This document shows, piece by piece, positions 1 through 64,000 of a stretch of DNA of 64,000 nt. How positions within the stretch are numbered: the first letter of the stretch is position 1; every line of letters starts with the position of its first letter. The translations under genes and the position numbers were made by a program. This DNA is from Tagaea sp. CACIAM 22H2 (lineage in GTDB: Bacteria > Pseudomonadota > Alphaproteobacteria > CACIAM-22H2). The stretch covers positions 2,768-66,767 of the forward strand of contig PVXE01000004.1 in NCBI GenBank assembly GCA_014444615.1. Reading direction: 5' to 3'. The notes under the pieces were generated by a model. That model saw nothing but the letters and a program-made list of their open reading frames with translations. It was not told where the DNA came from and made no database searches.

Positions 1-2357
1 TCTGCGGCGGTATCTATGGCAAGACCAAGATCACCAAGCGCGGCAGTCCACTTATTCTGCCACTCCGCCAACGCGTTCGTCGCCGCCTCAAAGTTTCGCT
101 GTCGATGCGCAACGAGCTTGCCAGCTTCCACAATATCCTTTTCAAGCTGGGACTTCCTGTCGGCTTCGGCCTCATGAAGCCGCAGCTCTTCCGCCACTCG
201 CTCGACAACGATAGGCAGGCCGTCCAATTCCAGTGCACTCACATCGGCACCCAATGCAGCCAGCTCATTAATCAACTGCTGCCTTGCCAACTGCTCTTCA
301 CCACGAGCAGCCTCCAACACACTGTCGGCTTCATCCCGCGCTTCAATGGCCTCGAGCACCCCGTCGCGGCCTTCTAGCCATTCCAGCATTGTCTCAGGCG
401 CTTCCGGCTCAAACGGTGCCCCAGTCCATAGCGCAGTCCAATCGGCTTTCAGTTGCTTGCCTTCCTCCACCAGTCTCTTCTCGTTGTCCTGCACCTGACC
501 AAGAAGCGTTTCTCGCTCATCGACCTTTCGCTTGATCTCGGCGATGCGGCCGGCAGCTTCGGCATGGTCGAAGCGTCGGTCGGCCAGTTCGTCGGCCCTG
601 ACGACGGCAGGCTCGAAGGCACCTGCTAGATCCTCGATCTCGTGCTTGTACTGTACGGCTTGATCCGGCGGGATCGGCTGCCCCTTGATGTGCTTGAGCT
701 TTACCAGCTGCCACACAACGTCGCGGCGATCACGCGTGTCCTTCAGTTCTTCGGCGCTAACCACCAGCTCATCGCGCATCGCTCGCTCAAGGGCGGCAGC
801 GGCACCGTCCAGCTCCTGCTGAACGGAAGCAACCTGCTGCTGCGTTTCAGTCAGCCTCCGCCGCCAGTCATCCTGCCTTTCACGCTGCGCCTGCACCTTG
901 ACCCGCGCAGGTATATTCATGCCGGTCAGCGCCCCTTCATCGCCAACACTGGGTTCAAGTGAACTAAGCCGCCGGGCGACCCGGCTCCTCGCGCTCTTTA
1001 ACGCCTCTGCCGCAGCGCGCACCCGACCGGCGATGTCACCCTGTTCGCGCACACTCTTCAGTACGACGGTCATCCGTGACGCGTCACCCGGATCACCGGC
1101 CTTGGCAAGCTCATCCTTCAGTCCGGCGTGATCTTCCTTCGCTTCCTCCAATTGCCGTTCCTTGCCGGAAACATCGCCCTCCAACTCACCTTTCTGAATG
1201 AGCAGAGATCGCACGACACTAACCTTTGGCCGCGACGGAATGCGCCCGATTAGCGCGTTTGTGTCGCCATCCCGCCAGTCGAGTTCTGCGGCATCATCTT
1301 TCAACTTGCTTTGCGCAGCTTGAAGCTCAGCCTCACGTTTTGGCAGATCAGCCTTTTCAGCGCGAATCTCGATACGCCGTTCGCAGACTTGGCGAACATC
1401 CGCCGCGCGCTCGATAATCGTCGCGTCATAAGTCAGATTTTCCCGCACTTCTTCGGCGCGCCGAAGCTGTTCCCTCAATGTGCCGATACGCGTGGCCACC
1501 TCAGCATCCTTGCGCTCGGACTCGGCGACAAGCCCGGCCGCGTTCTCGGGCAGAGCGATCACGGCACCGAGCTCACCCAAAAGCATGTCTAGCTCTTGCT
1601 TTCGGCACACATCCCGAAACACCCGCCGAATCCGGCTCAGCCGGTTCCGATTAACTGTCGCTTCGCCGATAGCCTTGTCGATATTGCGATAGGCCTCTTC
1701 AGCATCTTCGTTCGTTTTCTTCAACTCGCTCCACTTTGCGGCGCTGAGCGTCTGCTCACGCAGTTCCCGCTGTGCGACCTCAAGCTTATCTTCGGCAACC
1801 GAGAACCTCCGGTGCTTCGCCCGCCGCCCCGGACTCCACAAGCCATCCGCCTCGGTGGACAGTTGGGTCAACCGCTCCCGCAACCCCCCGATACCGGCAC
1901 CCGCTGAGAACAGCACCTGGCCAACGTCGTCCTTGGCATCCAGGATTTCCCGGCCACCGGCCTCTAGGCGCGTATGGTCAAGGCTGAACATGCGCTCGAA
2001 GAACGCCCGGTCCGCGCCGGCAAGGTAGGGGCGAAGTATCGCCTCCCCTCCGGGAACCGACAAACCTTCCGGTCCCAGCAGCGTGTCCTTGTTACCTTTT
2101 CTCCGCAGCACCTCCAGCACATCGCCGTTGTTCTCCAGAACGGCGCCGATCCTCATGCTGCCGTAATCGTGCAAAAAGCCGTATGGCGTTTGCCCGTAGA
2201 TGCCAAACAAAAGATCCGCGATGGCTGACAGCGCCGTAGACTTACCGGCCTCATTCCGGCCGAAGATGATGTGGAAGTCCGACGTGTCGGCAGGCAACTC
2301 GAGCGCCCGCTCGGTGAAGTGGCCATAGCGCAGCAGATCGAGGCGTCGTATCCGCAT
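1..2357 (-). CDS. SbcC/YhaN-like P-loop ATPase (DNA-repair exonuclease ATPase subunit), 5-prime part only; gene runs off the left window edge
   Basis: Reverse-strand reading from ATG at 2357 stays open to position 1 (not in the ORF track because no in-window stop). N-terminus MRIRRLDLLRYGHFTERALELP...FHIIFGRNEAGKSTALSAIADLLFG carries a Walker A (GRNEAGKST) followed by a long coiled-coil-like, E/R/A/L-rich region typical of SbcC/Rad50/YhaN ATPases. Start overlaps the upstream nuclease stop by 4 bp (ATGA). Confidence 0.6.
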   Translation of the reverse strand, partial: MRIRRLDLLRYGHFTERALELPADTSDFHIIFGRNEAGKSTALSAIADLLFGIYGQTPYGFLHDYGSMRIGAVLENNGDVLEVLRRKGNKDTLLGPEGLSVPGGEAILRPYLAGADRAFFERMFSLDHTRLEAGGREILDAKDDVGQVLFSAGAGIGGLRERLTQLSTEADGLWSPGRRAKHRRFSVAEDKLEVAQRELREQTLSAAKWSELKKTNEDAEEAYRNIDKAIGEATVNRNRLSRIRRVFRDVCRKQELDMLLGELGAVIALPENAAGLVAESERKDAEVATRIGTLREQLRRAEEVRENLTYDATIIERAADVRQVCERRIEIRAEKADLPKREAELQAAQSKLKDDAAELDWRDGDTNALIGRIPSRPKVSVVRSLLIQKGELEGDVSGKERQLEEAKEDHAGLKDELAKAGDPGDASRMTVVLKSVREQGDIAGRVRAAAEALKSARSRVARRLSSLEPSVGDEGALTGMNIPARVKVQAQRERQDDWRRRLTETQQQVASVQQELDGAAAALERAMRDELVVSAEELKDTRDRRDVVWQLVKLKHIKGQPIPPDQAVQYKHEIEDLAGAFEPAVVRADELADRRFDHAEAAGRIAEIKRKVDERETLLGQVQDNEKRLVEEGKQLKADWTALWTGAPFEPEAPETMLEWLEGRDGVLEAIEARDEADSVLEAARGEEQLARQQLINELAALGADVSALELDGLPIVVERVAEELRLHEAEADRKSQLEKDIVEAGKLVAHRQRNFEAATNALAEWQNKWTAALGDLGLAIDTAA

Positions 2358-2359
2358 GC

Positions 2360-3631
2360 TCAATCCTCCTGTGCTGTAAGCCGTGCGGACAGATATGGCG
2401 AGACTTCACCGATCAGCGCGGCGTAATCGCCATCAACGGTAACCTTCAACACGCTATCGCCGATGTCGCCGCGAACCTCGTGGGGCAGCTGGCGCACGAG
2501 CTTGCCGATATCGTCCTTGATTCGCGCCAGTAGGTCTACGTCCCCCGTAGCATCCTGCAACAGGCGCTGTAGCTCACCGATCGCGTCTTCACGCTCGGCC
2601 AGCGTTTTTGCATCGACCTTAGGCTGGGTACGAGCGATCACCTTTTCCACCCATGCGACATCATCACCCAAGCGAAGGGCACCGGCACGGGCTTCGGCCA
2701 GCAGCCGGTCCTCGGAAGCAACAAGCTGACCATGAACAGCGGTCCGACCTTCCAAGACAATACGGCAGGCCAGAAGCCGCCCATCGGCTTCATCGGCAGC
2801 GACTTCCACGGCGGTGCGAATTCGATCGATCACCTCACCTAGGTTCTCGGCACTGTCCACTGGAACCGTCAGAACTGCCCACCGCACCACGTCACAGGGA
2901 ATCGTAGTCAGTTCGACGACGTCACGATTCTCGACGCTAACGAGGCATGCACCTTTGACACCGGTTTCGCGGGCATGGCGGCCCTGAAGATTGCCCGGAA
3001 AGACGACGTGGGGATCTTTGCGCAACACGCTCGCCTGATGGACGTGGCCCAAAGCCCAATAATCGTAGCCCTTGTTGATCAAGTCTTCGATGGCGCATGG
3101 AGCGTAGTTCTGGTGGCCCCCCATGCCGCCGAGACCCGTATGCAGCACACCGATGTTGAAGGCACCGGAAATGGGCGCTGGGTATTCGGGCACAAGATTG
3201 TCCGTAACGTCCCGCTGCCGGAAACTCTGCCCATGCAGCACGACCTGCAACTCGCGCAGTTCAAATGTCTGCGGCTTGCGTGTACCGAATACATGCACGT
3301 TATCGGGCAGTTCGAGCCGACGAGTTATCTGGCTTTCGGCATCATGGTTGCCGTGGAGTAGATAGACCGGGATACCCTCTTTGTTGAGTCGGCCCATCTG
3401 TGCAGCGAAGAACAACCCAGTCTTGTAGTCCCGCCAATCGCCGTCATATAGGTCCCCGGCGATAATGAGAAAATCGACCTTTTCCTCAATGGCCTGTCCG
3501 ACCAGCGTAACAAGCGCCTCGCGAGTCGCGGTCCGTACCCGCGCGGCAGCGTTACCTTCCTGGCTTGCAAGGCCCCGCAACGGGCTGTCGAGATGAATGT
3601 CGGCAGCATGGAGAAACCGAAAAGATGTCAT
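2360..3631 (-). CDS. SbcD/Mre11-family metallophosphoesterase nuclease (YhaO-like)
   Basis: 423-aa ORF with calcineurin-like phosphoesterase motifs in canonical order: FLHAADIHLD (motif I), IIAGDLYD (II), LLHGNHD (III), LGHVH (V). Paired with, and translationally coupled to, the downstream ATPase. Confidence 0.8.
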   Translation of the reverse strand: MTSFRFLHAADIHLDSPLRGLASQEGNAAARVRTATREALVTLVGQAIEEKVDFLIIAGDLYDGDWRDYKTGLFFAAQMGRLNKEGIPVYLLHGNHDAESQITRRLELPDNVHVFGTRKPQTFELRELQVVLHGQSFRQRDVTDNLVPEYPAPISGAFNIGVLHTGLGGMGGHQNYAPCAIEDLINKGYDYWALGHVHQASVLRKDPHVVFPGNLQGRHARETGVKGACLVSVENRDVVELTTIPCDVVRWAVLTVPVDSAENLGEVIDRIRTAVEVAADEADGRLLACRIVLEGRTAVHGQLVASEDRLLAEARAGALRLGDDVAWVEKVIARTQPKVDAKTLAEREDAIGELQRLLQDATGDVDLLARIKDDIGKLVRQLPHEVRGDIGDSVLKVTVDGDYAALIGEVSPYLSARLTAQED

Positions 3632-3639
3632 CGGGATAC

Positions 3640-4095
3640 ATCACCCTTTTGGCCGCTCATTGCCATCCCACAGACGATCCAATCTGCACGTTCAGGATCT
3701 AATTTCTTGGCCTATGAGATTCTGATTCTTGTATTTACAAAGCCATCCACGCGACAAAGCCTAAATCGATTGTCCGGCGAAAATTTTTTGAAATCAAGTT
3801 CTTGCTATCTTATACGACTCACTGTCCCGCCACTGACTTCCCAATTCGAGCATCTTCGCTGGTTTGGTAACTGGATCCCTCAAATAGCGTCCAACACCTG
3901 CATTACTGAGGCTGATGACCGTGGCGGTACAATCGACCAGCGGTTCTCGCTCACTTACATCAGCTGCAGCACGCCAAATTCCGTGTACTGATCGAGCGGG
4001 CTCGGTAGTTCTTAGTGGTATACACAAACACGACCAATAATAGTTAAGATCGCAAGGCTGTGAACTACGGCAGGGCGAGTTTCGTGATTTGAATC
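3640..4095. promoter_or_regulatory. AT-rich divergent intergenic/promoter region between the nuclease-ATPase operon and the Hhe-like gene
   Basis: About 450 bp visibly AT-rich compared with flanking coding DNA; no convincing ORF; lies between two divergently transcribed start codons (3631 minus, 4096 plus). Confidence 0.4.
3809..3827 (+). promoter_or_regulatory. T7-class (single-subunit RNAP) promoter-like motif, speculative
   Basis: cTTATACGACTCACTgtcc versus T7 consensus TAATACGACTCACTATAGGG: 13 of 14 contiguous identities in the recognition/specificity region but the +1 to +3 GGG is absent. About 270 bp upstream of the Hhe-like start, same strand. Confidence 0.15.
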
Positions 4096-7000
4096 TTGTC
4101 CAATTGCCTTGCCATTAACGATTCCCATAAACGCCTAGCGCAGTGCCCTCAAATGGATACGCCCCCATCTGCCACGCTCGATCGAATCCCCTCGTTGCTG
4201 GAGGAGGTTCGGCGGCGTCTTGTCGAGACCGGAACGCGAAACCGCCTCATTCATGTCAATCGCAAGGCCCTTAGGACCAATGCGTTAAACGTCGTGAATG
4301 AGCGATCAGATGACGTGTTTTCGATTCTACGAACCGAGGCACGCAGGATGCGATTCCGGGCTCTCGGCAAAGATCGGACGGAAGATGCGGATGGCCCGAT
4401 CCTAGCCGAGGAAACCGTCAACATCCAAATCGAAGCAAGACACCAGGACACGCTTCTCGATACACTTCTCGGTCCCGACGCCCTCCAGAAGCGCCTTCTC
4501 CGACTGGCAGACGAGGCGAAAGTCGCGGAGAATGAGCAAGGCGTAAATATCCTCTATCTCGCGCTCGGCTTCCTCACTTGGTACGAGGATGAGAAATCGA
4601 CGGTCGCGCGCGAAGCGCCGCTCATCCTCCTTCCGGTCGAGTTGGTGCGAAACGAGCGAGGATCAACGTTCGATATTCGCGCTCGCGACGACGATCTGTT
4701 CACGAACCTGCCACTGCAGGAACGACTAAAAGGCGATTTCGGGATACAGCTCCCGGAAATCGAAGAGAGCGACGCGTGGACGCCAGAAAGCTATTTCGAG
4801 CTTGTCGAGGATTGCATCGGCGAGAAGAAACGCTGGAAGATCGACCATGACGGAATCCAACTCGGATTCTTCTCGTTCGCCAAGTTGCTTATGCTCCGGG
4901 ATCTCGACCCCGCTAACTGGCCGGACGGCGCGCTGACCAAACTCGATATCGTCCGCCGGCTGTTGAAAGACGGCTTCGAGCAAGATGCGCCACTTTTCGG
5001 GCCGGAGGATCGGCTCGACGACAAGCTCGATCCCTGCGACATGCTACACGTCGTCGACGCCGACGCGTCGCAGACAAAAGTAATCGAAGAGGTGCGCAAA
5101 GGGCGCAATCTCGTCGTTCAAGGTCCGCCGGGAACGGGTAAGTCGCAGACCATCACGAACATCATCGCAGCTGCGGTCCACGATGGAAAATCGGTCCTGT
5201 TCATGGCCGAGAAAATGGCGGCGCTCGGGGTGGTCCACAACCGGCTCGTCAAGTCGGGGCTCCGGGACGTCTGCCTCGAGCTCCATTCGCGTAACGCCAA
5301 CAAGAAGCTCGTCCTGCAAGAACTGGCGCGAACGCTCAACGCGGCCGGATCGGTCGCTCAGTTGAACAACGATCCGACACAACTCCGCGAGCTCCGCGCC
5401 CAGCTCAACGAATGCGCCGAATTGCTCCATCGCGATGTGCCAGGTCGCGACTACACACCGTTCGAGGTGATTTCCCGGATTGTGAGCTTCATCGGAAAAG
5501 GCACAAGGCCGCCAACTCTGATACGCGAGGGGTTGGCGAGCCTGACGTCGGACGAAGTGGGGACTCTGGCAAAGACGATCCAAATTTACGTTGATCTGCT
5601 CGCCAAGTCCGGCCCTCGGCACGCACACCCGTTTGCCGGCGCGACCGCCGACGATATGCAGCCGACCGATCAACAGCGCCTCGCACTGGAACTGGATGCC
5701 GCCGCCGCCGCCTTCTCAAAATTCGACGCGACGCTCGCTCGGATCTTAGTGTCCGGTGGTTTGCCGCTGCCTTCGACCGTCGGCGACGCAGACCGTATTG
5801 CGGACCTTCTGGGGCGCCTCTCATCCTTGCCAGCGCGGCTAATGCCCTTGTGCGACGAACTCTTCGACAAGGCGGATGACAAACGCTTGCGCGAAGGGCT
5901 CGCCGCCGGTGCAGCTTGGCGTATGGCACGCGATGCAATCGAGAACATTTTCACCGATGCCGCTTGGACGCTTCCGGCGGCCGCGCTGCGGCCCTCGATC
6001 GCGAAAGGCACGTCCTCGTTCTTCGCTCGTGTGTTCGGCGGCTATCGCAGCGCGTGTGCCCAGCTAGCGAGCGTACTGCGGCAACCGCTTCCCAGGGCGT
6101 CGGGAGAGCGACTTCGACTTGTCGATCGCCTCCTCGAAGTCGAAAAACTGCGGACCGCACTGCGGGACGACGAAGACTATATTAAGACCTCGCTCGCCGA
6201 GCACTGGCGCGGCGAGCGCAGCGAATTCAGCGATCTCCACTTAGTCTTGAATTGGCTCACCGCGAACAAGAAAAGCGGTCTTGTGCTCACACGAGAGATG
6301 CTTACTGCGGTTCTGCGGCTTGCGACAGAATCGGCAAGCCATCGCGACGCGATCATGGCGGCCGCAAAGGACGTACGCGCCGCCGTCACAACGGTTCTCG
6401 ACCGTCTTGCCTTCGAACCGCCGATCGATGGCGATAGTTTCGACATTAAGCAAGTTGCCGCGCGTTTTACCTGCATGCGGCGCGAGCTCGCGCGCTATTC
6501 GGAGTGGACGGCCTTGCGCGGAGCGGTACGCCGCCTCGAACAATCCGAGCTTGGTACGCTCGTCGCGGCGATCGACGCGGGGAAGATCGCGCCTGACGAA
6601 GCCTCTGACGAGTTCCTCTATGCGACCGCTGAGGCGCGTTGGCGCGAAATCCGCAACACGATTCCGGCGTTGGCCGCTCTGCGAGAGACCGATCGCCACG
6701 GACTCGTCGCGCGCTTTCAGACTGCCGAACGCGATCGGATCGCCAGCGTCCAAAAGTTGATTCAGGCGAAGCATCTCGAGCAACTCCCGAGGGGTGCGGC
6801 GGGTGAGATGGCCGTCATCCGAGGCGAAATCGCTAAGAAGCGCTCGCATAAGCCAATCCGTAAGCTCTTCGAAGCGGCCGGTTCGATGGTTCGTCGCATC
6901 AAACCAGTCCTACTGATGAGCCCAATCTCGATTGCTCAATTCCTTCCGCCACAAAGGATCAATTTCGACCTACTCGTGATCGATGAGGCCAGTCAGGTCC

Positions 7001-8847
7001 GCCCAGAGGACGCGCTTGGTGCGGTCGCACGCGCCGCGCAGATCGTCGTCGTCGGCGACCAAAAGCAATTGCCGCCAACAAGCTTCTTTGACCGTCTCAC
7101 GGATGATGCGCCGGATGACGGATCAAGCGAGGAAGAAGAAAATGAGGCCCCCCAAGCGGCGAAAGCGACTGAGATGGAAAGCATCCTGACGCTCTGTGAA
7201 GCGCGGGGGCTCGGATCGCGAATGCTCGAGTGGCATTATCGATCGAGGGATCCTTCACTTATCAGCATCTCGAATGTCGAGTTCTACGAAAATCGTCTTG
7301 TCCTGCCACCCTCGCCGCTCCAGCTCGACAGAAACTATGGGCTTTCTTTCAGACGCGTTCCGGGCGCCTACAGCTCGAAGAGTCGCGGCGGTGGACGACC
7401 TGGGACCAATCGGATCGAAGCCGAGGAGATCACCAAGATGATCGCCGCGCATGCGCGGGACTGGCCAGAGCTTTCGCTTGGCGTTGTGGCTTTCTCGAAG
7501 GCGCAAAGCGACATGCTGAATGAGGCGATCGAAGTCGCGCGCCGCAAGGACGCCGTGCTGGACAGCTTCATTCGAGCGAGCACGGCTGAGGAATTCTTTG
7601 TCAAAAACATCGAAAACGTCCAGGGCGATGAGCGCGATGTGATCCTGATAAGCATCGGCTACGGACCCCACGAGCCCAACGGCCGCCTCGCCTCGATGCA
7701 TTTCGGACCGGTGAACGGCGAGGGTGGCGAGCGGCGACTGAATGTCCTATTCAGCAGGGCCCGTGTGCGGTGCATTGCAGTCGCATCGTTCGATCCGTCA
7801 GAAATTGACCCAAGTCGCGCGTCCCGCAACGGTCCGCGTGTACTCAAAAGGTTTCTCGACTTCGCCATCAGCGGGCACCTCGACGAGCGTATCGCAACGG
7901 GCGATGCTGCCGAAAGCCCATTCGAGGACGATGTTGCAGACGTAATCGTATCGCTCGGCTACTGCGCCGATGCTCAGGTTGGCAGCGCCGGCTTCAGGAT
8001 CGATATCGGCGCGCGCCATCCCGATCGGCCGGGGCAATACATCCTGGCCGTCGAATGCGACGGCGCGACATGGCACGGCGCGCTATGGGCGCGCGAACGC
8101 GATCGTCTACGTCAGGATGTTCTCGAGAATCTCGGGTGGCGCTTCCACCGCATCTGGAGCACCGATTGGTTCCATCGTCGCGATCAGGAAATTGCCCGAT
8201 TGCGCGCGGCGCTCGAATCCGCCAACGCCGAAGGCAAGAAGGGCACGTATGTCCGCGGCGCCAACGACCGGACGGATGTATCGATTGAGGATCAAGTTAC
8301 CGACGGCTCGAACGCATCAGAGGAATCTCCGGTGTCTGCTCTGCCACAGATCGAGGTTCCGGCTTATCGGCGCGCCGAAATCCCTGCACCCATCGGCGGT
8401 GAGCCACACGATGCGCCGATTGAAGTGCTAGCTGAGATGGCATTACGGATCATTGAGATAGAGGGGCCTATCCATACCGATGAGATTGCGCGGCGGGTGG
8501 CGGCTGGGTTTGGAAAGAGCAAGGCAGGAGGACGTATCCAGAAAGCCGCGACCGCGGCGCTCGACAAAGTAAGACGCAAGGGTGGAATCATCGCGTTTCA
8601 GGATTTTTGGATGACGCTATCCCAGCAAGCGTCACCGCCTGTGCGCAACCGTGCTGCCGAGTCCACGCCAACGACGAGAGCGATCCATATTTGTCCGCTG
8701 GAAATTCGCGCAGCTGCAGCCCTCATCTCAAGAGAGAGTGGGAATGTTCAAACGGACGAGATGATCCGATCAGTTGCACGTCTACTTGGATTTCAGCGAG
8801 TTGGCGCCGATCTCCAGGCCCAAATAAGTGACGCACTACAATCGTGA
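4096..8847 (+). CDS. Hhe-like defence protein: DUF4011 N-domain + Upf1/Dna2-like SF1 helicase (AAA_11/AAA_12) + Vsr/DUF559-like endonuclease + DUF3320 C-domain
   Basis: 1583 aa. Walker A VVQGPPGTGKSQT; motif II LLVIDEASQV; LEWHYRSRDPSLISISNVEFYENRL; NVQGDERDVILISIGYG; NVLFSRARVRCIAV (SF1 motifs in order, with the long insertion typical of AAA_11). Then GYCADAQVGSAGFRIDIGARHP...ILAVECDGATWHGALWARERDRLRQDVLENLGWRFHRIWSTDWF (DUF559/Vsr-fold endonuclease signature) and a C-terminal IRIIEIEGPIHTDEIARRV...IAFQDFWMT region resembling DUF3320. Alternative start at 4153 (MDTPPSATLDRIPSLLEEVRRRL). Confidence 0.8.
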   Translation: MSNCLAINDSHKRLAQCPQMDTPPSATLDRIPSLLEEVRRRLVETGTRNRLIHVNRKALRTNALNVVNERSDDVFSILRTEARRMRFRALGKDRTEDADGPILAEETVNIQIEARHQDTLLDTLLGPDALQKRLLRLADEAKVAENEQGVNILYLALGFLTWYEDEKSTVAREAPLILLPVELVRNERGSTFDIRARDDDLFTNLPLQERLKGDFGIQLPEIEESDAWTPESYFELVEDCIGEKKRWKIDHDGIQLGFFSFAKLLMLRDLDPANWPDGALTKLDIVRRLLKDGFEQDAPLFGPEDRLDDKLDPCDMLHVVDADASQTKVIEEVRKGRNLVVQGPPGTGKSQTITNIIAAAVHDGKSVLFMAEKMAALGVVHNRLVKSGLRDVCLELHSRNANKKLVLQELARTLNAAGSVAQLNNDPTQLRELRAQLNECAELLHRDVPGRDYTPFEVISRIVSFIGKGTRPPTLIREGLASLTSDEVGTLAKTIQIYVDLLAKSGPRHAHPFAGATADDMQPTDQQRLALELDAAAAAFSKFDATLARILVSGGLPLPSTVGDADRIADLLGRLSSLPARLMPLCDELFDKADDKRLREGLAAGAAWRMARDAIENIFTDAAWTLPAAALRPSIAKGTSSFFARVFGGYRSACAQLASVLRQPLPRASGERLRLVDRLLEVEKLRTALRDDEDYIKTSLAEHWRGERSEFSDLHLVLNWLTANKKSGLVLTREMLTAVLRLATESASHRDAIMAAAKDVRAAVTTVLDRLAFEPPIDGDSFDIKQVAARFTCMRRELARYSEWTALRGAVRRLEQSELGTLVAAIDAGKIAPDEASDEFLYATAEARWREIRNTIPALAALRETDRHGLVARFQTAERDRIASVQKLIQAKHLEQLPRGAAGEMAVIRGEIAKKRSHKPIRKLFEAAGSMVRRIKPVLLMSPISIAQFLPPQRINFDLLVIDEASQVRPEDALGAVARAAQIVVVGDQKQLPPTSFFDRLTDDAPDDGSSEEEENEAPQAAKATEMESILTLCEARGLGSRMLEWHYRSRDPSLISISNVEFYENRLVLPPSPLQLDRNYGLSFRRVPGAYSSKSRGGGRPGTNRIEAEEITKMIAAHARDWPELSLGVVAFSKAQSDMLNEAIEVARRKDAVLDSFIRASTAEEFFVKNIENVQGDERDVILISIGYGPHEPNGRLASMHFGPVNGEGGERRLNVLFSRARVRCIAVASFDPSEIDPSRASRNGPRVLKRFLDFAISGHLDERIATGDAAESPFEDDVADVIVSLGYCADAQVGSAGFRIDIGARHPDRPGQYILAVECDGATWHGALWARERDRLRQDVLENLGWRFHRIWSTDWFHRRDQEIARLRAALESANAEGKKGTYVRGANDRTDVSIEDQVTDGSNASEESPVSALPQIEVPAYRRAEIPAPIGGEPHDAPIEVLAEMALRIIEIEGPIHTDEIARRVAAGFGKSKAGGRIQKAATAALDKVRRKGGIIAFQDFWMTLSQQASPPVRNRAAESTPTTRAIHICPLEIRAAAALISRESGNVQTDEMIRSVARLLGFQRVGADLQAQISDALQS

Positions 8848-8850
8848 TGG

Positions 8851-9300
8851 CATGCTACGAGCTTTGTAGACACGCGGGTTAGCCAATCGCATCTTGGCCT
8901 CGAACACCATCGGGCTCACGTGGCCGATCGTCGAGTGGCGTCGTCACGGATTGTAGAAACGCTCGATTTAGTCGAACACGTCGTCCCTTGCGTCGTCGCG
9001 CGTCCGATAGTCCTTGCGCCCGATGCGTTCGGTCTTGCACGACGAGAAGAAGCTCTCCATCACCGCGTTATCCCAGACATTGCCCGTCCGGCTCATTGAA
9101 CAGACGATGCCCTGATCAGCGAGCAATCGCTGGAACGCTTCGCTGCCGTACTGGTTGCCGCGATTGGAGTGATTCAGCACCAACCTCAGGCGTCCTCGTC
9201 GTCATATCGCCGTCATCGGCGCGTCGATCAGCCGACCACCCGGCACGAGAACAGGCCGAGGACCACGGCCACGTGCCTCCCATCAGTCCCCATGGGACAG
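8851..9300 (-). pseudogene. IS3-family transposase (OrfB, DDE integrase core C-terminus) remnant, frameshifted
   Basis: Minus-strand ORF 8968-9183 reads LNHSNRGNQYGSEAFQRLLADQGIVCSMSRTGNVWDNAVMESFFSSCKTERIGRKDY.TRDDARDDVFD; other frames continue with YIERFYNP and RRHSTIGHVSPMVFEAKMRLANP, the canonical IS3 OrfB C-terminus broken by at least two frameshifts/stops. No intact OrfA/OrfB upstream. Left boundary approximate. Confidence 0.65.
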
Positions 9301-9692
9301 TTTACAAGCGTGCATTCGGCTCATCGTCACTGTGAAAGAGAAGAAGATCAAACTCATGAAACAGACCTCACTGAACGATTCGGCCTAAGAGAAGGTTGAG
9401 TTTGTCATCTCCGAGTTCTCGGTGCGATTCCTCGATCGTTGAGCGAGGCGCGCCTGAAGCGGATGAATTGGACAAATTTGTCCTGCTGCTTGTTGAGCCT
9501 AAGCGGTCGAGAAATAATCATTTTTATCAGATCATCGTCGCAGCACGACAAAAACGTCCAAATTCACTTTCTATTCTTTGGTGGTTTTCAGCCTCTAATT
9601 TCGTTTTTTATCTTTTGACCATGGAGTTTGCTCGATGTTTTCATGATTAGAGGCGCCTGCATTCCGGCGCATAATTTGAACGAGGTCCCAAA

Positions 9693-9932
9693 ATGGAATC
9701 CGATAAAGATAAATCTGAAAAGGTTCCTATCCAGATATGGGTGAAATCAGAAGACAAAGCCTATCTCATGTATTTGAAGCAGAAGCTCCGCTTTAAGCGG
9801 CTAGACGAGCTGTTTAATATCTTGCTTGATGATTTGTTTGAAAGCGAAGGCCTTGAAAGGATTTGTGGTACGAGCAAGGACGATTTGAAGAAACGAAAAG
9901 ATTTTGAATTGAATGTGAAAATAAAAGTTTGA
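9693..9932 (+). CDS. small hypothetical protein, possible ribbon-helix-helix (CopG/MobC-like) DNA-binding fold, in a strongly AT-rich patch
   Basis: 79-aa ORF with a GAGG about 6 nt upstream of the ATG. KVPIQIWVKSEDKAYLMYLKQKL..LDELFNILLDDLF fits a beta-strand then two helices (RHH-like). Codon usage/GC clearly foreign to the rest of the window. Weak call. Confidence 0.35.
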   Translation: MESDKDKSEKVPIQIWVKSEDKAYLMYLKQKLRFKRLDELFNILLDDLFESEGLERICGTSKDDLKKRKDFELNVKIKV

Positions 9933-10364
9933 ATGACTGCCCATAGCCTAATCTTGAGAGTTTTTTGGTTTTTATTTTCCAACCTAATTCTGAATAATTT
10001 TCATTGGCGCGTCGCACACTTGTCGAGATTGCTGGCTAATTGACTGATCGGTAGATTGATTGCGGTGGTCAATCCCGTTTTAGCGACAGTAAGTCGTCGG
10101 CGATAAGCGCATCGATACTGCTGTCCATCGCTATTGCGTTTCTTACTCCAGTCCTTCAGCGATGCCGAACTTGGGTTTGGTATTTGCCATTGTCGCGCAC
10201 GCATCCTCCCACCGGGAAAGCTGGCACCCATCTCGACTTCGCGATTCCATCGTGCATGGCGACGCTAAAGATCCTGCGTCGTACCTCTCGATGCCACAGC
10301 GCATGCTCGCGGATTCGCCAGAAGGCACGATCGCTCTCTTTGCCGGCGCTTCTTCGGCCGCTCT

Positions 10365-10808
10365 TCACGCCATCATAGAAGATGTAGCGGCTTCGATCTC
10401 TCGTACGAGTTCCGGGCGCTTGTCGAGCAAAGCCAGCAGGAGCGCCGCCGAATGGCGCTGGCGGAAATTGGTGTGGTCGAGCGCGTCGAAGCCGCCGGGC
10501 GTGCCCATGATCAACGCGCTCAGGCCGCGAAACGTGAGCGTCTCGTATCGCGCGGCCCGGAGCTTCTTCACGATCCGCCGCGCCGCACGCCGGAGGGCGC
10601 GGGCGTCAGCCGCTTTCATCTCCGCGAGCGCCCGGTCGGCGGCCGCGCCATCTTCGCGCCACATCAGCCCGTCATCGGCGCCTTCGGGAAACCAACCCTT
10701 CACCCTCGCGGTACGCGTCATCCCACCGTAAACGACGGTTATGTCGCGCTCGGCCCGGCGCAGCTTGACACCGGTTACCGGATGAACACGCGTGTGCGGT
10801 GTCCGCAT
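10365..10808 (-). CDS. MqsA-family antitoxin-like HTH protein (degenerate N-terminal zinc-ribbon-like domain + C-terminal XRE HTH)
   Basis: Trimmed from ORF 10365-10871 to internal MRTPHTRV start. C-terminus ...HTNFRQRHSAALLLALLDKRPELVREIE parallels E. coli MqsA ...GNAQPHPSTIKLLRVLDKHPELLNEIR. N-terminal region parallels the MqsA zinc-ribbon region but lacks the Cys ligands. No MqsR-like toxin ORF adjacent. Confidence 0.5.
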   Translation of the reverse strand: MRTPHTRVHPVTGVKLRRAERDITVVYGGMTRTARVKGWFPEGADDGLMWREDGAAADRALAEMKAADARALRRAARRIVKKLRAARYETLTFRGLSALIMGTPGGFDALDHTNFRQRHSAALLLALLDKRPELVREIEAATSSMMA

Positions 10809-10821
10809 TGCGACGCGCCTC

Positions 10822-11148
10822 TCACGCCGCTGTACGCGGTGCGGCGGCAATTCGCGAGAGATCCTTGGCAATGCGCCGCTTGGCGCGCCAAAGGTCGTGG
10901 GTTCCCTGCATGCGTAGAAACATCTCGGCCGAACCGCCGGCGACGGCGCTGAAGCGCAGCGCCATTTCCGGCGAGACCGCCCCCGCGCACGACAAGACGC
11001 GATGCAACGTCTGGCGCCTGACGCCCATCCGAGCCGCCGCGTCGGCCGTCGAGAGCTTCAAATGCTCGTGGACGATTTCATTTATCAACTCGCCTGGATG
11101 CGTCGGTTCGCGGGCGATCTCGCGGGTTTGGAATTTTGTCATCAGCAT
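10822..11148 (-). CDS. HigA-family antitoxin-like XRE-type HTH protein
   Basis: Trimmed to MLMTKF start (ORF track start at 11265 is probably an over-extension). THPGELINEIVHEHLKLSTADAAARMGVRRQTLHRVLSCAGAVSPEMALRFSAVAGGSAEMFLRMQGTHDLW matches the HigA/VapI consensus (xHPGEIL...LGxSxxxLAxxLGVxRxxxxxxxxGKRxITxxxALRLxxxFGxSxEFWLNLQxxYDL). No HigB/RelE-like ORF upstream on the minus strand (checked all frames for about 300 bp). Confidence 0.65.
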   Translation of the reverse strand: MLMTKFQTREIAREPTHPGELINEIVHEHLKLSTADAAARMGVRRQTLHRVLSCAGAVSPEMALRFSAVAGGSAEMFLRMQGTHDLWRAKRRIAKDLSRIAAAPRTAA

Positions 11149-11733
11149 AGCCTCGGCCTCAAGATTACTAGAAGCAGGATTGTGAAACGAGTCCGACACT
11201 GCGGACGGCGGGGCTCGCGCCCGCACCGGTTCTACGACGCCAATATGCATAGGCGCACTTAACATCCCGCGTCGCGGGCCGTCGAAACCCCGGTATCAGC
11301 CCCCTGCGCGGGCGTGTCGAACGGATGCGCGCGGACGCGGACGGGGTCGTCGCACCGGTAAGCCTGGCCGGCACGAAGACCCGGCACGCTCTTCCCGCTG
11401 ACGCCGGACAGGCGAAGCAGCGAAGGGCGAAACCGCACCCCGCACCGGTGCGGGAGATTTCCCAAAAGCCACCCAGCGAACCCCCTTGAGACCCAGCGGG
11501 ACCGTTGGGCGGGTGCCGCGCACCCGCACGCCATTTCCGAAAAAAAACGAGGCGGCGGCGGTTCGGGTCGGGTGGGGAAAAGGGGCGGAAGACCCGAACG
11601 GCGTCGACACGCGATTTTAAGTGCCGAGAGGTTAGCCTCCCGGGTGTTGGGTTCGGGAAACCCGTTCAGGGCGCAATAACGCATCCTGCACTTTTTTGGG
11701 GTGCACGATGCTTGCGAAAGGTCGATTTCGGCG

Positions 11734-12105
11734 ATGGCCAAACATGACCACGAACCCGACTGGGAGGAACTGAAACAGGGCTGGCTTGAGGAGGGTAACC
11801 ACGACGAATTGGGCCTGACCGGATCCGGACGCGGCGCGCGCCAATCCCCGTTCTATTTGCGTCTGTCGGTGCGTCCGGCCCGGCAGCTTGGCCAACTCGC
11901 CGACAAGCGGCCAGAGCCGCTGGACGCACCTGAGGTTCGAGTCGCCTTCTGCGCCCGACTTCCAGCCGAGACGGCGGTGGCGCAGCCGCGCCCGGCGCGC
12001 GAGTTGCGGTCTGTAGGTGCTGTAGGTGCGCGTGCGTGCATTCAATCGGCTTGCGGCCGCAGCATCTTCAGGTTCACCGGTAGCGCTGGGGCTGGCGAGG
12101 CATAA
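11734..12105 (+). CDS. hypothetical protein (123 aa), very uncertain
   Basis: Internal start MAKHDHEPDWEELKQGWLEEGNHDELGLTGSG...; no recognisable motif; high-GC region where spurious ORFs are common. Contains the tandem ctgtaggtg x2. Confidence 0.2.
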   Translation: MAKHDHEPDWEELKQGWLEEGNHDELGLTGSGRGARQSPFYLRLSVRPARQLGQLADKRPEPLDAPEVRVAFCARLPAETAVAQPRPARELRSVGAVGARACIQSACGRSIFRFTGSAGAGEA

Positions 12106-12192
12106 GGCCAGGGCGCTCGCCCGGGAAGGCGCGGAAGCGGTGCCCGATCGCCATCGCCTGGAATAGCCCTGGCGCGCGGCTGGGATGGCTAG

Positions 12193-12450
12193 GTGACGAT
12201 CCCAGCCCCGCAGGCGCGAAGGCGCAACGACGGCGTCGACGAGGCGGTCTGGATCGAACTCTCGGCCCGGCGGCGAATGGCCGAGTGCGCCGAGCTCGCG
12301 CGCATCTGGACGTCCGGTGCGCGCCCGGAAGCCGCGCTGTCGGTCGAGATCGGCGTGGCCGTCGGCATGGTCGCCGCCGCGCTCGACGCGCATGCCGAAA
12401 CTGCCGGAGCTCGGGTGCGGCGGGCCGCGAAAAGCCGCGAACGCGACTGA
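12193..12450 (+). CDS. hypothetical small protein (85 aa), very uncertain
   Basis: ORF MTIPAPQARRRNDGVDEAVWIELSARRRMAECAELARIW...; ends 12 bp before the direct-repeat array; no motif recognised. Confidence 0.15.
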   Translation: MTIPAPQARRRNDGVDEAVWIELSARRRMAECAELARIWTSGARPEAALSVEIGVAVGMVAAALDAHAETAGARVRRAAKSRERD

Positions 12451-12470
12451 TGCGGTAAGAAAGAGGGTTT

Positions 12471-12545
12471 GTCACCGATGTGAATCGGGTTGTCACCTTT
12501 GAATTCGCACGCAAATTCGATAGCGCGTGATTCGCGTTGTCACAG
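12471..12545. repeat. direct repeat copy A (75 bp) with three TTGTCAC motifs
   Basis: gtcaccgatgtgaatcgggttgtcacctttgaattcgcacgcaaattcgatagcgcgtgattcgcgttgtcacag; about 93 percent identical to copy B 152 bp downstream; followed 22 bp later by an inverted GTGACAAA. Confidence 0.8.
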
Positions 12546-12622
12546 GCTGGCGCCGGGTCGACCGCCGGCTGTGACAAATGCGAGGAAAGCCGCGCTTTTC
12601 GCACGCCCGAATTTCGGGTTCT

Positions 12623-12697
12623 GTCACCGATGTGAATCGGGTTGTCGTCATTGAATTCGCACGCAAATTCGATAGCGCATGAATCGCGTTGTCACAG
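12623..12697. repeat. direct repeat copy B (75 bp)
   Basis: gtcaccgatgtgaatcgggttgtcgtcattgaattcgcacgcaaattcgatagcgcatgaatcgcgttgtcacag; followed 22 bp later by GTGACAAA (12721-12728), as for copy A (12571-12578). Confidence 0.8.
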
Positions 12698-13029
12698 TGC
12701 GTTTTGATCGGGTCGCGCGGGTGACAAAGCGCGTATTTCGCGACCTCGGCGGTTTGAGCGGTGCCGGGCTCTTCTATTTTGTTAGTTTGGCGGGCTTGCC
12801 GGGCGATTTTTCGTAGTTCGCCCACATCTCAACCCGCTCGACAGTCATGAACCCAAGCTGAGACTGTGCGGTGGCGTTTTCGACATTCTGGCAATAAGCA
12901 TCACCGATGCGCCGTCCAAATTTTCGTAGTTTCATGTTTTCATAGTTTTTTCCGCCACCTGATCAGTGGTCTCGTGCACTCGACCTTGTTGTGAAGGTGC
13001 CCAAATCGCTGAACTAAAACACATTTAAA

Positions 13030-13057
13030 AGTGAAATTCCTAAAACCAGGAATTTCA
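13030..13057. promoter_or_regulatory. perfect 11-bp inverted repeat (candidate operator or recombinase/RDF binding site) in AT-rich leader upstream of the recombinase gene
   Basis: GTGAAATTCCT aaaacc AGGAATTTCAC; sits in a visibly AT-rich stretch (about 12840-13320) about 265 bp upstream of the recombinase ATG. Confidence 0.45.
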
Positions 13058-13320
13058 CGCGCAGCACGGCGATTTTAAGTCCCTCGGCTGCATGATTAAT
13101 CCATGACTAAGCGTGGAAACGAACTGCTGACTTCGCATCCTGTGGCGCTGCCGCAGGCCGAAGTTGCGGCGCGAGTCCGAAAAACCAGCAAAGATACCGC
13201 CGATCGGATCAATCCTATTGCCCAGAATCGGAAGGCCCGTCTTACCTTACACTCGTCTAATGCTCCCTCGGCTTTTGCGGCTGTGATTTTGGGCGAATTT
13301 CTGCTGAAGCGAATAAAGAG

Positions 13321-14838
13321 ATGATTAAGGCAGTCCTTTACATTCGATCTTCGAAAGATCGCGCGGATGCATCGCCTGCCGCACAGCGACGCGCTTTGCA
13401 GGAGCTTGCTCGACAGCGTCATTTCGCGATTGTTGGAGAATTTGTTGATACGGTCGTCTCCGGAAAGGATGACGACCGACCTGGCTTTCAATCTCTTCTT
13501 CGAGCGATGCGCTCCAAGGATCGAGGTTGGACCCATATTCTTGCTGTAGACACCGCGCGCATCGCTCGCCGCCGGTCGATTGCAATCATTTTTGAAGAAC
13601 AGGAGTGCAAGCGTCAGGGCGTGAGCGTCGTGTACAAGTCGTTGCCTGAAGCGGATCCCGCGATGGAGATGCTTTTAAAAAGCATCTTGCAGGCGATGGA
13701 CGAATGGCATTCGCTGACGTCCAGGGCGAAAGGCGTCGCCGGAATGGCCGAAAATGTTCGCCAAGGTTGGCGGGCGGGCGGCAGAGCGCCGAAAGGCTAC
13801 GTGCTAAAATATGTCAGCACTGGCGCCGTTCGAGATGGCGAACAAGTCATGAAGTCGGTCTTAACACCCGCCGACGATGCGCCTGCCGTCAGTCAATTCT
13901 TGAAGCACAGGTCGAGAGGCATCCGCCGCGGGCGAGCCCTTGCGCTCGCTGGATTGTCTTGGCCACCAACCACAGCAATCGAGGTTGAGCGCAACGCTCA
14001 ACTTTATGCTGGCCACACGACCTGGAATCGTACGGAAGAGCGTTTGAAGGACGGTTACGCAGGCGGCCGTAAATGGCGGCCAGAAGAAGAGTGGGTGACT
14101 AATCGGAACACTCACCCCGCACTAATTACCGATGCTGAAGCACGAGCTATCCTCGATGGATTGAACGCGCGACGCCGCAGCGGAGGCTACCCCGCCCGCC
14201 AGATCTATCTTTTCGGCGGCATGATGACTGCCCCATCGGGGGCGAGATGGTCCGGAGATAGTGGGTACTATCGGCTCGGAAAAACGTCCCGCATCTCCGC
14301 CAAAGCAGTGGAGCAAGCCGTAATGGGGCGGGTGATCGAAGACTTCAAATCCGAACGCATGGTTGATGCGATCATCAATTCGATCCGCCAGGCTTCCGTT
14401 ACCATCGATGTCGGGCAAGACACGTCGAAGATCGAGCGCAAACGTGTCGAGACAGATCGAAAGATCGCGCGACTTACCGAACTCGTCTCAGAGACGCGAA
14501 CACCTGCCCCTTTGCTTCGCCAAATTGAGACTTTGGAAGCCGAACGCGAAGTGATCCTATCGCAGATCGCGCAAGCGAAAGCCCCTAAGGGGCCATCGCT
14601 GGACCTGTCGCATCTCAGACCCAGCGATATTCGAGCAATGCTCGACGATCTTGCGACAGAGCTGACGACATCGACAGCGCCCGAAATGCGCGATCTCGTT
14701 CAGCAGGTGATTGAGAAAGTGGAGTTATGCGCCGAAAGCTTCGAGGCGACGATCCACTATCGACCGCTTCCACTCCCAGGCGAAAGCGGGGTACGGCTGG
14801 CGTCCCCACGGGGATTCGAACCCCGGTCTGCACCGTGA
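13321..14838 (+). CDS. large serine recombinase (resolvase/invertase N-domain + recombinase domain + C-terminal coiled coil)
   Basis: 505 aa; N-terminus MIKAVLYIRSSKD (catalytic Ser in Y-x-R-S-S context), ILAVDTARIARR (resolvase D-R-x-x-R motif); long C-terminal recombinase/coiled-coil region (IERKRVETDRKIARLTELVSETR..LLRQIETLEAERE). Last 41 nt overlap the tRNA-Glu gene on the opposite strand. Confidence 0.8.
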   Translation: MIKAVLYIRSSKDRADASPAAQRRALQELARQRHFAIVGEFVDTVVSGKDDDRPGFQSLLRAMRSKDRGWTHILAVDTARIARRRSIAIIFEEQECKRQGVSVVYKSLPEADPAMEMLLKSILQAMDEWHSLTSRAKGVAGMAENVRQGWRAGGRAPKGYVLKYVSTGAVRDGEQVMKSVLTPADDAPAVSQFLKHRSRGIRRGRALALAGLSWPPTTAIEVERNAQLYAGHTTWNRTEERLKDGYAGGRKWRPEEEWVTNRNTHPALITDAEARAILDGLNARRRSGGYPARQIYLFGGMMTAPSGARWSGDSGYYRLGKTSRISAKAVEQAVMGRVIEDFKSERMVDAIINSIRQASVTIDVGQDTSKIERKRVETDRKIARLTELVSETRTPAPLLRQIETLEAEREVILSQIAQAKAPKGPSLDLSHLRPSDIRAMLDDLATELTTSTAPEMRDLVQQVIEKVELCAESFEATIHYRPLPLPGESGVRLASPRGFEPRSAP

Positions 14839-14873
14839 GAGGGTGCCGTCCTGGGCCTCTAGACGATGGGGAC
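14798..14873 (-). tRNA. tRNA-Glu (anticodon CUC)
   Basis: Reverse complement GTCCCCATCGTCTAGAGGCCCAGGACGGCACCCTCTCACGGTGCAGACCGGGGTTCGAATCCCCGTGGGGACGCCA: 7-bp acceptor stem pairs perfectly, GTCTAGAGGCCCAGGAC D-arm as in bacterial tRNA-Glu, anticodon stem GCACC/GGTGC with loop CTCTCAC (anticodon CTC), T-arm CGGGG-TTCGAAT-CCCCG, encoded CCA. Confidence 0.85.
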
Positions 14874-14950
14874 AGGCCTTCGGAAGGGCTGAGCATGTAG
14901 CCCATCGGCGGGCGGGACGCAAGCCGCCGCCGGACCCCGCGATTTGCCCT

Positions 14951-15982
14951 TTAAATCGCGGCTTTGGCGGTGGCGATCAGGCGTTCGGCGTCGGCTTCCC
15001 GGCTGTTCCACGACGCGACGAGGCGCAAACGCCGCGTGCCCGGCCCGAACCAGCGATAGACGGCGAAGCCTGCTTGCTCGATCGCGGCGATGGCCGCCTC
15101 GGGCAGATCGACGAAAACCTCGTTGGCTTGCACCGGATGGGCGAGCTTCGCGCCCGGCAAGGCGGCGAGCCCGCTCGCGAGCTTCGCCGCGACCGCGTTC
15201 GACTGGCGCGCAAGGTCAAGCCACAAGCCGCCGTCGAGATAGCCCGCCATCTGTGCGGCGAGATAGCGGTGCTTGGAAAACAAATGCCCCGCGCGCTTGC
15301 GCCGGAAGGCGAGCGTGGCCGCCAGCGCGTCGTCGAACACGACGATCGCTTCGACCGCGAGGCAGCCGTTCTTCGTGCCGCCGAAGGACAGGATATCGAC
15401 GCCGGCTTTCCACGTCGCCTCGGCCGGCGTGCAATTGCTCGCGACCAGCGCGTTGGCGAAGCGCGCGCCGTCGAGATGGACCTTCAGCCCGTGCTTGCGC
15501 GCGATGGCCGACAAGGCCGCGATTTCGGCCGGCGAATAGATCGTGCCCGCCTCGGTCGCGTTGGTCAGCGACAAGGCGGCGGGCTGCACATGATGCACCC
15601 CCCCCGCCCCGGCCGCGTTCAACGCCGCGTCGAGATCGGCGGGTGCCAACTTGCCGTGTTCGCCGTCGAGCCCGACAAGCTTGGCGCCGCCCGTGTAGAA
15701 TTCCGGCGCGCCGCATTCGTCTTCCTCGATATGCGCCGCCGCGTGGCAATAGATCGAGCCCCACACCGGCGTCATCGCGGCAAGCGACAACGCGTTGGCC
15801 GCCGTGCCGGTGGATACGAGGAACACTTTCGCGGGCCGCTCGAAGATCGCGGCGATTTTCGCTTCCACGTCGCGCGACAGCGCATCGTTGCCGTAGGGCA
15901 TCGAGGGTGCCGCATTGGCGGCTTCCAGTGCCGCCATCACCTGCGGATGGACGGGGGCGGTGTTGTCGGAGGCGAAGTTCAT
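14951..15982 (-). CDS. ltaE: low-specificity L-threonine aldolase
   Basis: Trimmed from 698-aa track ORF to MNFASDNTAPVHPQVMAALEAANA... (343 aa); PLP-aldolase signature (FASDN N-terminus, KHGLKVHLDGARFANA, SFGGTKNG with the PLP lysine). Confidence 0.8.
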   Translation of the reverse strand: MNFASDNTAPVHPQVMAALEAANAAPSMPYGNDALSRDVEAKIAAIFERPAKVFLVSTGTAANALSLAAMTPVWGSIYCHAAAHIEEDECGAPEFYTGGAKLVGLDGEHGKLAPADLDAALNAAGAGGVHHVQPAALSLTNATEAGTIYSPAEIAALSAIARKHGLKVHLDGARFANALVASNCTPAEATWKAGVDILSFGGTKNGCLAVEAIVVFDDALAATLAFRRKRAGHLFSKHRYLAAQMAGYLDGGLWLDLARQSNAVAAKLASGLAALPGAKLAHPVQANEVFVDLPEAAIAAIEQAGFAVYRWFGPGTRRLRLVASWNSREADAERLIATAKAAI

Positions 15983-16311
15983 GGGCGCGCCCCCAGCAGA
16001 ATGCGGCCGGTCACGCGCCCGGCCTTCGGGTCGATCACGACCAGGAAGGGGGCGGCCGCCGGCGGGTTCACATGCACCACGACCTGATCGCCCGCCGCGA
16101 AGGCGCCCGCAATGACCGAGCCTTCGGGAGCCGAAATCGCGACATCGCCCCAGCCGAGCCCCGCAATCGGCGGGCGCGGTGCCGCGGCCGATGGCGGCGT
16201 CTCCGGCGATGAAGGCTTGCCCACACCGCCGATAACCACATAAATCAGAAAGGCGAACGCGGCGACGCACAGCACGCCGAGGAAAATCACGATCGTCTTC
16301 AAGGCGCGCAT
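15979..16311 (-). CDS. small membrane-anchored hypothetical protein, translationally coupled to ltaE
   Basis: MRALKTIVIFLGVLCVAAFAFLIYVVIGG (one TM helix) then Pro/Ala-rich linker and a small C-terminal domain; ATGA overlap with ltaE. Start uncertain: its ATG overlaps the divergent rluD start (CATG); a downstream TTG/GTG start is possible. Confidence 0.4.
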   Translation of the reverse strand: MRALKTIVIFLGVLCVAAFAFLIYVVIGGVGKPSSPETPPSAAAPRPPIAGLGWGDVAISAPEGSVIAGAFAAGDQVVVHVNPPAAAPFLVVIDPKAGRVTGRILLGARP

Positions 16312-17260
16312 GTCGGAATCCAGCGAAATCGAGATCGGACCGGAATTGGCGGGAACGCGGCTGGATCGCGTGCTGGCCGATGCGTCGGGCATCGGGGCCT
16401 CGCGCAGCCGCGTGAAGGCGTTGATCGAGGCGGGCCACGCCCGCATCGACGGCGCGACCGTACAAGACCCCTCCCGCAAGGTCAAAGCGGGCGAAACGGT
16501 GACGCTGGAAATCCCCGATCCGGTCGCTTCCAGCCAAGCGGCCGAGGAAATTCCGCTGACGATCCTCTACGAGGACGCGCATCTGATCGTGATCGACAAG
16601 CCAGCCGGCCTGGTCGTTCACCCCGCCCCCGGCCATTCCGGCGGCACGCTGGTCAATGCGCTCCTGGCGCATTGCAAAGGCTCGCTGTCGGGGATCGGCG
16701 GCGTGGAACGCCCCGGCATCGTCCATCGCCTGGACAAAGACACGAGCGGCCTGATGGTCGCGGCGAAAACCGACGCGGCGCATCGCGACCTCGCCGCGCA
16801 ATTCGCCGAACATTCGGTCGAGCGCGTCTACGCCGCGATCGTCAAGGGCGTGCCGCGCCCCGCATCGGGCGAAATCGAAGGCAATATCGGGCGCAATCCG
16901 CGCGACCGCAAAAAAATGGCCGTCGTGAAAAGCGGCGGCAAAGAAGCGCTGACCCGCTATCGCACGCTCGAGATTTTGGCGAAAAGCAGGGCTGCGCTGA
17001 TCGAATGCCGGCTGGCCACCGGCCGCACGCATCAAATCCGCGTGCATCTCGCGTCGATCAACTGCCCGCTGCTCGGCGACCCGACTTATGCCCGCAAAGT
17101 CGCGGGCTTACCCGATTTTGGCCGGCAAGCGTTGGACGCGTTCACGCTGGGGTTTCGCCATCCCGAAAGCGGAGAAACCTTACGGTTCGTGCGGCCATAT
17201 GCGCCGGATTTTCTGCGGTATCTCGCGCTATTGCGCGGGGCTTCGCGCGTGCAAGAATAG
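16310..17260 (+). CDS. rluD: RluA-family 23S rRNA pseudouridine synthase (RluD/RluC-like, N-terminal S4 domain)
   Basis: LDRVLADASGIGASRSRVKALIEAGHARIDG (S4), HRLDKDTSGLMVAAKT (catalytic Asp motif), GRTHQIRVHLA. Confidence 0.8.
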   Translation: MSESSEIEIGPELAGTRLDRVLADASGIGASRSRVKALIEAGHARIDGATVQDPSRKVKAGETVTLEIPDPVASSQAAEEIPLTILYEDAHLIVIDKPAGLVVHPAPGHSGGTLVNALLAHCKGSLSGIGGVERPGIVHRLDKDTSGLMVAAKTDAAHRDLAAQFAEHSVERVYAAIVKGVPRPASGEIEGNIGRNPRDRKKMAVVKSGGKEALTRYRTLEILAKSRAALIECRLATGRTHQIRVHLASINCPLLGDPTYARKVAGLPDFGRQALDAFTLGFRHPESGETLRFVRPYAPDFLRYLALLRGASRVQE

Positions 17261-17305
17261 CGCGGCGCGGGGCGCTCGACCCCGCGCTTCAGGAGCACAG
17301 CCCAC

Positions 17306-18199
17306 GTGAAGTCGCGATTGCCCGCGCCGGACGGGAACCTGACGCGATATCTGCAGGATATCCGCAAGTTTCCGCTGCTGGAGCCGGAAGAGGAATTCAT
17401 GCTCGCCAAGCGCTGGCGGGAAACCGGTGATGCCGATGCGGCGCACCGGCTGGTGACCGCGCATCTGCGCTTGGTCGCGAAAATCGCCATGGGCTATCGC
17501 GGCTACGGCTTGCCGCTGTCGGAACTCGTGTCCGAAGGCAATGTCGGCATGATGCAGGCGGTCAAGCGCTTCGATCCCGATCGCGGCTTCCGCCTATCGA
17601 CCTATGCGATGTGGTGGATCCGCGCCGCGATCCAGGAATACATCCTGCACTCCTGGTCGCTGGTGAAGATGGGCACCACGGCCGCGCAGAAGAAGCTGTT
17701 CTTCAATCTGCGCCGGATGAAGGCGCAGATGCGCCAACTCGACGAAGGCGATCTGCCGCCCGAAGCGGTCCAAAAGATCGCGACCCAGCTCGGCGTGCCC
17801 GAGCAGGACGTGGTGCAGATGAACCGGCGCCTGGCCGCTCCCGACCATTCGCTGAACGCGCCCGTTCGCAACGACGGCGACGGGGACGGCGAATGGCAGG
17901 ATTGGCTGGTCGACGAGGAGGACAATCAGGAAGTCCGCCTTGCCGAGGACGAGGAAGGCAAGCGCCGTCAAGCTTTGCTCGACAAGGCGCTGGTCACGCT
18001 GAACGCGCGCGAGCGCGATATCCTGACCGAGCGGCGCTTGAAGGACGAGCCCGCGACGCTCGAGGATCTCTCGCAGAAATTCGGCATCAGCCGCGAACGC
18101 GTGCGGCAGATCGAAGTGCGCGCGTTCGAAAAGCTTCAGCGCGCGGTGAAGCAGAACGTGCTGGACGAGGCGGGTGCCAAGGAAACCGCGTCGTCTTAG
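17306..18199 (+). CDS. rpoH: RNA polymerase sigma-32 (heat-shock sigma factor)
   Basis: GTG start; RpoH box-like QRKLFFNLRRMKAQM, region 2 (YGLPLSELVSEGNVGMMQAVKRFDPDRGFRLSTYAMWWIRAAIQEYI), region 4 HTH (LEDLSQKFGISRERVRQIEVRAFEKL). Confidence 0.85.
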   Translation: MKSRLPAPDGNLTRYLQDIRKFPLLEPEEEFMLAKRWRETGDADAAHRLVTAHLRLVAKIAMGYRGYGLPLSELVSEGNVGMMQAVKRFDPDRGFRLSTYAMWWIRAAIQEYILHSWSLVKMGTTAAQKKLFFNLRRMKAQMRQLDEGDLPPEAVQKIATQLGVPEQDVVQMNRRLAAPDHSLNAPVRNDGDGDGEWQDWLVDEEDNQEVRLAEDEEGKRRQALLDKALVTLNARERDILTERRLKDEPATLEDLSQKFGISRERVRQIEVRAFEKLQRAVKQNVLDEAGAKETASS

Positions 18200-18489
18200 T
18201 GCTTCTGCGCGTCGGCGAATTTCGCCTTCTGGTCGCTCGACGCTTCCTTCTGATGCTTCGCCTTCCATTCGTCGTAAGGCATGCCGTAGACGATTTCGCG
18301 CGCCTGCGGATCGGTGAGTTCCACGCCCTTGTCCTTCGCTGCGGCGAGATACCATTTGGACAGGCAGTTGCGGCAGAACCCGGCAAGATTCATCAGGTCG
18401 ATATTCTGCACGTCGGTGCGTTCGCGCAAATGCGACACCAGACGGCGGAACGCGGCGGCTTCGAGTTCGGTGCGGGTCTTGTCGTCCAT
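18196..18489 (-). CDS. DUF1244-family small protein
   Basis: 97 aa with CRNCLSKWY motif characteristic of DUF1244; convergent with and overlapping rpoH stop by 4 bp. Confidence 0.6.
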   Translation of the reverse strand: MDDKTRTELEAAAFRRLVSHLRERTDVQNIDLMNLAGFCRNCLSKWYLAAAKDKGVELTDPQAREIVYGMPYDEWKAKHQKEASSDQKAKFADAQKH

Positions 18490-18524
18490 GATCTTTCTCC
18501 CTGCCCCCTAATATAGGGTCGGGG

Positions 18525-19670
18525 TCACAGCCCCGCCACCGTGCCCGCGATCAAATCGTCCACGACCGCCGCCAAAGCCTGGGTCTTATCCGCCCCGGCG
18601 GCCACGGCCTTGGCATAGGCGCGGCGCTGGCGATGCGCCGAGGTGCCGTCGCGCAAGATGTTCCGCACGTTCTCGACTTCCGCGAGGCAGCCCAGGCGTT
18701 CGGCATCGGCGCGCACCAGCGCAATCAATTCCTCGACCAGATCGGCCATGGGCACGATCTGGCCCTTGCCGAAATCGACCAGGCCTTCGTCGGTGCCGTA
18801 GCGTTGCGCGCGCCAGCGATTTTCCTTCACCAGCATATGCGGATAGATGCGCCAGCGCTGATTCGCGGTCTTCAGGCGCCACAGCATCGAGATCAGCGAC
18901 CGGTAAAGCGCCGCGATCGAGATCGCGTGATCAAGCGACGTGCACATATCGGTCACGCGCATTTCCAGCGTCGGGAACCGCGCGGAAGGCCGTATGTCCC
19001 ACCACAGTTTCGACGCATCGTCGATCAATCCGGCCGCGACGAGGCGATCGACTTGGCGGCGATATTCGCCCCAGCTTTCGAAATGATCGGGCAAGCCGGT
19101 GCGCGGCAGTTCGTTGAAAATGGCGACACGATAGGACGCGAGGCCCGAATCCTCGCCGCGCCAGAACGGCGACGAGGTCGACAGCGCCAGAAGATGCGGC
19201 AGGAAATAGCCCGCCTGATTCATCAGATCGACGCGCAATTCCTCGTCCGCGATTCCGACATGAACATGCAGCCCGCAAATCACCAAGCGGCGGCCCACGC
19301 CCTGCAGATCGCGCTCCAACGCGCGATAGCGTTCGCGGTCGGTGGCGCCGATGCCGCGCCATTCGGCGAAAGGATGGGTCGACGCGGCGATGGGGGCGAG
19401 CCCATGCCGGCCGGCGACTTCCGCCACCGTTTTGCGCAACGTGACAAGCTGGGCGCGCGCATCGGCCACACTGGTACACACGCGCGTCTGCACTTCGATC
19501 TGCGCGCGCAGAAACTCGGGACTGACCTGCCCCGGCATGCCGCGCTTGGCGAGCGCTTCTTCCGTCTGCGCCACCAGATCGGCGGGCGGATCGCGCGCGA
19601 TATCGCGCGTGACGGGATCGACCAGGAGATACTCCTCCTCGATCCCGATGGTGAAATCCGGCGCGGTCAT
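18525..19670 (-). CDS. ybdK: carboxylate-amine ligase, glutamate-cysteine ligase family 2 (YbdK-like)
   Basis: Trimmed from 616-aa ORF to MTAPDFTIGIEEEYLLVD (381 aa); GCS2 hallmarks (IEEE, GLHVHVGI, FNELPRTGLP, TLEMRVTD). Confidence 0.8.
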   Translation of the reverse strand: MTAPDFTIGIEEEYLLVDPVTRDIARDPPADLVAQTEEALAKRGMPGQVSPEFLRAQIEVQTRVCTSVADARAQLVTLRKTVAEVAGRHGLAPIAASTHPFAEWRGIGATDRERYRALERDLQGVGRRLVICGLHVHVGIADEELRVDLMNQAGYFLPHLLALSTSSPFWRGEDSGLASYRVAIFNELPRTGLPDHFESWGEYRRQVDRLVAAGLIDDASKLWWDIRPSARFPTLEMRVTDMCTSLDHAISIAALYRSLISMLWRLKTANQRWRIYPHMLVKENRWRAQRYGTDEGLVDFGKGQIVPMADLVEELIALVRADAERLGCLAEVENVRNILRDGTSAHRQRRAYAKAVAAGADKTQALAAVVDDLIAGTVAGL

Positions 19671-20467
19671 GCGTAAACCCGCAGCCGGTCGAGATCGGGC
19701 GCTTTCAGCGCCTGCGCCAGCGCATCGCCGAAAATCGCCGCCCATTTCGCCACACCGGACGGCGTGTCGATCAAATCCTGGCGCAATTCGATCAGCGCAT
19801 GCGGAATGCCCGCCAATTCGCAATGCGTGCGCATCGTATAGCCGTGGCCGTCGCGCGCATCGTAAGGCTGGTTGTCGCCGACCGTCACGCCTGCCTGATC
19901 CGCGCAGGCCTTCATCAACGGCACGGGCAAGCGCGGATCGGATTTCCACAACACGCCGATATGCCAGGGCCGCTCGAAACCCTTGAACACCGGCGTGCAG
20001 GAATGGACCGACAGCACGACCGGCACGCGGCCGGCATCGCGATAACGCCGGATCGCCGCCGCGACCGCCGCGTGATAGGGCGCATGGAACGCCGCCAAAC
20101 GCTTGGCGCGCGCGTCGTCGGGCAGGCCCAAATTGCCGGGGATCGGCGTGCCGTCCGAAATCTCCGGCATGCAAGTCCGGTCGTCGGGCCGTCGGTTGCA
20201 GTCGACGACCAACCGCGAATAGCCCGAATGAACCAAGGGCGCATCGAAGCGTGCCGAAAGAATTCTGGCGACCGCTTCGGCGCCGATATCGAAGGCGATA
20301 TGCCGGTCCCATTCGGCGCGCGGCACGCCCAGATCGCCCAGCGCCTTGGGCACGTCGCGGCGCGCGTGATCGCACAGCAGCAAAAGATCGGCTTTACCGT
20401 CCGGGTTGACGGTTTGGGCGGCGGGGGCGTCGTCGACGCCCAACAAAGGCGAAGAATCGAGAGACAT
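19667..20467 (-). CDS. N-formylglutamate amidohydrolase family protein
   Basis: 266 aa; LLLLCDHARRDVP...GYSRLVVDCNRRP...SVHSCTP pattern of FGase/HutG-like zinc hydrolases; ATGA overlap with ybdK. Confidence 0.7.
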   Translation of the reverse strand: MSLDSSPLLGVDDAPAAQTVNPDGKADLLLLCDHARRDVPKALGDLGVPRAEWDRHIAFDIGAEAVARILSARFDAPLVHSGYSRLVVDCNRRPDDRTCMPEISDGTPIPGNLGLPDDARAKRLAAFHAPYHAAVAAAIRRYRDAGRVPVVLSVHSCTPVFKGFERPWHIGVLWKSDPRLPVPLMKACADQAGVTVGDNQPYDARDGHGYTMRTHCELAGIPHALIELRQDLIDTPSGVAKWAAIFGDALAQALKAPDLDRLRVYA

Positions 20468-20530
20468 GGCGGAAAACGACTATAGCCGCTTTTGCGATTT
20501 CGCCGCCAAAACTGCTAACCTGTCGCCAAG

Positions 20531-21766
20531 ATGAGTCCACAAGAACAACTGCGCGCCCTGTTCAAGGCCGCGATCGACGCCGCCCAGCCCTCGCTTCGGG
20601 TTCCCGCCTTCCTGCCGCCCCGCCCCAAGGGCCGCGCGGTCGTGATCGGTGCCGGCAAAGCCTCCGCCGCCATGGCCAAGGCGGTCGAAGATCATTGGGA
20701 CGCGGACATCTCGGGCCTCGTCGTCACGCGCTACGGCCATGGCGCGCCCTGCAAGAAGATCGAGATCGTCGAAGCCGCGCATCCCGTGCCCGACGCGGCC
20801 GGGATGAACGGTGCCGCGCGAATGCTCGACCTCGTGAAAGGTCTCGGCCCCGACGATCTGGTGCTGGCGCTGATTTCCGGCGGCGGTTCGGCGGTGTTGA
20901 GCCTGCCGGCCCCGCCCGTGACGCTCGAAGCCCTGCGCAGCGTCACGCAAGCCTTGCTGAAATCGGGCGCCAACATCGTCGAGATGAACACGGTGCGAAA
21001 GCATTTGTCCTCGATCGCCGGCGGGCGCTTGGCCCAGGCCGCCGCCCCGGCGCGCGTGCTGACGCTGGCGATATCGGACGTGCCCGGCGACGATCCCTCG
21101 ACCATCGGCTCCGGCCCCACGGTCGCGGACCCGACGACGCTCACCCAGGCGCGCGCCGTGCTGGCCAAATACAAAATCGACCCGCCGGCGGAAATCGCCG
21201 CGCGCTTGGCCGATCCGGCATCAGAAACGCCCAAGCATTTGCCCAATGCCGACTACAAGCTGATCGCGGCCCCGATCCAGTCGCTGGAGGCGGCGGCGGC
21301 ACTCGCGAAGAAATTCGGCTACGCGGTGCATTCGCTGGGGCCGGACCTCGAAGGCGAAAGCCGCGACGTGGCGCGCGATCAGGCCGATCTCGTCCGCGCG
21401 ATCCGTGCGGGCAAGGGCCCCGTGCCGGCGCCTTGCGTCATCCTGTCCGGCGGCGAAACCACCGTGACCGTGCGCGGCAAAGGCCGCGGCGGGCGCGACG
21501 CGGAATTCGCGCTGGGTCTCGCCGTCGCGCTCGACGGCATGCGGGGCGTTTGGGCGATCGCAGGCGATACCGACGGGATCGACGGCACCGAGGACAATGC
21601 CGGCGCCGTGGTCACGCCCGATACGCTGGCGCGCGGGCCCGACGCGGCCGCGTATCTGGCCAACAACGACGCCTATACGTATTTCGGAAAGATCGGCGAT
21701 CTGGTCGTGACCGGTCCGACGCATACGAACGTCAACGATTTTCGCGCTATACTGATCGAGAGATAA
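20531..21766 (+). CDS. glycerate 2-kinase (MOFRL family; hydroxypyruvate reductase-like)
   Basis: 411 aa; AVVIGAGKASAAMAKAVE, LISGGGSAVL, IGSGPT, GGETTVTVRGKGRGGR typical of GckA/TtuD. Confidence 0.7.
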   Translation: MSPQEQLRALFKAAIDAAQPSLRVPAFLPPRPKGRAVVIGAGKASAAMAKAVEDHWDADISGLVVTRYGHGAPCKKIEIVEAAHPVPDAAGMNGAARMLDLVKGLGPDDLVLALISGGGSAVLSLPAPPVTLEALRSVTQALLKSGANIVEMNTVRKHLSSIAGGRLAQAAAPARVLTLAISDVPGDDPSTIGSGPTVADPTTLTQARAVLAKYKIDPPAEIAARLADPASETPKHLPNADYKLIAAPIQSLEAAAALAKKFGYAVHSLGPDLEGESRDVARDQADLVRAIRAGKGPVPAPCVILSGGETTVTVRGKGRGGRDAEFALGLAVALDGMRGVWAIAGDTDGIDGTEDNAGAVVTPDTLARGPDAAAYLANNDAYTYFGKIGDLVVTGPTHTNVNDFRAILIER

Positions 21767-21773
21767 GAACCGG

Positions 21774-23204
21774 ATGGGAAGGAAAACGGCTTTGCGACGC
21801 ATGTGTGCCACCAAGATCGTCGCCACGCTGGGCCCGGCCACGTCGGACCCCGCGACGATTGAAGCCCTGTTCCGCGCGGGCGCAGACGTGTTCCGGCTGA
21901 ATTTCAGCCACGGCGCGCCCGAGGATCATCGCAAGCGTTACGACGCGCTGCGCGACGTCGAAAAGCGCACCGGACGGCCGGTCGCGATTCTGGCCGATCT
22001 GCAAGGACCCAAGCTGCGCGTCGGCACGTTCAAGGACGGGCCGGTCAAACTGCAGAAGGGCCAGAAATTCCGCTTCGAACTGGCCAAAGGTGACGGCAAC
22101 GCGGATCGCGTGACGCTGCCGCATCCCGAGATTTTCGCGGCGCTGTCGCCCGGCCAGGATCTGCTGGTCGATGACGGGCGCGTGCGCTTGCGCGCGCTCG
22201 AAACATCGCTGGAGCACGCGTTGTGCGAAGTGATCGTCGCGGGCACGATTTCCGACCGCAAGGGCGTGAACGTGCCGGGCACGGTGCTGCCGATCTCGGC
22301 GTTGACCGACAAGGATCGACGCGACCTCGCCTTCGCGCTGGAGCTGGGCGTGGACTGGGTGGCGCTGTCCTTCGTGCAGCGCCCCGACGACATCGCCGAA
22401 GCCAAGAAGCTGATCCAAGGCCGTGCCGGCGTTTGCGCGAAGCTCGAAAAGCCGTCGGCCATCGACCGATTGGACGAGATCGTCGAGTTGACCGATGCGG
22501 TGATGGTCGCGCGCGGCGATTTGGGCGTGGAAATGCCGCCCGAGGACGTGCCGACGCTGCAAAAGCGCATCGTGCGCAGCTGCCGGCGCTTCGGCCGCCC
22601 GGTGATCGTGGCCACGCAGATGCTGGATTCGATGATCCATTCGCCCACGCCCACGCGCGCGGAAGCGTCGGACGTCGCCACCGCCGTGTACGACGGTGCC
22701 GATGCCGTGATGCTCTCGGCGGAAACCGCGTCGGGTGACTATCCGTTGGAAGCGGTGGAGATGATGGGCCGCATCATCGCGCGCGTCGAACGCGATCCGT
22801 CCTATCGCCCGATCATGGACGCCGACCACGCCAAGCCGGAAGCGACCGCGTCGGACGCGATCACGGCGGCGGCGGCGCAAGTCGCCGCGACGATCAAGGC
22901 GGCGGCGATCGTCACCTTCACGACCTCGGGCTCGACCACCTTGCGCGCCGCGCGCGAGCGGCCGGAAGCGCCAATCCTGTGCCTGACCCAAAACACGCGC
23001 ACCGCCCGGCGCATGGTGCTGTGCTGGGGCACGCATTGCGTGGAGTCGGAGGAGTTTTCGGTATTCGACCACATGGTCGAAAAAGCCGTCGCCGTGGCGA
23101 AGGCCGAAGGTTTCGCCGATCCCGGCGAGACCATCGCGATCACCGCCGGCGTGCCGTTCGGCACGCCGGGGGCGACCAATATTTTGCGTATCGCGTGGGT
23201 GTGA
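21774..23204 (+). CDS. pyk: pyruvate kinase
   Basis: TKIVATLGPAT, FRLNFSHG, MVARGDLGVEMP, TQMLDSM, SAETASG; start may be the internal MCATKIV. Confidence 0.85.
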   Translation: MGRKTALRRMCATKIVATLGPATSDPATIEALFRAGADVFRLNFSHGAPEDHRKRYDALRDVEKRTGRPVAILADLQGPKLRVGTFKDGPVKLQKGQKFRFELAKGDGNADRVTLPHPEIFAALSPGQDLLVDDGRVRLRALETSLEHALCEVIVAGTISDRKGVNVPGTVLPISALTDKDRRDLAFALELGVDWVALSFVQRPDDIAEAKKLIQGRAGVCAKLEKPSAIDRLDEIVELTDAVMVARGDLGVEMPPEDVPTLQKRIVRSCRRFGRPVIVATQMLDSMIHSPTPTRAEASDVATAVYDGADAVMLSAETASGDYPLEAVEMMGRIIARVERDPSYRPIMDADHAKPEATASDAITAAAAQVAATIKAAAIVTFTTSGSTTLRAARERPEAPILCLTQNTRTARRMVLCWGTHCVESEEFSVFDHMVEKAVAVAKAEGFADPGETIAITAGVPFGTPGATNILRIAWV

Positions 23205-23214
23205 GCGCTGCGCC

Positions 23215-23703
23215 TTAGGACAGGTGTGCGCGCAGCATCCACGCGGTCTTGCCGTGTTCCTGCATACGGCCGACCATCAGGTCGCCCGTTTCGGTGTCGC
23301 CCAAATCTTCGACCGTTTCCTGCGTTTCGCGGGCGAGGCGCGTCAGCGCTTCGTGATCGGCCACGAGTTCGGCGATCATTTTCTGCGGCGGCAGGATTTC
23401 GGTCTGCTCGTCGATCACCGACAGCTTCTTGAATTGGGCGTAGGAGCCGGGGGCGGGTTCGCCCAAAGCGCGGATACGTTCGGCCAATTCGTCGATCGCG
23501 GCGGCGAGCTGGGCGTATTGCGCGCCGAACATCTCGTGCAGCTGGATGAATTGCGGGCCGGTCACGTTCCAGTGGAAGCCCTGCGTCTTCAGATACAGGA
23601 CATAGGTCGAGCCCAGAACCTTGCCCAACGCCGCGGCGGCGGCCTTGCGCGCATTGTCCTTCAATCCGATATCGACTTTCATTTTTCCATCTCCATCAGA
23701 CAT
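23215..23703 (-). CDS. dps: DNA starvation/stationary-phase protection protein Dps (ferritin-like)
   Basis: VLYLKTQGFHWNVTGPQFIQLHEMFGAQY...ERIRALGE ferroxidase-centre motifs; start probably MKVDIGL. Confidence 0.8.
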   Translation of the reverse strand: MSDGDGKMKVDIGLKDNARKAAAAALGKVLGSTYVLYLKTQGFHWNVTGPQFIQLHEMFGAQYAQLAAAIDELAERIRALGEPAPGSYAQFKKLSVIDEQTEILPPQKMIAELVADHEALTRLARETQETVEDLGDTETGDLMVGRMQEHGKTAWMLRAHLS

Positions 23704-23810
23704 TTAAACATATCCTTGGAATAATTCCGATTACCCCAAGCATATAAGGAGTCGAGCCCGGCGCGCCAAGGCGATCGGGGTAGCGCCGCTATGCGCGATC
23801 AGCATAGGCG

Positions 23811-24575
23811 TCAAATGAAGACGACTTCAACACTCCCCAAGGGCCCGTGATCGGCTTTCACGGTGCAAGGGCCTGGAACTTTTACGACGCCGGTGCACGA
23901 ACCGGTCGTGACGATCTGGCCCGCGCGCAGCACCGTCCAGGGCGGCGGCGCGTTGGCGAGATCGACGACCGCGAGCAGCGGATCGCCCTTGATCGCGGCA
24001 CCGGTCCCGCGCGCCGCTTCTTGGCCGTCGATGGTCAGCACGATTTCAGACGCGCCGAAATTCAGATCGCCGCCCGGCGTCACGGGCTTGCCGAACACGA
24101 AACCGCCGCTCGCCATGAAATCCGAGAAGGCTTCGACCGGCACCGCCGGCACGACGCGCTTGTCGATGAATTCGATCGCCGGGCGCACGCTGGCGATGCG
24201 CGCGACGATCTCGGCGCGCGTATAGGGCGTGGCGCGCGGCGGAATATCCACGCCCAGCTCGAACGCGAATTCGCATTCGACCATGAACGCGTCGGTGAAC
24301 GCGGCGCGCGGGAACTTTCCCGGCGAAGGTTGCGACCATTCGGCCATCAGCGGCGCGCAAACGGGGCGGCCGATGCCGCTGCCCTTCTGCTGCTGCGGCG
24401 TGATATTCGCGACCTTCCAGCCGGTGATCGGTTTGCCGGAGATGCGCGCGGCCGCGTCGTGAATCGCGTAAACGTCGGCGGGCGTGCCGGGTGCACCCCC
24501 CGGCCAGCCGGCAATGCGCTTGCCCGCAAGACGCGCGGTCCACAAGGCTTGGGCGTTGGCGAAGGCGTCGGTCAT
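23811..24575 (-). CDS. 2-keto-4-pentenoate hydratase / FAH-superfamily hydratase-like protein
   Basis: Trimmed from 773-aa ORF to MTDAFANAQALW (254 aa); DVYAIHD, GWKVANIT, motifs resembling MhpD/HpcG hydratases; ATGA-coupled to upstream ABC gene. Confidence 0.55.
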   Translation of the reverse strand: MTDAFANAQALWTARLAGKRIAGWPGGAPGTPADVYAIHDAAARISGKPITGWKVANITPQQQKGSGIGRPVCAPLMAEWSQPSPGKFPRAAFTDAFMVECEFAFELGVDIPPRATPYTRAEIVARIASVRPAIEFIDKRVVPAVPVEAFSDFMASGGFVFGKPVTPGGDLNFGASEIVLTIDGQEAARGTGAAIKGDPLLAVVDLANAPPPWTVLRAGQIVTTGSCTGVVKVPGPCTVKADHGPLGSVEVVFI

Positions 24576-26293
24576 GGGGTCACTCCCGTTTCTTTTGGCG
24601 TTTCGATCATTTCGACGATGCCGCCGCGCCGCACGCGGATCATCCGCGTGAACAGCGTGGCGACGTGTTTGCGGTGGGAAACGCAGATCACCGTTTTTTC
24701 GGCGTATTCGTCGAGCAAGCGGCCGAGCATGAACATCTCGGTATCCTCGTCGAGCGAGGCGAGCGTTTCGTCGAGGATCAGGCAGGGCGCATCGGTCAGC
24801 AACGCGCGCGCGAAGGCCACGCGCTGCTGCTCGCCGCCCGAAAACGGCTCGCCCTTGTCGCCCATGGCCATGTTCACGCCTTCGGGCTCGGCGGCGACGC
24901 GCTTGTCCATCTTCACCCGATCCAGCGTGCGGTCCCACGTTTCGCGATCGAGAACGCGATGGATCGCGATATTGTCGGCGACGGTGCCTTGCACGAAAGC
25001 GGTCGAGGCGCGGCCGAAGAAGAACAGCCGCTTGCGGTCGGTCAGCGATAACGTCGTCACGTCGCGCCCGTCGATCGTCACGCGGCCCGAGCTTGGCCGA
25101 TGCATGCCCAGCAGCAGGAACAGCACGGTCGTTTTGCCGGCGCCGGAATCGCCGAACAGGCCGATCTTGTCGCCGGGCCGGATTGTGAAGCTGAAGGGTT
25201 GCAGCAAAACTTCGCCGCGATCGGAGAGCAGCGACACGTCCTCGAAGCGGATCTCGCCCCAGGACGCGGGCGCGCGAGCCCCCTTCTCCGCCGTCACCTG
25301 ATCGAGCCCGTCGGTCGAGGCCGAAATGCGCTGCAAGGCGAGCCGCGCGTCGTTGATCATCGGCCAGGCTTCGCCGATGCGGCTCAAATTCGGGAAGATC
25401 AGCATCGTGTAATAGGCGAAAACGAGGAACTTGCCGATCGGCGGCGGACCGTCTTTCGACGTGACGATCAGCAGCACGAGGCAGATCGCCGCAGACATGC
25501 CGATCACGAATTCGATGATGCCGTGATAGGTGCCGTGACGGCGCCACAGCAGCAGATTCATCCCCATCAGTTTGCGCGCGGTCGTCAGCAGCCGCACGAG
25601 ATAGGCCGAACCCAGCCCCGTAAAGCGCAGATCGAGATTCTTGGAATAGAGCGACGCGAGATAGCCGAGATAGCCCTGATCCAGCGCCATCTTGGTCAGA
25701 TATTTCTTCTTGCGCCAATTGGCGTAGAGCGCGATGGCGCCGGCCAAAATCGCGATCTCGACCGCCAGAATATAGAACAGCCACTTCTCGACGAAGAAGA
25801 TGATCGTCAGCATCAGGCCGAGCTGCAACACGGCCACGCCCGCATGCACCAGCGCCTCGCGCAGCAAACGTTGCACGGCTTCCACGTCGCCCGACGCGGC
25901 GGCGAGCACGCCGCCCGCCCCCATCTTCGACAGTTTCTGATAGGGCCCGCGCAGCAGGTTCAGCGCGATCGAGCCGCGGATCGACCGGATGATCCGCTCC
26001 GACAGGCGCGAGGTCCGGTATTCGGACAACAGGAAGAAGGTCAGCACCACCGCTTCGGCGACGAAGACCAACGCCACATAGAACCAGACGCGATCGATGC
26101 CGCCCAGCGCCCAGGCTTCGACTTGGCCCCACCAGGAATCGGGCGGCGGCGGCGTGACGAGGGCGTTGATGGGCAGCGGCCGGGTGACCACCGCGATCGA
26201 CTGCACGCAGGCGATCAGAAAAATGATCAGCAGGCCCGTGCGCCAGCGCGGATCGTGTTTGCGGAGCAGTGCGTCGATCTCGCGCAGAAACAT
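24572..26293 (-). CDS. ABC transporter, fused permease/ATP-binding protein (type I exporter)
   Basis: 573 aa; six-TM N-domain then GDSGAGKTT (Walker A), LSGGEQQR (signature), LILDE (Walker B), SH (H-loop). Confidence 0.8.
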   Translation of the reverse strand: MFLREIDALLRKHDPRWRTGLLIIFLIACVQSIAVVTRPLPINALVTPPPPDSWWGQVEAWALGGIDRVWFYVALVFVAEAVVLTFFLLSEYRTSRLSERIIRSIRGSIALNLLRGPYQKLSKMGAGGVLAAASGDVEAVQRLLREALVHAGVAVLQLGLMLTIIFFVEKWLFYILAVEIAILAGAIALYANWRKKKYLTKMALDQGYLGYLASLYSKNLDLRFTGLGSAYLVRLLTTARKLMGMNLLLWRRHGTYHGIIEFVIGMSAAICLVLLIVTSKDGPPPIGKFLVFAYYTMLIFPNLSRIGEAWPMINDARLALQRISASTDGLDQVTAEKGARAPASWGEIRFEDVSLLSDRGEVLLQPFSFTIRPGDKIGLFGDSGAGKTTVLFLLLGMHRPSSGRVTIDGRDVTTLSLTDRKRLFFFGRASTAFVQGTVADNIAIHRVLDRETWDRTLDRVKMDKRVAAEPEGVNMAMGDKGEPFSGGEQQRVAFARALLTDAPCLILDETLASLDEDTEMFMLGRLLDEYAEKTVICVSHRKHVATLFTRMIRVRRGGIVEMIETPKETGVTP

Positions 26294-26302
26294 GGCGCTA
26301 TC

Positions 26303-29268
<2,966 letters not shown>

Positions 29269-29272
<4 letters not shown>

Positions 29273-30711
29273 ACGGCCTGCATTCTCACCTGCGGCAGAC
29301 GGATCGTCACGCTCGTCGCGGCGCCATCGATACCAGGGCTGGCGGCGGACGCCCCGCCGCCCAAGGCGCGCGCGATCCCGGCGACGATGGCAAGTCCAAG
29401 TCCCGTGCCATCGGCGTTCGTGCCAGGCGCGCGAAAGAACGGCTCGAACACATGCGCGAGATCGCCCGGCGCGATGCCCGGCCCGGAATCGTCGATGCGG
29501 AAGACGAGCCCTTCACGATCGGCGCGCACGACGACGCCGACCGCATCGCGCGAAAACTTCGCCGCGTTGTCGATCAGATTGAACAAAGCTTGTTCCAACA
29601 ATGTCGCGTCGGCCTTCACGAGCGGATGCTTCGGATCGGCGTTCAGATTTATCGCCCGATCCGGAAACGCGCGGCGCGCCCGCGCGACCGCGCCATGCGC
29701 GACGTCGTTGGCGTCGATCCAATCGGGGCGAAGATCCAGCCCCGCGCGCAGCCGCGTCATTTGCAAAAGATTATCGACATGGCGCGCGAGGCGTGCCGCT
29801 TCCTCGTCGATCGCGACCGCAAGGTCGAGGCGGGCGGCGGGCGGCAGCGCTTCGCCCAATTCGCGCAACGTCGAGGCCGCCCCCCTTATCGTCGCCAGCG
29901 GCGTGCGCAGATCGTGCGAAAGCGAGGACAGCAACGCCGCGCGCAGTTTCTCACGCTCGGCTTCGCCCGCCAGCGCCAACCGGTCGATGGCCGCATCGGC
30001 CTGGGCGGCGATCGCGGCGAGCATAGCGCCGCCGGCGGAATCGGCGCGGGCCCCCAGCACGCCGCCATGGATCGGCGCGAAATCGAAACGGCTGCCCGCC
30101 CAGCCGCGCGCGGCCCCTTCTTGCGTCACGTGCCGGCGATGAACGCGCTCGGCGGCGGCGAGATCGTCGGCGATCAATGCCGCGCCGTTCTGCACTTCCA
30201 GCCGGCCATCGCGCGCGAGCAGCAGCACCGGATCGGCCCCCGCCGCCGAAATATGCGCAAGCGCACGCGCGCGTATTCCGGCGGCATCGCGCGCGCGCCC
30301 GATCTCCTCGGCGAAGGCGGCGAGTTCGGCCAGCATCGCCGCCCGCGACTGGGCGCGGTTCGCCTGCTCGCGCGCGCGCCCCGCCAGCAAGCCGGTCGCG
30401 GCACCTGCGATCAGCAGAACGCCCAGCGCCAGCGCGTCGTGCGCGTGATCGACGCGCAGCGTGTAGCGCGGTTCGACGAACAGGAAATTGCACACGACGA
30501 AGCCGAGCAGCGCCGCGCCGATCCCGGCGCGCAAACCCAACTGCGCAGCCGCCGCGATCACCGCCACGAGGAACAGCATCGGCACGCTGGCCGACGGCAG
30601 CGCGTCGCCCGCCGCGAAAGCCGCCAGGGCCGCGAGCGCCACGTAAACGACCGAAAGTGCCGCAATGCGCGTCATCGGGGGATTTCGCCCGGTCGGGGGC
30701 CGGGAGTCCAT
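29269..30711 (-). CDS. kdpD: sensor histidine kinase, KdpD C-terminal half only (TM + HisKA + HATPase; no N-terminal KdpD/Usp sensor domains)
   Basis: FLFVEPRYTL and GVLLIAGAATGLLAGRAREQ match the KdpD membrane/linker region; HisKA LSSLSHDLRTPLATI; HATPase NLIDNAAKF, DDSGPGI, GTGLGLAIV. Start ambiguous (30798, 30711 or 30675). Confidence 0.7.
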
Positions 30712-30816
30712 CGTCTTTACGCGTTCCTTATGCGGATGCCCTTGCATCCCCATCGCGGCTTTATGCGCATCGGCGCGAGGGTGAACCCGCCACTTCACCC
30801 CAAGGCAGGTTCATCC

Positions 30817-32685
30817 ATGTCCGCGTCCGCTTCCGTCACCCCGAAAACCGGTTTCCTTGCGCTGTCGCTCGGCTCGATCGGCGTCGTCTACGGCGATATC
30901 GGCACCTCGCCGATTTACGCGCTGCGCGAAACGCTCGCCGTTGGCGGCCATACGGCGGGGCCGCTCGGTGCGGTCTCGCTCATCTTCTGGGCGCTGAGTT
31001 TCATCGTCACGCTGAAATACGTCGTGCTGCTGCTGCGCGCGGACAATGCGGGCGAAGGCGGCACGCTGTCGCTGCTGGCGCTGGCCAAGCGCGTCTCGGG
31101 CCCGCGCGCGGCGACGGGGCTTGCGATCCTGGGGGCGACCGGTGCGGCGCTGTTCTACGGCGATGCGATGATTACGCCCGCCATCTCCGTGCTGTCGGCG
31201 ATCGAAGGCTTGAATCTGGTGACACCGGCTTTCGAGCCTTACGTCGTGCCAATCACGCTCGCCATCATCGTGCTGCTGTTCGCCGCGCAAAGCCACGGCA
31301 CGGCGGCCGTCGCGGGCTGGTTCGGCCCGATCACGCTGGTGTGGTTCGCGGCCCTGGCGCTGGGCGGCATCGTTTCCATCGCGGCGGAGCCCGCGATTTT
31401 GGCGGCGATCGATCCGCGCCACGCGATCGCCTTCGCCAAGGAAGGCCCGATCGTCGCCTTCGCCATTCTGGGGGCCGCGTTCCTGGCGGTGACGGGCGCG
31501 GAGGCACTCTACGCCGATCTGGGACATTTCGGGCGCGGGCCGATCCGCTTCGCGTGGTCGAGCGTCGTGTTCCCGGCCTTGGCGCTGAATTATTTCGGCC
31601 AGGGCGCCTTGGTGCTGCGCGACCCGCAAGCCGCCGCGAATCCCTTCTTCCTGATGTATCCCGAATGGGCGCTGATCCCGGTCGTGGCGATCGCCACCGC
31701 CGCGACGATCATCGCCAGCCAAGCCGTAATCACCGGGGCCTACTCGCTCACGCGCCAGGCGATCCAGCTGAAACTTCTGCCGCGCATGGATGTGCGCCAC
31801 ACGTCGGAATCGCTGGAAGGCCAGATCTACATGCCGCTGGTGAACGGGCTGTTGCTCGCCGGCGTGATCGCGCTGGTCCTCGCCTTCCGCTCGTCCTCGG
31901 GGCTGGCCGCCGCCTACGGCATCGCGGTGACCGGCACGATGATCGTGACGGTACTGCTCGCCTTCGTCGTCGCGCGCGGGTTGTGGCGCTGGCCGCTTTG
32001 GGCCGCCGCCGCGGTGTTTCTGCCCTTCCTCGCCGTCGACACGATTTTCTTGGGAGCCAACATGACCAAGGTTCTGGAAGGCGGTTTCGTGCCGCTACTG
32101 GTCGCCGTGGCGCTGGTCGCGATCATGCGCACGTGGATGCGCGGCACGGCGGTGCTGGCGGCGAAGGACAAGGAAGCGTCGCTGCCGCTCGACACGCTGA
32201 TGCGTTCGATGCGCGAGCGCCCGCCGCTGACCGCGCCCGGCACGGCCGTCTATCTGACCGGCAACCCCGACGCCGCGCCGGTCGCCTTGCTGCACACGCT
32301 GAAGCACTTCAAATCGCTGCATGCGCGCGTGGTGATTTTGACCGTGGCGACCGCGTCGATTCCGCGCGTCGCGGCCGCCGACCGCGCGAAGGTCAAAATT
32401 CTCGACGACCGCTTCGCGTCGGTCACGCTGAATTTCGGCTTCATGGAGGCGCCCGACGTGCCCAAGGCGCTGGCCGAGCTTTCCGGCCACGGAATTGATT
32501 TCGACGTGATGACGACATCGTTCGTGCTGTCGCGCCGCGCGCTCACGGCCGCCGAGCGCGGGGCCCTGCCCGGCTGGCAGCGCAAGATTTTCATGTTCCT
32601 GTCGCGCAACGCCGTCGGCGCCACGGATTATTTCCGGATTCCGGCGGGGCGCGTGGTGGAAATCGGCGCGCAGGTCAGCTTGTAG
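30817..32685 (+). CDS. kup: KUP/HAK/KT potassium uptake transporter
   Basis: Trimmed from 1077-aa composite ORF; [27 protein letters not shown], multi-TM body and cytoplasmic C-domain typical of Kup. Confidence 0.85.
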
Positions 32686-32734
32686 AAAAGGACACGTTGA
32701 CCGGTGCGGCCCGGGGTTTAAATTCCCCGGGCCC

Positions 32735-34938
<2,204 letters not shown>

Positions 34939-34942
<4 letters not shown>

Positions 34943-36138
34943 ACGGCATCGTCGCGACCGTCGCGGTCACCTTCGCCATTCAAGTCGCCGTGTCGGCCGC
35001 CGGTATCGCCGGGCCGGTGCTCGCCCCATTCGCGGGCGCGCAGCTTTCGTTGAACGCCGCGCTGATCGGCATCTATGTCGCGTTCATGTACGCGACGGCC
35101 GCCATCGTCACCGCAACGTCGGGCGCGTGGCTGCAACGTTTCGGGCCGATGGGGACGAGCCAGCTCTGCCTGATGTTCGCCGGCCTTTCGCTGCTGGCGA
35201 TTTCGACCGGCACGTTGTGGGGCTTCGCGTTGGGCGGATTTCTTGCCGGGATCGGTTATGGCCCGACGACGCCCGCCTCGTCGGTCGTGTTGTCGCGCGT
35301 CGGCGCCAACCGATTCCGCAATCTGATTTTCTCGATCAAACAAACCGGCGTGCCCGGCGGCAACATGGCCGCCGCCGCGATTTTGCCCACGCTTGCCTTG
35401 ATGATCGGCTGGCAAGCCGCGGCCTTGACCTCGGGCGCCGCCGTGCTGGTGCTGGCGGCGGCGCTGACGCCCTTGCGCCGGGCGCTCGACGAAGGCGCGC
35501 AAGTCGCGCGCGCCGCGTCGCTGCGCGCGGCGTTGATCGGTCCGATGCGAACGATCTTCGCCACACCCAAGCTGCGCAATTTCGTGATGCTGTCGATGGC
35601 CTATTCGGGCCTGCAAGGCGTGTTGTCGACGACGATGATCGTGTTCCTGATCGAGGAGGCGAAGCTCGACGTGGTCGCCGCGGGGTTGATTCTGGCGGTC
35701 GCGCAAGGGGCGGGCGTGGGGGGCCGCGTTTTGTGGGGCATCGTCGCCGACCGCACCGGCCGCCCGACGCTGATCTTGGGATTGCTGGGCTTGGCGATGG
35801 GCGTGTTCGGCATCGCCACCGCCTATGGCGCGCCGCATTTGCCGCTGCCCGCCCTCGCCGCGCTGGCCGCCTGTTTCGGCGGCACGGCGGTCGCGTGGAA
35901 CGGCGTCTATCTTGCCGAACTGGCCGGCTTGGTCGAGCCCGCCCAAGCGGGCGAGATCGTCGGTGCGGGCGGCTTGTTCACCTTCGGCGGTGTCGCCCTG
36001 CTGCCCTTCGCCTTTACGCTGATCGTACTGGCCGCAGGCAGCTATGCCGCCGCCTTGGCGATTTTGTCGCTGCCGGCGATGGCGGGCGGCGCTTGGTTGT
36101 TGCATGGCTTGCGAACGCAGGCTAATCCCGGCGCATGA
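34939..36138 (+). CDS. MFS transporter
   Basis: 399 aa, about 12 predicted TM segments; GTG start overlapping the uvrB stop (GTGA). Confidence 0.65.
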
Positions 36139-36893
36139 TTTCCCCCGCCATCCCCCGAACGGCTCTCGTCACCGGTGCTGCCAAGCGCCTGGGTGCGGTT
36201 TTCGCGCGCACGCTGGCGCAAGACGGCTTCAAGGTCGCCGTCCATTATTCGACCAGCCGCGCGGAGGCCGAAGCGTTGGCACGCGAGATCGGCGGCGTGG
36301 CGCTGCAAGCCGACCTCGCCAAGGAATCCGACGTTCAGGCGCTCGCCAACGCCGCGCAAGACGCGCTGGGACCGCTCGGCGTCGTGGTCAACAACGCCTC
36401 GCTGTTCGAGCGCGACGAGATCGGCGATGCGACGCGGGCCAGCTGGGACGCGCATCTCGAAGCCAATTTGCGCGCGCCCTTCGTGCTGATCCAAGAACTC
36501 GCCGGCCGCCTGCCGCACGGGTCCGAGGGCGTGGCGATCAATCTGCTGGATCAGCGCGTATGGAACCTCACGCCGCATTTCGTCAGCTACACGCTGTCGA
36601 AAGCGGGCCTGTGGACGCTGACGCAAACTTTGGCGCTGGCGCTGGCCCCGCGCGTGCGCGTCGCAGCGATCGGTCCGGGCCCGACCTTGCCGTCGCCACG
36701 CCAAAGCCAGGCGCAATTCGACGCGCAAGTCGCCTCGGTGCCGTTGAAGCGCGGCGCCACGCTCGACGAAATGGCGGCGGGGTTGCGCTTCATCCTGGCG
36801 AGCCCGTCCTTCACCGGGCAAATGCTGGCGCTGGACGGCGGCCAGCATTTGAATTGGAGCCCGGTTTCGGAGAAGGCGGGTCTCGACGAATGA
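36135..36893 (+). CDS. short-chain dehydrogenase/reductase, pteridine-reductase-like (FolM/PTR1-like)
   Basis: ALVTGAAKRLGAVFARTL (TGxxxRLG cofactor motif), YTLSKAGL (YxxxK); ATGA-coupled to folB, hence pteridine reductase guess. Confidence 0.65.
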   Translation: MISPAIPRTALVTGAAKRLGAVFARTLAQDGFKVAVHYSTSRAEAEALAREIGGVALQADLAKESDVQALANAAQDALGPLGVVVNNASLFERDEIGDATRASWDAHLEANLRAPFVLIQELAGRLPHGSEGVAINLLDQRVWNLTPHFVSYTLSKAGLWTLTQTLALALAPRVRVAAIGPGPTLPSPRQSQAQFDAQVASVPLKRGATLDEMAAGLRFILASPSFTGQMLALDGGQHLNWSPVSEKAGLDE

Positions 36894-37249
36894 ACACGCG
36901 CCTGCTGCTGATCCGCGATCTGGTGCTGCAAGCGAATATCGGCGTGTTCCGCCGCGAGAAGACCGGCAATCGCCAACGTGTGCGGATCAATGTCGAACTC
37001 GCGGTTGTCGATCATCCGATCGCCGACGACAAAATCGGCGAGGTCGTGCGGTACGATTTCTTGATCGACGAAATCCGGGCTTTCGTCGATGCCGGGCATA
37101 TCAATCTGGTCGAAACGCTGGCCGAACGGGTGGCGGCGATCTGCCTAGCACCCGCAGATGCGCGCAATGTTCGCGTCCGGGTCGAGAAACTGGATATCGT
37201 CCCCGACGCGGCCGCGGTGGGCGTAGAAATCCAGCGTAAACGTGGATAA
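36890..37249 (+). CDS. folB: dihydroneopterin aldolase
   Basis: 119 aa; LLIRDLVLQANIGVFRREKTGNRQRVRINVEL..YDFLIDEIRAF typical FolB fold sequence. Confidence 0.7.
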   Translation: MNTRLLLIRDLVLQANIGVFRREKTGNRQRVRINVELAVVDHPIADDKIGEVVRYDFLIDEIRAFVDAGHINLVETLAERVAAICLAPADARNVRVRVEKLDIVPDAAAVGVEIQRKRG

Positions 37250-37468
37250 TACCGCCCCCCTGCAGTTGTGCACACGGAGCGGCGGCTGTCACAAAAACGG
37301 CGGAAAACCGCCGATTCCGAATCAAAGGTTACCGTTTATTGACGTAATTTTCAGTCAGTATCTAGGAATTTCAAAGACTTAAAAATTACTGCCTAAAAAC
37401 GTGGCAAGCCGTTGAGAGCCGTTGAGAATCGCTGATTCGACGGGTTCGGGACGCCATTCTCCACAAAC

Positions 37469-37492
37469 TTATCCACAGGTTCCGTGGATAGC
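37469..37492. promoter_or_regulatory. DnaA-box-like inverted pair (TTATCCACA ggttc CGTGGATAg) next to an AT-rich stretch, about 100 bp upstream of uvrC
   Basis: TTATCCACA is a perfect match to the reverse complement of the DnaA box consensus TGTGGATAA; the partner is 7/9. Adjacent 37320-37400 is AT-rich. Confidence 0.3.
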
Positions 37493-37589
37493 AAAAAGCC
37501 CCAAGATTCGGCTGCTTTCGGAACGGGCAGGACTGCGGCCCATCGGCCACAGCTTGAACCAAGTCTCTGAGAAGGCTAACGCAAGCGCC

Positions 37590-39497
37590 ATGCGCGAAAC
37601 CGACGCCGACGACATCGTCTTCGACGAGCCGCCCGCCGCCGCCGCCCAAGGGGCGACGGTGCTGCGCGATGCGTTGACGACGATGCCCGGCGCGCCGGGC
37701 GTCTATCGCATGCTCGACGCCAAGGGCGACGCGCTTTACGTCGGCAAGGCGCGCAATCTCAAACGCCGCGTCTCGCAATATCTCCAATTCCACCGCATGC
37801 CGCACCGTCTGCTGCGCATGGTGGCGGAGACGCGCAAGATGGAGATCGTCTCGACCCATACGGAGGTCGAGGCGCTGCTGCTGGAAAGCAACCTCATCAA
37901 GCGCCTGAAGCCGCGCTTCAACGTGCTGCTGCGCGACGACAAATCGTTCCCTTATATCGCGCTGATCGAGGATCACGATTTTCCGCAAGTGACCAAGCAT
38001 CGCGGCAGCCGCGATCGCAAGGGCAGCTATTACGGCCCCTTCGCCTCGGCCGGGTCGGTCAATCAAACGCTGACGGCGATGCAGCGCGCGTTTCTTTTGC
38101 GCAGCTGCAACGATTCGATCTTCACCACGCGCACGCGGCCGTGCTTGCTCTATCAGATCAAGCGCTGCTCCGCGCCGTGCGTGGGCCGCATCAGCAAAGA
38201 GGATTACGCCGGGCTGATGGCGGAGGCGAAAGCCTTCCTGGAAGGCCGCAGCCGCGACGCGCAAGAGAAGCTCGCCGCGCGCATGCAGGCCGCCAGCGAC
38301 GCGATGGATTTCGAAACGGCCGCGATGTATCGCGACCGTATCCGCGCGCTGACCGCCGTGCAGGCGCGCCAGGATATCAATGTCGACGATCTGGGCGATT
38401 GCGACGTGATCGCGCTGGCGTCGGAGGGCGGGCAGACCTGCTTGCAGGTGTTCTTCTTCCGCGGCGGGCGCAATTACGGCAACCGCGCCTATTTCCCGCG
38501 CCACGACAAATCGCAGGACGAGGCCGATATCGTCCAGGCGTTCCTGGGCCAGTTCTACGACGACAAGCCGCCCCCGCCTTTGCTGGCGTTAAGCCACGAG
38601 CCGCCCGAGCGCGAATTGATCGAAGAAGCGCTGAGCGAGAAGGCCGGGCGGCGCGTGCGCATTCTGGTGCCCGAGCGCGGGACCAAGCGCAAACCCGTGG
38701 AACACGCGCTGGCCAACGCGCGCGAAGCCTTGGCCCGGCGCCTGGCGGAGACGGGCGCCCAAGCCAAACTGCTGGCCGGTGTGGCCGAAGTCTTCGGCCT
38801 GGACGCCCCGCCCAAGCGGATCGAGGTCTACGACAACTCGCATATCCAAGGGGCCCATGCGATCGGCGGCATGGTCGTCGCCGGGCCCGAAGGCTTCATC
38901 AAAAACCAGTACCGGAAATTCAACATCAAGGGCGACGGCAAGTCGGACGTCGCGGCCGGCGGCGACGATTTCGCGATGATGCGCGAAGTATTCGAACGAC
39001 GCTTCGGCCGTGCCTTGCGCGAAGACCCGGACCGTTCGGGCGGCACTTGGCCCGATCTCGTGCTGATCGACGGCGGCGAAGGCCAGCTGAACGCCGCGAT
39101 CGGCGTGCTGACCGAACTCGGCATCGACGATCTGAATCTGGTCGGCGTCGCCAAGGGTCCTGACCGCAACGCCGGGCGCGAGCGCTTCTTCGTGCCGGGC
39201 CGGGCGCCCTTCCAGCTCGAACCGCGCGATCCCGTTCTTTACTATCTGCAACGCTTGCGTGACGAAGTGCATCGTTTCGCCATCGGCGGCCACCGCACGC
39301 GCCGGGCGGGGGCGATCCAGCGCTCCGCCCTCGACGAGATCCCGGGTATCGGCCCGCGCCGCAAAAAAGCCCTTTTGCTGCATTTCGGCTCGTCCGCGGC
39401 GGTCAAACGCGCCGGTTTGGCCGATCTTGCCGCCGTGCCGGGTGTGGGGCCTGACGCCGCCAAAAAAATCTATGACCACTTCCATAGCGGCGGGTAA
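37590..39497 (+). CDS. uvrC: excinuclease ABC subunit C
   Basis: Trimmed to MRETDADD; GIY-YIG ([28 protein letters not shown]), UvrBC-interaction, RNaseH-like endonuclease and C-terminal HhH ([16 protein letters not shown]). Confidence 0.85.
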
Positions 39498-39530
39498 ACT
39501 CCCGGCCGTCGAATTTCCGGAACCCGCACG

Positions 39531-40154
39531 ATGTATTATTCGCTGCCCATGTGGCTGACCTTCTCGCGGATCGCCGCGATTCCGGTCATTGCCGCGTTGT
39601 TCTGGGTCGATGGCGACGAGTGGCGCTATGTCGCTTGCGCGATCTACGGCGTCGCGGCCGCGACCGATTGGCTCGACGGCTATCTGGCGCGCGCTTGGGC
39701 GCAGCAATCGAAGCTCGGCCGGATGCTCGACCCAATTGCCGATAAGCTGCTGGTCGCGGCGGTGATCCTGCTGCTGGTCGCGTTCGGCCGGATGAGCCAT
39801 ATCACCGTCGCCGCCGCGCTGATCATCCTGCTGCGCGAGGTCCTCGTCTCGGGTTTGCGCGAATTCCTGGCCGAGTTGCGCGTGGGCTTGCCCGTGTCGG
39901 CCCTCGCCAAATGGAAGACCGGCGCGCAGATGGTGGCGCTGGGTTTCCTGATCGTGTCGGACGCCAAGGCGACGGCGTTCATTCCGTCGCAGGCGATCGG
40001 CGAAGTGCTGCTGTGGCTCGCGGCAGCCCTCACGCTCTATACCGGCTACGACTATCTGCGCATCGGCCTGAAACACGCCGACGACACGCCCGCGCCCCAA
40101 CAGGATACGAAGCTCGAGTCCGGTCCGGACGTCGCCCGGCGCCGTTCGGCGTGA
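39531..40154 (+). CDS. pgsA: CDP-diacylglycerol--glycerol-3-phosphate 3-phosphatidyltransferase
   Basis: CDP-alcohol phosphatidyltransferase motif DWLDGYLAR...G...DPIADK. Confidence 0.8.
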   Translation: MYYSLPMWLTFSRIAAIPVIAALFWVDGDEWRYVACAIYGVAAATDWLDGYLARAWAQQSKLGRMLDPIADKLLVAAVILLLVAFGRMSHITVAAALIILLREVLVSGLREFLAELRVGLPVSALAKWKTGAQMVALGFLIVSDAKATAFIPSQAIGEVLLWLAAALTLYTGYDYLRIGLKHADDTPAPQQDTKLESGPDVARRRSA

Positions 40155-40162
40155 GGGCGCAA

Positions 40163-40660
40163 ATGCGCGTGTTCGGCCTGGCGGGCTGGAGCGGTGCGGG
40201 AAAAACGACGCTGCTGTCGAAGCTGATCCCGGCGCTGACCGCGCAGGGTTTGCGCGTCTCCACGCTCAAACACGCGCATCACGCATTCGACCTCGACACG
40301 CCGGGCAAGGATTCCTGGGTGCATCGCCAATCCGGCGCCACCGAAGTCGCGATCGTGTCGGCCAATCGCTACGCGATCATGCATGAGCTTCGCGGCGCCG
40401 CCGAACCGACGATCGAGGAATTGCTGCCGCGCCTGGCGCCGGTCGATCTGCTGCTGATCGAAGGCTTCAAGCGCCACAAGCACGACAAGCTGGAAATCCA
40501 TCGCCCGGCTTTGGGCAAGGCGCTGCTGTCGCCCGACGATCCCGATATCGTCGCGGTCGCGTCGGATTCGAAGATCGACGGGCTTGCCGTACCGCTGCTC
40601 GATTTGAACGATATCGCCGCGATCGCCGAATTCGTGCGGCAACGCACGGGGCTCGGCTGA
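40163..40660 (+). CDS. mobB: molybdopterin-guanine dinucleotide biosynthesis adapter protein MobB
   Basis: Trimmed to MRVFGLAGWSGAGKTTLLSKLIPAL (P-loop); 165 aa. Confidence 0.75.
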   Translation: MRVFGLAGWSGAGKTTLLSKLIPALTAQGLRVSTLKHAHHAFDLDTPGKDSWVHRQSGATEVAIVSANRYAIMHELRGAAEPTIEELLPRLAPVDLLLIEGFKRHKHDKLEIHRPALGKALLSPDDPDIVAVASDSKIDGLAVPLLDLNDIAAIAEFVRQRTGLG

Positions 40661-41916
40661 TGGGCCGTCTTGCCAATGATTGCTTCGCCACGGGCGGCGA
40701 AACGTTGCGCGCCGACGAAGCGCTGCGCATCCTGTCGGCGCGAATTCATCCCATCGCGGCGATCGAGGCGTTGCCGTTGCGGCGATTGCGCGGCCGCGTG
40801 CTGGCCGCGGACATCGTGTCGCCGCGCAACGTGCCGCCGCACGACAACGCCGCCGTCGATGGTTACGCGGTCCATTTCGACGATTTGTCGCCCGACGGCG
40901 AAACGCGGCTGAAGATCGGCCCGCGCATCGCCGCCGGGCATCCGCATAGCGGCGAAATTCCGCGCGGGATTGCCGCGCGCATCTTCACCGGCGCCGCGAT
41001 GCCGCAAGGCCCCGACACGGTGTTCATGCAGGAAGACGTGCGCATCGCGGGCGACGTGGCAATCTTCCCGCCGGGCCAGAAGCGTTTCGCCAATCGCCGC
41101 CAAGCGGGCGAGGACGTCCACGCCGGCAAAACGATCCTGCGCGCCGGGCGTCGTTTGCGGGCCGCCGATATCGGCCTGATCGCCTCGGTCGGCCTGACGC
41201 AAGCGCAAGTCTTCGCGCCGTTGAAGATCGCCGTGTTTTCGACCGGCGACGAATTGCGCGAACCCGGCACGGCGACGCCGCCGGGGGCGGTCTACGATTC
41301 CAACCGCTTCGCGCTAATGGCACTGCTGGAACAGGCGGGTGCCATCGTTTCCGATCTCGGCATTCTGCCCGACAAGGCGGAAATTCTGCGCGATGCGCTG
41401 GCCAACGCCGCCGCGGATCACGACGCGATCGTCACCTCGGGCGGCATGTCGACCGGCGAGGAGGATCACGTGCGCGCGGCCGTGACCGCCAACGGCGCGC
41501 TGGATTTCTGGCGCTTGGCCATCCGTCCCGGCCGCCCGGTGGCGCTGGGCAACGTGAAAGGTAAGGCCTTCGTTGGTTTGCCCGGCAATCCGGTCGCGAT
41601 GATCGTGACCTATCTGCGCTTCGCCCTTCCCGTGCTTGCGCGCCTGGGCGGGGCGGCGGACGCGGCCCCGCTGCGCTTCAAACTAGCATGCGAAACGGCG
41701 ATCAAGAAAAAGCCCGGGCGGCGCGAATGGGTGCGCGCGTCGGTTACATACGCCGCCGATGGCTCGCCGATTTTGCGTCCCTTCCCGCTCGACGGGGCGG
41801 GTATATTGACCTCGCTGGTCGAAAGCGACGGGTTGATCGAACTCGCCGAAAACACCGCCGACGTCGCCCCCGGCACGCGCGTCGAGTTCCTGCCCTTCTC
41901 GGAGCTGCTGGCATGA
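40660..41916 (+). CDS. moeA: molybdopterin molybdotransferase
   Basis: 418 aa MoeA/gephyrin-E fold (TGDEL, IVTSGGMSTGEEDH, GLPGNPVA). Confidence 0.8.
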   Translation: MGRLANDCFATGGETLRADEALRILSARIHPIAAIEALPLRRLRGRVLAADIVSPRNVPPHDNAAVDGYAVHFDDLSPDGETRLKIGPRIAAGHPHSGEIPRGIAARIFTGAAMPQGPDTVFMQEDVRIAGDVAIFPPGQKRFANRRQAGEDVHAGKTILRAGRRLRAADIGLIASVGLTQAQVFAPLKIAVFSTGDELREPGTATPPGAVYDSNRFALMALLEQAGAIVSDLGILPDKAEILRDALANAAADHDAIVTSGGMSTGEEDHVRAAVTANGALDFWRLAIRPGRPVALGNVKGKAFVGLPGNPVAMIVTYLRFALPVLARLGGAADAAPLRFKLACETAIKKKPGRREWVRASVTYAADGSPILRPFPLDGAGILTSLVESDGLIELAENTADVAPGTRVEFLPFSELLA

Positions 41917-42164
41917 AGGTCTTGTGGTTCGCATGGTTGCGCACGCGCGTCGGCACGGGCGAGGAAACCATCGCCCTGCCCGACGGTGTGACCGACGTGG
42001 GCGGATTGCTCGACTTCCTCGCCCAGCGTTCGCCGGGCCATGCCGAAGCGCTAAAGAACCGCAACGTCGTGCGCGTCGCGGTCAACCAGACCTATGTGAA
42101 ACCCGATCACGCGATCACCGACGGCGACGAGGTCGCGATCTTCCCGCCGGTGACGGGGGGCTGA
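41913..42164 (+). CDS. moaD: molybdopterin synthase sulfur-carrier subunit MoaD
   Basis: 83 aa ending in GG (VAIFPPVTGG); ATGA overlap with moeA. Confidence 0.7.
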   Translation: MKVLWFAWLRTRVGTGEETIALPDGVTDVGGLLDFLAQRSPGHAEALKNRNVVRVAVNQTYVKPDHAITDGDEVAIFPPVTGG

Positions 42165-42165
42165 C

Positions 42166-42624
42166 ATGGCCGTGCGGGTCCAACGCGAGGATTTCGATAT
42201 CGGCGCCGAGCTCGACGCGCTGACGCGCGGCCGCCACGATATCGGCGCGGTCACCAGCTTCGTCGGGTTGGTGCGCGACATCGCGGGCGATTCCAAAATC
42301 GGCGCGATGACGCTGGAGCATTATCCCGGCATGACGGAGAAGGAGCTCGCGCGCGTCGAGGCCGAGGCAAATGCGCGCTGGCAGCTTTCCGCCACGCTGA
42401 TCGTGCATCGCTTCGGGCGCTTGGAGCCGGGCGACCGGATCGTGCTGTGCGCTGCGGCGTCGCCCCATCGCGAACAGGCGTTCGAGGCGTGCCATTTCCT
42501 GATCGATTGGCTGAAGACCAGCGCGCCGTTCTGGAAGCTGGAAGATACCGACAACGGCCCGCAATGGGTCGCCGCCAAAGATTCCGACGACGCGGCCGCC
42601 GCGCGCTGGAACAATTCCCGATAG
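42166..42624 (+). CDS. moaE: molybdopterin synthase catalytic subunit MoaE
   Basis: 152 aa; GAVTSFVGLVRD, LEHYPGM, LIVHRFGRLEPGD motifs. Confidence 0.8.
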   Translation: MAVRVQREDFDIGAELDALTRGRHDIGAVTSFVGLVRDIAGDSKIGAMTLEHYPGMTEKELARVEAEANARWQLSATLIVHRFGRLEPGDRIVLCAAASPHREQAFEACHFLIDWLKTSAPFWKLEDTDNGPQWVAAKDSDDAAAARWNNSR

Positions 42625-42634
42625 GAGTCCCTCA

Positions 42635-43105
42635 ATGCCCGCCGGAGTCTCGTTCGCGCCGCGCACGCTGCTGATCGGTTTCGCCGCCGCCTATTTGTCG
42701 GTGCTGACCTTCCACCAGGGCACGATCCTGGTGCTGCATCTGCTGGGCTTCGCGCCGAACTTCCCGTGGAGCACCCGCCCGGTGCCCGCGTTCGGCCTGC
42801 CGGCGATCGTGCAACTCGCCTTCTGGGGCGGGTTGTGGGGCTGCCTGATCGCGGCGTTCCGCGGCATGTTCAAGCCGGGCCGCCCGCGCTTGATCTACGG
42901 CTTCCTGTTCGGCGCGATCATCTGCAACATCGTCGGCTGGTATGTCGTCGCACCCTTGAAGGGCAATCCGTCGCCGGCCTTCGGCCTTGCCACGATGTGG
43001 CGCGGGGTGACGATCAACGGGATTTTCGGTCTGGGAACGATCGTGTTCCTCGACCTGTTCGACATCTATTTCCGCAAGCGCGCCCCGGCGTCTCACGACG
43101 CCTGA
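42635..43105 (+). CDS. hypothetical small integral membrane protein
   Basis: 156 aa, 3-4 hydrophobic segments, follows moaE by 10 bp. Confidence 0.45.
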   Translation: MPAGVSFAPRTLLIGFAAAYLSVLTFHQGTILVLHLLGFAPNFPWSTRPVPAFGLPAIVQLAFWGGLWGCLIAAFRGMFKPGRPRLIYGFLFGAIICNIVGWYVVAPLKGNPSPAFGLATMWRGVTINGIFGLGTIVFLDLFDIYFRKRAPASHDA

Positions 43106-43122
43106 ACAAGGGCGAGCGGCGT

Positions 43123-43917
43123 TTAGAATAGCCGGTAGCTGATCCCAAGCCCGACGCGGAACTGGTTCGCCGCCCCGCGATCCTTGACCAGCGGCGAGTC
43201 AGCCGCGTCGCCGATCAGGCGCTTATAGCCGCCGAAGCCGGTCAGCGCCCAATTGCCGCCGAGCGGATGCATCGCGTTGGCGGACAGGCCGACATCCTTG
43301 AAGCCCGACGACGGCGAATAGGCGCGCATACCCGACGCCGTCGCTTGCGCGGCCGTCACACCGAAATAGCTTTGCATGTAATCGGAGTCGGCCCAGGTCA
43401 CGCTGGGACCGAAGCCGACGACAGTGCGGCCGATCGGCGGCAGACGATAGCGCAGGCCCAAATCGATCGTGCCGCCGAGTTCCGAATGCGACACGTTGCG
43501 CCGCCCGGCGACGCGCAAAGCCAGCGGTCCGAATTCGTAGCTGGCGAAAGCGCCGAGATCGACGCCGCCCTTCACGTCGCCCATGCCGCGCAGATCGTCA
43601 TCGTCGCCTTCGTCGCGCGCGAAGCGATAATTGACGAACGGACCCGCCCGGAAGGCGCCGCGTCCGCCCGGATCGCGCAAAGTGACGACATTGGCGCCCA
43701 GCCCGCGCTCCGCGCTCAAAAACACCGTGTCGCGCCAATCGACCTCGACCAGCGGCAAGGCGCGCGCTTTGTAGCTGTTCGATCCTTCATAAGACGGCGT
43801 GGCGAAGCCGATCGCCCCGAGATTGACGCGCCAATCGCCGCGCGTTTCGGCCGGCGCCTGCGCGAAGGCAGGCGTGGCGGCAGCGGCGAAAATTACGGCG
43901 GCGAACAAACGGCGCAT
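43123..43917 (-). CDS. MipA/OmpV-family outer-membrane protein
   Basis: Trimmed to MRRLFAAVIFAAAATPAFA signal peptide; ends in aromatic beta-barrel terminus YRLF. Confidence 0.65.
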   Translation of the reverse strand: MRRLFAAVIFAAAATPAFAQAPAETRGDWRVNLGAIGFATPSYEGSNSYKARALPLVEVDWRDTVFLSAERGLGANVVTLRDPGGRGAFRAGPFVNYRFARDEGDDDDLRGMGDVKGGVDLGAFASYEFGPLALRVAGRRNVSHSELGGTIDLGLRYRLPPIGRTVVGFGPSVTWADSDYMQSYFGVTAAQATASGMRAYSPSSGFKDVGLSANAMHPLGGNWALTGFGGYKRLIGDAADSPLVKDRGAANQFRVGLGISYRLF

Positions 43918-44013
43918 GAAGGGAAACCTCAATCTGGAAAGACAACCGGAATATGGCGCCGGGGATTTCGCCTTCAAGGCGAAATCCGCAAAACAGCGGC
44001 GAATCACAAATCG

Positions 44014-44283
44014 TTACGCTGGCGGGGCGCCCTGCAGTTCCGCCACGCGGACCTCGGCCTCGGCCGGCGTCATGCCTTCGGCGACCAATTCGGCTTTGAG
44101 ATAGGCCCGCGCGCTGTTGGCGATTTCGCGCTTTCGCTCGGCCTCGGCCAGCGTGCCGGAATCGAGGCCGAAAATCCGCCACAGCGGATCGAGCACCCGG
44201 CCGCCTTTCGCCGCCGGGGCGGTGGCCGCCGTCAGCGCCGCGACGCGCGCTTCATAACGCGCACGCAGCGCTTCCGGCGTCAT
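44014..44283 (-). CDS. hypothetical small protein
   Basis: Trimmed to MTPEALRARYEARV; no motif recognised. Confidence 0.3.
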   Translation of the reverse strand: MTPEALRARYEARVAALTAATAPAAKGGRVLDPLWRIFGLDSGTLAEAERKREIANSARAYLKAELVAEGMTPAEAEVRVAELQGAPPA

Positions 44284-44287
44284 CGTT

Positions 44288-45175
44288 TTACGAGATGGGA
44301 ACGTCGATTTCGCCGCGCGTCGCCCGGCCGAAATCATCCATCAACGCGCTGGTGATCGCACCCGGCGTGAATTTGTATTCGCCGATTTCCGACACCGGCG
44401 TGATTTCGGCCGCCGTGCCCGTCAGGAACACTTCCTGGGCACGGGCGAGTTCGTCCGGCCAAATCGCGCGTTCGACGACCTGGATCTGGCGGTTCTTGGC
44501 AAGGCCGATCACCGTGCGGCGCGTGATGCCGTCGAGGAAGCAATCGGGCTTGGGCGTGTGCAGCACGCCGTCGATGGCGAGGAACACGTTCGCCCCCGTG
44601 GCTTCGGCCACTTGGCCGCGCCAATCGAGCATCAGTGCGTCGGCGTAGCCGGCCCCTTCCGCTTCGTGCTTCGAGATCGTGCAGATCATGTAAAGCCCGG
44701 CGGCCTTCGACTTGGTCGGCGCGGTGTTGGGCGCGGGGCGCGAATATTTCGCCCAGGTCAGGCGAATGCCCTTGTCCTTGTCGGCGAAGTAATTGCCCCA
44801 GGCCCAAGTCGCGATCGCGAGATGGATCTTCGATTGCTGGGCGGACACGCCCATCATTTCCGACCCGCGCCAGGCGATCGGGCGGACATAGCAATCCGGC
44901 GCGCCGTTGGCGGCGACGACTTCGTTGGTCGCGGCGTCGATCTCGTCGACCGTGTAGGGAATCTCGAAGCCCAGGATGCGGCCGGAATCGATCAAGCGCT
45001 GCGAGTGCTCGCGCAGCTTGAAGACCTTGCCGCCATAGGCGCGCTCGCCCTCGAACACGGCCGACCCGTAATGGATGGCGTGGGTCAGAACGTGGAACTT
45101 GGCATCGCGCCACGGAATCATTTTGCCGTCGTACCAGATCCAGCCGTCGCGATCGTCGAAGGGCACGAGTGCCAT
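44288..45175 (-). CDS. ilvE: branched-chain amino acid aminotransferase
   Basis: 295 aa; class IV PLP aminotransferase (HYGSAVFEGERAY, TKSKAAGLY with PLP Lys, GTAAEITPV). Confidence 0.85.
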   Translation of the reverse strand: MALVPFDDRDGWIWYDGKMIPWRDAKFHVLTHAIHYGSAVFEGERAYGGKVFKLREHSQRLIDSGRILGFEIPYTVDEIDAATNEVVAANGAPDCYVRPIAWRGSEMMGVSAQQSKIHLAIATWAWGNYFADKDKGIRLTWAKYSRPAPNTAPTKSKAAGLYMICTISKHEAEGAGYADALMLDWRGQVAEATGANVFLAIDGVLHTPKPDCFLDGITRRTVIGLAKNRQIQVVERAIWPDELARAQEVFLTGTAAEITPVSEIGEYKFTPGAITSALMDDFGRATRGEIDVPIS

Positions 45176-45316
45176 GGGTCACTCCCGATATTGGTAACTT
45201 CGTTGCGTTCCGCCCTTATGCTACGCAATGGAGCGTATATTCAGGCTTGCGCTAAGAAACACTCTTGCGTCATATATGTCAACATCACTGTCGTATCTTC
45301 TTCATGCCGAGTGGTC

Positions 45317-45826
45317 ATGCCTGAATTGCGCCCCGGAATGCAGCATCTCTTTCTGCGCGACGAAGATCTTCGCCTTGGGATCGAGCTGCTGTTCTACGCC
45401 TATCGCGATTTCACCGGCGAGCCGGACCGGATGCTGGCGCAGATCGGGCTGGGCCGGGCGCATCACCGCGTCGTCTATTTCGTCGGACGCTATCCGGGGA
45501 TCAATGTCGGCGAATTGCTGGCGATTTTGCGTATCACCAAGCAAAGCCTGTCGCGCGTGCTGGGCGAATTGGTGCGCGAAGGCTATATCGCGCAGAAGCA
45601 AGGTCCGGTCGACCGCCGCCAGCGCCGCCTGGAATTGACCGAAAAGGGCGCCGATTTGGAGCGCCGCTTGACGGAAAGCCAGCGCCGGCGCTTCGCCGCC
45701 GCGTATCGCGCGGCCGGGGCCGGGGCGGTCGACGGATTCAAGCGGGTGATGCAGAACCTGATCGACGAGCGCGACCGCGCCAAAGTCGCGGATATCGACA
45801 CCGCCAAGCCGCCCAAGCGGCCATGA
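45317..45826 (+). CDS. MarR-family transcriptional regulator
   Basis: wHTH GINVGELLAILRITKQSLSRVLGELVREGYIAQKQGPVDRRQRRLELTEKG. Confidence 0.65.
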   Translation: MPELRPGMQHLFLRDEDLRLGIELLFYAYRDFTGEPDRMLAQIGLGRAHHRVVYFVGRYPGINVGELLAILRITKQSLSRVLGELVREGYIAQKQGPVDRRQRRLELTEKGADLERRLTESQRRRFAAAYRAAGAGAVDGFKRVMQNLIDERDRAKVADIDTAKPPKRP

Positions 45827-45862
45827 CCGCGACACCGGAAGCGTAGTATCCTCGATTCGCAA

Positions 45863-46549
45863 ATGAGCGAAGGTGCCCATCTCCTCGTCGTCGACGACGA
45901 CACGCGAACCCGCGAATTGCTGCGGCGGTTCCTGGCCGATCGCGGCTATCGCGTGGCCACGGCCGCCGACGCGAAGGAAGCGCAAGCCCAGCTCGACGCC
46001 GTGGAATTCGACTTGGTCGTGCTCGACGTGATGATGCCCGGCGAAGACGGAATGAGCTTCACCAAACGCCTGCGCGACGCCAAACGCCAAACGCCGATCG
46101 TGTTGCTGACCGCGCGCGCGGAATCGGCCGACCGCATCGCCGGTCTGTCGATCGGCGCCGACGATTATCTGCCGAAACCTTTCGAGCCGGAGGAGCTGCT
46201 GCTGCGCGTGCGCAACGTGCTGCGCCGTGCCCCCCCGCCCGGCCCGCCCGCGCCCAAAAGCGTCACCTTCGGCCCATTCAAATTCGACCTGACGCGCGAC
46301 GAACTGACGCGCGGGGACGAAGTGGTGCGATTGACCACGGCCGAAATCTCGCTTCTCGAAGTGCTCGCCGCGTCGCCCAACGTGCCCGTCGCGCGCGAGG
46401 AATTGCTGCGCCGCTCGCGCCTGACCGGCGGCGCGCGCGCGGTCGACGTCACGGTGACGCGCCTGCGCCCGAAGATCGAGGACGATCCGCGCAACCCGCG
46501 CCATCTGCAAACGGTGCGCGGTGCGGGCTATGTGTTGAGGGCCGAATAA
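45863..46549 (+). CDS. OmpR-family response regulator
   Basis: LLVVDDD...LVVLDVMMPGEDG receiver; C-terminal winged helix (RGAGYVL). Confidence 0.8.
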   Translation: MSEGAHLLVVDDDTRTRELLRRFLADRGYRVATAADAKEAQAQLDAVEFDLVVLDVMMPGEDGMSFTKRLRDAKRQTPIVLLTARAESADRIAGLSIGADDYLPKPFEPEELLLRVRNVLRRAPPPGPPAPKSVTFGPFKFDLTRDELTRGDEVVRLTTAEISLLEVLAASPNVPVAREELLRRSRLTGGARAVDVTVTRLRPKIEDDPRNPRHLQTVRGAGYVLRAE

Positions 46550-47874
46550 TGGGGCCGCTCAGCCAAGCCATCCGCCGCTATCTGCCGCGCACGCTTTACG
46601 CGCGCACGCTGATCATCATCGTGGCACCGCTGATCCTGGTGCAGATCGTCGCCGGTTTCGTGTTCTACGAGCGCGTATGGCAGACCGTGTCGCGGCGCCT
46701 GTCCAACGCCGTGGCGGGCGAAGTGGCGACCGTCGTGCAGGCGATGGGCCGCTATCCGGGCGATGCCGACCGGCGCTGGCTGTTCGACACGATGCATCTG
46801 GCCACCGGATCGGTCTATACCTGGAAGCCCGGCGCTATTCTGGAGCGCAAGGGCCCGACCGAACCCGAAACGATCCTCGAGGATTATCTGGTGCGCGCGC
46901 TGGACGAGCGCGTGCGCCGGCCCTATTGGCTCGACGCGTGGGGCCAGCCCGCCGACATCCATATCGAAGTGCAGCTTCCCGGCGGCGTGCTGGTGCTGGA
47001 AACGACGCGCCAGCGCGTGTTCACCACCAATGTCTACGTCTTCCTGCTGTTCATGAGCGGAAGCTCGCTGATCCTGATCGCGATCGCGTCGATCTTCATG
47101 CGCAACCAAGTGCGCCCGATCAAGCGCCTGGCCGAAGCGGCCGAGGCTTTCGGCAAGGGCCGCGAGGACGCCGATTTCCGCCCGCATGGCGCCGCCGAAG
47201 TGCGCCAGGCCGCCGCCGCGTTCATGACGATGCGCGAGCGCATCCGCCGCCATATCGCGCAGCGCACGGAAATGCTCGCGGGCATCAGCCACGATCTGCG
47301 CACGCCGCTCACGCGCATGAAGCTGGAACTCGCCATGCTGGGCGACCATCCGTCGGGGCCGGGTTTGAAATCCGACGTCGACGACATGGCGCGCATGGTC
47401 GAATCCTATCTCGCCTTCGTGCGCGGCGAGGGCGAGGAGAAGATCGAGGCGATCGACCTTGAACCCACGCTGCGGGAAATCGTCGAAAGCCATCGCCGGG
47501 CGGGCAACGCCGTCGCCTATCAAAGCCCGGGCCCGCTCGCCTGCGCGGGCCGGCCGCACGCGCTCAAACGCAGCCTCAACAACATGATCGCCAACGCCGC
47601 GCGCCACGCCGCCCAGGTGCGCGTAACCGCCGAACGGCGCGAGACCGACATCGAGATCGTCATCGACGACGACGGTCCCGGCATTCCCGCCGAATCGCGC
47701 GAGGACGTGTTCAAGCCCTTCTTCCGCCTGGACCCGTCGCGCAACGCCGAAACGGGCGGCGTGGGCCTCGGCCTCACCATCGCGCGCGACGTCGTGCGCG
47801 GCCATGGCGGCGATATCCGTTTGGAAGAATCGCCGATGGGCGGCTTGCGCGCCCGCATTCGCATCCCAGTTTAA
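46549..47874 (+). CDS. EnvZ-like sensor histidine kinase
   Basis: Two TM segments, HAMP, HisKA GISHDLRTPLTRM, HATPase (NMIANAARHA, DDDGPGIP, GGVGLGLTIAR). Confidence 0.8.
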   Translation: MGPLSQAIRRYLPRTLYARTLIIIVAPLILVQIVAGFVFYERVWQTVSRRLSNAVAGEVATVVQAMGRYPGDADRRWLFDTMHLATGSVYTWKPGAILERKGPTEPETILEDYLVRALDERVRRPYWLDAWGQPADIHIEVQLPGGVLVLETTRQRVFTTNVYVFLLFMSGSSLILIAIASIFMRNQVRPIKRLAEAAEAFGKGREDADFRPHGAAEVRQAAAAFMTMRERIRRHIAQRTEMLAGISHDLRTPLTRMKLELAMLGDHPSGPGLKSDVDDMARMVESYLAFVRGEGEEKIEAIDLEPTLREIVESHRRAGNAVAYQSPGPLACAGRPHALKRSLNNMIANAARHAAQVRVTAERRETDIEIVIDDDGPGIPAESREDVFKPFFRLDPSRNAETGGVGLGLTIARDVVRGHGGDIRLEESPMGGLRARIRIPV

Positions 47875-47878
47875 GATC

Positions 47879-48517
47879 ATGACGCCCGAACAAATCTTCG
47901 ACTTCGCCAAGCTCGACGCCACGCCGAAAAATCCCGTGCCGTTCGACCACGCGCTCGTTCCCGCTTTCGTGAATGCGCCGGCACTCGACGCGATCAACGC
48001 GGATTGGCCGGATATCGGCAAGCCGGGCTCGTTTCCGCTGTCGGAAGTCGGGCCGCTCAAACCCGCAGTGAAGGATTTCGTTGCCGCCCTTGAATCCGAC
48101 GCGTTCCGGTCGGCGATCGAGGCGAAGTTCGATCTGAACCTGAAGCCGCACCCGACGATCATCACCTTCCGCGACCGCTGCCGCGCGCGCGACGGCAAGA
48201 TCCATACGGATTCGAAGGACAAGGTCGTGACGGTGCTGGTTTATATGAACAAGCGCACCGGCGGCTGGCAGGACAAGGGCGGCAAGTTGCGCCTGCTGCG
48301 CGGGCCCGAAACGCTGGAGAACTACACCAGTGAAATCGAGCCGGTGGACGGCAATATGCTGGTCTTCCGCTGCACGCGCGACGCGTGGCACGGCCACGAA
48401 AGCTACGAAGGCCCGCGCCACGTGATGCAGATGAACTGGCTGGTCAACGACGCGGCCTTGCGCAAGAACGCGACGCGTCACCGCGTCTCGGCATTCTTCA
48501 AGAAACTGTTCGGCTAA
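47879..48517 (+). CDS. 2OG-Fe(II) oxygenase-superfamily protein (hypothetical)
   Basis: Trimmed to MTPEQIF; HTD...WHGH arrangement consistent with an HxD...H iron triad in a PhyH/P4H-like fold. Confidence 0.45.
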   Translation: MTPEQIFDFAKLDATPKNPVPFDHALVPAFVNAPALDAINADWPDIGKPGSFPLSEVGPLKPAVKDFVAALESDAFRSAIEAKFDLNLKPHPTIITFRDRCRARDGKIHTDSKDKVVTVLVYMNKRTGGWQDKGGKLRLLRGPETLENYTSEIEPVDGNMLVFRCTRDAWHGHESYEGPRHVMQMNWLVNDAALRKNATRHRVSAFFKKLFG

Positions 48518-48855
48518 AAAAGCTTCCCGCCGTTGGGCACGGCCAGCGTCGGGCCGATCAGCACGACGGCGCCGTTCGCGTCGGGGAAGCCGAGCGTCAG
48601 CACTTCGCTCATGAACGGGCCGATCTGGCGCGGCGGGAAATTCACCACCGCCGCGACCTGACGGCCGACCAGCGTGTCGGGCGCGTAATGCACGGTGATC
48701 TGCGCCGAGGATTTCTTGACGCCGAGCTCGGGCCCGAAATCGATCTTCAGCTTGATCGCGGGCTTGCGCGCTTCGGGAAACGGCGCCGCCTCGACGATCG
48801 TGCCCACCCGAATGTCGACGCGTTCGAAATCGCCGTATGTGATCGTATCGCCCAT
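48514..48855 (-). CDS. csaA: tRNA-binding protein (CsaA/EMAP-domain)
   Basis: 113 aa; DIRVGTIVEA...KIDFG...G oligonucleotide-binding fold sequence of CsaA/YgjH. Confidence 0.65.
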   Translation of the reverse strand: MGDTITYGDFERVDIRVGTIVEAAPFPEARKPAIKLKIDFGPELGVKKSSAQITVHYAPDTLVGRQVAAVVNFPPRQIGPFMSEVLTLGFPDANGAVVLIGPTLAVPNGGKLF

Positions 48856-48868
48856 CGCTTCGCTCCAA

Positions 48869-48903
48869 CGAAAAACCCCGGCCGCGCGCGGCGACCGGGG
48901 TTC
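48869..48903 (-). terminator. Rho-independent terminator downstream of the phasin gene (bidirectional-looking hairpin)
   Basis: aaaaa CCCCGG ccgcgcgcggcga CCGGGG tt; on the minus strand the hairpin is followed by a U-run. Confidence 0.5.
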
Positions 48904-48939
48904 ATTCGTTAGCCTGCCGGGCGCTTGCGCGCCAGGGGC

Positions 48940-49386
48940 TTACTTCTTCTTCGCGATCAGCGTCTTGATCTCGTCCAGGCTTTCCAGCACGCGCTTCTGG
49001 ACGACATCCAAAGCTTCGTACTGCGACTTGGCGAGCAGCTCGCTCATTTCGCGGGTGTTCGAAATCGCGCGCTGGAAGGCGTCCTTCATCAGGTCGGCCT
49101 GCTTGGCGGCCTTTTCTTCCGGCGAGCCGGCGGCCATCACTTCGCGCGCGGCGACCGAGGCTTCCTCGAGCACCGAGCGGAAGATTTCCGACTGGCGGCG
49201 CGCGACGGCCTGGAAGCTTTCGACGGCGAGCTGATTGGCCTGGGCCAAGGCTTCCATGTTCTTGCGCTGGGCGGCGACGAGACCTTCCATATCCAGCGGC
49301 GCGAACTTGAAGTCGCCCATCTGCTTGGGCATCTCGAACATCTTGGCGAGATCGAATTCACCGAACGGCATTTTGGTTCCCTTCAT
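48940..49386 (-). CDS. phasin-family protein (PHA granule-associated)
   Basis: Trimmed to MKGTKMPFGEFDLAKMFEMPKQM; low-complexity A/E/K/Q-rich helical sequence typical of alphaproteobacterial phasins. Confidence 0.65.
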   Translation of the reverse strand: MKGTKMPFGEFDLAKMFEMPKQMGDFKFAPLDMEGLVAAQRKNMEALAQANQLAVESFQAVARRQSEIFRSVLEEASVAAREVMAAGSPEEKAAKQADLMKDAFQRAISNTREMSELLAKSQYEALDVVQKRVLESLDEIKTLIAKKK

Positions 49387-49577
49387 GTTGTCCCCCCTCC
49401 TTATCCCAAGCAGCGCGAGGCTGCGGATCGGGCCGGCCCGGTCCAGAGCACGTGGCCCAGAGCGCAAAGGAGGCAAACCCGTTTCTGTCGCAGCGGCGGA
49501 AACGCCGTTGCAATGGCCGAATTCTGTCCGGCGGAATAACGTAAGTCAAGTGAATTTGTGCGCCGCAAAAAGACAAA

Positions 49578-50231
49578 TCAGCTTTTGGCGGGCTCCATCC
49601 GGCGCTTCAGAAATGCCGGAAAACTCGATGCTAAAGCCTCGAGACGACCGAGGGATTTATCGAGGGCGGCCATGGTTTTTGCTGCATCTGCGCTGTCATC
49701 GTCCAGCCAGATGCGCAAGGCGGCGAGATAAGCGGCGGCTAGCGCGTTGATCTTCAACGGCGCCAGCGGCGAGGCGGTGCGGATACCCGCCGCCTCGGCC
49801 GCCCAGCGCATCGACCGCAACAATGACGGCAGCGCGCAGAGTGCCGCGACCGGCGCGCGCGGCAAATCGGCGAGCATGTTTTTCACTGCGGCCTTGTGGG
49901 GGGCGAGCGCGTCGAAGCGCCGCATCAGGATTTCGAAGAGTTTGTCCTTCACCGAACCGTCGGCGTCGATTTTGACGGCCAACATCGTGCTGTCGATCCG
50001 CCGCGCGAAGGCCGCCATCAAGGCGGGCTTCGATGGGGCCGCGCGCAGCATGTCGGCCAGCGACAGCCCGGCTTCTTCGGCGATTTCGGGCAGCGCGATC
50101 TCCGACCATTTGCGCGTTTCGGCCAACCGCAACGCGGCATCCAGCGCCGCGTCTTCGGGCGACGCGGGTTGAGCGGCGTCGATCTTTTTGCGCTTGGCGG
50201 CCATGGCGGTCTCCATCCGGGGGAACGCCAA
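49578..50231 (-). CDS. COQ9-like / TetR-fold protein (hypothetical)
   Basis: 217 aa; N-terminal HTH-like SEIALPEIAEEAGLSLADMLRA and helical C-domain; resembles the bacterial COQ9 family but not verified. Confidence 0.4.
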   Translation of the reverse strand: MAFPRMETAMAAKRKKIDAAQPASPEDAALDAALRLAETRKWSEIALPEIAEEAGLSLADMLRAAPSKPALMAAFARRIDSTMLAVKIDADGSVKDKLFEILMRRFDALAPHKAAVKNMLADLPRAPVAALCALPSLLRSMRWAAEAAGIRTASPLAPLKINALAAAYLAALRIWLDDDSADAAKTMAALDKSLGRLEALASSFPAFLKRRMEPAKS

Positions 50232-50276
50232 TTAGGTAGGCGCCCCGGCGGCGATGTCAAACCCGGCGCGCGATGA

Positions 50277-51125
50277 TCATTTCGGCGCGACGCGGTTGCG
50301 TTCGACGATTTCGCGGATCGCTTCGGCCGAGGCGGCGGCGATCTGGAACGAAATCTCGGCCCATTGGCGTTCGATCATGCGCAGCGGCAAGGGGTTGGCC
50401 ATATCGACGCGGCCGAGTTCGTCCGCCCCATTCGCCACGCGCCAGACGACGGCAAGGCGCCGCGTCTCTTGCCCTTGCACGGGCGGGACAGGCGTTTGCG
50501 TCACCTGCCCCGTCACGTCCAGCGCCGCGACACGCTTGTCGTCGGTGACTTTCACGCCCGCGCGCTCGAGGTGAAAGGTCAAGGCCTGCGCCAGCGCCAA
50601 ACCGCCTTGGCCGGGCGCGCCTTCCGGTGTTGCGATGCGCACCGGCAGCAACTCGCGCTGGGCCAGCGTTTCGGGCTTGATCGCCTGGACGATGGCGCTC
50701 GCCACGCGCTTGGCGATGCCCATCCAATCGGCGGGCGCTTCGCCGCCGCGCGGGCGCGCATCGGTCAGCGTGCCGTCGCTCAGCGTTTTGCCGTCGGGAT
50801 CGACGAGATGCGTTTCGACGGCCACGCTGGCCCCCGGCTTGTCGGCGACGAGCAGATCGAGGATCAGGCTGTGCCGGTTGCCGAGCCGCGTATTGGCGGG
50901 AATGTCGTTGGCGCGCAACGCCTCCGCCACCGCGTCGGCAAGGGCGCGCGCTTGCGCGTCGGGCAAGCCCGCCGCCGGCGGCACGACGATTCCGCCTTGA
51001 TCGGGAAGGCGCAGCAGCGGATTGCTGGCAATGTCCTTCTCGTCCTGCCGGAACGGGCGCGGGATCGGCCCGCACGCGGCGAGCAACACGGCGAAGCCTA
51101 GCAGCAAGGCGAGGACGCGTTTCAT
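50277..51125 (-). CDS. hypothetical lipoprotein
   Basis: Trimmed to MKRVLALLLGFAVLLAACGP (lipobox LAAC); 282 aa. Confidence 0.5.
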   Translation of the reverse strand: MKRVLALLLGFAVLLAACGPIPRPFRQDEKDIASNPLLRLPDQGGIVVPPAAGLPDAQARALADAVAEALRANDIPANTRLGNRHSLILDLLVADKPGASVAVETHLVDPDGKTLSDGTLTDARPRGGEAPADWMGIAKRVASAIVQAIKPETLAQRELLPVRIATPEGAPGQGGLALAQALTFHLERAGVKVTDDKRVAALDVTGQVTQTPVPPVQGQETRRLAVVWRVANGADELGRVDMANPLPLRMIERQWAEISFQIAAASAEAIREIVERNRVAPK

Positions 51126-51895
51126 TTTTCGAGCGCGATCGCCGACAGGCCGCGGCCGTAATCCGTCTCCCCGCGCAAACACGCGCGGCGGTAGGAGAAG
51201 AAGCGATCCGCCTCGCCGCACGTATCGTTCGGCATGGCCTGAATGTCGCCGATGCCCACGCGGCGCAAACGCTCGCCGACATAGCCGCGCAGATCGAACA
51301 TGTGATGCCCGTCTTTGCGCGACGGCGCGAAGAAGCGCGCATTGGCTTCGTCTTCCGCCAGGAAAGGCGCGGGGAATTCGGGGCCGACTTCGTAGGAGCG
51401 TTGCGCGATGCACGGGCCGATGCCCGCGACGATGCGCGAGGGCACGGCACCCAGCTTCGTCATCGCCTCGACGGTCGCGTCGAGCACGCCGCCGATGGCG
51501 CCCTTCCAGCCCGAATGCGCGGCGCCGATCACCTTGGCGTGGCGATCGCAAAATAGTACCGGCACGCAATCGGCCGACAACACGCCCAGCGCCACGCCCG
51601 GCGTGCGGGTCACCAGCGCATCGGCTTGCGGGCGCGCGCCTTCCGGCAAGGGTGCATCGAGTTCGACGACCTTGCGGCCGTGGACTTGATAGAGCGTCGT
51701 CAGCGCCGTTTCGGGCAGATCGATCGCCGCCATCGCGCGTTTGCGGTTTTCCCGCACGGCGTCGGGGGAATCGCCCGAGCCGAGGCCGCAATTCAGCGAC
51801 GCATAGAGACCTTCGCTGACGCCGCCCTGGCGCGTGAAAAACGCGTGGCGCACGCCTTCGATGTCGTTGAACGCGCCGATCGTGATCGGGGCCAT
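51122..51895 (-). CDS. pgeF: peptidoglycan editing factor PgeF (YfiH/DUF152, purine nucleoside phosphorylase-like)
   Basis: Trimmed to MAPITIG (257 aa); LSADCVPV, AAHSGWKG, GPCI motifs. Confidence 0.75.
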   Translation of the reverse strand: MAPITIGAFNDIEGVRHAFFTRQGGVSEGLYASLNCGLGSGDSPDAVRENRKRAMAAIDLPETALTTLYQVHGRKVVELDAPLPEGARPQADALVTRTPGVALGVLSADCVPVLFCDRHAKVIGAAHSGWKGAIGGVLDATVEAMTKLGAVPSRIVAGIGPCIAQRSYEVGPEFPAPFLAEDEANARFFAPSRKDGHHMFDLRGYVGERLRRVGIGDIQAMPNDTCGEADRFFSYRRACLRGETDYGRGLSAIALEK

Positions 51896-51897
51896 TT

Positions 51898-52893
51898 TCA
51901 GTGTCCGTCCATCGGTATCGGCGGCGCCGAACCCTTCGGCAGCAGCAGCAGAACGCGGAAGAGCGTGCCCATTTCCGTGGGCTCGATCAAGCGCCGCAGC
52001 GCCGTTTCGATCGTCGTCCGCGCGGCGGGGTTGGCCGCACTCAACGCGGCCGCGCGCGCATGCGCCCCGGCGCGGCGCAGGAAATCGCCCTGCCCCAATG
52101 CGCCATGGGCCGCACAACCGCCTTGTTGGGCGGCGCGTGCCAAAGCGGTGAAATCGACATGGGCGGTCAAATCGGTTTCGCCTGGGCGGTCGAACACATC
52201 GACTTTCTTATGATCGCGCACGGCTTGAATCGTGTCGCCCCAGCCGGACACGGGCGATCCGTAATCGACGATCAGCGCCGCCCCGCCATGCTGGGCGATA
52301 CGCGACCCGATCGCGCGCGCGACGCTTTCGCCCGCCGGACAGGTCTCGACGATCGCGCCGTCGGGCACGTCATGCGCGACCGGCGTCGCGACTTCGGCGC
52401 CATCGGCGAACTGGAAATCGGGCGTCACGATGCGCTCGAACCATTTGGCGCCGACACGCCGGAACTGGCGTACCGGCAGCGCATCGAAGAACTCGTTGGC
52501 GAGCAGCAATATCGGCGCATCGGGCAGCGTCGCGATATCGTCGTGCCAGGTCGGCGCATACGCGGCGAGCTTCGCCGCTTGCGCCGCGCGGAAACTCTCG
52601 TTGATCTCGACCAGATGCACGGGCAGACGCGCTTTCGTCGCCTTGGCGAAAGCGCGCGCCGCGTCGTGCATCAACGTGCCGCGCCCCGGCCCCAATTCTG
52701 CGAGGATCGCGTTCGGGTCGGCGCCCTGATCGAGCCAGATTTGCGCGAGGACGAGGCCCAGCATTTCGCCGAAGATTTGCGAGATTTCGGGCGCGGTCGT
52801 GAAATCGCCGGCCGCCCCCACGCGCACGCCCTTGCGGTAATAGCCGTGATCGGGATCGGCGAGGCAGGCATGCATCCAATCATGCACCGTCAT
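51898..52893 (-). CDS. class I SAM-dependent methyltransferase (DUF185/MidA family)
   Basis: Trimmed to MTVHDWMHACLADPDHGYY (331 aa); FTTAPEISQIFGEMLG, LVEINES, LANEFFDALP motifs. Confidence 0.65.
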   Translation of the reverse strand: MTVHDWMHACLADPDHGYYRKGVRVGAAGDFTTAPEISQIFGEMLGLVLAQIWLDQGADPNAILAELGPGRGTLMHDAARAFAKATKARLPVHLVEINESFRAAQAAKLAAYAPTWHDDIATLPDAPILLLANEFFDALPVRQFRRVGAKWFERIVTPDFQFADGAEVATPVAHDVPDGAIVETCPAGESVARAIGSRIAQHGGAALIVDYGSPVSGWGDTIQAVRDHKKVDVFDRPGETDLTAHVDFTALARAAQQGGCAAHGALGQGDFLRRAGAHARAAALSAANPAARTTIETALRRLIEPTEMGTLFRVLLLLPKGSAPPIPMDGH

Positions 52894-52928
52894 CGGACAG
52901 CGCTTGGAAAGGATGTCGCGGAAGCCGC

Positions 52929-53717
52929 TCACGCGGGCTTGGGCGGGCGCGACATCAGCCACGCCCCGGCCGCCAGCATCGGCAGCGACAGCACCATGCC
53001 CATCGTGATGGGGCCGAGCAGATAGCCCAGATGCGCGTCCGGCTCGCGGAAGAACTCGCCGATGATGCGCGCCACGCCATAGCCCGCGAGGAAAGCGCCC
53101 GCCACGAACCCGTCGCGCGCGCGCGCGTATTGCGTGCGGCCCACGACGAACAGCACGGCGAACAACGCCAAACCTTCCAGCGAGGCTTGATAAAGCTGGC
53201 TGGGGTGGCGCGGTTCCGGCCCGCCATGCGGGAAGACCATCGCCCAGGCGACGTCGCCGGGTCGTCCGAACAACTCCCCGTTCACGAAATTGGCGAGACG
53301 GCCGAAGAACAACCCGATGGGCACGGCTTGCGTGACCAGATCGCCGAGGCGGAAGAGCGAGATTTTCTCTTTCCGCGCGAACAGCACGATCGCGACGATC
53401 ACGCCCAACGCGCCGCCATGGAAACTCATCCCGCCCTTCCACAGATACAGCGCTTCCAGCGGCGCGGTGATGTAGTAGCCGGGCTTGTAGAACAGCACAT
53501 AGCCCAGGCGTCCGCCGGCGATCACGCCGAACGTGACCCAGACGACGAAATCGTCGAGCTTCTCCTTCGTCACCAGCGCCCAGGGCCCGGCGTTGAGATA
53601 GCCCGCATAACGCCAGCCGCCGAGAATGCCGGCGATATAGGCAAGCGCGTACCAGCGGATCGCGATCGGACCGATGGCGATGGCGACGGGATCGATATCG
53701 GGAAAGGCGAGCGCCAT
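52929..53717 (-). CDS. lgt: prolipoprotein diacylglyceryl transferase
   Basis: Trimmed to MALAFPDIDPVAI (262 aa); Lgt signature GGALGVI...GRLANFVNGELFGRP. Confidence 0.85.
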   Translation of the reverse strand: MALAFPDIDPVAIAIGPIAIRWYALAYIAGILGGWRYAGYLNAGPWALVTKEKLDDFVVWVTFGVIAGGRLGYVLFYKPGYYITAPLEALYLWKGGMSFHGGALGVIVAIVLFARKEKISLFRLGDLVTQAVPIGLFFGRLANFVNGELFGRPGDVAWAMVFPHGGPEPRHPSQLYQASLEGLALFAVLFVVGRTQYARARDGFVAGAFLAGYGVARIIGEFFREPDAHLGYLLGPITMGMVLSLPMLAAGAWLMSRPPKPA

Positions 53718-54706
53718 CAGACGTACGGATCTTCTTTGACGAGATGATCGAGCACGTATTTTCGCACGCCGTCTTCCAGCGACGTAAATTGCCGCGTGTA
53801 ACCGGCGGCGCGCAGCCGCTCCATCTTCGCTTCGGTGAAATACTGATACTTGTCGCGGATCGCTTCGGGCGTGTCGCGCCACGCGATCTGCGCGTTCTTG
53901 CCCAGGGCTGCGTAAACGGCGGTCGCGAGGTCGAGGAAGCTGCGCGCGTGGCCCGTACCTAGATTGAACAGGCCCGAGACCTTCGGATGGTCGCGCAGCC
54001 ACAACATCACGTCGACCACGTCGCCGACCCAAATGAAGTCGCGCTGCTGCCCGCCATCGGGAATGCCTTCGCGGTGCGAGCGGAACAGCGGGAACGCTTC
54101 GCCCTTCGCGGCGACCGGCTGCACTTGATGCACGACCGAGCGCATGCCGCCTTTATGGCCTTCATTGGGGCCGTAGACGTTGAAGAACTTCAAGCCCACA
54201 TGCTGGCGCGGGCGCGCGGCGTTCTTGTCGCGCAGCAGATCGGCGACGCGCCGGTCGACCATATGCTTCGACCAGCCATAGGGGTTCAACGGCTGCAGCT
54301 TCGCGAGGGCGGCGGGCGACGGATCGTCGTCGAACCCGTTTGTGCCATCGCCATAGGTCGCGGCCGAGGACGCGTAGATGAACGCCGCCCCGTTCGCCGA
54401 ACACCAATCCCACAGATCGAGAGTGGCGCGGATATTGGTCCGTATGATCGAGTCCACGTCGGTTTCGGTGGTCGCCGAATTGGCGCCCATATGGAAGATC
54501 GTCTCGATCTTGCCTTTGCGCGCGGCGAGGAAATCGGCGAGATCGTCGGGGCGCACCACATCGGCCAGCACGCGCTTGGCCACGTTCTTCCATTTGTCGC
54601 CAGTACCAAACCAGTCGACGCAGACAAGCTCGCGCGCCCCTTGCGCTTCCAAGCCAGCGAGAAGATTCGAACCGATGAAGCCGGCGCCGCCGGTGACCAC
54701 GATCAT
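53717..54706 (-). CDS. hldD: ADP-L-glycero-D-manno-heptose-6-epimerase
   Basis: Trimmed to MIVVTGGAGFIGSN; near-colinear with E. coli HldD (FHMGANS, YASSAATYG, YGWSK, FFNVYGPNEGHKG, FNLGTG). Confidence 0.85.
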   Translation of the reverse strand: MIVVTGGAGFIGSNLLAGLEAQGARELVCVDWFGTGDKWKNVAKRVLADVVRPDDLADFLAARKGKIETIFHMGANSATTETDVDSIIRTNIRATLDLWDWCSANGAAFIYASSAATYGDGTNGFDDDPSPAALAKLQPLNPYGWSKHMVDRRVADLLRDKNAARPRQHVGLKFFNVYGPNEGHKGGMRSVVHQVQPVAAKGEAFPLFRSHREGIPDGGQQRDFIWVGDVVDVMLWLRDHPKVSGLFNLGTGHARSFLDLATAVYAALGKNAQIAWRDTPEAIRDKYQYFTEAKMERLRAAGYTRQFTSLEDGVRKYVLDHLVKEDPYV

Positions 54707-54771
54707 GGGCCGCTTATAGGCGCGACACGATGGGCGTTGCAACGGCGCGGGGCCCTCGCCATATTCCGATC

Positions 54772-55044
54772 ATGCAGACCGACAACAAAATCCTCGACGA
54801 TCTGTCGCGCGCGGCCACCGGCGCCCTTTCCGCCTTCACGGCGATGCGCCAAGAAGTGGAAGGCCAGATGCGCCTGGTGCTCGAGCGCTGGCTGCAAACG
54901 CAAAATCTCGTGGCGCGCGAGGAATTCGAGGCCGTGAAGGAAATGGCGTCGAACGCGCGCATCGAAAACGAGCGCTTGGCGGCGCGTTTGGCCGAATTGG
55001 AATCCGAAATCAATCGGTTGAAGAGCGGTACGCCGTCGGCGTGA
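54772..55044 (+). CDS. ubiK: UbiK/BMFP-family accessory factor
   Basis: Trimmed to MQTDNKILDDLSRAATGALS; about 90-aa coiled-coil protein of UbiK type. Confidence 0.6.
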   Translation: MQTDNKILDDLSRAATGALSAFTAMRQEVEGQMRLVLERWLQTQNLVAREEFEAVKEMASNARIENERLAARLAELESEINRLKSGTPSA

Positions 55045-55259
55045 GCCCCCCGCGACTTGCTAGATTTTGCGTTCGAGGCGCCGGACCCTGCGCAAGAATT
55101 CAAAATCTTGTGGGTCGTCCGGGCAAAGTGCTTGATCCCTTGACTCTCGTTTGGCACCCTAACCCTAGTGGTTGAACGTCGAGTCGCAAGCCCCCTCCAT
55201 CGCGGACTTGCGCCTGACGGACGCCGAAAGGGTAAATCCCGATTGGGAGTCTACAGGGC

Positions 55260-55763
55260 ATGGTCGACGTCTCGGTACAGACTTCCGAATACGCAGCTAA
55301 CCCCCTGGATATCATCGAAGAAATCGTCACCGCCAACGAATGGCCGTTCGATCGTTCGGCCGAGGAAGAGTTGGTGGCCCAGGTTCCCGGGCGCTGGTGC
55401 GACTACCGCATCTACTTCGCCTGGAACGAGGATATGAGCGCGCTGCACTTTTCCTGCGCGCTGGACCTCAAACTGCCCAAACATCGCCGCGGCGTGGTCG
55501 CGGAGCTGCTGGCGCTGGCCAACGAGCGCCTGTGGCTCGGCCATTTCGACCTGTCGGGCGACGAAGGCCTGCCGACCTTCCGGCATGCGGTTCCGTTGCG
55601 CGGGGCGCGCGGCGCCACGGTCGAACAGATCGAAGATCTGGTCGATGTCGCCCTGTCGGAATGCGAGCGCTTCTACCCGGCGTTCCAATACGTCGTGTGG
55701 GGCGGCAAGGATCCGGCCGAAGCGGTCGCCGCCGCGTGCCTCGATCCCATGGGAGAAGCGTAA
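55260..55763 (+). CDS. YbjN-domain protein (putative sensory transduction regulator)
   Basis: 167 aa; NPLDIIEEIVTANEWPFDR...SCALDLKLP pattern of YbjN family. Confidence 0.6.
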   Translation: MVDVSVQTSEYAANPLDIIEEIVTANEWPFDRSAEEELVAQVPGRWCDYRIYFAWNEDMSALHFSCALDLKLPKHRRGVVAELLALANERLWLGHFDLSGDEGLPTFRHAVPLRGARGATVEQIEDLVDVALSECERFYPAFQYVVWGGKDPAEAVAAACLDPMGEA

Positions 55764-55860
55764 AGCTTCGACCCTCGAAAGCACGCGAAGCCTAAGTTCG
55801 ACGATTGATTTTCGCGTCTGCCTCGGCCACACCCGTTCCGCACGGAACGGGAGTGAAGCG

Positions 55861-56661
55861 ATGCGCACCAGCATTCTGTTGATCGGCTGCGGCAAGATGG
55901 GCGGCGCCATGCTCGAAGGCTGGCGCGCCGATCCCGCGTTGGGGCCGTTCGTGACGGTGGAACCGGGCGACGGCGATGCGCCGTTTCGCGGCAAGAAAGA
56001 CATTACGTGCGTGAAGCGCATCGACGAAATCCCGGCGGGTTTCGCGCCCGACGCGATCATCGTCGCGACCAAGCCGCAAGTGATGGAAACGGTGCTGCCG
56101 CCCTATCGCGCGATGGCCGCGAAGGCGCTGGTGCTGTCGATCGCCGCCGGCCGGCGGATCGAGTTTCTTGAAAAGCATCTGGGCGATGTCGCGGTCATCC
56201 GCACGATGCCCAACACGCCCGCCGCGATCGGGCGCGGCATTTCGGTTTGCGTCGCCAATGCGCGCGCCAGCCAAGCGCAGCGCGACCTCGCGACCAAGCT
56301 GATGGGTGCCGTCGGCGAAGTCGGCTGGGTCGACGACGAAACGTTGATCGACGCGGTGACCGCCGTATCCGGCTCGGGCCCGGCCTATGTGTTTCTGCTG
56401 GCCGAGGCGATGGCGGCGGCGGGCGTCAAAGCCGGCCTCTCCGAAGACCTCGCCACGCGGCTTGCGCGCGCCACCGTGTCGGGCGCGGGTGAATTGCTGC
56501 GCCAGTCGACGGAAAGCGCGGCACAATTGCGCAAGAACGTCACCTCGCCCGGCGGCACAACCCAGGCGGCGCTGGACGTTCTCATGGGGCCGGGCGGCCT
56601 GCCGGACCTCCTGGAAAAGGCGGTCGCCGCCGCCCAGCGCCGGGGCCGGGAATTGGCCTAG
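55861..56661 (+). CDS. proC: pyrroline-5-carboxylate reductase
   Basis: Trimmed to MRTSILLIGCGKMGGAML (Rossmann); IRTMPNTPA, GSGPAYVF, TSPGGTT motifs. Confidence 0.85.
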   Translation: MRTSILLIGCGKMGGAMLEGWRADPALGPFVTVEPGDGDAPFRGKKDITCVKRIDEIPAGFAPDAIIVATKPQVMETVLPPYRAMAAKALVLSIAAGRRIEFLEKHLGDVAVIRTMPNTPAAIGRGISVCVANARASQAQRDLATKLMGAVGEVGWVDDETLIDAVTAVSGSGPAYVFLLAEAMAAAGVKAGLSEDLATRLARATVSGAGELLRQSTESAAQLRKNVTSPGGTTQAALDVLMGPGGLPDLLEKAVAAAQRRGRELA

Positions 56662-56738
56662 AAATTCGGCAAAAACCCCCGTTACACCGGCGTTAAACCG
56701 GCGGTGGACAGGCCGCCCCCTCGCTGTTATTTTCCCGC

Positions 56739-56788
56739 CGCCCGCGTACCGAGGGAGTCTCCTCGGGTCGCGGGCGTGTCATTTTTTC
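56739..56788 (+). terminator. Rho-independent terminator after proC
   Basis: CCCGCG ta CCGAGG gagtct CCTCGG gt CGCGGG cgtgtc ATTTTTT. Confidence 0.5.
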
Positions 56789-56828
56789 GACGGTTTTTCA
56801 ACGCCTTAAAGGGCTCGGTCCGGTCGTC

Positions 56829-57761
56829 ATGAAACTCCTCGCCGGGAATTCCAATCGCCCGCTCGCCGAGCAGGTGGCCAAAAGCCTGGATCTGCAGCTG
56901 ACGCACGCCAATGTGCGACGCTTCGCCGACCAGGAGGTGTTCGTCGAAATTCTGGAAAACGTGCGCGGCGAGGACGTGTTCGTCCTGCAATCGACCTCGT
57001 ACCCCGCCAACGACAATCTGATGGAATTGCTGGTCGCGATCGATGCGCTGCGGCGCGGTTCGGCGCGGCGCATCACCGCGGTGCTGCCCTATTACGGCTA
57101 TGCCCGCCAGGACCGTAAGTCCGGCCCGCGCACGCCGATCTCGGCCAAGCTGGTCGCGAACCTGATTACCGAAGCCGGCGCCAATCGCGTCGTGACGCTC
57201 GACCTGCATGCGGGTCAGATCCAGGGCTTCTTCGATATTCCGCTCGACAATCTGTTCTCGGCCCCCACCTTCACCAAGGACATCCGCGAGCGTTTCCACG
57301 GCAAGGACCTCGTGATGGTCTCGCCGGACGTCGGCGGTGTGGTGCGCGCGCGCGCCGTCGCCAAGCGCCTGGAAGCCGATCTCGCCATCATCGACAAGCG
57401 CCGCGAGCGTGCCGGCGTGTCGGAAGTGATGAACATCATCGGCGACGTGAAGGGCCGCACCTGCATCCTGATCGACGACATCGTCGATTCCGCCGGCACG
57501 CTGTGCAACGCGGCCGTCGCGTTGATGGAAGAAGGGGCGACCGAAGTGTGGGCCTATGTGGTCCACGGCGTGTTGTCGGGCGGTGCGGTTCAGCGCGTCG
57601 CCGCTTCGCCGCTCAAGGAACTCGTCATCACCGATTCGATCGTCGCGACCGACGCGGTCAAGGCGACCAAGAATATCCGTCAGATTCCGATCGCGCCGCT
57701 GCTGGCGGAAGCCATGCGGCGCATCAACGAAGAGCGTTCGGTCTCCAGTCTTTTCGACTGA
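56829..57761 (+). CDS. prs: ribose-phosphate pyrophosphokinase
   Basis: 310 aa; PRPP-binding loop [27 protein letters not shown]. Confidence 0.9.
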
Positions 57762-57836
57762 GGACCGGACATCCCGGCGCTTGGGACAACCCTGGAGGTC
57801 CGGCGCCGGCAACCGAGAGAGAAGGAAGAGAAAACG

Positions 57837-58556
57837 ATGGCTACCATCAACAAGCTCGCGGCCGAGCCGCGTGAAGGGGCTGGAAAAGGGGCCGCCCGAG
57901 CTGTGCGTCGCGCGGGCCGCGTGCCCGCCGTGATCTACGGCGAAAAGACGACCCCGACCCTGATTTCGCTCGACCCGCGCGACGTGATGCGCGAAGCGTC
58001 GAAGACCGGGTTCTTCACCCGTCTTTACGAAGTCGAAGTCGCGGGCAAAACCCATCGCGTGCTGCCGCGCGATATCCAGTTCCATCCGGTCAACGACCGT
58101 CCGGAACATGTCGACTTCCAGCGCGTGGGCTCGGCCAGCCGCGTGCGCGTCGAAGTGCCGGTCAAGGTCGAGAACGCGGAAAAGTCGCCGGGCCTGAAGC
58201 GCGGCGGCGTCGTCAACCTCGTGCGCCATACGATCGAATTGTGGTCGCATCCCGAGAAGATCCCGTCGAAGATCGTCATCGATCTCGGCAGCCTCGACAT
58301 CGGCGATTCGGTGCACATCAACGCGATCAAGCTGCCCGAAGGCGTGAAGCCGACGATCGCGCGCAACTTCACCGTCTTGGCGCTGCGCGCCCCGTCGGTG
58401 CAGAAGGAAGCGGAAGCCGCCCCGACCGCCGCCGCGGCGGAAGGTGCCGCCGCCGCCCCGGCCGCGGGTGCCGCCGCACCGGCCGCCAAGGCCGGCGATG
58501 CGAAGGCCGCCGCACCGGCCGCCGCCGCCGCCGCCAAGCCCGCCGCCAAGAAGTAA
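57837..58556 (+). CDS. rplY: 50S ribosomal protein L25 / general stress protein Ctc, with Ala/Lys-rich C-terminal tail
   Basis: N-terminal L25 5S-rRNA-binding beta-barrel (RAGRVPAVIYG) plus Ctc extension; low-complexity AAAP/K tail. Confidence 0.85.
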   Translation: MATINKLAAEPREGAGKGAARAVRRAGRVPAVIYGEKTTPTLISLDPRDVMREASKTGFFTRLYEVEVAGKTHRVLPRDIQFHPVNDRPEHVDFQRVGSASRVRVEVPVKVENAEKSPGLKRGGVVNLVRHTIELWSHPEKIPSKIVIDLGSLDIGDSVHINAIKLPEGVKPTIARNFTVLALRAPSVQKEAEAAPTAAAAEGAAAAPAAGAAAPAAKAGDAKAAAPAAAAAAKPAAKK

Positions 58557-58592
58557 GGCGGCGCGGTTCGCGCACGTATCGGGGTCCGGGCC

Positions 58593-59177
58593 ATGAAGCT
58601 CCTGGTCGGGCTCGGCAACCCGGGCCCCGAATACGCGCGAAACCGGCACAATATCGGCTTCATGGCGCTGGACGCGGTCGCGTCCGCCTTCAGTTTCGGG
58701 CCGTGGAAGCGCCGCTTCCAGGGCGAGACCTGCGAAGGTCTGATCGGCGGCGACAAAGTCGTTGCGCTGAAGCCGCTGACCTACATGAACCTGTCCGGCC
58801 AATCCGTGGGCGAGGCCGCGCGGTTCCTGAAGATTCCGCCGAGCGACATCGTGGTGATCCACGACGAGCTCGATTTGCCGCCCGCCAAACTGCGCACCAA
58901 AATCGGCGGCGGGCATGGCGGGCATAACGGATTGAAGTCGATCGACGCCCATCTCGGCACCAAGGATTACGTCCGGGTGCGCTTGGGTATCGGCCATCCT
59001 GGCGACAAGAATCTCGTCGCCGATTACGTGCTCCACGATTTCGGCAAGGGCGACATGGCCTGGGTGCACGACATGGTCGACGCGATCGCCGACAACCTGG
59101 CCACGCTGCTGAAAGGCGACGAGGCCGGCTTCATGAACAAGATCGTGCGCGCCCTCGAGCCGCCGAAAACGAAATAG
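58593..59177 (+). CDS. pth: peptidyl-tRNA hydrolase
   Basis: [31 protein letters not shown] signatures. Confidence 0.9.
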
Positions 59178-59185
59178 AGGACGAG

Positions 59186-60286
59186 ATGGGTTTCCGTTGC
59201 GGCATTGTGGGTCTTCCCAACGTCGGCAAGTCGACGCTGTTCAACGCGCTGACGGCGACCGCCGCGGCCGCCGCCGCCAACTATCCCTTCTGCACGATCG
59301 AGCCGAATGTGGGCCGCGTGCCCGTGCCCGATCCGCGCCTCGACAAGCTCGCGGAGCTCGGCAAGTCGCAGAAGATCCTGCCCACGCAGCTTGAGTTCGT
59401 CGATATCGCGGGCCTCGTGCGCGGCGCCTCGAAGGGCGAAGGGCTCGGCAACCAGTTCCTGGGCCATATCCGCGAGGTCGACGCCATCGCGCATGTGCTG
59501 CGCTGCTTCGAAGGCGGGGACATCACGCATGTGGAAGGCTCGATCGATCCGATCCGCGACGCGGAGACGGTCGAGACCGAATTGATGCTCGCCGATATGG
59601 ACAGCCTCGAAAAGCGCCTGCCGAATTTGCAAAAGAAGGCCAAGACCGGCGACAAGGAAGCCAAGGCGGCGCTCGAAGTGGTCGAGCCCGTGCTGGCGGC
59701 GCTGCGCGACGGCAAGCCCGCGCGCACCGTGAAGCCCTCGGCCGAACTCGCCGAGACCTATCGCCAGCTTCAGCTCATCACCTCGAAGCCCGTGCTTTAC
59801 GTGTGCAATGTCGAGGAAGCATCGGCCGACAAGGGCAATTCGCTCAGCGCCAAGGTCGCCGAGATGGCGGCCAAGCAAGGCGCCAGCTCGGTCGTGATTT
59901 CGGCGGCGATCGAAGCCGAGATTTCGCAATTGCCGACCGACGAGGAGCGCAAGGAATTCCTCGCCTCGCTGGGCCTCGAAGAAACAGGCTTGGCGCGCGT
60001 GATCCGCGCGGGCTACGGGTTGCTGGGTTTGCAGACCTTCTTCACCGTTGGCCCGAAGGAAGCGCGCGCCTGGACCGTGCGCAAAGGCGCCAAGGCGCCC
60101 GAAGCCGCCGGCGCCATCCACACCGATTTCGAGCGCGGCTTCATCGCGGCCGAAACCATCGCCTATGACGACTACGTGAAGCTCGGCGGCGAGCAAGGCG
60201 CCAAAGAAGCGGGCAAGGCGCGCACCGAAGGGCGCGACTACCTCGTCCAGGACGGCGACGTGTTCCTGTTCCGCTTCAACGTGTGA
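59186..60286 (+). CDS. ychF: redox-regulated ribosome-binding ATPase YchF (Obg-family GTPase fold, TGS domain)
   Basis: [28 protein letters not shown]-terminal TGS ([13 protein letters not shown]). Confidence 0.9.
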
Positions 60287-60370
60287 TTTCCGTCACAGCT
60301 TGACCGCACAATTTTCATTTAGCATCCTTCGAGCAACGAATGATAATTCGATGTTCGGGGTGCTTTCGCC

Positions 60371-61072
60371 ATGGTGGTGTCCGCTCTACGGCTGGGATTC
60401 GTTCTGGGCCTTGCCGCGCTGCTTGCCGGTTGCGTTCAAAATCACCATCGGCTGACCGAGAACCTGGTTCGCGCCGCCGATAAACCGCCGGTCATTCTCG
60501 TGTTGCCCGTCGACGCCGAGTTGTCGGAGTTGTCGTTCGGCGGCGCGCCGACGATCCGGCAGGATTGGACCGTTGCCGCGCGCGAAAACATGAATCAGGC
60601 GCTCCACGCGAGCTTCGCCGACAAGAACGCCAACATCGCCTTTCATAACGGCGACGTCGACGACGACGATCTGGCCAAGATTCTCCGCCTGCATGCGGCC
60701 GTCGGCCGTTCGATCTTGATCCACCAATACGAGGGTCCGAGCAAACTGCCGACGAAGCAGGGGAAGTTCGAGTGGACGCTGGGGCCTTCGATCGGACGTC
60801 TGGCCGACAAGACAAGCGCCGACTACGTGCTTTTCGTCCATGTCCGCGATTCCTATTCCGGCCCGGGGCGCGTCGCCGCCCAGGTTATCGCGGCCGCGGT
60901 CTTCGGCGTGGCGATTCAGGGCGGAGCGCAGATCGGCTTCGCTTCGTTGGTCGATCTGAAGTCCGGCGACTTCGTCTGGTACAATCGTTTGGTACGCGGC
61001 GCCGGCGATCTTCGCACGGCCGAACCGGCGAAGGAGACCGTCGCCGCGCTGCTGACCGGCCTGCCCCAATGA
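60371..61072 (+). CDS. hypothetical lipoprotein
   Basis: Signal peptide + lipobox LAGC; 233 aa. Confidence 0.5.
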   Translation: MVVSALRLGFVLGLAALLAGCVQNHHRLTENLVRAADKPPVILVLPVDAELSELSFGGAPTIRQDWTVAARENMNQALHASFADKNANIAFHNGDVDDDDLAKILRLHAAVGRSILIHQYEGPSKLPTKQGKFEWTLGPSIGRLADKTSADYVLFVHVRDSYSGPGRVAAQVIAAAVFGVAIQGGAQIGFASLVDLKSGDFVWYNRLVRGAGDLRTAEPAKETVAALLTGLPQ

Positions 61073-62280
61073 ATCTCGCGCGCCGCGGTTTCCTGACCGG
61101 CGGCTGCGCGTTTTGCGCCGGCGGATTGCTGGCCTGTACCCCGACAGCGCCTGACGGCGCACAACCGCAAACCGGCGGAATGGGTGCCCACAGCGACCTT
61201 GCCGCGCGCAATACGCCGGGCGTGCGGACCGGCGTTTCCGCCGATGCCGACGACGGTTTGCGCGCGACGATGGATCAGATGGAAGCCCGGCTGCGCACAT
61301 CGCGCTTCCTGATCCGCGAGCCGAAGGCGAACGCCTATGTCCGCCGTATCGTGCGGGATTTGGCCGGTGACTACGCTGGCGATATCCGCGCGTATTTGGT
61401 CCGCGTGCCGTTCTTCAACGCCAGCCAGGCCCCCAACGGCATGATGCAGATCTATTCCGGCCTGCTGCTGCGTTGCACGAACGAAGCCCAGATGGCCGCC
61501 GTGCTCGGGCACGAGATCGGCCACTATTTGCGCGCGCATAGTCGCCAAAGAATGCAGGACGCGCGCAATGCGGCGGATATGGCGCAGGTTTTCGCGTTCA
61601 TCTTCGCGGGCCTGGGCGCGCCGCAGTTGAACAGCGCGACCGATATCATCCTGACGGCAAGCTTCTTCGCCTATGGCCGCGACCAGGAACGCGAATCCGA
61701 CGAGATCGGCATGCGTCTTTTGTCCCAGCACGGCCTTTCGCCGATCGAAGCGGCGCGCAATTGGGAGAACCTGATCGCGGAAGACCAGGCGACCGGCATA
61801 TCGAAGTATCGCGACGTGCTGCGCGCGAGCCACCCCGATCAATCCGAACGCGCCGAAACGTTGCGGCGACGGGCCGGCGAATTGCCGACGGGCGTTACGC
61901 GGGCCGATGAATACCGCGAGGGCATCGGCGCGCTGCGCGAGGTCATGTTCGAGGACCAAATCCGTACCGGCTCGCACGCCGTGACGATGCTGATCGCCGA
62001 CCGCTGGCTAGCCGCCGATTCCAAGGACGGTTTGCCGCTCTACGCCAAAGGTGAGGCTTTGCGCCAGCGGGCGGGCGACGGCGACGATACGAAAGCCGTC
62101 GAATCGTTGGCCGCCGCCGTCGCCGATTCGCGTGCACCCGCCGTTGCTTGGCGGTCGTTGGCTCTGGTTCAGCGTAAACTCGGCCGGGAAGGCGAAGCGC
62201 GCGAAGCCTTTCGCGAGTATCTGCGGCTTGCTCCCGATGCGCCCGATCGCGAGATCGTGCGCCGCAATCTACAAGGATGA
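61069..62280 (+). CDS. M48-family zinc metalloprotease with Tat-type signal and C-terminal TPR-like region
   Basis: MNLARRGFLTGGCAFCAG (twin-arginine-like), HEXXH LGHEIGHYL, downstream E (ESDEIG); ATGA overlap with upstream lipoprotein gene. Confidence 0.65.
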   Translation: MNLARRGFLTGGCAFCAGGLLACTPTAPDGAQPQTGGMGAHSDLAARNTPGVRTGVSADADDGLRATMDQMEARLRTSRFLIREPKANAYVRRIVRDLAGDYAGDIRAYLVRVPFFNASQAPNGMMQIYSGLLLRCTNEAQMAAVLGHEIGHYLRAHSRQRMQDARNAADMAQVFAFIFAGLGAPQLNSATDIILTASFFAYGRDQERESDEIGMRLLSQHGLSPIEAARNWENLIAEDQATGISKYRDVLRASHPDQSERAETLRRRAGELPTGVTRADEYREGIGALREVMFEDQIRTGSHAVTMLIADRWLAADSKDGLPLYAKGEALRQRAGDGDDTKAVESLAAAVADSRAPAVAWRSLALVQRKLGREGEAREAFREYLRLAPDAPDREIVRRNLQG

Positions 62281-62882
62281 AGATGCCCCGTATCCGTATT
62301 CTGCTTTGCGCCATCGCCGTCGCATTGTCGCTGACGGCTTGTCAGCACTACGCATCGATCGGCCCTGGCGATTACGACGTGCAGCAAAAGCTTGCCGTCA
62401 CGCTCGACCGCGCCTGGAACCGGCAGGTCGAAGGAGCGGGCCGGATATGCGCCGAATCCTGGACCAGCAACGGCCCGCTGCTCGATATGCTGTGTATCGT
62501 GCCGGGCGTCGCCGAAGGCAGTCCGGTCATCGGCAGCGGCGCGGAGGCGCCGCGTTTTCGCAACGGCATGACCGCGGCCGACATCGTCGAACTCGTGCAA
62601 ACCGGTCTCGCGCGATCGATGCAGGCGAGCGACTTCGTCCCGATCTCGATCGCGCCCGCGACGATCGCCGGACGCGAAGGGTTCCGCTTCGAATTCAAGT
62701 TCGGCGCCGGCCAATCGGCGATGGAGACCGATCGTCACGCGCTGGGCTACGCCTTTGAGGAGGAGAAGCGCCTCTATCTGATCCTCTTCCACGCCGCGGA
62801 GATTCATTATTTTCCGCAGATGAAGCCCATCGTGGAAGAAGTGGCGGCCTCCGCCCGGCTTCCCCGTCAGCGCCGGACCTGA
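62277..62882 (+). CDS. hypothetical lipoprotein
   Basis: Signal + lipobox LTAC; 201 aa; ATGA-coupled to the M48 protease gene. Confidence 0.45.
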   Translation: MKMPRIRILLCAIAVALSLTACQHYASIGPGDYDVQQKLAVTLDRAWNRQVEGAGRICAESWTSNGPLLDMLCIVPGVAEGSPVIGSGAEAPRFRNGMTAADIVELVQTGLARSMQASDFVPISIAPATIAGREGFRFEFKFGAGQSAMETDRHALGYAFEEEKRLYLILFHAAEIHYFPQMKPIVEEVAASARLPRQRRT

Positions 62883-62997
62883 ACCCGACCGTCCTTGCCA
62901 ATTCGCGCGTCCGCAAGCCATAGTCGTAGGCGACGAATATCGGACGCGCGCAAGGTAAGCCTGCGCGCTGCGCTGTACGGCGCCGAAGGAAACGGTC

Positions 62998-63654
62998 ATG
63001 CGACGTTTTAAACTCGCCTTAATTGCCGCCGCGGCGATGGCGCTTGCCGGATGCGGCATCAGCATCGAAGAAAACAATCGCGCCATAATGGCGATCGACT
63101 CGGAATGGGCGTCCGAGAATCACGCCATTTTCGAGAACGAAGCGCGCCGCAATTACGCCGTCGACAGTGACGTCGCGTTCACGGCATTGAATGCCGCCTT
63201 CGTCAAACTCTCGCTTCAGGTCCGTCAACGCGACAGGCAAAGCGGCGCGCTGATCGGCCGCGCGGTCGCGCCGCGCCCGCTCAGCGACGCCGAATGGCGG
63301 GCCGTCTCGGAGATCGAGTTGCCGCGCGTGAAGGAAGTCGTCTCGCGCGAAGTCGGCCCGGTCGCGGGGATGGTCGTGACGCTCTCGCCGTCCCAATATT
63401 TTCTGCAATTCGCCGCCAGCGTGACCGGCGACGAGGCACGCGCGCAGATCGCGTTCACGGGACGGATGGCCTCGATCGCGCCGATCCGCGGCTACTACTA
63501 CAACGAATTCATGCCCCCCGAGGCCTTACGGCGCGGCGTCGAGAAAATTTGGGCCGCTTTCGAGACGGAGTTGCGGGCGCAGGGCGTCGAGCCCCGGCAA
63601 ATACCCCGGCAAGCGGCGCCGAGCCGCCGATCCAACCCCGGCACCGCGCTGTAA
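62998..63654 (+). CDS. hypothetical lipoprotein
   Basis: Signal + lipobox LAGC; 218 aa. Confidence 0.45.
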   Translation: MRRFKLALIAAAAMALAGCGISIEENNRAIMAIDSEWASENHAIFENEARRNYAVDSDVAFTALNAAFVKLSLQVRQRDRQSGALIGRAVAPRPLSDAEWRAVSEIELPRVKEVVSREVGPVAGMVVTLSPSQYFLQFAASVTGDEARAQIAFTGRMASIAPIRGYYYNEFMPPEALRRGVEKIWAAFETELRAQGVEPRQIPRQAAPSRRSNPGTAL

Positions 63655-63800
63655 AACGGCAAATACGCCGCCCGAAATGCCGTAAAGCCCGATTCCGGCG
63701 GCGAAAAACCTCCCCGCCCTTGCCCGACTCGGGGCCGGACCGCCATAGTCTTGGACGGTGAATCCTGCGCGGAATGCCGCGCAAGAACAACGGGGAAACG

Positions 63801-64000
63801 GATGGGTCATCCGATCGAGCTTCAGGCGGCGGACGGGCATAGGTTCCAGGCGTGGCGTTCCGACCCGCCCGGCAAGCCCAAGGCCGGCCTGGTGATCCTC
63901 CAGGAGATTTTCGGGCTCAACGAGCACATCCGCAAAACCACGGATTCCTACGGGTATGACGGGTATTTGGCGATCGCCCCGGCGCTGTTCGACCGGGTGA
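63801..64000 (+). CDS. dienelactone hydrolase-family protein, 5-prime partial (runs off right edge)
   Basis: MGHPIELQAADGHRFQAWRSDPPGKPKAGLVILQEIFGLNEHIRKTTDSYGYDGYLAIAPALFDR matches the N-terminus of DLH family (ILQEIFGLN..., APALF). Confidence 0.5.

Follow-up and report, generated by a model that had tools for sequence, protein, structure and literature searches.

A serine recombinase gene overlapping tRNA-Glu as a probable attL junction of an integrase family that carries attP in its own gene

Why should a recombinase gene run antisense through the end of an intact tRNA gene? The question is raised by a stretch of 64,000 nucleotides (here called the window) from the alphaproteobacterium Tagaea sp. 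CACIAM 22H2, in which the reading frame of a large serine recombinase ends inside a tRNA-Glu gene encoded on the other strand:

13321..14838, plus strand: large serine recombinase gene in its probable integrated (attL) form, locus tag C6Y20_02855, an open reading frame with an ATG start and 505 amino acids
14836..14838, plus strand: its TGA stop codon in the integrated form, the antisense of tRNA nucleotides U35, C36 and A37, as read from the sequence
14798..14873, minus strand: intact tRNA-Glu (anticodon CUC), called by ARAGORN

A preliminary description of this DNA had the recombinase frame continue 41 nt into tRNA-Glu(CUC) at 14798-14873 and stop at 14838, and the open reading frame call, ARAGORN and Rfam (RF00005 at 14801-14873, minus strand, 57.6 bits) all agree. 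The overlap occupies 14798-14838 on opposite strands; residues 1-496 of the protein are encoded by the element, and residues 497-505 (RGFEPRSAP) and the stop are tRNA read antisense. That this is an artefact, with the real stop upstream of the tRNA and lost by sequencing error (an alternative left standing by the preliminary description) or by chance read-through, is plausible only a priori, the source being a metagenome-assembled genome, and can be dismissed with near certainty, since dozens of independent assemblies, among them the isolate genomes of Nitrosospira multiformis Nl18, Ampullimonas aquatilis and Thermomonas sp. S9, have the same frame ending at the same position, and the identical protein is deposited in NCBI.

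To place the overlap in a wider context, 160 homologous loci (80 from genomes and 80 viral) were compared. Exactly 41 nt of overlap with an opposite-strand tRNA-Glu were found in 58 of the 80 genome loci and 13 of the 80 viral loci, with two further genome loci presenting either a 40-nt overlap or one of 57 nt in another reading frame. Judged by this comparison, the overlap is not a product of chance. Its length is the same in hosts with tRNA-Glu(UUC) and with tRNA-Glu(CUC) because the TGA is the antisense of U35-C36-A37.

The protein itself presents a Resolvase domain (PF00239, residues 4-149, E 1e-18) and a Recombinase domain (PF07508, residues 208-277; 23.4 bits, cut-off 21.1) in Pfam. Among 100 homologues, Y7, R9, S10, D77, R80 and R83 are invariant or nearly so, and the window recombinase keeps every residue that is invariant in this set, including R9, S10, D77, R80 and R83. 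The AlphaFold model of the 505-residue form (pLDDT 87, tail 492-505 disordered) contains the coiled-coil motif of the C-terminal domain, with long helices at 327-420 (pLDDT >90). Its top Foldseek matches are the full-length phiC31, SPbeta and Bxb1 integrases and the C-terminal domain of the LI integrase (4kis), all with probability 1.0, and the fold also aligns to the N-terminal and recombinase domains of phiC31 (4bqq); identity to solved structures is 13-22%. By its modelled fold, the protein belongs to the large serine integrases. Like phiC31, Bxb1, A118/LI, SPbeta SprA and TP901-1, it combines resolvase catalytic and recombinase domains with a beta-rich domain holding an inserted coiled coil. 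Pfam finds no Zn_ribbon_recom domain in the window recombinase, C96 is the sole conserved cysteine among the 100 homologues, and the typical zinc-ribbon cysteines are not conserved. In the model, beta-strands at 311-326 and the coiled coil after them align to 4kis; the domain looks like a cysteine-less equivalent of the zinc ribbon.

Comparison of the homologues reveals two forms of the gene, which part after ...ASPR(G): one with a tRNA-antisense ending (FEPRSPP and similar) and one with a longer ...IPGF....VVIPHRRRA ending. The long-tailed gene is carried, without the tRNA, by about 50 phage contigs (IMG/VR loci); in one of them, L139, phage genes flank it, a methyltransferase to one side and a tail fibre, a large terminase and a virion protein to the other. 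In these phage-borne genes attP is an imperfect dyad of about 46 bp at the 3' end of the gene, and lies inside the reading frame, with the free and integrated forms encoding different C-termini. In 44 of 54 attP-type sequences the best dyad centre is at nt 11-12 (up to 18 of 22 positions complementary), and the G at -8 (98%) is mirrored by a C at 31 (94%). A CCCC motif stands at 29-32 in attP versus 24-27 in the tRNA arm, a shift of 5 bp outward in attP. The same 5-bp register shift between attP and attB has been named as a rule for large serine integrases in a phiC31 cryo-EM preprint.

Aligned in the same register, the window contains the following site:

14786..14827: attL, made up of P arm, central dinucleotide and B' arm, placed by alignment register
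14786-14807: P arm, with outer motif GCGGGGTA, lying within the recombinase coding sequence
14808..14809: predicted crossover dinucleotide A-C, at tRNA nt 66/65 (the junction of acceptor stem and T-stem), between codons 496 and 497
14810-14827: B' arm, in the tRNA T-arm, with CCCC at 14821-14824

This attL fits the family consensus in having a run of G at -9 to -6 in the P arm and CCCC at 24-27 in the tRNA arm. The identity blocks between attL and attR, 14-19 nt long, bracket the predicted crossover, and the exact cleavage position would, by alignment, be 14808/14809. With the crossover there, the element would supply only about 11 nt of the tRNA, namely its last 11 (14798-14808), which comprise CCA, the discriminator base and the 3' acceptor strand; the other 30 nt of the overlap are host tRNA read antisense by the frame. 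The earlier proposal that the island supplies the 3' portion of the tRNA is thus upheld for some 11 nt and fails for the rest of the 41. The attB arm on the tRNA-downstream side shows no clear outer motif, and one subfamily has its att core reversed within the gene. For a minority of sites, L071, L097, L103 and L112 among them, the predicted central dinucleotide is TA, a palindrome, and characterised serine integrases lose polarity when the centre is palindromic.

These observations lead to an interpretation that we consider highly probable: an integrated mobile element has its attL junction in this overlap, and encodes a large serine integrase of a distinct family, with attP in the integrase's own gene and the 3' end of tRNA-Glu as attB. 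Mechanistically, attP would lie within the last 25 or so codons of the integrase's own gene, and recombination at nt 66/65 with the 3' end of a tRNA-Glu gene would join the P arm of the element to the host tRNA, which would stay intact because the P arm carries a copy of its last 11 nt. The original integrase tail of about 20 codons would be detached and left at the far end of the element (attR). In turn, the integrase frame would continue antisense via the T-arm and anticodon stem to a TGA derived from the Glu anticodon, resulting in a 9-residue tRNA-encoded tail and the 41-nt overlap. Both the overlap and the rewriting of the enzyme's tail upon insertion would thus follow from the position of attP within the recombinase gene.

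The far ends of related elements agree with this scheme. Junctions resembling attR, with the displaced tRNA 3' end, are present in L040, L055, L031, L073 and L075. The far junction of L040 consists of the host terminator and tRNA 3' end followed by the P' arm, and read in the recombinase frame it gives ...VVPFRAPRNRRAA and a stop, matching the natural phage tails ...VPFQAPRNRKAA. Of 60 integrated loci, only 5 have an attR in the 10 kb upstream. An empty site is also found: in two metagenome contigs (L161 and L162) the left-flank terminator of L031 stands directly against an intact tRNA-Glu, with identities of 92-94% and 98.9% to the L031 flanks. The search for an empty site with the L040 flank gave no match. 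Tandem elements at one tRNA occur in L001, L034, L055 and L060. Junction structure, attP symmetry, the 5-bp shift, far-end junctions and an empty site are in this way demonstrated computationally across the family. The conserved junctions, far ends, phage attP forms and empty site also bear out the initial view that a serine recombinase inserted the element at the tRNA 3' end, and the literature agrees that such an enzyme is unusual at a tRNA.

An alternative would be that a tyrosine integrase encoded elsewhere carries out the tRNA integration, the serine recombinase being a passenger or a resolvase. Tyrosine integrases are the rule at tRNA genes, and a 288-aa tyrosine recombinase does lie directly upstream of the serine recombinase in L073, L062 and L047. 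However, this gene occurs in only 5 of the 160 loci and is absent from the window, the 46-bp dyad att site is centred in the serine recombinase gene and has the 5-bp shift typical of large serine integrases, and the association of recombinase and tRNA-Glu extends over about 100 loci. We regard this alternative as very improbable.

With the serine enzyme as the preferred integrase, the family can be compared to known systems. It shares with the canonical large serine integrases the short dyad-symmetric att sites, the central dinucleotide and the outer motif placed 5 bp further out in attP, but it targets a tRNA gene instead of protein-coding genes, has no conserved zinc-ribbon cysteines and carries attP inside its own coding sequence. 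The papers on JC1 (rimO) and A118 (comK) proved not relevant. With the tyrosine islands and prophages of the Islander class it has in common the adjacency of integrase and tRNA, a copy of the tRNA 3' end that restores the gene, a direct repeat at the far end formed by the displaced 3' fragment (seen here in relatives) and the possibility of tandem elements. It differs from that class in enzyme family, in an identity block of only 14-19 nt, in a predicted 2-nt staggered cut at the acceptor/T-stem junction and in having short palindromes, not arm-type sites.

Parallels for an attP within a gene come from two other systems. In the integration-dependent immunity of mycobacteriophage BPs, where the viral form bears an ssrA-like degradation tag at its C-terminus and the integrase a C-terminal proteolysis signal (Broussard et al. 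2013; PMC4557955), attP likewise lies in a reading frame and integration into a tRNA gene changes the C-terminus of a protein. There it is the repressor gene that spans attP, and the integrase belongs to the tyrosine recombinases, whereas in the window family the integrase gene itself crosses attP. The 'suicidal' archaeal tyrosine integrases of SSV type (PMC7253208) also have the recombination site in their own reading frame, which integration alters. In their case the gene is split into two inactive parts, while in the window family only a tail of about 20 residues is exchanged; the enzyme is a serine recombinase whose integrated gene is full length, and so falls outside the self-splitting group.

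Serine integrases at tRNA genes have been proposed before. The TIGER study (Mageeney et al. 2020, PMC7192596) computationally listed 14 serine-integrase elements at t(m)RNA genes, "not reported previously" and needing experimental proof, and its tree of 465 tips includes sites in tRNA-Phe, Met, Thr, Arg, Ala, Leu, Ser, Asn, Gly and His and in tmRNA, none of them in tRNA-Glu. Those elements share with ours a bioinformatic support for tRNA use; no att architecture or attP within the gene is described there. Our literature search on serine integrases at tRNA-Glu, or with attP inside a serine integrase gene, found no published description of the family, which on this basis appears previously undescribed. 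It is also widespread: the C-terminal 205 residues, searched against 1.84 billion cluster representatives, gave 239 clusters at 50% identity. Carriers are phages of about 40 kb and small islands, mainly in Beta- and Gammaproteobacteria, the window being from an alphaproteobacterium. GenBank phage records and PLSDB plasmids contain no close relative, the best matches being partial and of at most 32% identity. Serine integrases have been thought to avoid tRNA genes, and this locus belongs to a coherent family specialising in tRNA-Glu, which shows how the symmetry inherent in a tRNA's acceptor and T stems can yield a short palindromic serine-integrase site. The corresponding attB is already present in very many proteobacterial genomes, which could make the family useful for genome engineering.

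Turning to the element in the window, the sequence to the left of the recombinase contains the cargo:

1..13320: inserted-element cargo, supported by GC contrast, Pfam and PADLOC; its far end lies outside the window
4096-8847, plus strand: candidate defence gene, a PDC-S37-like helicase-nuclease (PADLOC PDC-S37, 1739 bits end to end)
2360-3631, minus strand: Metallophos phosphoesterase (Pfam)
Off the left window edge: SbcC/YhaN-like ATPase, with an open frame of 799 codons

In GC content, most of 1-10000 lies at 0.52-0.62 and the sequence up to 14800 is mixed; right of the tRNA the values rise to 0.64-0.71. The preliminary description had noted no second copy of the tRNA 3' end in the window, and three kinds of search concur: a 45-mer and a 17-mer (up to 3 mismatches) match only the tRNA itself, a repeat finder returned no second copy, and a position-weight scan built from 47 real sites (minimum for a genuine site 20.9 bits) gave 26.7 bits for the site described here and 8.5 bits for the next best in the 64 kb, and hence no attR-like site. 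The expected attR form was TGGCGTCCCCACGG followed by a P' arm with CCCC near +29 to +32. A tblastn resemblance between a peptide at 8848-8919 (minus strand) and homologue tails was rejected as chance because it is not accompanied by DNA similarity (DNA score 20, shuffled mean 19.7).

With no attR in the window, this copy may be a fixed, immobile remnant, a genuine old attL whose far end has been lost or has decayed and whose recombinase moves nothing now. The cargo does resemble a defence island more than a complete phage. Two orthologous loci (L163 and L164), with the same tRNA and right flank (73-82% nucleotide identity to window 14786-18151), are the relatives available in this lineage, and both are occupied, with no empty site found there; L163, the one with upstream sequence, has no attR within 10 kb upstream. 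The preliminary description would have concluded on such a remnant if every relative had shown this overlap and none an empty site. What we find instead are diverged recombinases in L163 and L164 (59% amino acid identity), a cargo in L163 that differs from that of the window, and empty sites in another lineage; divergence of this order in the enzymes, next to host flanks at 73-82%, fits turnover and not vertical inheritance. Moreover, the reading frame is full length with all family-invariant residues kept, both attL arms match the family consensus, and the window holds only 14.8 kb to the left of the tRNA, when many family elements measure about 40 kb. Altogether, we consider a dead remnant possible but unlikely, and infer that the window copy may still be active.

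The last question is whether the exchange of tails serves a function. A tentative hypothesis, to which we give well below an even chance, is that the integrase records its integration state by editing its own C-terminus. In the free form, the structured strand and basic ...RRA/...AA tail would act as a protease tag, or as a DNA-binding or directionality determinant. Integration would swap this tail for the short, disordered, tRNA-encoded one, stabilising or re-tuning the enzyme, and the prophage form would then be poised for excision and not for re-integration. Antisense read-through from the tRNA promoter may silence the integrase gene as a second layer. If true, this would represent a built-in, protein-level directionality or lysogeny switch in a serine integrase. 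The competing explanation, which we place at about even, is that the exchange is functionless: attP and gene would overlap through genome compaction, both forms of the enzyme would behave alike, and a separate factor would set directionality, as it does for other serine integrases. The predicted disorder of the integrated-form tail is in keeping with this, as is the fact that part of the tail conservation (IPGF, NPVF) is explained by the P' outer motif ATCCCCGG in the DNA. The subfamily with the reversed att core in the gene points the same way, as the reversal implies that DNA, and not peptide, is constrained there. On the other hand, the long tails keep a hydrophobic strand and a basic C-terminus past the P' arm, the attP-form strand at 503-508 is predicted with a pLDDT of about 79, and 79 of 118 distinct free-form tails (67%) end in alanine, most commonly as RRA (28), RAA (17) or LAA (7). 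The arrangement is also kept family-wide, with hosts in several proteobacterial classes. Compared with the ssrA-like tag of the BPs viral form, the free-form tails, mostly ...RRA, ...RAA or ...LAA, are only suggestive of a tag role. Whichever explanation holds, with attP inside the gene this family lends itself to asking whether an integrase can sense and record its own state of integration.

Two further features lie upstream of the recombinase:

13031..13058, minus strand: terminator-like hairpin, a 12-bp stem followed by a T run
13103..13324, plus strand: small open reading frame of 73 amino acids, its stop overlapping the recombinase start codon (ATGA)

The terminator scan found no minus-strand site immediately downstream of the tRNA. 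The first one on the tRNA strand is the hairpin at 13031-13058, beyond the 5' end of the recombinase operon. Apart from this hairpin, the scan returned one minus-strand match, a weak 5-bp stem within the recombinase gene (13815-13828). A promoter search over 12900-15100 gave no promoter-like site. Neither the 73-aa frame nor the neighbouring ones have a Pfam match. The small frame weakly resembles those at the same position in L001, L081 and L007, and is a possible candidate for an accessory protein or directionality factor.

In the window, the recombinase and tRNA-Glu genes overlap by 41 nt on opposite strands, as the preliminary description had claimed and as the ORF, ARAGORN and Rfam coordinates bear out:

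13321-14838, + strand, recombinase ORF of 505 codons (ORF call)
14798-14873, - strand, tRNA-Glu, anticodon CTC (ARAGORN; Rfam tRNA, 57.6 bits)

The 505-aa protein, which carries Resolvase and Recombinase domains and has an identical deposited counterpart from Tagaea sp. CACIAM 22H2, a metagenome-assembled genome, was modelled with AlphaFold from 100 homologues (mean pLDDT 87). Because the top structural matches to this model are the full-length phiC31, SPbeta and Bxb1 integrases and the C-terminal domain of the LI integrase, each at a probability of 1.0, the window recombinase is, by its predicted structure, a large serine integrase. The four usual zinc-binding cysteines are not conserved.

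Surveying 80 homologous genome loci (one genome per species), we found that the ORF enters an opposite-strand tRNA-Glu by exactly 41 nt in 58 of them; the anticodon there is mostly UUC, sometimes CUC, and tRNA-Ala(GGC) usually comes next. The overlap measures 40 nt at one other locus and 57 nt, in another reading frame, at one more; a tRNA-type tail stands beside a cut tRNA in five, and the remainder are long-type or otherwise atypical (nine) or truncated (six). The length does not vary because tRNA nt 35-37 (U35, C36, A37), read antisense, form the stop codon TGA, as seen in the window sequence. A search of 1.84 billion representatives with the family-specific C-terminal 205 residues gave 239 clusters at 50% identity (E <= 0.001), 107 of them at E <= 1e-10.

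At the C-terminus, the 120 top homologues of the window recombinase form two main groups, parting right after a common ...ASPR(G). In short forms (~500-508 aa) the last residues are FEPRSPP, FEPRLPP or FEPLLPP, a tRNA T-arm translated antisense, and long forms (~510-525 aa) close with ...ELIPGF....VVIPHRRRA. A third variant translates the same stretch in a different frame (...WRPHGDSNP...), so that it is the DNA, not the peptide, that is conserved where the tails diverge. Among 80 further loci from IMG/VR, the long form occurs without a tRNA in 50 and the tRNA-type tail in 27, often where a ~40-kb provirus has been trimmed. The long-form gene of L139, a phage genome in free configuration, is flanked on one side by tail fibre, large terminase subunit and virion protein genes, and on the other by PAPS reductase and DNA methyltransferase genes. 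We thus read the long form as the unintegrated attP form of the recombinase gene.

The attP-type sequences were aligned on their tRNA-like core and numbered on the + strand from the tRNA 3' end (T1 G2 G3 C4 G5 T6 C7 C8 C9 C10 A11 C12 G13 G14...). In 44 of 54 the best dyad is centred on the dinucleotide nt 11-12, up to 18/22 positions being complementary, and in the attP consensus G at -8 (98%) is mirrored by C at 31 (94%). The outer CCCC occupies positions 29-32 in attP versus 24-27 in the tRNA arm, a 5-bp register shift of the kind recognised between attP and attB half-sites as a hallmark of large serine integrases (recent phiC31 cryo-EM preprint). The tRNA-downstream arm of attB, the host site, has no clear outer motif. 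At a few sites the central dinucleotide would be TA (attP of L071, L097, L103 and L112; attL of L035, L041, L043 and L053); such a palindromic centre would abolish orientation control in characterised serine integrases.

With family position p at window coordinate 14797 + p, attL, the near junction, is placed as follows:

~14786-14827, attL, from the family alignment register
14786-14807, P arm of the element, inside the recombinase coding sequence, outer motif GCGGGGTA
A14808/C14809, predicted crossover dinucleotide, exactly between codons 496 and 497

From this predicted crossover it follows that the element supplies only tRNA nt 66-76. The earlier proposal that the island supplies the tRNA 3' portion holds for these nucleotides and fails for the rest of the overlap, which would be host tRNA; the final nine recombinase residues (RGFEPRSAP) and the stop would likewise be host tRNA-encoded. 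As first reported, the window contains no second tRNA 3' end, and a position-weight scan built from real sites agrees, finding no other att-like site in it. GC is lower to the left of the tRNA than to its right, and the left side carries:

1-2360, - strand, SbcC/YhaN-like ATPase, element cargo, cut by the window edge
2360-3631, - strand, Metallophos phosphoesterase, element cargo
4096-8847, + strand, 1583-aa helicase-nuclease (DUF4011, AAA_11/12, MTES_1575 nuclease, DUF3320), end-to-end match to PADLOC candidate defence gene PDC-S37 (1739 bits)

Since a cargo gene runs off the edge, the element exceeds 14.8 kb and attR, its far junction, lies outside the window.

Five genome loci have an attR-like site <=10 kb upstream, sharing with attL an identity block of 14-19 nt, TGGCGTCCCCACGG(GGAT(T)). 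At locus L040 the left end consists, in order, of the host terminator hairpin, the tRNA 3' end and the P' arm; in the recombinase frame it reads LASPRG-CVPNPTPELCAVVPFRAPRNRRAA-stop, matching the natural tails of phage contigs L136, L140 and L147 (...VPFQAPRNRKAA). Its attL left half and attR right half, put together, read GTGGGGTTAAGCTGGCGTCCCC-AC-GGGGATGCGTGCCTAACCCCAC, with 18/22 half-site positions symmetric. A relic of another recombinase 3' end just before the left junction of L055 indicates a putative tandem arrangement or a relic of one.

The integrated-form tail is predicted to be disordered (AlphaFold pLDDT <50 at 492-505), and the model of the free-form protein P0086 has a beta-strand at residues 503-508 (pLDDT ~79) with low-confidence linkers on either side. 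The IPGF/NPVF tail motif is explained at the DNA level by the P' outer motif ATCCCCGG. Alanine is terminal in 79 of 118 distinct free-form tails (commonest ends RRA, 28; RAA, 17; LAA, 7), and a DNA constraint from attP leaves these ends unexplained because they lie past the ~23-bp P' arm. The closest precedent for such a tail exchange is the integration-dependent immunity of mycobacteriophage BPs (Broussard et al. 2013, PMC4557955); a comparable role here is, by analogy, a hypothesis only, and we give even chances to the exchange being neutral.

On the tRNA strand, no terminator-like site immediately follows the window tRNA, the first strong one being:

13058-13031, - strand, 12-bp hairpin, past the recombinase operon start

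Because of this, and because at L040 the native tRNA terminator now sits at the element's far end, transcription from the tRNA promoter may continue antisense through the recombinase gene.

To find empty sites, metagenomes were queried with a composite of the L031 left flank and an unbroken tRNA-Glu. Two contigs have the L031 terminator immediately next to a complete tRNA-Glu, with tRNA-Ala after it, and match the L031 flanks at 92-94% (left) and 98.9% (right) identity, which shows that the 7.2-kb L031 element is an insertion and that unoccupied sites occur. The suggested comparison of relatives thus yielded empty sites for the L031 lineage; for the window's own lineage it yielded none, both orthologous loci (L163, L164) being occupied. 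This occupancy would suit an immobile remnant in the window, a reading that we consider rather doubtful: the right flanks of L163 and L164 are 73-82% identical to the window but their recombinases only 59%, and the cargo of L163, the one with upstream sequence, differs and includes a MobA/MobL relaxase, which argues for probable turnover and against one old insertion that became fixed.

Integration at the tRNA by a tyrosine integrase is unlikely. A 288-aa tyrosine recombinase (Phage_int_SAM_2 / Integrase_1) does lie directly upstream of the serine integrase in L073 (8997-9863), L062 and L047, but only 5 of 160 loci carry a homologue, the window has none, and the att architecture at tRNA-Glu is of the serine-integrase type. 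A sequencing error hiding a stop before the tRNA, once offered as the cause of the overlap, is excluded by its recurrence in independent assemblies, including isolate genomes.

The initial remark that a serine integrase at a tRNA is unusual agrees with the Islander and TIGER papers, in which serine integrases are not known to use tRNA genes; TIGER lists only 14/297 serine-integrase elements at t(m)RNA genes, calls for experimental proof, and has no tRNA-Glu site among the tips of its serine-integrase tree (Mageeney et al. 2020, PMC7192596). We found in the literature no description of a tRNA-Glu serine integrase family or of an attP inside a serine integrase gene, and no close relative in GenBank phage records or PLSDB plasmids. 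The loci would represent a new family of serine integrases that specialises in tRNA-Glu and has attP within the integrase gene itself; our mechanistic statements on it all derive from sequence comparison.

Several loci depart from the common arrangement. At L075 (4452-4490) two acceptor-stem positions distinguish the left-end repeat from the functional tRNA end (TGGCAACCCC vs TGGCGTCCCC), so that simple displacement of the present tRNA's end does not account for the repeat. In L001 (~2940-2990), L034 (~5890-5940) and L060 (~6160-6210) only the 3' ~48 nt of tRNA-Glu, to the anticodon stem, follow the recombinase before unrelated DNA; a complete tRNA-Glu lies ~9 kb downstream in L001 and L034, with none found in L060, which suggests insertion between them of another element that uses a different site in that tRNA. 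The L070 ORF (~1650-1781) is without its usual C-terminus and enters tRNA-Ala(GGC), in antisense, rather than tRNA-Glu, which appears to have been removed by deletion. Where two tandem tRNA-Glu occur (L008, 3921-4108; L022, 11469-11694), only the last of the operon's copies is occupied and its identical neighbour is empty. In a subfamily (L091, ~2950-3140; L092, L098, L124) the tRNA-Glu-like core is sense-oriented within the recombinase 3' end (...TCGAAACCCCGTGGGGACGCCA...), with inverted repeats CCGGTTTAAG / CTAAACCGG on either side and the tail ...SKPRGDA...; three of these four loci have a same-strand tRNA-Asp(GTC), probably phage-borne, 5-25 nt downstream.

Within the window, 9501-10000 is sharply AT-rich (GC 0.376), with a 31-nt imperfect inverted repeat (9896-9926 / 9970-10000), and 10500-12500 is GC-rich without recognisable genes. 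Upstream of the recombinase operon, two 81-nt direct repeats (12465-12545 and 12617-12697; 91% identical, 152 nt apart) contain GTCACCGATGTGAATCGGGTTGTC-type motifs and could be operator- or iteron-like sites.
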